A stretch of 64,000 nt of DNA from assembly GCA_039621445.1 (NCBI GenBank), contig CP154954.1:30136395-30200394 (forward strand), written 5' to 3'. The notes below the pieces were generated by a model. The model was given only the letters and a program-made list of their open reading frames with translations. It had not been told where the DNA came from and did no database searches. Source of the DNA: Euglena gracilis. Its lineage: Eukaryota. Position 1 is the first letter of the stretch. Every line of letters begins with the position of its first letter. Positions 1 to 64,000 of the stretch are shown here, piece after piece. A program made the position numbers and the translations under genes.

Positions 1-132
1 GGCTGTCAGATGAAACCCATATTTAAGCAACCTCTTGGGCAGATTGGGTGAAACCCAGAGTTAAACAACTTGAATTTGGAGGGGAGGGGTCAACAGGTGC
101 CAACAGCAGTGTCCGAAGGGGAGCGGGGCAAC

Positions 133-594
133 CCTCGTTGGCGGTGATGATGGCGTTGCTGGCGGGCGTGTGGTCCGTCACGTACGCACAGAAGCTCTTC
201 AACAGAGAGTCCGGGACCCCGCAGAAGAAGTCGATGCCCTGCCAAGTGATTGCAATTTGCCCAAGTGCTTGAGATTTGAATGACGGGGACCCTTCCCATG
301 TTTTTGGGATTCTGTCTCCCGGAATGGGGATTGGGATGCACAACACACACTGGAGGATGAACACTGAAATGGAAAAGGTCCAAATGTGGTATGATATGCA
401 TATCCGATAAAATACAATGAACTGAGTTATCACTCAAATGAAAATCCCATTTTTGTCGAATGTCCAGGATGTCGCTAGTCGAAATCGGGCATCTACCATA
501 CCAGGGATGACGCTCCAATAAATCACACCTGCTTTGCCAAGGCTTGATATAAGAACTGGACGTCGAGCTTGGACGTTGAGGTTGAGGACGCCAT
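133..594 (-). CDS. ppd: Phosphonopyruvate decarboxylase (ThDP-dependent), first two coding exons; gene continues off the left edge
   Basis: Exons 594-529 (MASSTSTSKLDVQFLYQALAKQ, donor GTGTGA) and 238-133 (GIDFFCGVPDSLLKSFCAYVTDHTPASNAIITANEG, CAG acceptor, GT donor) join in frame. FFxGVPDSLLKxFCAY...ANEG is the characteristic N-terminus of Ppd/AepY. Confidence 0.85.
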
Positions 595-1519
595 TCGACA
601 GCAACGATTCCGTAATAAACGAGACGCACAAGGAAATCGACAGAGAAGCATCTCTGGATGAGAACCGCACATGCACTTGCCTGATTCACTTTAGCGGTGC
701 AAAAAAAATGTGTTTAAAAAAAAGTAAATTTAATTATGCAATGCAATGTAGTGAAGAGCGGAGGCGCTTGAAATGCACACCCAGGGGATCGGTACCCAAA
801 CGATCATTCCTGAAGCACCTCAAACACTTTCGGAATGACCAGAAACCATTGGTGGATATTGTACTATAAATACCAAAATGCCGACCTCTGGGCTGACATC
901 CAATGGCTTCCAATCAGTCAGAATCGCCAGATTCTTCTTCTTTTGCTCTTCCCGTCGCTCATTTTTGCCACTCCCGAACTGCCAGCGATCCTTCCTTTTG
1001 TTTTTATCCATAAATTTCGAATCAGCAAAATCAAGTCGATCGTGCAATCATAGAATGCAGTGGGTTATCCGCGGTGTTGCTGATGCAAAGATGAGATGGC
1101 CACTTCTTCCCACTGCAACGCAGCAGAATCCATCTTATTGGGTTCCATCCCTCACGTTTTAGTCTGGCTCCAAAATATTTAAAATTCTCTTTTGAAAAGA
1201 GCATAAACAGGCTGAGTTTGCGGCAACCCCGTGGGGAGTGCTCTGAGGCTGAACCCCCCGTCAGGTGGGTTCGGCCACACCTCAAATTTCAGCCTGATCA
1301 TAATCACAACGAAGCCTGACGCTAGCAAAGTCTCATTGCCGGCCGGCTGGCAAAACAGTCACAAACCAGAAACCAGCGGGAGTGCATGGCATATGCTTCG
1401 CCAGGGCACCCAGTACAGTAGTAAAGTGGAGATACTCGGAGGGGTGCTGGTTAGCTGAACCACTGTTCAACGAAGACCAGTGGGGGAGGTCGAGGGGGTG
1501 GAGGGTTGCCGGGCCCGGG

Positions 1520-4500
1520 CTACGCCTTGCCCACCGACTTCTGCACGCGGGTCAGCAGGTCCTCCACCCGCACGTCCATCAGCGGCTGCCCCTTCTTCGT
1601 CCGCAGGCCGTAGCGTCGGTGCATCCCCCACGGTGGGCTTGGCACAACCTTTGTTGTCTCATAGGCTGGGGGGGAAACAACAGGGCAATCGAGGTTGCCA
1701 TATGGCATTTTCTGGGTTGTGTGCAAATTGAACTTTTGTCAGGCCATAAAATTGAGTGTTGTTTGTTTTTCAGAATAATGTACACCTGGGGGTATAACTG
1801 TACGTGTGTAACTATACGTAACCATAACTATATACCGGGTATAACGTATGAATGACGGGGTTCATACGTATTTTTTTTGGCAAGATGGGCACACAACCAA
1901 ACCTGGAAAAGCACCTTGGAGGCCAGCTGCCAACTGCAGTGGTTCCGGCCCTCTCCCGGCCAACCAAGGCGGGGGATGGGCGGGACTTCTGCTTCCGCGC
2001 CTGCACCTTCGTCTGCCGCCGCTGCTCGTCGAGCTGGCGCTGCACCAGCCGTTGCCGCAGCGCGGTCTGCGTCGCCTCCCGTCGCCGCCACAGCTGCCGC
2101 TGCCGGTCATCCACGTATGCCGGGGCGTCTGGCGGACGGGGGGGGGGGGTCAGTGGCGACGTTGGTGGCGCTTCCACGCAGGGAGGCGTAACGGTCCCAC
2201 CCCTCCCCAGGAATGTTGCGGATATTCTTGAATGGTCCGCTTGCACAAGCATGCAAACAAATCGTGTTAATGGTTTATTTACGCAGTTGCGCGAGCGGAC
2301 CAATACAACTCATTTTCGAAGCTATAAGAGCAGTTATTTTTCATGCTGTCTGTGATTTCAAGTTCTAAGGACAGGAGACATTGTCCATACACCTTATCCA
2401 TACAATTTCACATGCATTTTCCAGCTCCAAACAGGCTGGCATGGAAGGCTGTTGGTTGGTTTTGAAGTGGTCAGTTTATCAAAATGGGGTGTCTGTGGCT
2501 AACCTGTCACAGACGTCAATTGAAAAACTGGTGGCTATCCTCATGTATTTTGCTGACCTCATGTATTTTTCATCTCTTCTATCAAACACAAAGACAAAAA
2601 AATCTCTAACAATCAGTTGATCGTTGTGTTGGAATATGCACTCCTTTTGTACCTGACTCCAAAAAACTCCACAGGATGCAGGGCTTAAAAGAAAGCACAG
2701 AAAAAATTTTGGGTGAATTTTTGAGTAATTTCTCATTTCCTGGGGGTCAAACCGGGGTTCTAACCCGGGGGGAGCAAAAGGTGGAGGAAAAAACACCCTG
2801 GAAAATGGCGAAGATCCACGCACGGTGGCCTCTGAGTGTCACCAGCATAAAAAAACCTGTAATTGAAGTTGATGATTGTTTTTTTTAAAAAGTTGGAATT
2901 CTGCGGAATTACGCAAGACGACAGGAAAAAAGCAGAAATGCCAGATCGACTGCCTAAGAAGCAGGCAGTTTTGTCCCACACCTGAGTTCCGGAATGAATT
3001 CTATCAGAAAAAAACTGATGGATTCAATCTGCTGTAACAGATACAGAAATACAACAATCTCAGATTGTCATACCCGTCAACAGGGGCCCAGACAAAATAT
3101 GGCCAAAACCGGGCCCAAAATGGTCCTTTTCTGGACACCTGGCACCTTGGGAATTGATACCAGAGCCCTTTGGAAAAAAATGCAGAAAAAATGTAGCAAA
3201 ATCGAGGAAATTGCGGGAAAATTGCGGAAAAATTGCGGAAATTGCGGTTTAGATTAAATGCACTCCTGGTGGAGGGAACTTAAAAATTTCACACACTAGC
3301 TGCACACGGAGACGACCCCCAGGGCACTATAGGGTACATAGCAGACAGTACCAGGCAGGCACTGCGGCACCGAAGGCAGGGGGAAATTGATATCCGCTAT
3401 TTTTCCGGCCATTCGTTGAAAGTTTCACAAGGGCAACCAGGTGCTTTTTTGCTAACCCCCCCCCAAATAATAAACCCCCCCCAAATAATAAACCCCCCCC
3501 AAATAATAAACCCCCCCCTGAGGACCGACTTCGGCCGCCCAAATAATAAACCCCCCCCTCTGGCAGGTGTGAGGGCAAAGAAAAAAAGAGCCAAAAATTA
3601 GCAGAAATGTTGCAAAAAAATCACAAAAAATGGATCAAATTGGTGCAGAAAAAATGCCAAAAAAGCACCCAGTTTTCAAAAAAACCCAAAAATGCCAAAA
3701 AAGTGACCATTGGAGCCTGTGGAGGGGTTTTCGGGTCTAATTTTGACTTCGAAATTTTTGCCCAAATAATAACCCCCCCCCCAAATAATAAACCCCCCCT
3801 GGACCCCGACTTCGGGTGTCCAAATAATAAACCGGGGGGGTTTATTATTTGGGGGGGGGGTTTATTTGTTGCAAGTTTGCAAAAACTTGCTAAATTTTGC
3901 AAATTTTTACAACACACTTGGCAATTTCTTGGCCTTTTTAGGTTTTCCCCCACTTTCTGCTGTGAAATAATTTCGACTTGAAAATTTCGCATCCTGGACC
4001 AGATTTTACCTCATACCAAAGTTTTCGTCAATGCTTACCGGTTTTGGATTTCTCACCGAGAAATATCATATTTCCAGAATCAGCATGCTCCCAAAATTAT
4101 GATTTTGGACCTTTTTGCTGGCTAAAATGTCGGTAACAGACTCACATGCTGACCCAGTCAGGCACTGTCAAGGGGGGAGTGGTTGGCCCCACTTGCATAC
4201 CTGATTTTCCCCGAGACAACGTGGAGCATCACCAGGGGTTTTCTTAAGCCGGAGAAGAACGTATCCCTGGATTCAGACCCCCCCCCAATGGACCCCCACC
4301 CCCTCACAAAAATCCAGCCAGCACCTTTTTTCCCGTCAGCACCTTTCTCCAACCGCGCACAGGACCCCCCCCCCGCGGGGGGGGGGGGGGTCCTTAAGAA
4401 AACCCTGAGCATCACGCCTCCTGTGTGCCATTTTCTTTCGGGTGTCCAGCCAGCCAGCACCTTTCTTTCCAGCCAGCAGCTCCCAGCTGGGCTGTGGACT

Positions 4501-7500
4501 CCCCCCCACCCAGGGGTCCGCTGAAATAAAGTTCGGGCCAGCCCGGAATAATTTTCGGTGCAAAGGGCCGAAAAAAAACTGAAAAAAAGGTCAAAAATGA
4601 CCGAAAAATGGTTTTTTTGGTTTTCACATCCATATTTTGGCCTAAAAACGACAACCCTTTTGGGTGTTCTTACCCAGTCAGAACGGCATCTCGGGGGGGC
4701 TTTTTCCGGGCTGCTTTGGCGCCTGAGAGCGCCTCCGGTCCTCTTGTTCACAGCCCTCCGCTCCAGAAGCTCACCCGGGGGTGGGGGGCACACCCGTCGC
4801 CTCCCACTTTCGCTTGAGGTCGGGGCGGGCCTTGCGCAGGACCTTGTCCTTGTCGTGGCGGACCTTCTTCGTCAGCTCCTGGATGTACGGTGACGGCTCC
4901 AACTTCATCTGGTCCCCCACAGGCCTGGGTCAGGCCACGGGGGGGGGGGACCAAAGCCCGCCATCTGTTCAATGTCTTTCTGGGTTGGAGCCCTTCCATG
5001 CCTGAAACTGTGCTGCAAGGCTATCAATTTCCCGGAACTTTGGTGTGCCTCACCGCCCAGCCTGGCCGAGCACCTTCTTGTACTCAAACAGCCGCTGCCG
5101 CAGCCCCGCCGACTTGGCCAGCTTCCGCTCTTGTGCCTGCGGGCGGGCGACACGGGGCAGACGCGAGCAAAAAAGAATGGTGGCAAAGCACACTTGACCT
5201 CAACGGAGAAATTTGTGAAGATGGGATTTCCAGCCCCCCCCCCCCCGCAGGGATGTACGGGAAGCCCTGAGTGGGGGGGGGGTCTGGACCTCCCAACACA
5301 GAGGGGGGGGAACCCCACCAACCTCAAAAAATTGCTGGGAAAATTTTCGGTTATGTGAACAATAAAAAAGCTGCCAAAATTGTTGGAAATCCCCTGATTT
5401 TTCATCCAAAACAAATATAGATCCAAAAATGCTGTTTTTTTTTGTGTGGAATATACCAAAACGTCCAAAAATGTGCAATACACTCAAAATGAGGGGAAAA
5501 AGGCAGTTTTTTTGCACGTGCTGACACACGGCAGAAGAAAAAATTCGCTGTTTTTAGAACCTGTGAAAGAGGGAATGGGAAATCCAGACCTCCCCTACCA
5601 CCTGACCGCCCCCCCCCCCCACGACCAACCTCAACACCAATGGGCTTCCCACACATCCCTGACCCTCCCGCTTATAAACCCCCCTGGGTTGTTGGATCAG
5701 GTTTGGTTGGCCAGCCGAACGGGGGGTACGCGGGAGTTTAAAATTCAAAGAATTTTTGGCCAAAAACCAACCCCAAAAATAGCCAAATTGGCAAATCTTG
5801 GCAAAAATTCGTCAGAAAAATCATTTTGATGATTTATAAGTGGGGGGAGCAGGGAATTCCTTCCCCAGGGGGTTCAGCCGGCCGGCGGGAAAAAGGGACT
5901 GGCTGGATCCCCCCCCCTTGGGGGTGGGGGTCCAGGGAGGTGGGTTGAACCTGGCTGCCGGGCTGGACCCGTCTGGGGCCCAAAAACAGGCACACCAGCA
6001 ACACTTTGGGCCGTTTTTTTTTTGGGCCCAAAAATCGCGAAATGCCAAATATCTCGAAAATGAAGTAAAGTCAAGCAAAACACCCAGAGACCTGAATCCA
6101 ACGGTATTTTGGTTTCCTTGCAACTCCCCGCCTAGCCCGAGATATGGTCAGTTTACGCCCCAAAACAGAGCTGCAGGCTCTGCTGATATTTGAGTCAAAA
6201 AATCGATTCATCCAAAATTTTTCAAAAATGGTGGGGAATCAAAAGAAATTATCGGCGACCTAAAATAAAGCCCCAGGAACGTTCCACATACCAAGATGTT
6301 CGTTTTTTATTTCAACTCCCTGCAACGGTCATTTTTCGGCCAATTTGGCCATTTTTTTGGGCCCAAAAGATCGCGCAACAAACATCTCGAAAACGAAGCA
6401 AAATCAAGCAAAATGTCGGAGACCTGAAGCCATTAAACCGCCCTACCTAACGGTGTTTTGATTTCCCTGCAACTGCTCACCTGGCCCAAGCTATGGGCGA
6501 TTTACGTCCAAAACAGTGCTGCAGACTTGACTGCAGCACTGTGGGGCTGCCAGGCGTGTATGTGAATTTCGGAGGGGGGGGGAGTGAGGGGACCCCCCTT
6601 CCAAAACTGGGGGGGGTGGGGGGGACCCCCCTTCCACCTCCAGTTTTCGGTCACCGAAAATTTCGGCTGTTTTTGGGGGGTCAAAAGATCATTTTTTCTG
6701 AAATTTCTCAAAAATGGTGGGGAATCAAAGGAAATGTCCGGAGACCTGAATTGAAGCCCTTAAAATGCTCCATCTGACAGTATTTTGATTTCCACGCAAC
6801 TCCCTGCCTAGCCTGAGTTACGGCCATTTTTCGGCCAATTTTGGCCATTTTTCCAAAATTTCATACTGAGCCTCAAGAGGGTCCTAAAATACACACCCGG
6901 CGTGAAGGGGGGGGGTGGGGGAACCCCCTTCCAAAACTAGGGGGGGGGGGGGTGGGGGCACCCCCCCCTCCCACCTTACCCCCCTAGCAGGCTGTTTTTT
7001 TTAACCACCCCCCAACGGGGGGGTCCGGAGTGCCTTGGGGTGCCTGCCCAGCAGGCACTACTCCCCCCCCCCGGGGGGTCGGATCAGGCACATTCCTTTG
7101 AAAATAGGCTATTTTTGGCTCCCCAGCGCCTTCGGCGTCGGGGTCTGTGATAGGGCACTTTTGGCCGTGTGCCCTACCCTCTTAGTTGCACTAAGGCTTC
7201 TTGTCTGTTTATGGCCGGCGCTAACTCCGTGTGCCCTACCCCCCCGGAGTGGGGTCGGCACCCAACTAAAATACGGCCTGCCCCCTAGGAGGGGGGGTGG
7301 GCACCCCCCCCCTACCACCTACCTCATGTCTGCGGAGCTTCCCATACACCCTGGTGCTGGCCCCCTGGGGGGGGGGGGCGGGCCAGGCCGAGCCACCCGG
7401 CATTTACTTTTGACAACAAATAGCTCAGCACTGAGAAAAACCTGGTTTATAACTGGGGGGGGGGGTTATTCCGTGGTATGGGAGTCCAGCCCGCTCCTCA

Positions 7501-8317
7501 ATGGAGATGACGGGTGTTCCCTTCTCCAAACTCAATCAAGAATGCTTCTTGTCCTCGAAATCCCGCCTTAAGCTGTCTGAATCGATTGAGCCTAGCAATA
7601 GCTTGCTAGTGGAGACCTCCTGGTTACATCATACAACGACAACACTCGAAAAAAGGTGTGCGCAACCAGCAGATGCGCGCAGCGGATGCGCAGGGAAGAC
7701 GCTGCCCAACCGTGGCGTGCAGCCGAGGGGGGCAGGCAATGCAGGGCTGCCATGCACATCGGGCCACACCCGCTGTAGGGCGTAGCGCTCCGCATCGTAG
7801 ACCTTCGCATCTGCACTGCTTCCGCTGCGGTGGAACCAGGGCGTTGCTTGACGACCCATGGGGGGGGGGCTCCAGCTCAGAGGCTGCCAGATTTGGGCTG
7901 GAAAAAAAACCCTGCCCAGCGTCGAACTGGGGACTCAAAAATAAAAATAAAAAAACACAAAGATGTCCAAAAAAAAACATGTGGCTAATTCTGCAAGATA
8001 TCGATCTTTTGACCAAAATCTTCCTGGCCAGCTTTTCGATCCACTGCCCATTTATGACCCATTTCTGCACCCACCAAAGACAAGAAAATTCATTGCCAAC
8101 CAGCCGCCCTTTAGGTTCAGTTGGCAGGACAGCATTTACTCTCGATGGGGACTGGACAAATGCTGCTGGCTGGCTGGCTGGACCCCCATGAAGAGGAGGG
8201 TCCCCTGCAGCTCAAGCGACTCCGTGGGTGGAATTCCCCCGTCAGGGGTCGCTTCCGGAAGGGCTGATGGGCAGCGGATGGAGCCTCGGGGGGCGCCCGG
8301 GCCTTCTGCTTCCCCAT
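1520..8317 (-). CDS. Fyv7/TAP26(CCDC59)-like basic coiled-coil rRNA-processing protein, 6 exons, 194 aa
   Basis: Exons 8317-8230, 7831-7770, 5136-5068, 4914-4794, 2128-1982, 1617-1520 total 585 nt with all phases consistent: MGKQKARAPP...YALQRAQERKLAKSAGLRQRLFEYKKVLDQMKLEP...RRYGLRTKKGQPLMDVRVEDLLTRVQKSVGKA*. The C-terminal TKKGQPxM...LLxxVQK resembles the Fyv7/TAP26 motif (recalled, not searched). Confidence 0.72.
1618..1981 (-). other. Nonconventional (euglenid-type) intron
   Basis: Junctions TCCC|GCCCATCCCCCGC...GTGGGGGATGCACC|GACGC. No AG acceptor, pyrimidine|purine at both borders, 10-bp terminal pairing (one G-U) plus CTTGG/CCAAG. Removal restores the frame KSRRYGLR. Confidence 0.75.
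3455..3862. mobile_element. MITE-like element with ACCCCCCCCCAAATAATAAAC terminal inverted repeats and subterminal tandem copies
   Basis: Left end [22 protein letters not shown] mirrored by tttattattt gggggggggg tt at the right end, both flanked by TA. Related copies at about 37667-38083 and 48357-48568. Confidence 0.55.
4233..4407. mobile_element. hAT-like MITE, CAGG...CCTG TIRs, 8-bp TSD AGCATCAC
   Basis: agcatcac|caggggttttcttaag ... cttaagaaaaccctg|agcatcac. Confidence 0.85.
4915..5067 (-). other. Nonconventional intron (a GC-AG alternative is also possible)
   Basis: CTC|GGCCAGGCTGGG...CCCAGGCCTGTGGGG|GAC. CAG at +4..+6 pairs with CTG at -8..-6 and the stem extends to 9 bp with one bulge. 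In frame. Confidence 0.65.
7832..8229 (-). other. Nonconventional intron
   Basis: ATTCC|ACCCACGGAGTCGCTTGA...TCAAGCAACGCCCTGGTTCC|ACC. 12 of 15 positions pair from +4 against -6 inward, CTG at -8..-6, C|A at both borders. In frame (GEFHRSG). Confidence 0.8.
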
Positions 8318-8506
8318 CCTAGGCTTGAGGGTGAGGGCGTGGGGAGGAGGGGCTGCGACCAAATGGGGGCAAGGGGTGGCCAGGGGTGGCCCCGGCCACT
8401 GACAGAGGCGGCACGGCCGGGGTCACACGGCGGAAGGCATGGGGCCTTCAACGCCTCTGACAACTTCCAACACAGAGGTTTTTGTTAGGACCCAGGGAGT
8501 CCGGTT

Positions 8507-8910
8507 CAGGCTTTTGCTTAAGGCCCGGGGGGGGGGGGGTACTGGCTAGCCAATCGGCTAGACACTGGAAAAAAATGGACCAGCTAGACCCCCCGGGGAT
8601 CCGGAGGTCCCCCCAACTGGAAAAAAATTTTCCTCTGGCGCTGCGCGCCAAGGTGGAAATGAGGTTTTCAATGGGTTTTTGGCTGATTTTGTTCCAAAAA
8701 TTCCCAAAAATGGCTAAAAACGGGCATCTTTGGCCATTTTGGGGGGTCTCAAAAAATTTCCGGCACTTTGCGCCGGTGACTGGAAAAAAATTTTTCCACT
8801 AGCTAGCCCTGCTAGAAATCCCACTAGCCAAGATTTGGACTAGCTGCAGTCCAGCCCCCCCCCCCCCGCCCCCCCGGGGGGGGGACTGCAATCCCTAAAG
8901 CAAAAGCCTG
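8507..8910. mobile_element. hAT-like MITE, 8-bp TSD GTCCGGTT
   Basis: gtccggtt|caggcttttgcttaagg ... cctaaagcaaaagcctg|gtccggtt. Internally homologous to 10327-10768. Confidence 0.88.
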
Positions 8911-10326
8911 GTCCGGTTCCACCCACCCACCCCCTGGGGGGGGGGGGGGCTTGGGGGGACCCGCTTCTGGGGGGTCAATTCTGGGGTCCAATTTTCTTCT
9001 TCTTCGGAAAACAGAGGAAAATACCACCTCCGGTGGGGAACACCAAACACAATAGAACCTTTGCTCCGACAGGGGGACGAAACCTCCTTCCTGTCAACTT
9101 TTGGGGAAATCCTGCCCCTCCTGCCTATCTTGTGTGACAATGGACTTTGGATTCCGTGATAGAAAAATTACACATTGTTGGTTATGAACCCCAAGAATTA
9201 TGCTCATTGCTGTCGACATGTTCAATATATTCAGCTGGGTTTCAATTCAGAAAGTGCCCAAGTTCAGAAAAAAGAACCACTGTTGCATCACTATCGCCAA
9301 CGAACCCTGTTCGGGGTTGAAGCAAACTGGACATAAAAAAACTCAAACAGGAAAGAAGAGGCGATTGCCAGCCAGAATGGTTGGGTGTAACGGAGGATTT
9401 CTTTGACTACGATGGAAAACAATGCATTCGAAACAAATCGAAGAGTTCAGAGCTCGGAATAATCGACATCAAAATTGGAAAGAAAAAAAGAATCCCCCAG
9501 AGAAATTTAACAGAAAATCAACGTTCAGCTTGGGTCCAGCGCATAGATCTCTTTAAGGACCTTGCGCGGGGGGGGGGGGGGCGTGCTGGCAAGGGCTAGA
9601 AATTTGGGCTGCTAGCTCGCCCCTCCCCAGGTGGGGGAAACTAATTTTGGGGGAAAAAGAAAAATAACGAGGAAACACTGTCTTCAGCGTGCGCACGTGA
9701 CAACATCAAAAACCCATAAAAAAAAACTCCAAACAGACCATTTTCCGGCCATCTTTGGACCGTCCCCCCGAATTTCCAGCAGGGTTGTTTGGTTAACCAA
9801 CGGTCAGTTAACTAACCATGACCCCCCCAATTAATTGACTAATTGAGGGGGGTGCAGTTTACCAATCAGTTAAAGGGTAATGGAGAGCAAAGAAGCCCTG
9901 GATTGTTTGGGGGGGCAAAAGGACTTTGGGGGGGGGGGACGACCACAAAAAAAGGCAGGAATCAGTTTTCTTTTGATTCCTTTGTTTTTTTGGGGGGCCA
10001 CTCATCATGACACATCATGAGTATGGGGCTTGATGTTTGTCAGAATGAATGCTGCTCTTTTGGGTGTGATTGAAGGTGATGGATCTCCAAAAAAAGAAAA
10101 CAAAAAAAATGTCAAAAGAGAAGCTTCCCAAAAAAAGCTCCTCAAAAAAAGATAAAAAGCTCCTCAAAAAAAGCTCACAAAAATTCTCAGAGATCCACAA
10201 GTGCTGGGGACCCGCCTGAAGAGAATGCACGGTACAAAGAGCAGGGGAGCCGCAAAAAAAAAACAGGTTCACATGTCAGCATCACAACGATGTGAGGCTG
10301 GTGCAGCTATGGAACGAGGTTCCAAA

Positions 10327-10768
10327 CAGGCATTTGCTTAAGGACCCCGGGGGGGGGGGGTACTGGCTAGCAAATCGGCTAGACACTGGAAAAAATGGAC
10401 TATCAACACACCCCGCGGGGGGGGGGGGTGGAGTCCGGGGGTCCCCAGGACTGGAAAAAAAATTTCCCCCGGCGCTGTGCGCCAGAGGAAAAATGAGGTT
10501 TTTAATAGGTTTTTGGCTGATTTTGTTCCAAAAATTCCCAAAAATGGCCAAAAACGGGCATTTTTGGCCAATTTTGGGGGTCCCCAAAAAAATTTTCGGC
10601 GCTTCGCGCCGGTCACTGGGAAAAAAATTTCCACTAGCTAGTTCTGCTAGCAGACCCCCCCAGGGGGGGGGGTCTGCTAGAAATCCCACTAGCCAAATTT
10701 GGACTAGCTGCAGTCCAGCCCCCCCCGGGGGGGGGGGGGGGTACTGCAATCCCTTAAGCAAATGCCTG
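10327..10768. mobile_element. hAT-like MITE, perfect 17-bp TIR, 8-bp TSD GTTCCAAA
   Basis: gttccaaa|caggcatttgcttaagg ... ccttaagcaaatgcctg|gttccaaa. Confidence 0.9.
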
Positions 10769-12718
10769 GTTCCAAAAGCCTGGGAGAGTGCCTTTTTTTC
10801 GGCCCTGAGATCGGTTAATCGGTTAACCGAGGGCCCCAATAAATTTAATCGGTTGACCAAAAACAGTCAGCTAATTGATCGACCCTGTTTCCGGCGCTTC
10901 GAAAATTTTTTTCGGATGGGTCCAGCAAAAAAAAGGGGGCTGGCTAGTTGGGCTAGCAGCATCCCCCCCCCCCCCCGGGGAGGAAGGGTGCTGATGCTGC
11001 TGGGCTGGGCCGAAATCTGCTGGAGTCAAAATCGGCCGGGGAGCCAGGACTACAGCCAGCCCCGGCCACCCACCCGGGGGGGGGGGGGTATTGTTTCGCC
11101 GATTCCCGTCGACTCCCAGCTTATTTGGACGTGGGACCAGATGGGTTGGAAAGCTTATCTCCTTAGCTTTCCAACTATATGTGGAACGTCCGAAACGGAG
11201 CCCGTGGGGGGGGGGGGTGGCAAGCCTACAGGCCTGCAAAACCTTAAAGAGGTGTATGGTCCAGCGCTTAACTGGTTGTGCAACCCTGCAACATGGCGTA
11301 CTGCTTGGCTCTGGCCACTGGCCCAAGAAAATCGAGATGTGGCAAAGTTCTCCTATTTTTTAAAAAAAAACCCATTGTTGTTCTTTGTGGCAGAAATTCT
11401 CTCTGGAATGGTGGAACGTCCAATCATATCCTTGCGGGGGAGTTGGCCTTGCTCAAAAACTATTTCTGACGGTGCAGGACATCTGCCAAATCTACAAAAA
11501 AAATAAGCATGGTTCCATCCCGACATCCAACTAACTGCTGGGTGGTGTTGTGGTGAGGTTAGAAGCATTAGCGGGGGGGGGGTTGTGTTATGGTGCCGCT
11601 TTCTGTGACTGTGCATCTGAGGCCTGCCCGGCATTCCTTCGGGCAAGGTACAGGCATGGGTGGACCACCAGCAATGTTGGGGATTGGGGAGAGGAGCGAT
11701 GTGTTGAAGGAAACACATCGTGTGCGGTGGCTGTGGGACTTCAAATGTGGTGAGAGTTGTGCCTGTGTGTGTGTGTGTGTGTTGGGGGGGAGCGGCAGAT
11801 AGCCACCAACTACCATACAACAAATGTGTCCAGCCCTTGCACTACCCAGGGCCAGGGCACTAATGTGTCGAGATGGACGTCTGGGCCAAATGCACATCTG
11901 AGCCAAGGAGGCCCCGGATAATGATGCGCCCCACATACCCCTCATCCGCCTTGTGGCAGCATTTCGGAAAAACATTGGCTCGCCGTGCCACCCATTCTTT
12001 TTTTCATCTTCAGGCAGGGCAGGGCGGCCCCCGAGTGAATTTTTTTTGAAAAATCCTGTGCGAACACATTTAAAACGTCAGAACACACAGGCTTTCGATT
12101 CGTTTTTTTCCTTCAAATTTTCAGGTTCGGACCGCCCTGGCTTTAGGAAGCCGTCGTTATGGCAGGCGCCTCTCTTTCACCAACAGCGGGGGCTGCCCGG
12201 TGTCCACCCCGGCCGGGCCCATTGGCAACGGGACCCACGGGGCTGCCCTGGGCAGGGCGGCGGGGGCGGGCCCCGGGGGAGGAACGCCTGCCACATGGTG
12301 CTCTGGACCGCCGGTCGCTGGGGGCGGCCCGCCTTTGCAGCCGGGCCCCAGGGCCCCAACCCCAGGCAGCAATGGAACCCCTGGCAGCAATGGGGGGGGT
12401 GGGGGGGAAAAAGGAGAGGGAGAGAGGGGGTGGGGGGGCAAAGGCAGGGGTGGGGGCCGGGGCAAGTGTAGCGGGGCTTCTTGGCTGCGCTCCCGGGGCT
12501 GGGGTTGGTTGGTGGTGCGGCTCCGCCACCCCATCCCCCTGCCCCTTGGAGGCCAGCCCAGGGGGCCGGGGGGGGGGGGACCGTCTGCCCCGTCCAACTT
12601 GGAGCATCAAGCAAGTGGCGAGTGTGACGATGTCCAGCGTGCAAACGTGCAAATATGCACCTCACCAAAGCAAAAAAAGGACCTTCTTCCGGTGTCCGGA
12701 GGGGGGAAAGTGACTCAC

Positions 12719-22274
<9,556 letters not shown>

Positions 22275-22680
22275 CTGGGGGCCCGGGCGGAGGGGAGGGC
22301 CGGGCGGGGGGAAGCGGGTGGCCCGGCCGCCAAGCTGGACGGCACACCAAATGTGCCAAAAGGCGGTGGCAAACACGCCCGCGTGTGCGCGCACGAGTGA
22401 AATCCGTTCTGCCGTTTGTTTCGGTCAGAAAAGGAGCGGCAAGATCGTTCAGCTGGACAAAAAGACAATTACGAAGGACCGGGTTGTCCACCCGGGAAAA
22501 ACACCACTCCATTGCAGACTGCGGCTGTCTGTTCGGTGGCTGTTATTGGCTCTTCGGCCCCCCAGCGTGGATGCAGTTCTGTGTGCACGTGTGTGTGGTT
22601 TTGGTGGTTTGGTGGGTGGATGGGTGGGTGGGTGAGTGTGCAGGGTCTGGACCCGAACTGGGGGGAGGGAGGCCACTTAC

Positions 22681-25600
22681 TTGGAATGCCTTGGCATCCA
22701 CGGTGGGGACGATGCTCTTCGGCCGGAGGAACTCCACGAAATCAAGCAGCTCGCGGAAGCTGGAGTGTTCGCTGCGGGGATGATGACAGGCAGTGAGTGT
22801 CAATCAGCCTGTAAGAGGGGAGAGAGTGCCTGAACTCTCTGCAAAAGCGACTCAAAACAGCAAACAAATACAAAATGATACAAAAATAAAGCTAAAGACT
22901 CTGAAGACATGTGCCAAGATATTCCCACCATTTCCACTTGGTCAGAGATTATCACAAAAAAATTCCTACAGAGTTTCAATCAACACATATAAACTATTTA
23001 AATCATCACACACACACAAATGCCCCAGGTCCAGAGGAATCGGCAACAGAGTTGGCCAGGTCCATCATCGGGCAGAGCTTTCATACCCCAACCGCCTTGG
23101 CCCCATTTACCTCATCAAAGATTGAGGGGGCAACTTCCAGCTGTCAGTCGATCCTCCAGCCAACAGCCAACCCCACACCTGTAAGGCACGCTGTGCACCT
23201 CGAATGGCCCCTGCTGCCGTTTGCTGTAGGCCCCGGAGGCACCCGTACTCTGTGATGCCACCCATTTCCAGGAGGCGGCGCCAGCCATCCCACGACCGTT
23301 TCCGTTTGCGAATGTGTTGTGTGAGCAACGCTCCTCCCACAGGGTTGGTACCGGGCAATTCAGACCGCCATTTAGTGCGTATCACAACGTATCTGTGATA
23401 CATTAAATTTTTTTTGGTGATACGTATGTGATACATTAAATTTTTTTTGGTGATACATATGTGATACATTAAAAAAATTTTGGTGATACATATGTGATAC
23501 ACAAATTCTCCTTTGTGAAACATATAATAAAAGTTGTGAAACACAAATTCGTAAGCTGAAAAATTCACAGACGAACGTGCAGTTGTCCAGCAAAACATTA
23601 TCACAAGAAAATTGTTCCATGTGTCTGGAGAGAGGCAAAGAAACAAGGATAAAAAGTGGAACAGGAAGCTGAAAAAAACATTTTTGATGTAAAAATGTAA
23701 AAATTTCTTAAAAAAATTGGTGATACATATGTGATACATCAAAAAAATTTTGGTGATACATATATGATACATTAAAAAATTTTTGGTGATACATATGTGA
23801 TACATTAATTTTTAGGCCGTGATACATGTGATACGTAAAAAATTTTTTTGGTGATACATACTAAATGGAGGTCTGGGGCAATTCCAAATGGCCATTGTAC
23901 TGTTGAGTGCAGTGGCCTTTCCCTTCCCCATTCCCCCTCCACAAAGGTGCTGAGGTGTGTGGAAATGTGTGTTACGGGTTCATGGGACGCGCACACACAA
24001 GCACTGGTATCCGAACACGCACCCACCGACCCATCCACCGACCGTGTGGGCGCGTGTGGGCGTGTGGGTGGGTGTCGGGGGGTGGGGGTGGCACAACCCA
24101 CAAACCCACACCCACACCCACACCCACACCCACACCCACACCCACACCCACACCCACACCCACACCCACACCCACACCCAGCACACCACAGCAAAGCACT
24201 GCACAGCACAACACAAACACACACCCAGCCGGTGGGGCAGAAGGCAACGATGGCGTCGAAGTGGTCAATGGGCTGCCCGCCAAGGAATGGCAGCCGGCCG
24301 GTCTGCAGGTACGCCGCCACCCCTGTGCAGAGACGGAGGGGGCGCCGAGCCGCTCATCCAAGATGAGAAGTGGCGTTGGTCCCCACCGCCCTTCTTTTCA
24401 AAGACCACGAGGAGGGGCCATCAACTTCAGGGTGCCGGCCCATTCAGACACATCTCCCTCCAGGGGGTGGCTTTGGGTCCCGGGCGGGGCTGTTTTTGGG
24501 CCGGGGCGCGGCTGAGACTCACCCCAACCAAAAACTAGATCCCCCTCCGGGGGCCGAAAAGGCCTTCCCCCACTGCCTTTCCAAAGCACCCACTGCCCTG
24601 GGGGTGCGATCTTTCCTTTGGAAGAAGCCTGACAGCCCTCCCCCCCCCGACCACCACCGGGGGATCCAAAAGCAACACCTCAAGGGGAGTGGGGTTCCAA
24701 CAAGACCCTGCGCGACAAGATGAGCAGGAAGGGCAGGCGGTAGCAAATCAACCCTCCAACGTATTCTGACCACTCCAGTGCTCTCCTTGGGCTGAACCAC
24801 CGCACTGAATCAGGGGTTTCCTTCAGGCCCCCCGGGTAGGGGGGTCCACCGGCTGGAAAAAGGTGCTGGCTGGAAAAACGGTGCTGGCAGTCCCCCATGT
24901 GGGAGGTCGGGGGGGGGCGTCCAGCCTGGCTACACCCGAGTGGTACCCAAAAACTGGATAAGAAAATCCGAATCCTGTTGGTTTTGGGATTTTTCAGGTT
25001 AACCAATTTTGTTCCAAAAATGCGGTTTGGGCCAGTTGGAACCCCCCCTTTTCCTGAAAATTTTCAGCGCTATGTGTGGAAAACATTTATAGTGAAGCCC
25101 GGCGAACCCCAACCGGCCCGTGCCCGCCCTCCCCAACTTTGTTATTCCAATGGACACCCCCCCCCCCCGCTGCAGCCCGCCTGGGAGCTGCTGGCTGGAA
25201 AGAGGGAACTGGATGGCTGGTCTCCCTTAGGGGGTGGGGTCCCTCCGGCTTATGACAGCCCCATGCACCAAACGTTGCCAACACCCACAATTTTAGGCGA
25301 TGAGGTGTTTCTCTCTGGAGTGGCACGACAAAGGAATGGGCACCAAATGGCGGCTTGGGGGATGATATGCATTGCGGCGAAGGAATGGAAAAATGAACCC
25401 ACAAGTTCCCCCCACCCGTGTTGCCGATGACCCCGGTGCACGAGGTGTGCCCGACCCCTCACCGAGGGGGTGGGGGGATACACACGCTTGAAGGAGAGGG
25501 CCAGCATGGGCAGCGCCACGACGCAGCAGGGGTCGCTGCCCGGCCGCCAGTCGGCGGTCAGGCGGAACGCCCCCATGTCGAAGCCGCAGTGCTGCAGCGT

Positions 25601-28600
25601 CTGGAACCTGCGGGCGGGAGGCGGGCAGACGGGGAGAGGCCGGGCTGGATGGGAACGCCTGGGGGTGGTCGACCGCCCACCCGGGTCATGAGGGGGCAGG
25701 GGTTTTCTTAGGGACCCCCTGGGGGGGGGTCCAGCCGCCGGCTGGTGAAAAGGCTGCTGGCTGGCCTCCCCCCCCCCACCGGGGGATAGGGGGGGAGGGG
25801 GGGGTCCGGGGCTGGGCTGGGTCGATGAAAACCAAAATTTTCCAAAACATTTTTGCCATTTTCGACATTTTGATGGATGGAGCTAGATCAAGGCTGGGGG
25901 GCTGTGATGGAGGAAGCTGTGATGAGGGGGAAAATGCATGAATAGGTGAGGTGGGCAGGCCAGTTGGCTGGCCAGCCTGGACCCGACTTTGTTTCACTCG
26001 ACCCCCAGGGGGGCTACCAGCCTGAATTTGGGCTGCTGGCTGGATTTGAGCTGCTGGCTGGCTGGAGCCCCCCCAGGGGGGGGGAGGTAGGATACCCTCT
26101 GGCTTAAGGAATCCCCTGATGGGGGGCCCGCCTGACCTACCCACGACAGCACAACGCAAGAAAAAAATTTGGTCCTAGGTCCATCCCTGGGGGAAGGGGC
26201 AATGTGTCCTCTTGACTGGACGGTGGGGTGTGGGTTGGGAGAAAATGGGTTCACGGTCCACCTGGGTCCAGCTGCCATCCTGCAGGTGAACCTCAGCCCA
26301 CCTATCACAGCTGGGGTTTGCTGGATCTGGTGGTGGCGGTGGTCTTACCGATTTCCAACCGGAAAGAGGGTTAATCCGCAGTTTGGAGGTTCAGCCCAAT
26401 GCAGGGTGGGGTTGTGGGCAGGGGGTATGAGTGAGAAAACAAGCACCACAATCACATCAGCTGAGTCTGCTTGCACGTGAACAAAAAAAAGAACTTTATT
26501 GGGATAGGGTGGGAAAAAGAGGAGCACAGGAGCACAAATGATGTCAGGCGGAAAAGGCCATCATCGGTATGGGCTGACATTTGGGATGTACTTCAAGGAA
26601 TGCAGCACAGGCAAAACATTGTGCCTCACATTCCACTGCTCAAAATGGTTGATAGAAATTTGCAATTTGTCGAAACTCAATACACATTGCCAGGACAGTG
26701 CCCGATTGGGAAATACGGGAAATGAAAATGATATGGGAAGATGGGAAATGCCGCGGACCCGCCACGCGGGCACACTTCTCCGCATCGACGTGCACTGGGC
26801 AGGCCAAGGCGCGGCCCACTGCCGTAAACACGCGCTCCTTGCCGATGGTGTACGTGCCGACGAGGAACAGGGACCGCCGGGCCTCCGCCGCCACCGCCAC
26901 ACAGCGGTCTACCACGTACTGGATGACCTGGGCGGTGCATGCTTGCGTGTGCACTGGTGTAGGCGAGTGTGTGCAGGCGCACGCGTGTGTGTGCATGTGT
27001 GCGTGGGCGCATGCACATGGGCAAGCACCTATAGTTGACCCCCAGATTTCGCCATTTTCGGCCATTTTCGGCCATTTTCGGCCATTTTCGGCCATTTTCG
27101 GCCATTTTCGGCCATTTTCGGCCATTTTTTCCTGTAGGTGGGGGGTAAAGCTGCCTTAAAACTCTTTCATACCAACAATGCATTTTGATCATTCAGTCAA
27201 CATGCAAGACGTCGTGACAAGCTAACGCATCCAAGGAGGTCCGTTTGGAATGGGTGCTCAGGGATTAAAGAGGTCAAAGAGTTTTTGTTGCAATATGCAA
27301 ATGCAAGGTTTTGAGAATAGGCTTCTTTTTTCCTGTCAGAGAGGCTCTTGTCCACTTTGGTCTTTTTTTGCTGGGGGTTCTTGGGACGCTTCATGAGAGC
27401 GGTTGGCACATGACATATTAACCACAATGGCAACACCAAACCCGATGCTTTTCTCTTCAAGCCTCTTGGCGTGGATGCTTTTCACAAACAACTTCCGCTA
27501 TTCCAACTTGACACCCCAAGCAACATTGTTTGATGGTGGCACTATTAGATCCCATCCAATTGTGTGCAATAAACCTAATGCAGGAATCACACCTTTAACG
27601 GTGGAAAAAAACGCTTCACATACTTTGCCTGGTTGTCACCACAATTTTCTGAAATGTCATCAAAACCATCGCCTTTGGCCCAAATAACCCATTCAGAGGT
27701 GGTTCTTTGAGCAGCATGTGTTCCACGGTCAGGCATAATGGCAGGAGAAGAGAGGCATGACTTCAAAGAAGCCTTGATGTAAAATTTCATCCGTCATGTT
27801 GAGACGATCATCCGTCTGGATGTGGCGAAATTGGGAGAAAATGCGCTCAGCTTGAGCGGCAGAATAAAAGCAAACAAACATGTGATCGGCCCATAATGTT
27901 GAAATATTGACATCAAATGCGCTCACCCAATTGTCCAATGTCTGCATCTTGTTCAACATCGCATCTTGTGCAGCATCTACATCTTGTCCAATATCTACAT
28001 CCATTGCATCAGCAATCACTGCATCTTGTCTGGTGTGTGCATCTTGTCCAGCATCTGCATCTTGTACGGCAGCGGCATCTTGTCCAGTGTCTGCATCTTG
28101 TCCAGCATCTGCATCTTGAACAGCATCTACATCATGTACAGCATCTGCATCTTGTCCAGCATCTGCATCTTGTCCAGCATCTGCATCTTGTCCAGTGTCT
28201 ACATCTTGTACAGCATATGCATCCACTGCATCTTGTCCAGTATCTGCAACCACTGCATCCACTGGCTCCCAACCTAGCAAAATGACCACAGAAACCCCCA
28301 AAAATGACCACAAAAAGCCTAAAATTGACCGCAAAAGTCCCAAAAAGCAACCAAAATGACCTAAAATGGCTTCAAATAACATAAACTTGCCCAAAAACGC
28401 CAACAATACCACAAAAAAAATGTGAAAAAATTCACCAAAATGGCGCAAAATGGCCAAAAATGCCATATTGACAAATGTGCTCATATTGACCCAAATTAGC
28501 CCAAAATTTGCTGAATCAGTGCAAAATATCCCCAACTAGCAAAAGATCATCCAAAATGGCCAAGATGAGTGTAATACTGGAGATTTGTGAAGAAATTATG

Positions 28601-31600
28601 CCAAAAATGGGTAAAAAAAATGCCAGCATCGCCCTTGTCACCAAAATTTTCTGAAATGCCATCAAAACATTCAGCTTTGGCCCAAATAACCCTTTCGGAG
28701 GTGGTTCTTTGAGCAGCATGTGTTGCAGGGCCTGGCATAATAACAAAAGAAGAGAGGCTGCACAGAGACAAGAATCAGTCGCACTGAAAATTGCCCCTCA
28801 GGGAAAAAGAAACTGTCAGGCAAAAAAAAAAACTCGAAAAAATTTGCAACAAATTTTTTCTCATTTTCGGCCATTTTCGGCCATTTTTGGCCATTTTCGG
28901 CAATTTTCGGGACCCCCACCTATAGAGCCCAAAATTTCATTTTCGGCCATTTTCGGCCATTTTCGGCCATTTTTACTATAGGTGCTTGCATATGGGTGTG
29001 TGTGTGTGCACATGTGTGTGCGCGCGCGTGTGTGCATGTGTGCGGGAGTGTGTGCGGGTGTGGGTATAGGTGTGGGTATGGGTGTGGGTGTCTGACATTG
29101 AGGCTGCACATTAGAGGGGTCCCCGGTGCACGCGGGGCGGTGTGCCACACACCTCGGCCTGCGGTGGGAATGCAGCCTTCGGCTGGCCGAACGTGTTGTC
29201 GAGGAAGAGCCGGTCCACACCGCACAGCGTCGGCTGCGCAGCCAACACCCGGAGCAGCGGGTGGCGGCGCATCTCCGGGGTGTACCGAAAGTCCCCTGCG
29301 GAGGGACAGGGAGCCCTGAGGGCGGATGGTACACCCCTGGGCGTGGCATCACATGGCGGTTCTGTACCTGCTGTTTTTGATTCAAGGGGGGGTTGGCACA
29401 AGGGGAACGGTCGGTGGGTGTTGATTTGACAAAAAATGGCTTCCGGCACCTTGGGGGCCGGAGTGCTCTGGACCACACAGCCCTTTAACGATCCCCTGGG
29501 GGGTTGCTGGGCTCAGGCTTGAAACTTGGGCTGGCCAGCGCTTTTGAAATTCGAAAACTGTCAAAAAAAAAGAGCAACCACAAATTGATTTCAAAAAAAG
29601 TCATCATGCGATAGCAAGCAAGCAAGCAAGCACTGTAAACTCTTAAATCCCTCAAAGCGGCTCGTTTTTGTGACTTTTCCCAAAAAAAATTGGCAGACCC
29701 AACAACAAGAGACGCTTGGTGGGTTAGCAGCAACTCCCCCACCGGCCCTTGGGGTGCTACGGTGGGGTGGACCAAAACCCGGGCAGGCTAAGCAGCCCCT
29801 TGGGGGGGGGGGCTGCAAAACCTTAAAGAGATGCATTCTCTGGACTGAGTGTTCAGGCACTTTGACCATACCTCCCGACCCCCCCCCCGGGTGAAGGTAT
29901 CGCCTGAGATTGCAGTCTGGCCCTGGGGGGGGGGTCCTTGGGACGGAGGGGATGGGGCCACCACACCGGTGAAGAGGGCCACGCCGGCGGGGGTGTGGAA
30001 GACCAGCATCACCGCGCCGGGGCAGTGGTTTGCGTCCACCGCCACCACCCGGATGCCTGCCGGCCCCGCCACCCGATGCGGACGCACCGCGGTCCCGACC
30101 AAGATCCATCCCTCGGCCCATCCGGAGTTGAATTGCCCGGCCACGGCGACGTGTCCGATTTCCGGGGAATCACAGACGTGTTGACTTTTCAAGAAATGCG
30201 CGACCACATGCGCGTCGGTGCTTTGTGGTCAGCTGGGGAGCTGCCTGTCCCCCTGGGTGGCGGCGGCGGGGGGGGGGGGGGGGGCGACCACAGCGGAGCA
30301 CACCGCAGACGTCCACCTCGGTGTCAAGGGGCAGTGGCCGGACCACCTCCGGGCTGACACCGAGGACGTGGGTGACGAGGGTGGCCGTCATCGGGGAGCA
30401 GTCTGGAGCGGTCGAGGAGGGGGGACTGTTGACTAACAAACAAACTAATGACGCACAAACCGTATTATACGCATTTGTCACTGAGATCCCTAATACTTTG
30501 AAAAAAAAGGCCGCTTTTAAAGAAAAAACTAGAATCAGATTTTGATGTATCAACTGTGAGGCTGCATTCCTGAACTCAAACATAAACCCCTGGATAAAAA
30601 GAACAACAAAAATTTCACAATTCCTGCAGCTGAATTGTGGCCATCTCATGGCCAAATACAAAAAATCATTTCGACAATCGATTGATACTATTTTTTTTTT
30701 TATTGATATTCCCCTGAATTGAAATTTGATAACAGATTTACTAACTCTGTCAGACAAGTGCGTGTGTCCATGGGGCAGGGGGAAAAGCTATAAAAACCTT
30801 TGAAACTACACAAAATATCCCGTGTACATCCTTCCTCCAAGGGCATGCAAAAAAAAGCAACAGAAAAAATGCCAAACGTGCGAAAAATTGCACAATTCAA
30901 ATTCACGCCTCCCTTCCATTGCTTAAAATTTTAAAAGATGCTTCCTGTGTGACTCTGCAAAGAACAACAAATCTGGTGTCTCATCAGAGCTTTATGGGTC
31001 AGAGAGGTTGCAAACGGGTTTTTCTTAAAACCGGGGGGGGTCCCCCCACCCACCCACCACCGGGGGGAGGTCCCGGGGGACCCAACCCACTTTTACCCGA
31101 AAAGGCCAAAAATCGCGAAAATGCTAAAAATAGCACCTTTTTCAAAAATTTTCGCGCCTTCGACACTGAAAAATATATCCCACCCCCCTCTGGGGGGACC
31201 CTCCGGGGGAGGGGGGGTCGGCCGGACCCACCCCCCTCCCCTCTCCCCCCCCGGGTCCAACACTAAAAAAAAAAAAATGGTTGCCTGCCCTGGTTGCAAA
31301 CAAATTTGTCTGAAAATTGCCATGTCCACATAGGCAAGTGTTGCACCATTTTGGTGTAGTTTGGGGCCCTTTTTTTCGGTTTGTCTGAAATATTTTTTCA
31401 ATGAATCATCAGATGTGCCATTCTGCAACTCATTTCCAGAGTGCCAGTTCCACATTTGAATGAGTGTGTTTTGGCGATCTATCTAAAGTCATTTTTTTGG
31501 ACAAAAGCTGCCAATTAATTCCCGCAGAGAGCCACTTGCTTCGACCCCAAGCAAGGTATGGGGAGCCCGACCCGCGACTCACCAGGAGGGTAAGGGGCTT

Positions 31601-33862
31601 CACCCACACGTGGCTCTTTCCTCTGTGCCGACTTGCACTGGAGACTGTGCGGGCGGGACTTTGCGCTCGAGTGCTTGCAGGCCGAGAGGCACCACCTCGG
31701 TTGCTGCGTGGGGTGGCCTAGCTGATGTTTGTAAACCGCGTCAGCTGGCGGGAGCCCATATTCTTTTTGCCGTGGGCGGTTGCGGCGTCGGCTCACCCCG
31801 GACTCCAAGCCCCTAGCCGTCTTGGGCTGTGTGGGGAAGCGCTTCAGTCCCATGCGCCTGGCCTCGAAGGGCTCGCAAGCGCTAGTTGCCCGGAAGGAAG
31901 GCCGGGACTTTTGTTCCACCCGTTGTGGGGTGGCGCGTCTCTCTCTCTTTTCCGCACACAGCGGTAAAGGAGCCAGGCGGTTCCGGATCCAGCCGGGCCT
32001 TCCTTGTCGATGCCCCCGACGCCCGGCTGGTGGGGGCAGACCGCCTGGTGACGGGGCGCTCATGCTCCGCGGGTGGGCGCGTCATAGATATGCCGACCCT
32101 CAGGTATGCCGACCCTCAGGGCCACCCACGGCTCAATCCAAGCGGGCGAGACACGGCCCCTTGGCACCCACCTGGAGAGCGGCTCCGCGTGTTGCATGGC
32201 CCCGGGTGCTGCCGTTACCCGAGGAACGGCAATGAATCAGATTGAAATACACACATTTCTAAATGCAGCAAGTCAGCTCATTAAAAATTGTTCATATTCC
32301 ATACAGGTGGGTATGCTGAGGCATACAGATGGTGCCAGCATGGAACGTCTTGCGCAGCCCCTCATAGTGGTCCGTGTGGAAGTGACTGGAAAGGAAGAGG
32401 AATAGACCGGGGTGGTGCTATATACCCCTGGTGCCAGTTTTTGGAGCAAAAAAAAACTGAACATGGAAATGGCTTTGCATAGCGGCGTTCTGTGGGCAAG
32501 ATTCCTTCCATTTTGGGGTTACAGGTACCGGAAAAAGACCCACCCCGATCGATTTGGGTGGGTCATTCAACTCTGGATGACGCCTCAGATCGTGTCCCAT
32601 GCCCCTCCCTCAGAGAGAATGGTGCCCTTCAGCAAACATGAGACACGCAACTCACTCACTCACACACATACACATACGGGGAACAATTTATTTACAACAT
32701 TCACCCTCCATTGATCAAAGTTAACTTTGATTGAAAGATTTTCCCTTCAAAAAAGGGATCATACAAAAAGGTTTGGGTCCCATGAAAGGTTCAAACCATC
32801 CGACGAGCCTTCGGCTCTGTTTCATTGTGCGCGCAGAGTGTGTAGCTTGTGAAGATGGCAGCTTGCACGCCGTGAACATACGTGAGAAAGAAGTGCTGAC
32901 ACTCGGGGTGGACGTGCCTGAACCCATCCACCGTGAAGCACGGCGTCCCTGGGGAGGCAGCGCACCAGAAGACGAGCAAAGAGCAAAGAACTGGTGTTCT
33001 GAGGGGGCTGAGAGCCGACCGGGAAAAGAGGCAGACCTCTGTACGCAACACACCAACCACTCTTATATGCACACGGCTTCCATATTCCTCAATACAAAAG
33101 AACAACAAATAAGGGGAAACAAGGTGCAAAATAAGCAAAAAAAATGTGCGGAGGCATTCGACAAATGCCAAACGTCGTTGTGCACAATGCCCTGGTGGGT
33201 GGGGTCGACAGCCCCCCCGCCCCCAACTGTTATCCAAGCCCAGAAACCTTACATGCTGGCAGAGGTCACTCCTTCCCTTTATTCTGTGGGGTGAAATTTT
33301 GGTGTGGGTGCAAAAATTTCTGATGGTGTAGATCCCCACCTGCCGGGTGGGAGAGTCAACCTCCCCCGCCTCCCCATGGCACCATAAGACCATTCATCCA
33401 TGCCTGCAAATCCAACTGTGCTACCAGTATGGTTCTCCTCACAGGTTGCAACAGTGCATTCTTGATCTGAGAGCCATTTTCGGCAACCTTTTCGAGGAGG
33501 TTTTTTTTACCAAAATGAAAATTTCACTCATATTCTTTGAAAGGATGTGTATGCAAAAAGTGGTCACAAATCATTTTTGGCTATAAAAAAAATACACCTC
33601 ATAGCCCCCAGCCAAAAGGGAGAACCCCCCATGAACACTCAGGTGACAAACATTAGGGGCATTTGTTCATTGGGCATGGGGGGGGGGTTGATTTTTGAAC
33701 AGTGTTTCACAAAAAAAGGAAATTTGAGGGAATCCGCCAGCTCACTTCCGTTGCACCCGGAACTTGCAGGCAAAGCACAACGGCACACCCGGCACCGTCC
33801 GCGTGCTGTGATAGCTGTCGGCCGGCCCACCGGGCGCCATCCATGCCGAGGCCCCTCCGGTC
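22681..33862 (-). CDS. SNM1: SNM1/PSO2 (DCLRE1A-like) DNA cross-link repair nuclease, metallo-beta-lactamase + beta-CASP core, 11 exons
   Basis: Exons 33862-33789, 32948-32882, 32385-32327, 30402-30304, 30056-29967, 29295-29153, 26927-26776, 25607-25486, 24322-24225, 23249-23179, 22771-22681, all GT-AG and phase-consistent. Motifs in the expected order: FTVDGF, FLTHFHTDHYEGL, IYCS, DANHCPGAVM, TGDFR, LFLDNTF, GTYTIGKERV, PTGW, VPYSEHSSFREL, IVPTV. Confidence 0.92.
23361..23875. mobile_element. hAT-like MITE of a second family with internal GTGATACAT tandem repeats; 8-bp TSD GGGCAATT
   Basis: gggcaatt|cagaccgccatttagtgcgtatcac ... gtgatacatactaaatggaggtctg|gggcaatt. Confidence 0.88.
24104..24180. 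repeat. (CACACC)n microsatellite
   Basis: Direct inspection. Confidence 0.9.
25697..26118. mobile_element. hAT-like MITE (CAGGGGTTTTCTTA family), degenerate TSD
   Basis: caggggttttcttagg ... cttaaggaatcccctg; flanks (a)tgaggggg / atgggggg. Confidence 0.6.
27022..28988 (-). mobile_element. 2-kb defective hAT element with a transposase C-terminal dimerisation-motif remnant
   Basis: cacatggg|caagcacctatagt ... actataggtgcttg|catatggg (14-bp perfect TIR, 7/8 TSD). Subterminal (CGGCCATTTT)n arrays. Minus-strand peptide SAAQAERIFSQFRHIQTDDRLNMTDEIL at ~27780-27865. Confidence 0.8.
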
Positions 33863-34433
33863 CTGTGAGCGACAACGACAGGGCCGGCCTTCCCGCCCCC
33901 CAACACGCCTCGTGCCTCCCTCCATTAACCCCCCCCCTTTTGAACACCCCAGACGGTTGCAGGATCTGGGTTGGTGGGTGGCCCCAAGGAGCAAACCACC
34001 AAACAGAAGTGGGTAATGATACGTTGCAGCTAACGGTGAACCCGGGTCCACCCAGAAAAAAAAAATAAAACATGGGGTCACAGCTATGGGGGGGGGGGGG
34101 CGGACTTAAATTCTGCCCTCTCTGCAAAACCGTACAGCTGGGTCTGATCTGACACGCGGTTTATGTGAAAGAATGTTGCCCATCCACCCCCCCCACTCAT
34201 ACCACTCATTGAACCCTCGGGCTGGCCCACCAAACCGCGCTAATAACCCCCCTTTTATTGTGAAAAAAGGAAAGGCCCTCCCAGTGGCTGTTTCTGGGGT
34301 GTATAACCAAGTAATTTCGGCATTCTATGTTTTTTTCGTAAAAAAAATTCTGAATTCTCGCTCGATGACTATTTAATCAAATTTCCCCCCGTCCTTCTTC
34401 GAACTTGATCAACTGTTGGCCGCCATGGGACAC

Positions 34434-34936
34434 CTTGCGAGTTTCCTGGGCAGGATGCTGACAAACTCCCGGCAGGGTGGTTTCAGGAAATTGATTTGTC
34501 CCTGCGGGTTGGCTAATACCTGGGGCCTGAACAATTTCCCATGTCAGAACCCCGACACGTTCGCAGGCATGACGGTTTCAGAACACAAGTGCCACAGAGG
34601 CTTTTGTTTTTGCCCTTTCCGGCATTCGATGCCAAAGAACAGACAGTCCTACATTTTGGGCGTTTTGGATTAATCGTTCACTTGATTCCCCTCCCTCAGT
34701 CTACCAGCCAAACCATCCCCAAACTAATATTTAATCGCTGGAGATTTGGACTTAGATTGGGACCCCCCAGCTTAGGTGCCATGTGATCGGCTGGCACCAT
34801 CCGTTGCTGTCAAGGAGTTAGCGCCACGCGTCTAATTTAGCTCCGGGCTGGGGGATGGGGAGCCTCAGGGGCCGTGGGGCAGGGGCCAGGACGGGGGGGG
34901 GGGGGGGCAGCCAACCGGCTCCTCTTCCGGGGCCAT
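34434..34936 (-). CDS. Possible 5' exons of the SNM1-like gene
   Basis: AG/GT-bounded 93-nt segment 34526-34434 is phase-compatible with exon 33862. Candidate ATG at 34936 (MAPEEEP...). The connecting junction is not resolved. Confidence 0.25.
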
Positions 34937-36036
34937 CTTAGCTGGGCTGCGAGTTGGGGGTGAATTGACATAAAAAGAAGTCAGGGCATTGAATTCTTTG
35001 GAGTGCCTTTTGGAAGGAGTGCAAGGGAGTTCTGGAGGGGGCTGGAGGGGGTGCTTTCTGCCGGAACTTGCAGCGATTGAGCGGAAAAATGCCCACCACG
35101 CTGACCTGTCAAAATTTGATGATCCTTGAAGAGGCACGAACACCGACCAAAGGCAGTACAACAATAACTAGCTATTCTGTCTGGCGGTGATGGACTGATG
35201 ACAAAACTGCTGTACAAAGCACAGCGTCGTTGACTGGCGGGTGAGCTTCCTTCTTTGGTTGTGCACTCCAACCCCCTGGGGGAAAGGTCAAAAAATTATG
35301 TGTCGCTATTCAGGAAGGCTTCGCTTTCGACACTCATTTATTCAGGGGCTTGATTCCGGGTTGTTCCGGAACATTCTGCAATTTATTTCGCATATTGTGG
35401 TGACGTTCTGCTCATACACAACTTTTAATGAATAAAAATAATCATTTTGGAACTGCAGACTAAATAAATTTCTACAGATTCCTCAAAATACTGAAAAGAC
35501 ACGTAGTCCTCAAAGCAGTTGTCCCCCAAAAGCCTATTTTAATTAATTCAATTCTAACCAAGCCTATTCAATTCTAACTAAGATTTGGAGTAACCATTGG
35601 TGTCTTGATGAATTGACCCAGAATACTTACAACGCTGATTTCGTGCGAGTCTCCTCCTGCACAGATTTTGTGCATTATGCCAATTTAGCCATCCCTCGTG
35701 TGCTGCCTGCAGCCATGCCCTGACTGAAACTCTTGTATCGGATGTTCCAGTCTTCCGGAGGCTTCCAAATCTTGTTGAGTCACGTTTATTGAAGACCGAC
35801 ACCAATCCCCCCCAACCTAAAAAAAGAATGTCAATCCCTTGGTCTCACAACTGCATTAAATGTTGTTAACTTATGCAAATCGTTGCCTTGGAGAGTCGTG
35901 GTCTGCCCCCCCCCCCCGTTCAGCCTCTCGCCAAGGAGAGGGCCCTGATGGTCTCCCCAGGTCGGGCAAAGCTGGGGGAACGGTGCGCGGGGCACGTGCC
36001 ATATAGGGCACCGGTGGGGGGGGGGGTGGCGCCGCC

Positions 36037-38098
36037 TCACGCCGCCTCAGGGGCCTCCACCAGCAGCACCACCTTCCCCTCCGTCTGGTTCGCCTCCATC
36101 AGCTCGTGGGCCGCCCCCGCCTCCGTCCACGGCAGCACCGCGTGCACCACCGGCCGGGGCGGGGGGCCCCTCTCTCGCCGGCGCCCGTCCGGGGAGCTTT
36201 CTTTAAGACCGGGGGGTGCCCCCCACCCACCCAGGGGTACCCCCCGGGGTCCGGGGACCCACCTTTTGGGGGGTCAAGTTTGGGGCCAAAGAATTCGGCG
36301 CACTTCCGGTTGGGACCCACGAGGCCCTTGGGGTATCCCCCGGGGGGAGGGGGTCCGGCTCACCCACCCACCCACGAAAAAAATAGCCCACAACGGCTAA
36401 GTCGAAACAAGCCGCACGCTGTGTTCAACGTTCGACGATTCAAAACCCGTACGGTGGCTTTTTTGGCGTTTTTGTTTTCGTTTTCATCAAGAAAACGGCG
36501 CCACTCTGAAAACTGTTTTATAATAATCGCGCCCGCCTTGAAAACTGTTAGACATTAATGAGTGCCTGTCTTGAATACCATTCGACCAATTGTGAAATGA
36601 GGATTTCTCCAAGTTGTCTCATCCTCCCTCTTTGTCACTGGGAACAGAGGCCCGGCACCTGCCCTGAATTTTGTGGACATGAACATGAATTGCAGGGCGT
36701 TATTTGGACCCCCCCAAATAACGCCCTGATAATCGTGAACAGGCTGTTCACGATTATTAGGGCTTGAAATTGTGAAAAGAATTTTGATTAAATACAAACT
36801 CAGTAAACTGTTGCACAAAAGCCTTCCCGAAGGCTTTCGACAGACGGCCACAGAATTCAGCCACGCTGCATGGCACTCTTATTCTGTCCAATCGTCTGAT
36901 CTGAAACTTGAACTATCTGTTGGTCAGATTTCGCAATTCAGTTCAGTTGCTCTGTTGCAACTCGTCCAAAGGGCTTTCAACAGATGGCCACAGAATTAAA
37001 ACAGAATGGAACACGATGGAATGGTATGGTGAACTGAACGGAATCCACCCTTAGGCTCTAAACCGAAAATCGCCTTTGGTCCAAGCATTGTGGGGGCCTT
37101 TGGGGGGGGGGGACCGTCGCCTTCGGGTCCCCCCCCCAAACCCAAAAGCGCCCCCCAATAGCTTGGACTTAAGCCCATCTCTTGTTTTCTGGGTTTCCCA
37201 GACAGAATCCTGGATCCCGATGTGGGTTTTTTTGTAGAAACGGTTTCTGTTCACGATTATCAGGGCATTACTTGAACCCCCAAAATACAACGCCCTGTAA
37301 ATTGTGAACAGGCTGCTCACGATCCACCCCCCCCAGACTAAAAAATACCCCGAGGTCTGCCAACCCCAGATGAGGGTTGGGCGGCGCGGTGTAGGGGGGG
37401 TGAGGGCCAGGCAGGGGGGGGGGGGCACAGGGGGGGCCCCAGGTGGAGTTGGCCCGTGCGGAACAGCGGCTCCGCGAAGGCCCAGAAGTCCCGCACCAGC
37501 GCCGCCTTGTACGCCTTGCCTGGGGCCGGCAGGGGTGGGGCACGGACCCCTGGGCCCAAAAACACCACCACAACCCCAAAATCTCGCCTGCCCACGATCT
37601 CCCCCTCTGTTTAAACTTTTGATTCTAATGTAACAATTAAGAATAAACTATACAAAATATATTTTTAGCCCCCTCCAAAAAATAAGAACCCCCAAAAAAT
37701 AACACCCCCCCCCCTCTGGGCCGAACGAGCAAAAATCCAAAAATAAGCCCCCCCTGACGGCGCGAAGCGCCGAAGACGGTGAAAATTTTCCCTGAAAAAT
37801 TACCAAAATCCCCAATTTCACAGACAAAAATGATGAAATTTCAAAAAATTTCAGCTTTTTGAAGTTCAAAAAAACATGCCAAATGTCAACTTACACCGAT
37901 TTACACATGGCACGAAGAGCCGAAGGAAAATTTTTACTGCTGAACCTGAAAAATGATGTTTTTTCGGGCTTGGGTCGGTCAAGAAAAAACCAAAAATAAG
38001 ACCCCCCCAAAAATAACACCCCCCCTGGAGGTTTCCAGCAATGGACCCAAAAATAAGACCCAGGTCATATTTTTGGGGGGGGTTAATATATCAGTATG

Positions 38099-38141
<43 letters not shown>

Positions 38142-38927
38142 TATATATATGCAGGGGTTTTTTTGATTGGAAATTAATTTGATGGGAGGGTCAGGCGAAC
38201 TCCCGTCTTGCCTGAGAAATTGGCCTCTGGGCCTGTGCTCGCCGCCCTGGCCTTGCAGGGAGTTGTACCCCGAAAGAGCTTAGTTCTTCGGGTAGGCCCA
38301 AATTGGCGAGCACCCGAGGCCAATTCTTTTCGGGAGACCACCTTCCAACAGGGAAGGGGTCAGGTATCATTATCTTACAAGGGAGCCACGTTGCCAACAT
38401 TCGTTCTCAGCGACGCTGATCACCGCAATCCGCCCACCCGGATGCCAATCTTCCTTCTTCCCGCGATGGCGCTGGATGGCCCAATGGTCCTCCCTCCTTT
38501 CCAAGCCGGGAGCTCATTCAGGTGGAAGTCCTTGGTGTTCCCACCTTTCCAATCCCTGTGACTCTGGGTGATGGAGGAGCGATTAATGGGAATTTGCAAA
38601 TTCCCGCAGTTTATCACGCCCGAAAAGAAGGCTGTTTTTCTGGACAATATGACTTTTACATCCTTGCAGAACCCCGGGTGAGCCGATTGAAGATTGGTCA
38701 TGAAACTGCTACGTGCAAAAATAATTTGTTCAGATCCCTGGGGGTGGACCTCCAACAAAAAACAGTGGCACACCCTTCAATGAAATTTTTGGCCAGTCTT
38801 TGAACTTGACCCGAGGTGCAATCCCCCTGACGGGACCCACCCACATGAGCATGGTGTGGAAGCCTGTCCTGTGTGAACTATTTGGGAGCAGGACGGTCCC
38901 TAACTCCCGCCCCGAAAAAAAAAAAAA

Positions 38928-38969
<42 letters not shown>

Positions 38970-38992
38970 AAAATAAACACCCCCCACGGAAA

Positions 38993-39037
<45 letters not shown>

Positions 39038-42000
39038 ATATGTCCCAATGCACTTCAACCGAAAAATAAGGACCCACCACAGATTTTCACCAATTTTGGG
39101 AAAACGGGGATTTTGGCTGGGGAAAATTTTTGAAAATTATTTTGAAAAATGAACCCAAAATACATGATTTTTTGATGGAAAACCACATTTTTTTCACAAA
39201 AAAAATCTCCAAAATTTTGGGGTTGAAAATTGCTAGTTTTCAGGAGGGGGGTCAAAAAATGCAGGTCAAAAAAAGTGGACCAAATTTTGGAAAATTCAAA
39301 TTTTACTGAGAGTTTTTCTCTTCTCAAATTCACAAAAATTTACATCCACATTCACATTCACAAAAAAATCTCAAAAATTCCAGGGTTAAAAATTCGTAGT
39401 TTTTAGGAGGGGGGTGAAAAAAAACGAAGGTCAAAAAAAGTGGACCAAATTATGGCTCAGCCAAATTTTACTGACATTTTTTTTCTCTGTGAAATTTTTT
39501 GGATTTTCAATGACATTTTTTTTGCTTCAAAAACCTCTCAAAATCAAAATTTTGAGAAAATGTTGAATTTTGGAAGGTGTGAAAAAATGGGGTTTTGAGG
39601 GGTTTTTGGGGGGGACCTCCCATATGAGTCCAAAAATGGGTAAAAAAAACGCCTGGCGCCGAAGGCGATGGAAAATTTTTTTCGGATCCAAAAATGGGTG
39701 CTCCCGGAAATACGGGAAGAGCTGGTGGGGGGTGGTCTTAAGGGGCGGTCCTTAACTAAAAAAAAAAATCCCGTCCCTTACGGACCGCCCTGTTTGGGAG
39801 GGGGGTCTGAGGTGGCTGGCGGACATTGGCGATATGCTGACAATCAGAAAAAAAAGTTCCGAAGTTCTTATCTTTGTCCCAGCTTTGTGAATATGCTGAC
39901 ACCCTGGCACGGCACGATGCTGCGGGGGAGGGTCCATCCGCCGGGGCACACACTGGTGTTCCGCAGCGTTGAGAACTTCAGTGTGGCCCGCTTGCGGAAG
40001 AGGGTGGGCATGCTGGCCGGCGGGTCAATGGTGGACCCTGCCGAGGGGAGGCACAGCGGTCCGCGGGGCGCCCACCCCAAACCCCGAACCCCGCATGAAC
40101 CCCGGGGGGGGAGGAGCACGTTCAACAAATCCCAATGATTCTCCGCCCACGGTTTGGAATGCAGCGTTCTCCGTTCCCAATCTCAAGCCCACAATGACAG
40201 AGCTACTTTGGCTAAACAGGGCCGCCCCATTTTCACAATTGCCATTAGCTGCACACACACATTCAATCTGGACGACAGGGAAAGCACCAGAGGGAAATAC
40301 TCAGCCAAATGTTATGCAGTAGGATGAAAATGACTATCATGATGACATCCAAGAAAGAAAATGGTGTCAAAGGTTGGCCGAGGACAAAACGGGAGTTTCA
40401 AAGAAACTGGGGTTCTGCAGACCTGAACATGTTCTGTTACAGAGCTGAATGTTGCTGCCCTGCAAGAGCGACCCTGCTGTTGCGGCTCTTGCAGAAGGGG
40501 GGTATAAAAGCTGTGCGAACTAATTTGGCAGGCAAAAGTCCTACCAATTACCTCACGGGCAGCCTTTTTTGGACGAATCTGCAGTGGGCTGGGAGGACAC
40601 ACCGCCCATCATGGCAATGACGACGATGGTCCCGTCCACCGCCAGCACCTCCGCGTTCTCCTGCATGTAGTTCCCGAACACCGGGTCCAGGATGACGTCC
40701 ACCCCGCGGGGGCCCACCACGTCCTGGACGTCCGCGGCGAAGATCCGGTGCAAGGCACCCTCCAGCGGCGGGGCGGGAAACGGTTGGGGACCCCCCCCCC
40801 CGAGGCATTTGGCCAAGGAAAAGGTATGACACCAACCACGAGAACCCGGTGGGTTTCAGATAATTCTCCGGGTCCCCGGTATTTGCCCAACTGGGAGGTG
40901 TCAATTTCTCGGGGGGGGGGGGGGAGTGGCAAGAGGCGAAAAACAGCGCCAGGCCAGAGGAAGGGATAAAAGGCACCAAACAAACCGCCACAGTGCACAC
41001 AGGGGGGGGATAGAAAATCGACTTTGGGCCCCAACCGACCGACATTTCCGCGGGGCATGTTTGGCGGAAGGCGCGTAGGGGAGGCCTGCCGGTCGGGGGA
41101 CTGGGCTGCCCTGGCCGGGGCGTGGGGACCGGTGGGCTGTCGGGCCCGGCTGCCGGCGTTGGGGGGAGGGCGGACCACTGCTGGGGCACCGCCAAAGACA
41201 CTGATGTGGATGGATGGATGAGACCCCCATCAGGAGCTTTTTTTTTTAAGACTGGGGGGGTCCGGGGGACCCACTCAAAAATCGCAAAAAATTCCCAAAA
41301 ATAGCACTTTTTCAAAAAATTTCTGCGCCTTCAGCGCCGAAAAATATATACCACTCCCCCCTGAGGGGCCCCCCCCCCCAGGGGGGCTCGGCCGGACCCA
41401 CCCACCCTCCCCCCCCTCCCCCCCCCCCGGGTCCACGACTAAAGAAACCCCTGACCCCCATAGGGGCCAGAAAGTGGCCATTTTCAAAAGCAATTTGCCT
41501 GGATCGGGATGGCAGGTCTTCCTCCCAACGTGTGGCCAATGCTTCAGGGAGGCAAGCGCATCCAGTGGTCAAATCTGCACGTGTGCAGCAGTTCCTTTCT
41601 GTTTACCAATCCCAAGGCCTTCAGCGCCGGGAGTGTGCTATTGCACGACCCACCCAAAACCCAACCCCCCCGGGGGGGGGTCGGAAATGCCCTGGCCCCT
41701 GCTTGCCAATAGACCCCCCCGGGGAGGTGGGACTTTCCTAAAATCAGCCTGATAGAGAGCATATGATGGAGCAAACACGAAAAAGAGGTGCAAAAGACTC
41801 CACGCACTTTACTACTGGCACTTGCTGTTTCATATAGTGTGAAATTTGACAAATTTATTTCCGGCCTTTTTAACTATTTTGGCAAATCTGTTCAACATTC
41901 ATGTCCTTGTAGATTCTCAATACTTTGCAAAAAAACTTCTGATCCTTCTGATAATGTTTCCAACTCCCAAATAGCAGTACCCGCCCCCCCCCCCTGGGCA

Positions 42001-45000
42001 ATTGTCGTGTGACAAATTGGGCAGCACGGAGGGGGGGTGACAATTTCCCGGGGTGACAATTTGGCCGGCACAGAGGGGGGTGACAATTGCCCGGGGGCGT
42101 CAATTGCCCACCCATGTAAGCCACATATAAACCAAATGACCAAGAAAACCATCTGAAACACAATTAACACAGGAAAAATGCAGCTATGGACGCGATATTG
42201 TGCAGAGCGTTTGGTATGCGAAAATTCTCAGCATGTTGTAGCGAAATAGAGGATCAATCGAGTCGTGTCAGCGAAAAGAAAGTTCACAGTGCAACACTGC
42301 AAACGGGGGGTGACAAATTGGGCAGCACGGAGGGGGGTGACAATTTCCCGGGGTGACAAATTGGCCGGCACAGCCAGGGGTGACAATTGCCCGGGGGCGT
42401 CAATTGCCCGGGGGCGTCAATTGCCGGGGGGGGGGGGGGGGGCGGGTAAGCAAAATCATCAAGCGAAAGCCAGCATCTAAGCAAATCTCCAACTCACAAA
42501 TTATCATTGTTATGACTTCGTGAAGGATTTACATTGCAAAGGTTGGGAGAACAGGCAGCCGTGATGGGAAAGAGCGGTGGTCGCACCATACTTCTTGCAA
42601 ACCTGCAACGAGACGAAATCGAACAACTCTCACCACCAGAGCATCGAGAGAGGGCAAAACAGTACAATTTGAAGGTGAGGAATTTCGCTTTGATAAACTT
42701 ATTTCAGACAACCCCTACCCCACCAAAATGCCAATAGCCTTTTAGGCAGACATTTTCAAATGAAAAGCACGGAAGAACATCACATCTCCCCACAATTCAC
42801 CATTTCGGGGCAATTCACACGTAAAACATTATGTAAAATGACATACCAATGGGGGGGGGGGTCAAGATGACAGATTCAATTTGTAACTTCAGGGGGGGGG
42901 GCACTTTTCCCCGAGTCCAAACCCACCCATGAACCCACCCACTTTTTCGAAAAGCCACCCACCTACGACCCCCCCCCCTTGTGGGGGTCTACCACCCAAC
43001 CACCCACCCACCCAAAATCCAACCAAAACTGGCCGAAAACGCAAAAAAAAATCCAGCCCGGCCTTCTGGCAAGGCAAAAACCTGACCCATGGCACACCCC
43101 CGGGGGGGGGGGGGGTCCGGAGGCCCAACCCACCTACCCACCCTTAAAAACCCACTCACCCCCCGGGGCGGTGGGTCACACGGTTGAGTGAATCTATGGT
43201 CAAGATCTCTTCTCTTTGGAAATAATATTTTGATTTGAAGGTTTGAGTCCACCAGGCAGGCCAGACATGGAAGACTTTTCATTTTCCCAACAATGTTTTG
43301 CGGGGTTTCCGCCCATTATTCCCCATTGGTTCCAAATGTTTGCAATTCTTGACAGAATGTAAACTTTCTACTTTGCAATTTTTATTCCACACCTAACCAC
43401 CATCGTCTGCAAAAAAAAACGACCACAATCGTCTACAAAATTCATCACAGAAAAAAAATTTCGAAATGAGATCGAAAACTGTCCATAAATGAATGGCAAA
43501 AGGATTTTAATTTAACGATGGGTGAAAGAGATGTTATTTAACTAAACATAATTGTAAACAACGTATGCCAAAGTCCAGGGGGGGGAAAAATGCGCTCGCC
43601 CGGCCTCGGAAAAAATGCGCAAAAATGCGCAAAAATGCGCAAAAAAAATGCGCAAAAAATGCATTTTTTCCAAAAATGCGCAAAAATGTGCAAAATCCGA
43701 GGAAAAATGCGCAAAAATCAAAAAAAATGCAAAAATTACCCAAAAACATGCAAAAATGGCACCAAATTTGAAGAAATTATGTAGAATAATGAGGAAAATG
43801 TACGTTTCAAAAAAAGTCAAAAATTTCAAATTTTTGCAAAAAATTGCAAAAATGGTCAAAAAATGCGAAAATTTTGGAAAATCACAAAAAAATGTGCCAA
43901 AAAGCAAAAAAAATGTGCTGAAAAAAACGAAAAAATGCGCAAAAAATGCGAAAAAATGCGCAAAAATGCGCATTTTTGGAAAATTTGAAAAAATGCGCAA
44001 AAAATGCGCAAAAATGCGAAAAAATGTGAAACGCATTTCCCCCCCCTGCAAAGTCTTTGATAAATTGTGAAATTGGTCACAAAGGTTTTACCCCGGGGGG
44101 GGGGGGGGGCTCATGGACCCGGTAGGCTACAGGAGGTGAGAGGGAGTTGGGGACTGACCGTACCAGTGGTCATACCATTTTTTAGCGACCCCCGGGGGCC
44201 AGGGAGGGGGGGCCACTTTCCACTCTGAAAAAATCAGTCAGTCACTTTTTCCCAAAAAACCAGTCAGTCACTTTACCCCCCCCCCGGGCCACTCTTGAAT
44301 GCGCTTATGTAGGCAAGGCACTATTGCCCAAAAGTCTCAAGGAATTCCAAAAAATTTCCGGCGCCTTCGGCGCCTGGCCAGCCACTTCTCCATTTTAGGG
44401 CCAACCCCACCCCCGGGAGGGGGGGGCTCTTGGCCAGAAAACCAGTCAGTCACACTGAAAACCCCAAAATCTTTTTTTCTAGGGGTGGGGTTTTTTTCCA
44501 GGGGGTGGGGTGGGACAGGTGTTAAGCAATGGTATGCCAGTGGTGCATCTCAGCTCACAAACACCCCCTCTCAGACACCTCCACTTTGCTGGCGGAGGAC
44601 GTGGTGATGACGTGCTGGGCAGTGGCAGCGCGGCTCAGCTGGATGGCGGCGATGCCAACCGAGCTGGCCCCCGCGTGGATCAACACGCTCTGCCCTGTGG
44701 GGGAGACCCCGGCTGGGCACCGCAGAGGGGGGGGGGGGTGGGAGGGGGCGGCGTTTGTGGTGCGCGAAGAAACAATGACACGTGTCATAGCTGGGTGGCT
44801 TGGAGTGTGAAATGAAACGTGACGCTGGGGGATCAATTTGAAGTGCACCCCCTCCCCCCAATACAACCTCTTTCCCCCACACCTCCACATCTCCTGGGGG
44901 CTTTGATTTGTCAACAAAATGCACACCCTACACGAAGTGCTGAAAAGCAGATCACGAGCAGAATCGGAGGAAGATGACACCTTCTGCCCTGAAAAATGGT

Positions 45001-48000
45001 GCCCAGCGGGATTATCCAGAAAATTCAAAAGTTGGCAAAAATGAGGGCGAAACTGCATCGAGACACACTCACAGAACACCCACAGCTCCCCATTCTAGAA
45101 TTTTTTCTCTCTCAAAAATGCGATTCACTCTTAGAAGGCCAATAACAACTGCAAAGTAAAAAGAATGCTTCAGATGCGAGAAAAATACGACAATTCTAAT
45201 GTTGTGGAATGCCTGAACCGCCCCCCCCCCCAAATAACCTGGCGGGCCCTTGCTCCTGAAAGTGGCCGAAAAACATGGCGGGGGACAGGCAAAAAAAGAT
45301 GGCTCCCGCCAGGCTATTTGGGGAGGGGGTTTATCCTCTTCATTTACCCTCCTCATTTACACCGACGGGTTGGCATGTCACTTTCACAGTTCTTGAAATC
45401 CCGGGACAATTCTTAAATGGGGTGAGTCGGTATAAATGGGTCGTGGTGGTCAAATGGGGGGGGGGGCACAAGGAGAAGTGGATTCTTCCTCTCCCCTCTT
45501 TTCTCATTCATTCCCAATAAACAACAGTCCAAATGTTCATATTTTGAGAAAAAGTCGACGCTGGGAGGAACCTGATTTTTTCTTGTGTTTACAGTGACCT
45601 CCTTGTGCTTTGTTGAGCTTTGCCCTTGTGTGCACCGGATGCAAGAGAGGGGGTCGTATAAACGGATTTTCTTCTGATTTTTCCAGAGGGGGTCGGTATA
45701 AATTGGGGAGTCAGTTCGAATGGATTTCTTCTCATTTTTCCGGGGGGGGGGGGGGTCGGTACACAATTCTGTAAACAGGTGCCATTTCTGGAGAAAATTT
45801 GAACTCTGGGATTGCATAAAAAACTGCCAGTTGTCTTTGCCTTGTTCTGTGTGTCCAGGGGATTCTTCTCCCTTACTTGAACTAATTTCTCAGCAAATCA
45901 AAACTATTCGACGGGGAGCGCTTTTGCACTTTTGCTACTGGGAAAATTTTGTTTTTTTTTAATAAAAAAAACATTACATCACCTTGATTGGCTGTGTAAA
46001 ATCTCTGGCACATCCATTTACAGCCACTGGACACACAAAATGATTTCTGTTTTTTTTTGCAGCATCAGAAGGGAGTATTATTTAGTTGGGGATTTACTCC
46101 ACATCAACAAAAACCCACCTTGGGACCCACACGATTGAATAACACTACCGTAAATGCACTAAAAAATGAATAAAAACTTTAGCATGATAACAATGAATTC
46201 CCCTTATCCATCGTATTAGAAAGAAACTTCCTGATTTAGGTTTCCTAGGGTAACAACTACATTGGAAAGATGCTTCAGAGGGGGGGGGGATGCGGTAGCC
46301 CCAGGGATGGATGGGAAGCCTTGAGGGGGGGGGGTCGGACTCCCCCCTCCCGACACGGAGGGGTGGGTCGGACCCCCCCTCCTACCTCGAAACTGAGGGG
46401 GCCGAAATTTTTTCGATTTCATGGACGGGCAAAGGGCCGGAAATTGGGTCGAAATCGGGCAAAAATCCCTGATTTTTCTTTGAAAATCGATCCAAAAATG
46501 CTCATTTTTTAGAATTTTTTGAACATTTTTGGGGGGGGAAATCACCAACACATCAAAAAATGGGAAACATGTCCAAAAGTCAGCAAAAGGGGCGTTTTTT
46601 GCTCATTTTCCGGCGCTGCGCGCCGGAAGAAAATTTTCTGCTATTTTTGGCACCTGTCAAGGAGGGGGGGTGGGGGGTCCGGACCTCCCCTCCCAACATC
46701 TATGGGGGGGTCCGGACCAGGTTTTGAATAGTGCTGAGCTCTTAATAAGCGTGCACACACCCCTTCGTTGACCCCTCCATACATACCAGCCCACTCCATG
46801 GAGCTCTTTTGACTGAAATCCATGGGTTTTGTGCCAGAAACGGGGCGCTGGTGGGTCGAATAACGCTCATTTTCGGCTCAAAAACAGTTTTTTCCGGGTC
46901 CGGGAGGCCAAAAAAACATCGTTTCAGGCAAAAAAAAATTTTCGATTTTTTTCGACTTTTTTGGCCGAAAACGGCTAAGTCGAACAGTGGAAAAAGTGTA
47001 CAAAATGGCCTAAAATGGCTAAATTGGCTGAAAAACGCCCGTATCTCGAGCTAGGCGGTGAGCTGCGGGGAAACCAAAATCCCAGTAGATAGAGCGTTCC
47101 AAGGGCTTCAATTTAGGTCTCCGGACATTTCCTTTGATTTTGCATCATTTTCCAGAAGTTTTGAAAACATCGATTTTTTGACCCCCCACCCCCCAAAAAC
47201 GGCAGTCGGACAGTGGGAAAAATGTACAAAACGGCCATCTGCGCCGAAAACGGCCGTATCTCGGGCTAGGCGGGGAGTTGCGGGGAAATTCAAATTCCAG
47301 TAGATGGGGCGTTCCAAGGGCTTCAAATTAGGTCTCCGGACATTTCCTTTGATTTGGCTTCATTTTGGAGATATTTTGAAAATTGACATTTTTTGGCCGA
47401 AATGGCAGAGTCCAAAGGGGGGGGGGGCTTATCCAGGGGGCGGGCCGATCCTACCCAGTTTGGACCCCTTCGCGCGTGAACAACTCGGGCCTGGCGGGGA
47501 GTTGGGGGTCAAACCCAGGTGATTCAGAAACTAGAAATCCAGTCGCTCGCGACTGAAAAAAAATCCGGGAACCGGGCCGGGATCATGGTGATAATCCGTC
47601 GGTTCTCCTGGTGGCCCCGACCCGGGGGGGGGGGGGCGGGGAGGGGGGGGTCGAGGGGGGGGGGGTTCGCCGGTGGTAAGCTTCGCTCTTACCCATAAAG
47701 GGATAAGAGGTCAGCGACCCCCCCCTACCACCTTACCCCCCAGGGGCCGGCCTCGAAAAAAATGCGAAAAAATGCGCGAGAACGCGAAAAAAAATGCACA
47801 AAAAATGCTCAAAATTGAGAGAAAAGGCGCAAAAATCGAAAATACCCAAAAAATGAAACATTTCCAAATATTGTATGAAATTATGAAGAAAATGCCAGTT
47901 CAAAAAAAATCAAATTGCAAAGAAATGGTCAAAAATGCGAAAAAATTGGGAAAATAGGAGGAAAATCAAAAAAATGTTGTAAAAAATCAAAAAATGCACA

Positions 48001-50672
48001 AAAATGCGAAACGCACCTGCCCCCCTGAATACTTCCTGCAATGCCGTCCTCTTCTCCATCACAAAAAAAAATATTTCAACAGTGAAAAAAAAATCATTTT
48101 TTACCAACCCACCTCCCCCCCCGGGGGAAACTGTCACCTGACAGGTTGGCTGGTATAAAGGACCCTGTAAACTTCCTATACTGACAGGTTGGCCGGTGCC
48201 AAGGACCCTGACAGTTTCACGGGTTGGGAATTTCAAGGGAAAGTCAATTAAAACGACCTGAGAAGGTTGGCCGGTGCCAGGGACCCTGACAGTTTCCCGG
48301 CAGGACCCTGACAGGTTCTCGTGCATGACAGTTTCCCATGGGGGGGGGGTATGTAAACCCCCCCAAATAACCCCCCCCACAAATAACACCCCCCCGAGTA
48401 GCGCCCCCCCCCCTCAGGGGCTGATTTAGAGCGCCCAAATAACACCCCCCCTGTTTTCCTTTGGTTTTCCATGTAAAAATAGCACCCCCCCCAAATAACA
48501 CCCCCCCCTGGGGCCCCAGCTCGGGTGCCCAAATAACACACCGGGGGGTGTTATTTGCGGGGGGGGGTAACTTTTGAAATATGAAGGTTTGAGAACGAAG
48601 GGTATGAGCGCACCGGGCTGCAGCTTGGCGTTTAGAAAGAGGCACTGGTATGCGGTGAGGAACACCTGCGAGACAATGTGGCACGGGCTTTTCGCAAAAT
48701 AATGACTGAACCACCAGCTGATGCTGCGACACCGAACTCGCTGCTTATCGGCCAGCACCCGATACTCAACCCCACCCCTTCCCCCTTTTTCATGTGTTAG
48801 CCTTCTTCGAGGAAGGTTGCGTGCCCTTTTGATTTTTGAGCAGCATTGATAAAAAAAAAGGTCCTCCCAAAAGGGTCGAAGGAAAGCAAAAAGAAGCCTT
48901 CAGCGCGGGGGAAAAATTCCTGCGGATGGGGGCCAATTGTTCAAACGGGGGAGGTGGGGCAAAAGCTGCTAATTATGCAAAAAGCCGATTTCTTTCACCC
49001 AAAATTCGCCCTGGGCAGCACAATTCCAACCCATAATTCTAAGCGAACTCTTCAACGGTGGCTGCCAGGAATACACCCCAGGTCATACTTCGGAGAGTCA
49101 ATTGGCACTTACTACTTCGTCTTCTTCATTAAATAACGCTCATTGAACTTTTGAGTGTCTGTTGCAAGAGATATTCACAGGTAAAAGGATGCATAACCCC
49201 CCCCATTTAAACCGACCCATCGGTTTAGGACTTTTGGGTTGGTGGAAATCCTGGAAGGGGTGGGTTTGGAGGGGGGTTGGTTCAACCAACCCGCCACCAA
49301 AAGCTCACTTAGTTTGGAAGTTTGGATACACCCACACCTCACCCGTTGATGACATTAAGCCCTTCACCTTGCCTTCCTTTGTTCATAACCCTTTGGACAA
49401 AATTGGTAAAAAGTTTCATGAGGAATGTCGGGCTTCCAGTGCGGCGTCCATTCCACTGTCACCTGTGCCGCCAACCAAACAGCGCTCCATCCGCTCATAT
49501 TTCACACAAAAATAACTAACCTCCCCCCCTAATAAGTGCACGGGTGCGCGCATTTTAAGGACGTCGTTTCGGACCCCAAGGGGTGTGCACTTATTAGGGC
49601 AGTGCGCACTTTTTAGGACAAAGCCAAAAATACTTACATTTCCCCCACTCTTTTCAATTTTCCCCCTATTTTGTGATTTCAAGCTATGAGTCAAATGATT
49701 ATGTGTCAAATTTGGGCTTGGACAATAGAAATATTTGGTTGGAGAAGGACAGTTCTGAATATTGTGTGTGCTTTCCGACCTGAGGTGTGACAGTGATTTC
49801 TCATTTGGGGGGGGTGCGCACTTTTTAGGGAGGTAGTTTCGAACCCTTGGGGGGTGCGCACTTATTAGGGCACTGCGCACAATTAGCGCACTGCGCACTT
49901 CTTGGAGGGGATTTATTCGACGCTCTTTTTGGTGGCGGCTTCCATTATGTTGTGCATGTTTGTCAGCCAACTTGCAATGGGTCGGTTTATTTCCTTTTTT
50001 GGTTGAAATTCTGCAATGGGTCAGTTTGGAAGGGGGGCCGGTTTAAATGGGGGGGGGGTTACGTTCCTGTGCACCAGTTTGCATCCCCCAAAGCGTCGCT
50101 TGGGGATCCCCGGGGAGGGGGCAGCTTAGAGGCTGGAAAATTCAGGCTCGCTCGAATAAGGCTGCTGGATGACCCCCCCCTCCAGGAGACCCTCAGCTGG
50201 AACTGGTCCTGACCTGGATCAAACGGGGTACCCAAAAAAAATGGTGCCCCCAAAAGTGCAAATAATACAAAAAATATATAGTAATAATATAATATAAATT
50301 ATACAATCGATTCTCCACCCAAAATTTGCCCCAGCCCCTAGTTTTGCCCATTGGGCAATTTGAAAATCCAAAGAAAAAATTCCGCTACTTAAAACCTCGT
50401 CAATGGAGGGATCCGAGGCTAGAAAATGCTGCTAGCCAGAAAAAGGCTACTGGACACCCCCCCCCCCGCGGGATCAGGTCCACTACAGCTTAAGCGACGC
50501 CAGCGATGCCTGTTTGTGTGTGCATGCCAGGGCATGCACACACAAACAGGCACAACTGTGTGCATGATAATGGCCACAAAAATAAAGTGGTTCAAAACAT
50601 CTGACATTCACAGCAGTTGCCGCACATGCACCACCGACTGCAAACACCACGCACATGTGCGCGCGTACGCAT

Positions 50673-50715
<43 letters not shown>

Positions 50716-50733
50716 TACACACACACGCGCACG

Positions 50734-50804
<71 letters not shown>

Positions 50805-50927
50805 CACACACGTGCGCGCACGCGCGCACACGCGCAACACACACACACACACACGCACGCACACACACACACACACACACAGCACAGCACACACGCGCGC
50901 ACGCACGCATACACACACACACACAAT

Positions 50928-50958
<31 letters not shown>

Positions 50959-53900
50959 ACATGTTCACCCCCACACATAAATGCACACACTTCTGGGATG
51001 GCAGCCGCATCGGTCCAGGAGACACCATCCGGGATGGGGATGCAGCACCCCACGTCCGCCACGCAGTACTGGGCGTACCCCCCGCCACTCAGCAGCGCCA
51101 TGACCCGGTCCCCCGGGCGGAACTGGGTTACGTTGGCCCCGGTTTTCTCCACGATGCCGGCAGCCTCCAGCCCTGTGGAGGGGGGGGGGGGCAGGACCGC
51201 CAACGGCCACGTGGTCAAAAATGCGTCGTGAAGATGACTGCAGATGGAAAACATTCCGCCCAACCACCCCCCGAACGGAGCGCACAGGACGGGTTTTTTT
51301 TTACTAAGCGGCCCATTGCAAGCGAGACAGTCCGGAGTGAAACTTAAAAGAAAAGGTGTGCACAAAAACATACATTTGTATAAGTATACATATATGTGCA
51401 TACTTTACACACACGTGCACACGCGTGCATATGTAGACCCCCTCGCCAGTGGTCAAATGCACCAGTGCCTTCGGTCGACTGCGTTTTGATGGGTGGGGCG
51501 ATGGACAGCAGGCACACCGAGGATGTCGGACGCCCCGGGAGGCGGCGGGTACAAGCCCCGCCGCTGCATTGCCCTCAGCGTCCCCGGGTTGGCAGAGTGA
51601 ATCCGCCCCCCCCTCCCGTGTAAAAAAAAAAGAAAACCCCTCGTCTGGGTCAAACACCAAACCGACACAGATGGATCCCCAGAAGGACATCACATTGGCG
51701 AGCCAGGTGGCAAAAGGAAGGATACCGTGGAAGCGAACAAAAAATGCTCTTGCCATTTTGTTTTGGGAGGCACATTTGCAGATTCCTTCTGGAATGTTTC
51801 ATGCACCGTCGCCTGCTATGGTGCCGTAATTCTTGCATCCCCGAAATCTTTGAGACTTTGCGATGTGTTTCAGAGTCCCGGGCATAACCCCCCCCCTAAT
51901 AGAAGCGCGGGCGCGCTTATAGCAGCCGCCGCCTCTGGCGGCGGGGGGTGCGCTTCTATTTGGACCCTACCCACGCGATTTTTGTTGATTTCCTTTAGAA
52001 ATCCCATCAAAATGGGGGGTGCACTCGTGCCTTCGGCGGCGGGGGGGTGCGCTTTTATTTGGGCCCTGCGCTTGCGAGCGACCCCGTGCTTCTATTGGGG
52101 GGGGTACCCATTTACAGCATGTGAGTCAAATTATGAAAGACAGCAAATGTTAGCCAAATAAAACGTTGCGTAAATGATGTTCTGCTTCAACAAAAATACA
52201 CTTTACATACAAATACCCCTTGCGCAGGACCCCAGGGCGGTTTCTCACGGCGTCGCTGAGCTGCTATCCCTTTATGGGTAAGAGCGAAGCTTACCCCTGG
52301 GGAAAAGGGGGGGTCGCCCCCCCCCCGCCCCCCCGCCCCGGGTCGGGGCCACCTCGAGAACCGGTGGATTATCACCATGATCCCGGCTCCGTTCCCGGAA
52401 TTTTTTTTCAGTCTCAAGCGACTGGATCTCTAGTTTCCGAATCACCACCGTTTGATCCCCAACTCCCCGCCAGGCCCGAGTTATTCACGCGCGAAAGGGG
52501 TCCAAACTGTGTACTGACCCCCCTCTTCCGACTCTGCCATTTCGCCGGGGTCAAAAATGGGGCAAAAAATCGTTTTTTCGAAAATATCTCGAGAAAACGT
52601 ACATTATCTCCAGAAATGTCCCGCTGACAAAATGTACCCCTGGAGGCCCTCTATCACCCCCCGTTGGCCATTTTGGCCGCCGACACGCCTGGCCCGTGTT
52701 CTGGCGCGGTGCTGTGGTCCAAAACGGCCGTTTTGGGGTGTTTTTTTTGGCCCGCTTTTTTGGCCAAAAAAATCTGTTTTTCAAAAAGACCTCGACTATG
52801 AAACAAAATCAAAGGAAAAGTCCGGAGAACAAAAATGAAGACCTTGGAATGCCCTGTCCAACCATGGTTTGCTTTCCCCCAACTCTTCGTGAGCCTGAGT
52901 TATGACCATTTTTCGGCCAATTTTAGCCCATTTCTGGAGCCATTTTGGGCTGTTTTTGGGGTCCCCGCCCTCCCGAGTTACGGCCATTTTTTGGCCAATT
53001 TTGGCCATTTTGTACAGCCATTTACATGGCCATTTTGTACAGCCATTTTGTACAGCCATTTTTTTGGCCATTTTGGCCTGTTTTGAATTGGCCATTTTCG
53101 GCCATTTTGGGTCAAAAAAACGTGAAAAAAATCGAAAAAAAATTGCCCGAAACGATGTTTTTGGCCTCCCGGAAAAACTGTTTTTGAGCCCAAAATGAGT
53201 GTTTTTCGACCCCCTGGCCCCCTGTTTTTGTCCCGAAACCCATGGGTTTTGGGTCCACCACCCCAGGACCCCTAGGACCCTGGCCAGGGCAGAACGGGAA
53301 ACGGCCTCGCGGCCAGGGTGGTGGGTGGGGGTCGACCCCCCCCCACCACCTCTTCCCGTTGTTCTGGTGGCACCAATTTTTGGACCCAAAATTTTTTCCC
53401 GGCGCCTTTGGCGCCGGGTGCTTTTTTGACCCATTTTGGGACCCATGCACGAGGTCCCCCCAAAAGGGTGAAAAATTCGAAAAAAGCCGGGAAAAATTTT
53501 TGAAACGATGTTCTTTGGCCTCCCGGACCCGGAAAAACTGTTTTTGAGCCGAAAATGAGCACCAAAATGTACCGAAAAAAATTTCCCATACTCCGCCCCT
53601 GTGTCCGAGCCACGTTTTCGGTTTTACAGTGGAAAACCTCGCAAGGTAAAACTCAGCACTATTCAAAACCTGTTTAACCCCATCAGCTGCCAATTCTTGT
53701 GCCCCTCCTCCATTATCCCATGATACAACATCACCAGAATCACCACAATTTATTGAAGCAAAATACGACGCAACAATGATTCTTGCAGAATCTTCTTCGA
53801 CAGAAACATCTTTCTGTTTTTCCCTGGGGTAGCTTCAAATTCACTCTGAAAAGCTGAGGTTCGTCAATGCCCAACTGCCAGGTTTTGTCAAATCCCAGAG

Positions 53901-54045
53901 GTCAAACTTTCTCCAGCAATGGCACCTGTTTAAAAAATTGTGTTACCCTAAAGAAGCAATTGAGCCGTCTGTTTAGCCATGACAAGTGGTCGATTTTGTG
54001 CACTTGCGTGGCCCCTTGTTTTTGGAGCTGTCGCATGTGCTTGTG

Positions 54046-54076
<31 letters not shown>

Positions 54077-57000
54077 TTGTTGAATACACCAAGCGAACCA
54101 GGCTTCTTTTTTTTGTGACCCCCTCCCCCCAGGGAGGGGGTCACAAAACAGGCCCATCTGACAAAAAAAACTTCAAAACTCCAGTTTTCATCATTTTGAT
54201 TTACAGAATTTTGCCAATATTTTTCAGGTGGCCAGAGAACAAACCCCTCAATGCTTCATTCTCCGACCATTTTTCGACCATTTTCAAAAATTTCCGGCTC
54301 AATGGGTTGAGCCAGAATTTTTTTGGCGCAACCCAATCCCGCAGGGGGGGGGGGGGCTTGGCCGAGAACCCCCTGGGGGTGTTCTGGGTTTAAAATATCC
54401 CGGGCATCTCCCACCTTTGAGGTCATGGTCAGCCCTGGTCGCTCATCATCGCTCACGGTCGCTCATCGGTGCGGGTGAATATGAGCCGCCCTGGCCACCC
54501 ATCCCTCCATTCCACATTCCAAAAGAACTGCGATCTGAGGGGGCCTCTGACTGTGTCGGCGCGGTTGACGGCGGTGGCGTGCACGCGGATGAGCACGCCA
54601 TCCGGGTCCACAGCAGGGACTGGGATGCCGTCCTGGACGAAGAGGTCGGCGGGCCGGGGCTGCCCCTCCGAGGGCGATCGGATCTGCGGAGGGGCGGGCA
54701 ACGCTGGGCCAGCCCCAGACACGTTCCTGTGCGGGGGGCAGTGCCACACGGGTTCACTCAGTGTCCTCCGGGGGGGGGGGGGCTGGGGACAAGAACCCCC
54801 AAACCCCCACCACCCACTTCTTTTCAGGTTGGAAACCACCTGCCCACGGCTCCACTTAACGACCTCCCTCCGGGGCTTAGGCGGCCTAACTTGCACTAAG
54901 CTTTGAAAATGTCTGTAAATTTGCGCCAACGCGCAATGCCAAAGAATTTTTCTGTTTTCGAACACCGGGGCCTGAGACTCGAGACAGCCCGCATTAGTGT
55001 CTCCAAGGGCCTGGGGACGAAACCAACGACTTGGAACTCTATGGTCTGAAGGCACAGCGCTCCCGGGCCCAGTGTGCATGAATACAAAGCGCCGGGTGAT
55101 GAAACGAGGGGACTCCATTGCACAGTTGCACCTTGGCGCAACGATTGTTTTTCATTAGAAAAAATAAAACACATTGTGCTTGAGCGTAAACTTTTTAGCT
55201 TTTTTGTAATTCAACATGTGGGTGACCATTGCCATACTTGCGCAATGATGTAACATATGTGTCAACATTTGTTTCCATTGCGTCACAGCGCAATGGGCAG
55301 GCTTATGAAGAATGGAAATTTAAGAGTTACATTGCGCCAAAGCGAGAACCACAATTTTTATAATTTTATGTTAGCGGGGTGTTGCGCCAAAGCGCAATAT
55401 AACTGCTTGAAAATTAATCTTATTAATTATCATTATAAGATAATTATCATATCGCTTATGTAGAATGGAATTTTAAGAGTTACATTGCGTCAAAGCACAA
55501 TAGAAATACAATTTTAAAACTGTAAAAGCAGCGTGGGTGTTGCGCCGAAGCGCAATGTTGACCACTTTTAAGACAACGTGACCGAGGGTAGGCTTTCATC
55601 CCCCTGCTCTACATTTTTGTGTTCTATCCCCTCTGGTGTTCATCCTCTACCAAAGCCGTTCTCTCCCTCCGTTGTAAGATAATTTTCAAGCTGTTAATAA
55701 GCCTGCCCATTGCGCTTCGGCGCAACAGTTGCCAATTTTTAAGTCCTCATTTCTATCACTGCGGGTGGAGAGTCCTGGAAGCATCTCATTACCAGAGCGG
55801 ACAGAGCAAAGGTGAAGGGAAACCTTGCCTGGGACAGGAAGCAACCCCTGGTGTGTGAAAACAACCACCAACTTCTTCATATCCAGACGTCTCTTGTCCT
55901 AGGCATTGTGAGCCCAACTGCCAGTGCCGGAGGTTCCTCCCACTTGCTTCGCAGTTAAGCATGCCTGAGGTGCCCTTCTTTTGGCCAACTTTTGAAAGTC
56001 GGAAATTTTCTTTTTAAAAAAGAACAGGTACCAGTTGAACCCTTGGAATCACAGCCGAGGAAACCATTTTAGGCATCAAAAACGTGTTTTAAAGAAGCTC
56101 GTCACCCCCCTTTTCTCACCCAGTATTTGAAGCACACAACTTTGGGGATGAGCGAATGGAATTGAGAAATCGAAAGGGTCCATTAACAACGGCGGAGAAG
56201 GGAAGGCATGCTGACACATCTGTATTCCCATCATTCTCCTCAATCCCCCACGTTCTCACACAGCACGAACACATTGAAATACAATTTCTATTTGAAAAGA
56301 CGTTGTGCTTAAGCGCAATAGTTTTATCTTGCACTTAAGCGCAATGTCAAACGATTGCACTTAAGCTCAATGGTTATCGGAAGCCCCCTGAGCTTATGGG
56401 AATCCCTCTGATGTGTTACGGTGTGTCGGGGGCCCCTCTCTGCACGGCCAGAGTGTAGGCTTGGTGAGGAAATACATTGCGCCAAAGCGCAAGGGACATG
56501 CCTACATAATGCACTGCCTGTTCATTCAGATTACGTGTCAGTCCCTGGGCTTGCCCTCAATAGCCCCCAACCCCACCCACCTGGATGGTTCCTGCTGTAC
56601 CGCTCCTCGCGCTTCAAGCACCCAGCTCAAAGGCGGGAAATTTTGGCTGGCTGAAAACAAGCTGCTGGCTGACCCTCCGGCACCCCCATGAATCGAACCG
56701 GATGCCAGAAGATACAAATTGTGCCGCTTCTATATTCGAAATGTGTGCTCAGAATCGAAATTGAAAGTGTTTGTGGGCAAAAAAAACCAGGAACAACGCC
56801 TGGGGAGATTCATTCATAGCCAGGGCATCTGAAATCATCGGGGGGGGGGAGGGCAGGCCGAGTGGAAGAAGGGAAAGTTTGAGCTGGCTGCCAAAAGGGT
56901 GCTGGCTGAACCCCATCTCTGCAGGAGATGCCAACTAAGGATACCGAAGGGCCGAATGAAGAACCCCCCCCAAACAAAGGGACACATGCAACAGGACAGG

Positions 57001-57159
57001 ATGCAAGGCGTGCAGATTCCGCCACCACACCGCACAGGCGCATAGGCGGGCTGGGGCGGGCGGTGGGGGGGGGCAGACCTGGACTGCCTTCATCGCGGAG
57101 GTGAGGGACCGCAGCTGTCGCCCAACAGCGGTCGCAAGCCGCGGAAGCCGCCACTGCAT
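36037..57159 (-). CDS. NADPH:quinone oxidoreductase, PIG3/zeta-crystallin (MDR) family, 11 exons, ~366 aa
   Basis: Exons 57159-57079, 54683-54553, 51570-51518, 51172-50991, 48665-48614, 44694-44579, 42602-42566, 40774-40603, 40037-39954, 37519-37445, 36155-36037. Motifs: [118 protein letters not shown]. The model has one surplus nucleotide at the exon 7/8 junction. Confidence 0.92.
36156..37444 (-). other. Nonconventional intron
   Basis: CAACTCC|ACCTGGGGCCCC...GGGGCCCCCCGCCCC|GGCCG. No GT or AG at the borders, pyrimidine|purine at both, GGGGCCCC pairing. Restores GQLRPVVHAV. Confidence 0.72.
41231..41453. mobile_element. hAT-like MITE, 8-bp TSD ACCCCCAT, inside a nonconventional intron
   Basis: acccccat|caggagc-T(n)-aag ... 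ctaaagaaacccctg|acccccat. Related to the copy at ~31014-31290. Confidence 0.8.
41980..42446. mobile_element. TA-flanked MITE-like element with repeated GTGACAATT motifs
   Basis: ta|cccgcccccc...ggcaattg ... caattgcc...ggggcggg|ta. An internal ~100-bp block occurs twice and again at ~61220-61300. Confidence 0.55.
43576..44048. mobile_element. MITE with CAGGGGGGG...AAATGCG TIRs and (AAAAATGCGC)n interior
   Basis: caaagtc|cagggggggggaaaaatgcg ... cgcatttcccccccctg|caaagtc (7-bp direct repeat visible). Related remnant at ~47741-48028. Confidence 0.7.
46718..47705 (+). repeat. Interspersed repeat copy A; inverted partner at 52265-53672
   Basis: Ends caggttttgaatagtgctgag and ggtaagcttcgctcttacccataaagggata recur reverse-complemented at 53652-53672 and 52265-52295. 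Related sequence at ~5960-6850. Confidence 0.8.
50670..50955. repeat. (GCAC)n/(CA)n microsatellite
   Basis: Direct inspection; lies ~35 nt downstream of the 50990 donor on the transcribed strand. Confidence 0.95.
51571..54552 (-). other. Nonconventional intron, ~3 kb
   Basis: GACAC|AGTCAGAGGCCCC...GGGGACGCTGAGGGC|AATG. CAG at +4..+6 pairs with CTG at -8..-6 and C|A occurs at both borders. No AG acceptor at the position required by homology (NRADT-MQRRG). Confidence 0.82.
52265..53672 (-). repeat. Interspersed repeat copy B, inverted relative to 46718-47705
   Basis: A ~240-bp block at 52265-52510 is the near reverse complement of 47455-47705, with further shared internal blocks. Confidence 0.8.
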
Positions 57160-58799
57160 GGCAGGGGGAGGGGGAGGACAGCGGCTGGGCGGACCCGCCC
57201 GCGGAGTCGCCCGGAGAAATCGGTGGGTTGAGGTACTCCCACCAGCAGTGACATGGTTTCTGTCCCCCGAGTGGATTCTGTTCCCCGAACCGGGGCAAAC
57301 TCAAGTTGACGGGAAACCGTGCACATCATTTCATTTTGGTCGCAACGGCAACTGGTGAGAGGGCGGGGTTTGGGGCTGGACTCTGCCCCCCCCCCCTACA
57401 GCACCGTTTCCCCGGGCGTCAGTGACCAGCCTGGCGGTGGAGCCCCCCAGCCAGCCCAAAAGTGTCTGCCACAAAAGGACGGAAAGTCACGGGAAAAGCT
57501 GCACAATGGCACCTTTGAGCGTTTGGGGTCCCTGAGAAAACTCCCACTGTTTTGTTCCCTCCAAAATCGAACGGGGGAAATCGCTTTTCTTGGCTCCGGT
57601 GTTCTGTGTGTTCAAAAATGATTTTTTTCGCAAACCAGGCCGAAAAATCTGGAAAGTGGAACCCGGTCCCGCCATACGACCCCCCCCCAATTCAACTACT
57701 CGGGCCTGGGGGGGGGGGGCAAGGTTGTTGTTATAGGCCGCCACTTGATGATCATAAAAAATGTGTTTTCCATTCACGTGCTTCCCATTCGACGTTGAAA
57801 AAAACTTGCTATTCTGAAATAGTTCACATCTGTAAACTGCGCTGGGGGCTCCCCTCCCAGAGAACCAAGCAACAGAATGGGCACCAGTTTCACAAAGAAA
57901 TGGCAGTTGAGGGCCAGCGCGACCATTGGGGGGGGGGGCTTCTTAGAACTCGCCCTGGTCTCAAAATTTGAACCGTTGCCCCCCCCCCAAGAGCACTCAC
58001 CGTGTTTCACTTCGATGGATAGAAAAACAGAGTATGTTTCAATGGATGGAAAAAAACCATTCGACCAAAACAATGGAACCAAAGGAAAATGAGAAAAGTG
58101 AAAATGATGGAGGATAAGAGAGGTACCTTTCCAGAAGGTGCGAACAGTTTTTGGCTCGGCGGAAATGGGGGAATCCGACCTCTGTTGCCCTTGTTTATGC
58201 CGAAGTGTTTCTCCCTTCATAGAATTTTGCAATGGGTCTCTTCATTCGTTGTGGGGTCTCTGCCTTCTCTTTGCGCATTTTGTGATTTCCCTGCAAAATT
58301 GGACTCCTGGACTCCGGGGGGGGGGGGGCTTGCTTTCTTTTTACCTTCGGTGCCACGCCATGTTTTGAAATCTAATTAGGCAACTCTTTCGGATCCCCTA
58401 AATATCCTCTTTAAACAGCCGGAATGCATGAACACGAACCGAACAATGAACACACACAATGAACATGAAGGTTCCAAATTTTCAGACCATCGACGGCAAT
58501 TAGCAAACGGCGGTGGAGCCTCTGCAGAGGCCCGGCGAAACCTGTGAAACCAAACAGCAAGGCTCTTGACGTGGACGCTCGCTCCGTTGGGGGGGGGGGG
58601 GGGAACGCTTTGAAATTGACTCGCCCCAGTGGATACACCCAAATATGTGCAACCCCAACTTCTTCTGTTCAGGAATATCAGGAGCCTTCTGGGCATGCTC
58701 CGAAATCCCTGACGTGTCTCCATTGTGATTTTGCGTTGCCACCTTTCTTAGAAAACTGCTCCCGGTTTTCAAATGTTGCTTTGCATATTGCAACCACAC

Positions 58800-60142
58800 G
58801 ATGAGCGAAGCACACACCTTCCCGTGTGGCCGCAAAGTCGTCTCTGGGACACGACAGGGCGGAGTCAAAAAACCATATGTGTGGCCAGAGATGCGGTCCT
58901 CGGTGAACGGGGTGGCCAGGAAAATGCGGTCCGGCGGTGAATGGGACGAGGGAGCACAGAGGAGCAACTGCAGTAGCAGGAAGGGAGGGGGGCCAGGGGT
59001 GGTATGTACCAGGCTTCTTTTTAAGCCCCCCGGGGGGGGGGGGGTCCGGTCCGGACCCCCCACCTCCCCTCCCCTGGGGGGGGTCTTCTGACTTAAAAAG
59101 AAGCCTGGTATGTACAGGACGGGCCCGCCCCGGCGAGAGGCCCCAGGAACCCCGGAGCGCTGCAGCGGAGCGGTGCACACCGTTGCCCGGGGCGGCGAAA
59201 CCCTGGCAGCCTTGGCAGCCGCAGTGGGGCGCTGCAGGGATTGGGGGGGTCCCACCGGGGGATGGATCATTCAACGCCCCTGCCCCCTTCAGGGCGTGTC
59301 CTACCCGAGAGCAGGGGCCAAAGACAGGTCAGGTTTTTTGGCCAACGTTTGCAATGTATGAATTTGGTCTCCCGGCCGCACGTCTCCCAAGCCCCCCCAG
59401 GAGGGCAGGTTGCTGCCCACACTTCTGCTGCGAGGGATGGGGGCGGTACTCTTGTTGTGCTCTCCTGTTCCATCGGGGGGGGTGCAGGAATGGGGGACAA
59501 CTTCAGGGTAAAAGTCTGCATGCAAGGAGGAGGTTGCGACACATTTTCCGAAAGCTTGAATGCCCCTCTGGCGTTTGGCACTCAAGCTTTTGGAAAATGT
59601 GTCAAGCACAGTATAAGCCTGGTCCAAATGCTGAATTGATCTTCGGCCTCATTGGGGTAGGGAAGCCCCGGATCCTTCCCCTAAACCACAACTCCCTTCT
59701 GTGTGCTGGGGACCAAATTTCCCGCAGGGATGTTGCGATTAAACCCGGCGGGCGCAACCGTCGAGCGTACTGAAAACCGGCGAGGTTTCGCCGTAATGAC
59801 TTTGCCCTACTTTTAATTTTGGCGCTCTCCGGTAGGCACTAAAAAGAGGAGGAGGCACCCCAGCCGCGGCCAGCCACGGCTGGCCGTGACCAAATTTCCT
59901 TTCCTGTGTCTCGGGTGGTGAACACTCCTTGGACTTCCCCCCCCCCACTGTAAAAACAACAACAACAACAAAAAAGCACAACAAAAAAACTGTTCACAAA
60001 TCCCCCAATCCCCCACATCTCTTCAAACTCTGAACACCACCATACCCACCCCCTCCACCACAGCACCCGACACCTACTAACCTGAATGTGGGCGCAAAAA
60101 TAAAAAAAAAAAAAAAAAAACAAAAAAAGAAAAGGGCGTATC

Positions 60143-60186
<44 letters not shown>

Positions 60187-60278
60187 AAAAAAAAAAAAAA
60201 AAAAAAAACAAAAAGGCTTCAATACTGTGCAGGAAAATGGACAACTGAGCCAACCCCCCAATGCTCACGAAAAAAAAA

Positions 60279-60311
<33 letters not shown>

Positions 60312-63300
60312 AGCAGGGCGGCGGCGGGACCAGACTTTAAAAAAAAAAAAAAAAAAAAAAAAACCAAAAAAAAAAAGCCCCCCTCGGCCGCCCGGGGTGG
60401 GGGCCCTGGGACGGCGCCCCAGGGGGCGGGTCGGGTGGAGGGGAGGGGCCAGGCATTGGCTGAAGGACCCCGGCCGGTCGACGGGCGGGAGACTGTCACA
60501 GACTGACCGACTGGGGAAAGCTCAGTAATGAGACCCCGCCCCCTCCCCCCCCGAGGAGGTCTGGGGGTCCTTGCCAGAAAAAAAAATGTATTTTCCATGG
60601 CGCTTTGCATTTGACCGGGTGTGTTCTGCTGATTTTGTCCCTAAAACGTCAAAATGAGGGTTTCCGGCACGTTTTGGGGATTTAAAAAACATCCGGCGCT
60701 TCGAAGCAGGTCACTGGAAAAAAATTCCCCCACCTGGAATAGTTTGCAACCCCCCCCCCCCAGGGGTGCTGCAAAATGGACTGGCCGACTTTGGACCAGC
60801 TGTCCCTCCCGGGGAGAGGGGGGTGACCACTGTGCAAATCCTTAAGCAAAGGTCTGGGAGGGACCAGAGAGAGACAACGTGAGAAGGAGACGGAAGGGAA
60901 GGGAACAGAATAGATGGGAAGGGGGATGGAAGCCCCGAAACTGGGCCGGGGTTTGGCGCTTGGGGGAGCGGGGTGCTTGCCCGCCCTTCTCCGCAGTTGC
61001 AGGCAAGACCTGGGGGCCAAGCACGCCCCGCCAAACCCCGCGCCGAGTCTCGGGGGGGCCCACAAGTCGGGATGGCCGCCGCTGAGCAGCCATTGAACCA
61101 GCGGAAGAGCAGTGCCGGGTCAGAAGGCGACCAGGGGGCCTCCAGCGCCAGGGGGTGCAGTGCCTCACGCCAGGCATGGGACCAGGGTTTGACATACCCC
61201 CCCCCCGGGAGATTGTCGCGCGACAATTTGGGCAGCACGGAGCGGGGTGACAAATTCCCAGGGTGACAATTTGGCCGGCACAGAGGGGGGTGACAATTGC
61301 CCCTTGAACCAAAAAAAAATACACGCCTGAGTGTTGGGCCCATGCTTGTGCTTACCAACCGGGGGGGAGGGGGTGGGTGGGTGCTATAGGGTGTCTGCCC
61401 CTTGCAGGCACACCCCCCCCCTGGGGGGATAGGGGTCCGGTGGGGGGGGGGGCAGAAAATTGTCATTGAAAATGGCTTTTTCCCTGCCCCGTGCGCCTTC
61501 GGTGCCGGGGTCGGAGGGGGGTGCCTGCTAGGGGCAGGCACCCCCCAAAACCCTACCCCCCCCGGGGGGGTCGGATCGGGTGCCATGGGGTGCCTGCCCT
61601 TAGCACCCCCCCCCCCCGCCCCGTGGGGTAGGCACCCGACTAAGCACAAGCCTGGTTGGGCCGCTGACCGTGATTTTCACCCGAAAAAATGTGGTTGAAA
61701 AACAGAATTAGGCAATAAATAACAAACAAAAATATATTGTGACCATCTGGCCTCCAAAAAGGACAATATTGTGAAAACTGCAAATTGCCCCCAAAAGGGT
61801 GGCTTTGGGTGCTATTTTGAGCCTTTATGAATCTTCGAAAAAATTCGAAAATTTGGAAAAAAATACCCCCAAATGGTACCCCCCCTCGGGCCGGGACTTC
61901 AGGCGAAAAATGATACCCCGGGGGTTGCCGGGGGTCTTATTATCTGATGGGGGTCTTATATCGAACCCTGCATGGGATGCGGGGGCGAGCGGTGGGCGGG
62001 GAGACGGAGGGGCGAGGACCCCTCCTCCGCCGGGGCCGGGGCAGCAGGAAACCCTGTGCCCGGCGTCGCGGCAGCCCCACCAGGCGCGGGGTGCCTCGGT
62101 GGGTGCCTGAAGGGGGAAGGGGCGGCCGGAGTGGGCGGCAGCAACCCCCTCCCAGCCACCCGCCCCCTCAAACCTCTGGAACGCGGACCCAAGTCCCCGC
62201 GGTGCACCCATGGCAAACCCCATACCCCCTGCCGGATCCAAATGCCTCTGGATGGGTTTCCAAACGTTGCGTGGACAAGACATTTCCGGCGGAGCTACGG
62301 TTATTGTTTTGGGTATCTGCATCAAGCTGTTTTCAAAACTTGGGACAGCACCCTTCTGGACAGATGAACCATCAGTTAACGTTTGTTCACAAACCCCAAT
62401 CGAGGTGTCAAATCATCTTCATCTTCCAGCTTCGGCATTGATTCATTCCGTAAGCCACAGTTGGGAGATGCTGAAAGCAAGCAGGATCCTGCGCCCGGGA
62501 CAGACTGTGTCGACTGTGAACATCGTGTGTGTGTGAGTTCGTGGTACCTTTTGTTGGTATCGTACAGCGCAGAAAGCAAATGCGCCTCGGCCGCTGGGCC
62601 TGCAATCGCAGAAAGGAGGCCAGGGTTTGGCACACCAGTCAAGGTCTGATGGGCCCTTCAGAAGACACAACGGCAAAATGCTCATCGGGTGCCGAATGCC
62701 AAGAACCAATGACGAAGTTGGGTACCCCCCTCCGGGCGCTTGGCCTGTCCATGATTGAAGGTAAGGCCAGGGGGCCAACCTTAGGGGGGCCAAGAGGGCA
62801 TGTAACGAGGAGGGGTCTACAAGCGTATAAGATTGCAGTTGCATTGTGTGTGCATATTTGTTTAATAGTTCGGCCCCTCAGGGATGCCAGTGAATCCAAA
62901 GAGCTGCCCAATGGGGATTATTTTCGAGGTTTTTAAAAATCTTTAAGAAAAACCTTTTGAACCTCCTCAAAAACCAAAAAAATTTGACAAAATGCCTTAT
63001 AATTTTTTTTAAAACCTTCAAAACCTTCAAAAAATCACTGGCAATTTTTTTCCCCAACAGCAAAATTGAAATTGCAAAACCTCGGTGAAAAAGGCCAACT
63101 CCAGGGGGAAACATGCTTTCGGCATCGCTGGAATGCTCTCGGCACCTCTCATGCCCCAAGGCAATGAACCTGAAATGGAATAACAATAAATGATCGTGTC
63201 CCACGACGGCGTGATACTTCACTTCAAACTGAAATGGTGCGCCTCATGATGATGTGCCTTGAAATGGAACAGGTCATTTAAACGGTTCGGGTCGCGATTC

Positions 63301-63745
63301 TCGGTGCTCAACGTCGCTGTGTTAGAACCCAAAGAGCTCCTCAACTTGGGTTGATGCATCGGCGGGACCCGTTTGTTCGGGTTCCCCCTGTGTATTAACA
63401 CTAGTTGGGCAGGATGGATTGTTCGTAAGCGGAAATTCTCAAGTTTTTTCTATTTTTGAGGGTTTTTTTTTGTTGCCTCTTCAGGTAATTTGATGTTTTT
63501 TTTAAAAAAAATAGGGCGGTCAAAGGATTGTCTGGGCATCACCGTTCAAAATCAAATAAAAGTTTGAATTTTGTTGAGTTGGTTGGATAGGGACCACTTT
63601 CCATGATTCCACCCCCCACGGCCACCTGGCCGCACTGTGCAGGGCCCCATCAGTTCCGAGCCCGCACAAGGGACAGAACCAGGCCAGCACAAGAGGACAG
63701 AAAGAGGTGAGAAGGGCACTTCCAGTCGCCTGAGGCCCTGCAACA
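58800..63745 (-). CDS. Possible exons of a fifth, unidentified minus-strand gene
   Basis: GC-rich, protein-like open segments between repeats (e.g. DRIFLATPFTEDRISGHTYGFLTP ~58860-58935; LEAPWSPSDPALLFRWFNGCS ~61085-61150; MDRPSARRGVPNFVIGSWHSAPDEHFAVVSSEG ~62655-62750). Some are preceded by YAG. I could not assemble them into one frame. Confidence 0.3.
59010..59107. mobile_element. 98-bp minimal hAT-like MITE, perfect 16-bp TIR, 8-bp TSD GTATGTAC
   Basis: gtatgtac|caggcttctttttaag ... cttaaaaagaagcctg|gtatgtac. Confidence 0.9.
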
Positions 63746-64000
63746 CATCGGACAACGTGGCGGCAGCGGCAGAGGGACAAAGCGACACAAGCAAAACGGG
63801 CAGAGGGCCATCTCGTCAACGCTGCAGGGATTCCTTCATTTCGAATATGCATGCGGACCTGCGTTCCATGTGTCCCGTCTTCGTGTCATCTTTGTGGCCA
63901 TCTGCCCGAATATTCCAGCAATGCAATTGTTCTGGCACACAATTGTACTTCACGAGTTTCACTGCTCGCAGCACATACCATGCACTCGCTGTTTCGGATT

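Follow-up and report, generated by a model that had tools for sequence, protein, structure and literature searches.

The window analysed here, a 64-kb stretch of Euglena gracilis nuclear DNA, carries a small rRNA-processing-like gene on the minus strand whose coding sequence is split by an intron lacking GT-AG borders. The last exon of this gene matches PF08524 (E=3e-6), and the spliced reading frame of 193 aa is open through the junction. The loose letters behind position 8353, the upstream end of the first exon, may correspond to the spliced leader. The intron consists of an element of a short repeated family together with eight further nucleotides, and an intact member of the same family lies a short distance upstream of the gene. 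The features of the locus are as follows:

8227..8353, minus strand: first exon of the host gene, with the ATG inside the exon and an RNA piece at 8227-8353
7769..7828, minus strand: second exon of the host gene, where coding continues ...GEFH|RSGSS over the intron
7829..8226, minus strand: nonconventional intron of 398 nt, based on the RNA joint 7828>8227
7837..8226, unstranded: MITE-derived core of the intron, 390 bp, with ends in register with MITE ends
7829..7836, unstranded: TSD copy GGTGGAAC (plus strand), in gene orientation the 3' copy GTTCC|ACC
8227..8234, unstranded: TSD copy GGTGGAAT (plus strand), in gene orientation the 5' copy ATTCC|ACC, 7/8 identical to the other copy
8499..8506, unstranded: left TSD GTCCGGTT of MITE 8507-8910
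8507..8910, unstranded: intact MITE of 404 bp with a 16/17 TIR CAGGCTTTTGCTTAAGG, about 155 bp upstream of the first exon and outside the mRNA
8911..8918, unstranded: right TSD GTCCGGTT of MITE 8507-8910

The read mapping for RNA joints covered positions 1-19100 of the window. The joint 7828>8227, which skips 398 nt, was found in one contig of run X1, one contig of run X2 and nine raw reads (eight starts) of run X21; X21 is on record as RNA, and X1 and X2 are presumed to be RNA. No contig of the DNA-like run X20 carries the joint, and an X20 contig is unbroken across 7871-8533. Seven further positions fit the joint equally well, which reflects a 7-nt direct repeat at the junction, and the intron can slide as far as 7836-8233, giving eight registers. 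GT/GC-AG borders are absent in all eight, and the segment is removed from the mRNA, as expected of a nonconventional intron. The initial annotation, made from the sequence alone, had placed this intron at 7832-8229, flanked by ATTCC|ACC and GTTCC|ACC with seven of eight positions identical; the RNA joint agrees with that placement, and the 7/8 match is borne out. In this register CTG occupies positions -8..-6 and CAC positions +4..+6, so that two of the three base pairs could form, and an extended terminal helix, read by eye, pairs at 12/16 positions. The fold of the whole intron 7829-8226 is no better than that of shuffled sequences (z -0.43), and the MFE structure leaves the outermost pairs unused. 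Like the euglenid nonconventional introns described previously (Milanowski et al. 2014, 2016; PNAS 2025 on E. agilis), the intron has no GT-AG, inverted repeats near its ends and CTG at -8..-6, and with those characterized in the consulted part of PMC12501133 it shares the pyrimidine|purine junctions, the “slidable” direct repeat and, apparently, the 3-nt and 5-nt spacers. It differs from the published introns in having CAC, not CAG, at +4..+6.

The element family was catalogued over the entire window. Under a strict definition of inverted pairs (an exact terminal seed of 7 nt and a TIR of at least 11/13), 1344 pairs were examined, and exact flank repeats of 5, 6, 7, 8, 9 and 10 nt were found at 2, 3, 2, 5, 1 and 0 of them, respectively; in 20 shuffles the mean number of 8-nt flank repeats was 0.0, versus the five in the window. 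The full catalogue comprises 12 copies with perfect TSDs and two decayed copies within the 64 kb. All six MITEs listed in the initial annotation (4233-4407, 8507-8910, 10327-10768, 23361-23875, 41231-41453 and 59010-59107) indeed start with CAG, end with CTG and have identical 8-bp flanks. The members other than 8507-8910, all unstranded, are:

4233..4407: MITE of 175 bp, TSD AGCATCAC, inside the GT-AG intron 2129-4793
6988..7280: MITE of 293 bp, TSD CCCCCTAG, inside the GT-AG intron 5136-7768
10327..10768: MITE of 442 bp, TSD GTTCCAAA, TIR 17/17, the closest relative of the intron's termini, outside the mapped mRNAs
13197..15092: element of 1896 bp, TIR 12/12 CAAGCACCTCTG, TSD GTGCCTTC, filled with tandem repeats, inside the GT-AG intron 12871-16078
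16323..16684: paralogue of the intron's element, with the perfect 8-bp TSD AGCCAGGG at 16315-16322 and 16685-16692
23361..23875: MITE of 515 bp, TSD GGGCAATT, within GT-AG intron 23250-24224 of the DRMBL gene
25697..26118: older copy of 422 bp, TSD 5/8
38889..39792: element of 904 bp, TSD TTTGGGAG, TIR CAGGACGGTCCC / CAGGGCGGTCCG
41231..41453: MITE of 223 bp, TSD ACCCCCAT, within the nonconventional intron 41142-42568
44171..44536: element of 366 bp, TSD CCAGTGGT, TIR CATACCATT, inside the GT-AG intron 42603-44578
59010..59107: MITE of 98 bp, TSD GTATGTAC, TIR 16/17
60450..60856: older copy of 407 bp, TSD 7/8 (GGAGGGGC / GGAGGGAC)
61341..61654: MITE of 314 bp, TSD GTTGGGCC

Elsewhere, an (AC)n run occupies 19107-19216 of the window. 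The catalogued elements have the features by which MITEs are recognized, being short and non-coding, with TIRs, a TSD of fixed length and several copies, and no Pfam matches were found inside them. The MITE 8507-8910 is 78% identical to 10327-10768 over its full length. Among the MITE ends, 18/20 start with CAG and 16/20 have G after the CAG; the inverted ends of the family read CAGG(C/G)...(G/C)CCTG, most copies have C as the fifth TIR base, and the end motif can be written as CAGGC.TTTGCTTAAGG.

The intron 7829-8226 is a member of this family. It equals a 390-bp element plus 8 nt, with TSDs that are 7/8 identical in the 5|3 register, and the element 7837-8226, whose plus-strand ends are CAGGGCGTTGCTTGACGACCC followed by a G-run on the left and ...CTGCAGCTCAAGCGACTCCGTG on the right, aligns in register with the window's MITEs at both termini and at the subterminal G-run. 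Its left end is identical to the MITE at 10327 in 26/33 positions and ranks fifth among 696 CAGG sites, outranked by the starts of that MITE itself, of the MITEs at 8507 and 59010 and of the older copy 25697-26118. The TIR of the intron's element is 12/17 and its TSD 7/8, and a second copy is present at 16323. This paralogue, 16323-16684, has a left TIR identical in 16/17 positions and internal blocks in common with the intron's element, but its right end has diverged. It is not an intron in itself and sits within one, the nonconventional intron 16155-16800 of the DRMBL gene. The two elements align with a Smith-Waterman score of 35; 200 dinucleotide shuffles gave 11.3 +/- 1.6, and random segments of the window scored 25 at most. 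With a position-weight matrix of MITE ends, the left and right ends of the intron ranked 65 and 608 of 127,968 positions; the matrix is dominated by T-runs, and the in-register comparison of ends was used in its place. Alignment scores against the other MITEs based on mononucleotide shuffles were dropped as inflated by poly-G and poly-A, and four metagenome matches to the intron's TIR pattern were judged to be due to chance, all of them lying in contigs of high GC content and lacking a G-run behind the matched stretch. The homology between intron termini and a TIR family that the initial annotation had anticipated is thus borne out for 7829-8226, the only family member among the 13 nonconventional introns mapped in the window.

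Several catalogued copies reside in introns (five in GT-AG introns and two, 16323 and 41231, in nonconventional ones), as would be expected had a MITE entered a pre-existing nonconventional intron at 7829-8226 and the 7-nt junction repeat arisen by chance. This coincidence is barely credible, given that nothing of the intron extends beyond the element plus 8 nt and that 0/156 mismatched junction pairs among the 13 introns reached 7/8. The relationship could also be turned around, with nonconventional introns being mobile (for instance, via circular RNA) and the non-exonic MITE-like copies being introns that have dispersed. Excised nonconventional introns do occur as circular RNAs (PMC11282704, in the part consulted), and transcribed introns harbour several MITEs as well as the copy at 16323. 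Fixed-length 8-bp TSDs combined with TIRs are, however, the mark of cut-and-paste insertion of DNA; 8507-8910 and 10327-10768 are outside the mapped mRNAs; and by our reading of the catalogue, 8/12 perfect-TSD copies are inside mapped introns while 0/12 are introns themselves. We regard this direction of events as very improbable.

The best explanation, to which we assign a probability of roughly 0.7, is that the intron 7829-8226 was made by insertion of a MITE with an 8-bp TSD and is spliced out as the element plus one TSD. A family of MITEs, cut-and-paste elements that are short and non-coding, would duplicate 8 bp of target on insertion, and one old copy (7837-8226) would have inserted into the coding sequence of the rRNA-processing-like gene at the target ATTCCACC. 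Nonconventional splicing would then remove the element with 8 flanking nucleotides, of which, in the published register, 3 precede the 5' inverted end and 5 follow the 3' inverted end; exactly one TSD would leave with the element, and the original reading frame would therefore be restored. The RNA does lack exactly the element plus 8 nt and its frame is restored, so that the proposal of the initial annotation that excision of a MITE with one TSD regenerates the mRNA holds for this intron. The insertion probably created the intron at once, although none of the 12 perfect-TSD copies, all of which are in introns or outside genes, is a young exonic insertion being spliced. Nonconventional introns need spacers of 3 bp and 5 bp for splicing (PMC12501133, in the part consulted), and these add up to 8, the TSD length of the MITEs in the window, which offers a simple reason for the experimentally defined spacer values. 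Repeats of eight nucleotides have also been reported at the junctions of a gapC intron newly gained in E. agilis (PMC4770533, in the part consulted), in line with this explanation.

As to the superfamily, Ac-group hAT elements prefer the target nTnnnnAn, and the hAT end consensus has G at the fifth base. The TSDs of the 12 copies have T at position 2 in six cases and A at position 7 in six (combined p=0.005, from a small sample), which may reflect the Ac-type preference. No transposase domain was detected by Pfam in the 481 ORFs of at least 75 aa from the whole window or in 87 shorter minus-strand ORFs (22400-31000 and 35800-46500); the scanned ORFs matched only DRMBL, ADH_N and ADH_zinc_N, apart from scattered matches below the cutoff. 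Because no transposase was found in the window, we infer the hAT-like affinity of the family from the TSD length, the CAG termini and the weak target bias. Short TIRs of 10-25 bp and 8-bp TSDs are hAT features according to the consulted part of PMC3942097, and the window MITEs have both. Like the hAT MITEs described there, such as those derived from BuT2, they are non-coding, with an 8-bp TSD, TIRs of about 17 bp and TSDs that match within each copy but vary from copy to copy; they differ from those MITEs in the unusual subterminal G/C runs, the lack of a linked transposase in the window and a superfamily assigned indirectly. The family that made the intron might instead be a non-hAT one with 8-bp TSDs, such as a P-like group, a Mutator-like group or Merlin. 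The same organism, E. gracilis, has two documented Merlin families that make 8-bp TSDs (PMC8101967, in the part consulted), the ORFs scanned yielded neither a hAT transposase nor a hAT dimerisation domain, and the fifth TIR base is mostly C, versus G in the hAT consensus. Merlin TIRs, however, have a conserved terminal 5'-GG-3' by the description in PMC8101967, whereas 18/20 ends here start with CAG; together with the TIR and TSD lengths and the target bias, this makes a non-hAT origin unlikely, though one to be reckoned with. The hAT assignment made in the initial annotation has in its favour the 8-bp TSD, the short TIRs, the CAG termini and the weak target bias, and against it the missing transposase among the window ORFs scanned and the 8-bp TSDs of E. 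gracilis Merlin elements.

Since the 1990s it has been an open question how euglenid nonconventional introns originate and how they are removed. In the consulted part of the 2014 paper, no transposable element had been identified in euglenid genomes at that time, and the later papers, in the parts consulted, still call the origin unclear. Earlier publications already propose a MITE origin and note TIR- and TSD-like features in these introns (PMC11282704, in the part consulted), as the initial annotation had surmised, the idea having been proposed on general grounds since 2014. A link to hAT elements or to the sum 3+5=8 was not found in the literature searched, nor was the assignment of a nonconventional intron to an identifiable family of elements with 8-bp TSDs found in the euglenid intron literature examined; 7829-8226 differs from the published introns in being assignable to such a repeated family in the same genome. 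The window offers a definite element family and, as a member of it, one intron verified by RNA whose TSD is in the predicted register; with them comes a concrete and testable account of the origin of a puzzling class of introns. The introners of Micromonas and Aureococcus and other transposon-derived introns (PMC11282704, in the part consulted) are alike in that an exonic element with TIRs and a TSD is removed as an intron, the TSD allowing precise restoration. Introners, however, carry or co-opt GT/AG and are spliceosomal, whereas 7829-8226 follows a code of structure and distance, with no GT-AG and one 8-bp TSD leaving as 3+5.

Whether the rule generalises was assessed on the 13 nonconventional introns mapped in the window, 10 of which owe their placement to protein matches with transcripts not quite identical to the window; two transcript-derived proteins, reached via the DRMBL, ADH_N and ADH_zinc_N matches, were used for the exon mapping. 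One of the introns proposed initially, 40775-42565, was wrong as drawn, since the transcript-derived Euglena protein P0002 has an exon within that interval, at about 41089-41145. The 5' end of the proposed intron stands but its 3' end had swallowed this exon, and it is replaced by 41142-42568 (1424 nt) and 40745-41093 (344 nt). Since the 3' end was wrong, the 6/8 junction identity quoted for it is spurious; the true introns have 3-4/8 and 4-5/8. A TSD of at least 7/8 is present in one of the 13 nonconventional introns, the other 12 scoring 2-6/8, which does not surpass the 1-6/8 of 21 conventional introns. Many introns from different genes belonging to one element family would characterize an introner, and mass introner behaviour is not supported in the window because one of 13 is a family member. 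The view of MITEs as the generator of euglenid nonconventional introns therefore stands for 7829-8226 but not as a general rule within the window.

The comparison of junction identity suggested in the initial annotation, performed on the window introns against deranged pairs and conventional introns, did reveal an excess. The identity over -5..+3 summed to 49 for the 13 introns versus 34.4 +/- 4.3 in deranged pairs (P=0.0004) and, with 7829-8226 left out, to 42 versus 31.3 (P=0.0074), which is a weak excess. For these 12 introns it is confined to -2..+3, with 11 identities observed at -5..-3 and about 10.3 expected, so that a sharp 8-nt window is not supported. An excess that is short and central resembles microhomology and would suit an origin by repair of a staggered double-strand break with captured filler DNA, the junction repeats being scars and the likeness to MITEs incidental, as was proposed for the newly gained gapC intron of E. 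agilis with its eight-nucleotide junction repeats (PMC4770533, in the part consulted). For 7829-8226, however, the filler would have to be exactly one complete element, since the intron is bounded by the two TIR ends plus 8 nt, and elements of the same type occur elsewhere in the window with perfect 8-bp TSDs; we therefore consider such an origin quite improbable. The spacers, read by eye, add up to a value other than 8 in 1617-1980 (7), 40745-41093 (6), 21793-22233 (6) and 41142-42568 (5 or 9), with 12510-12776 as a possible fifth case, i.e. in 4-5/13 introns.

With insertion of a MITE and removal of the element plus one TSD as the preferred reading for 7829-8226, a broader conjecture can be advanced tentatively, at somewhat less than even odds. 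The euglenid splicing code (the CAG/CTG stem with 3 nt upstream and 5 nt downstream) would be an RNA-level excision matched to one class of DNA transposons, with cut distances that sum to the 8-bp TSD; an exonic insertion would be a precise intron from birth wherever the first base of the exon is a tolerated one; and most of the hundreds of thousands of euglenid nonconventional introns would be decayed elements with 8-bp TSDs. Under this conjecture the spliced-out RNA would have a 3' overhang of 2 nt at its TIR stem, a geometry that may recall enzymes measuring dsRNA. In E. agilis, nonconventional introns make up 71.8% of 649,158 introns, and “slidable” introns were excluded before the consensus motifs were derived (PMC12501133, in the part consulted). 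The slidable introns would be those with intact TSDs, which makes the hypothesis testable with existing data. In the window, 9/12 of the nonconventional-intron ends that start with CAG have G as the next base (background 0.297, p=0.0016), compared with 16/20 MITE ends, and many other nonconventional introns may have arisen in the same way as 7829-8226.

The window (GC ~52%) is nuclear DNA of Euglena gracilis or of a near relative, since the proteins of EG_transcript_24767 and EG_transcript_5142 match it exon by exon at about 85-100% identity. Three genes could be mapped in it, all on the minus strand:

8353-8227, 7828-7769, 5135-5067, 4913-4794, 2128-1981 and 1616-1435, minus strand, exons of a gene for a small basic protein (RNA joints and ORF)
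30391 to 12258, minus strand, DRMBL/SNM1-like gene of 22 exons (domain match and protein mapping)
54686 to about 36058, minus strand, zinc-type dehydrogenase gene (domain match and protein mapping)

The last exon of the first gene matches PF08524 rRNA_processing (E=3e-6). Splice joints in 1-19100 were defined by comparing two putative RNA contig sets and one RNA raw-read run with one DNA-like run; six joints were found, none of them in the DNA-like run:

238-527, 2129-4793 and 5136-7768, minus strand, GT-AG introns
1617-1980, 4914-5066 and 7829-8226, nonconventional introns

The initial annotation had proposed that the nonconventional intron which it placed at 7832-8229 derives from a hAT-type MITE, three nucleotides of one target site duplication (TSD) and five of the other being spliced out with the element. 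The same intron is seen in RNA as the joint 7829-8226, at which 398 nt are skipped and seven further positions fit equally. In gene orientation it reads ...ATTCC/ACC CACGGAGTCGCTTGAGC ... TCAAGCAACGCC CTG GTTCC/ACC..., and the element within it has imperfect inverted ends (12/17) and the flanks ATTCCACC and GTTCCACC. Both ends align in register with MITE ends. Of the element's first 33 nt, 26 are shared with the MITE 10327-10768, among them the beginning of the G-run. This match ranks fifth among 696 CAGG sites, behind that MITE, the starts of two other catalogued MITEs and that of an older copy at 25697; after a score of 25, the next is at most 21. A paralogue at 16323-16684 is identical to the element at 16 of 17 positions of one end and shares internal blocks with it (Smith-Waterman score 35 versus 11.3 +/- 1.6 in 200 dinucleotide shuffles; maximum 25 for random window segments). 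The in-register ends, the rank of the match and the paralogue thus make the element a member of the MITE family. The intron lies within coding sequence (spliced ORF ...LTGEFH/RSGSS...), and we regard the proposed MITE origin as correct for it.

All six MITEs initially read from the sequence start with CAG, end with CTG and have identical 8-bp flanks (6/6), and a relaxed scan for an exact 8-bp flank repeat and terminal inverted repeats (TIRs) of at least 10/12 returned 22 candidates. Five were accepted and a further copy was added, whereas the remaining candidates were known MITEs again (four) or low-complexity or overlapping and were dropped:

6988-7280, 13197-15092, 38889-39792, 44171-44536 and 61341-61654, additional MITEs
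16323-16684, further copy, TSD AGCCAGGG

Two older copies have decayed TSDs (7/8 and 5/8). Under strict criteria, 1344 inverted pairs yielded 2, 3, 2, 5, 1 and 0 exact flank repeats at lengths 5 to 10, with a mean of 0.0 at length 8 in 20 shuffles against the five observed. The MITEs 8507-8910 and 10327-10768 share 78% identity from end to end, and MITE ends start with CAG in 18 of 20 cases and with CAGG in 16 of 20. In the DNA-like run, word depths over the MITEs reach thousands of times the single-copy level, although such depth does not measure copy number. Neither the 481 ORFs of at least 75 aa from the whole window nor 87 minus-strand ORFs below that length, taken from two regions, yielded a transposase domain. 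All 12 perfect-TSD copies sit in introns or outside mapped genes, and none is a young exonic insertion showing "instant" splicing. About 155 bp upstream of the small basic protein gene's first exon is an intact MITE, 8507-8910. An RNA contig runs past the end of this exon at 8353, where an AG acceptor is found (8354-8353, minus strand), and the letters beyond resemble what we take to be the Euglena spliced leader's 3' end in reverse complement.

As to the superfamily, six of the 12 TSDs have T at position 2 and six have A at position 7 (p=0.005), in agreement with the Ac-type target preference. An 8-bp TSD with TIRs of 10-25 bp is the hAT pattern (excerpt of PMC3942097). Merlin elements, which also have 8-bp TSDs, are present in E. 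gracilis, and their ends are said to start with GG (excerpt of PMC8101967). We lean slightly towards a hAT-like affiliation.

Whether the rule generalizes was assessed on 13 nonconventional and 21 conventional introns, RNA-defined or protein-inferred, the latter solved with two transcript-derived proteins, whose sequence had to be reproduced without change over every junction. The second worked example, 40775-42565, did not survive, as P0002, a transcript-derived Euglena dehydrogenase protein, places an exon of 17 residues (about 41089-41145) inside it. When the last five exon and first three intron nucleotides are compared with the last five intron and first three exon nucleotides, the nonconventional introns show 2, 2, 2, 2, 3, 3, 3, 4, 5, 5, 5, 6 and 7 matches of 8, with a mean of 3.77 versus 2.65 for mismatched pairs (n=13); the conventional introns average 3.86 versus 3.57 (n=21). 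Over the -5..+3 window this amounts to 49 matches against 34.4 +/- 4.3 expected (P=0.0004, 5000 derangements), or 42 against 31.3 without intron 7829-8226 (P=0.0074). The excess of junction repeats is therefore real, but a sharp 8-nt window does not emerge at n=13; the excess is confined to -2..+3, with none at -5..-3. Spacer sums, read by eye from printed ends, equal 8 in eight or nine of the 13 introns, the others being 7, 6, 6 and, for one intron, either 5 or 9, with one more ambiguous. Intron ends starting with CAG continue with G in 9 of 12 cases, like MITE ends (p=0.0016); four nonconventional intron ends (in 7832-8229, 20433-21756 and 41143-42566) start with CACGG instead of CAGG and may represent a second terminal subtype. 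The initial observations are largely borne out, one of the two worked examples being wrong, and MITE insertion as the general origin of nonconventional introns is plausible but unproven.

That these introns stem from MITEs has been suggested before. Such an origin was proposed from inverted repeats in PMC3935182, which in the same excerpt describes euglenid transposable elements as yet to be identified, and was restated in PMC6221363 and PMC12621601 (excerpts). Eight-nucleotide direct repeats were reported at a gapC intron newly acquired in E. agilis, and double-strand-break repair was suggested for it (excerpt of PMC4770533). CAG/CTG has been labelled "TIR" and the junction repeats "TSD-like" (excerpt of PMC11282704). 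The 3-bp and 5-bp spacers matter according to PMC12501133, in which slidable introns were left out of the motif analysis and, in the excerpted part, intron origin is called still unclear, with MITE-like elements a possible source. Our literature search, covering the main text of non-paywalled papers, found no link of nonconventional introns to hAT elements, nor of 3+5 to an 8-bp TSD. New here are the identified element family, an intron that belongs to it and keeps its TSD in register, and the argument that 3+5 equals one TSD.

Several minor observations concern individual introns and elements. A protein-inferred nonconventional intron at 19256-19306 is only 50 nt long, with 3+5 spacers and a near-perfect inverted end (CAGGGTGGGGC / CAGGGCGGGGC). 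In the dehydrogenase gene, exon G (41089-41145) contains a 9-residue stretch, ARAAQSPDR, which is missing from the homologue P0001 and directly adjoins the nonconventional intron between exons G and H (40745-41093); it could reflect a shifted junction or exonized intron ends. P0002 differs from the window (54686-36058) at a few residues, e.g. SPPDGQ versus SPSEGQ, and its transcript could derive from another allele or a paralogue, a caveat for the protein-inferred junctions. There are two long simple repeats, (AC)55 at 19107-19216, which falls in one of the introns mapped for the DRMBL gene, and a CA-rich array at 21198-21727. Although its 8-bp TSD is perfect, the copy 16323-16684 has a right end (…CTCCATG) that does not resemble its left TIR but matches an internal CCATG of the element in intron 7829-8226, which suggests that an alternative internal end was used. 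The 1.9-kb element 13197-15092, with a perfect 12-bp TIR (CAAGCACCTCTG) and an 8-bp TSD, consists internally almost entirely of tandem repeats with periods of 10, 18, 20 and 30, and the DNA-like run covers it at very high word depth. An inverted-end pair at 43576-44048 (CAGGGGGGGGAAA), flanked by the exact 7-bp repeat CAAAGTC, may be a variant element or a chance occurrence.
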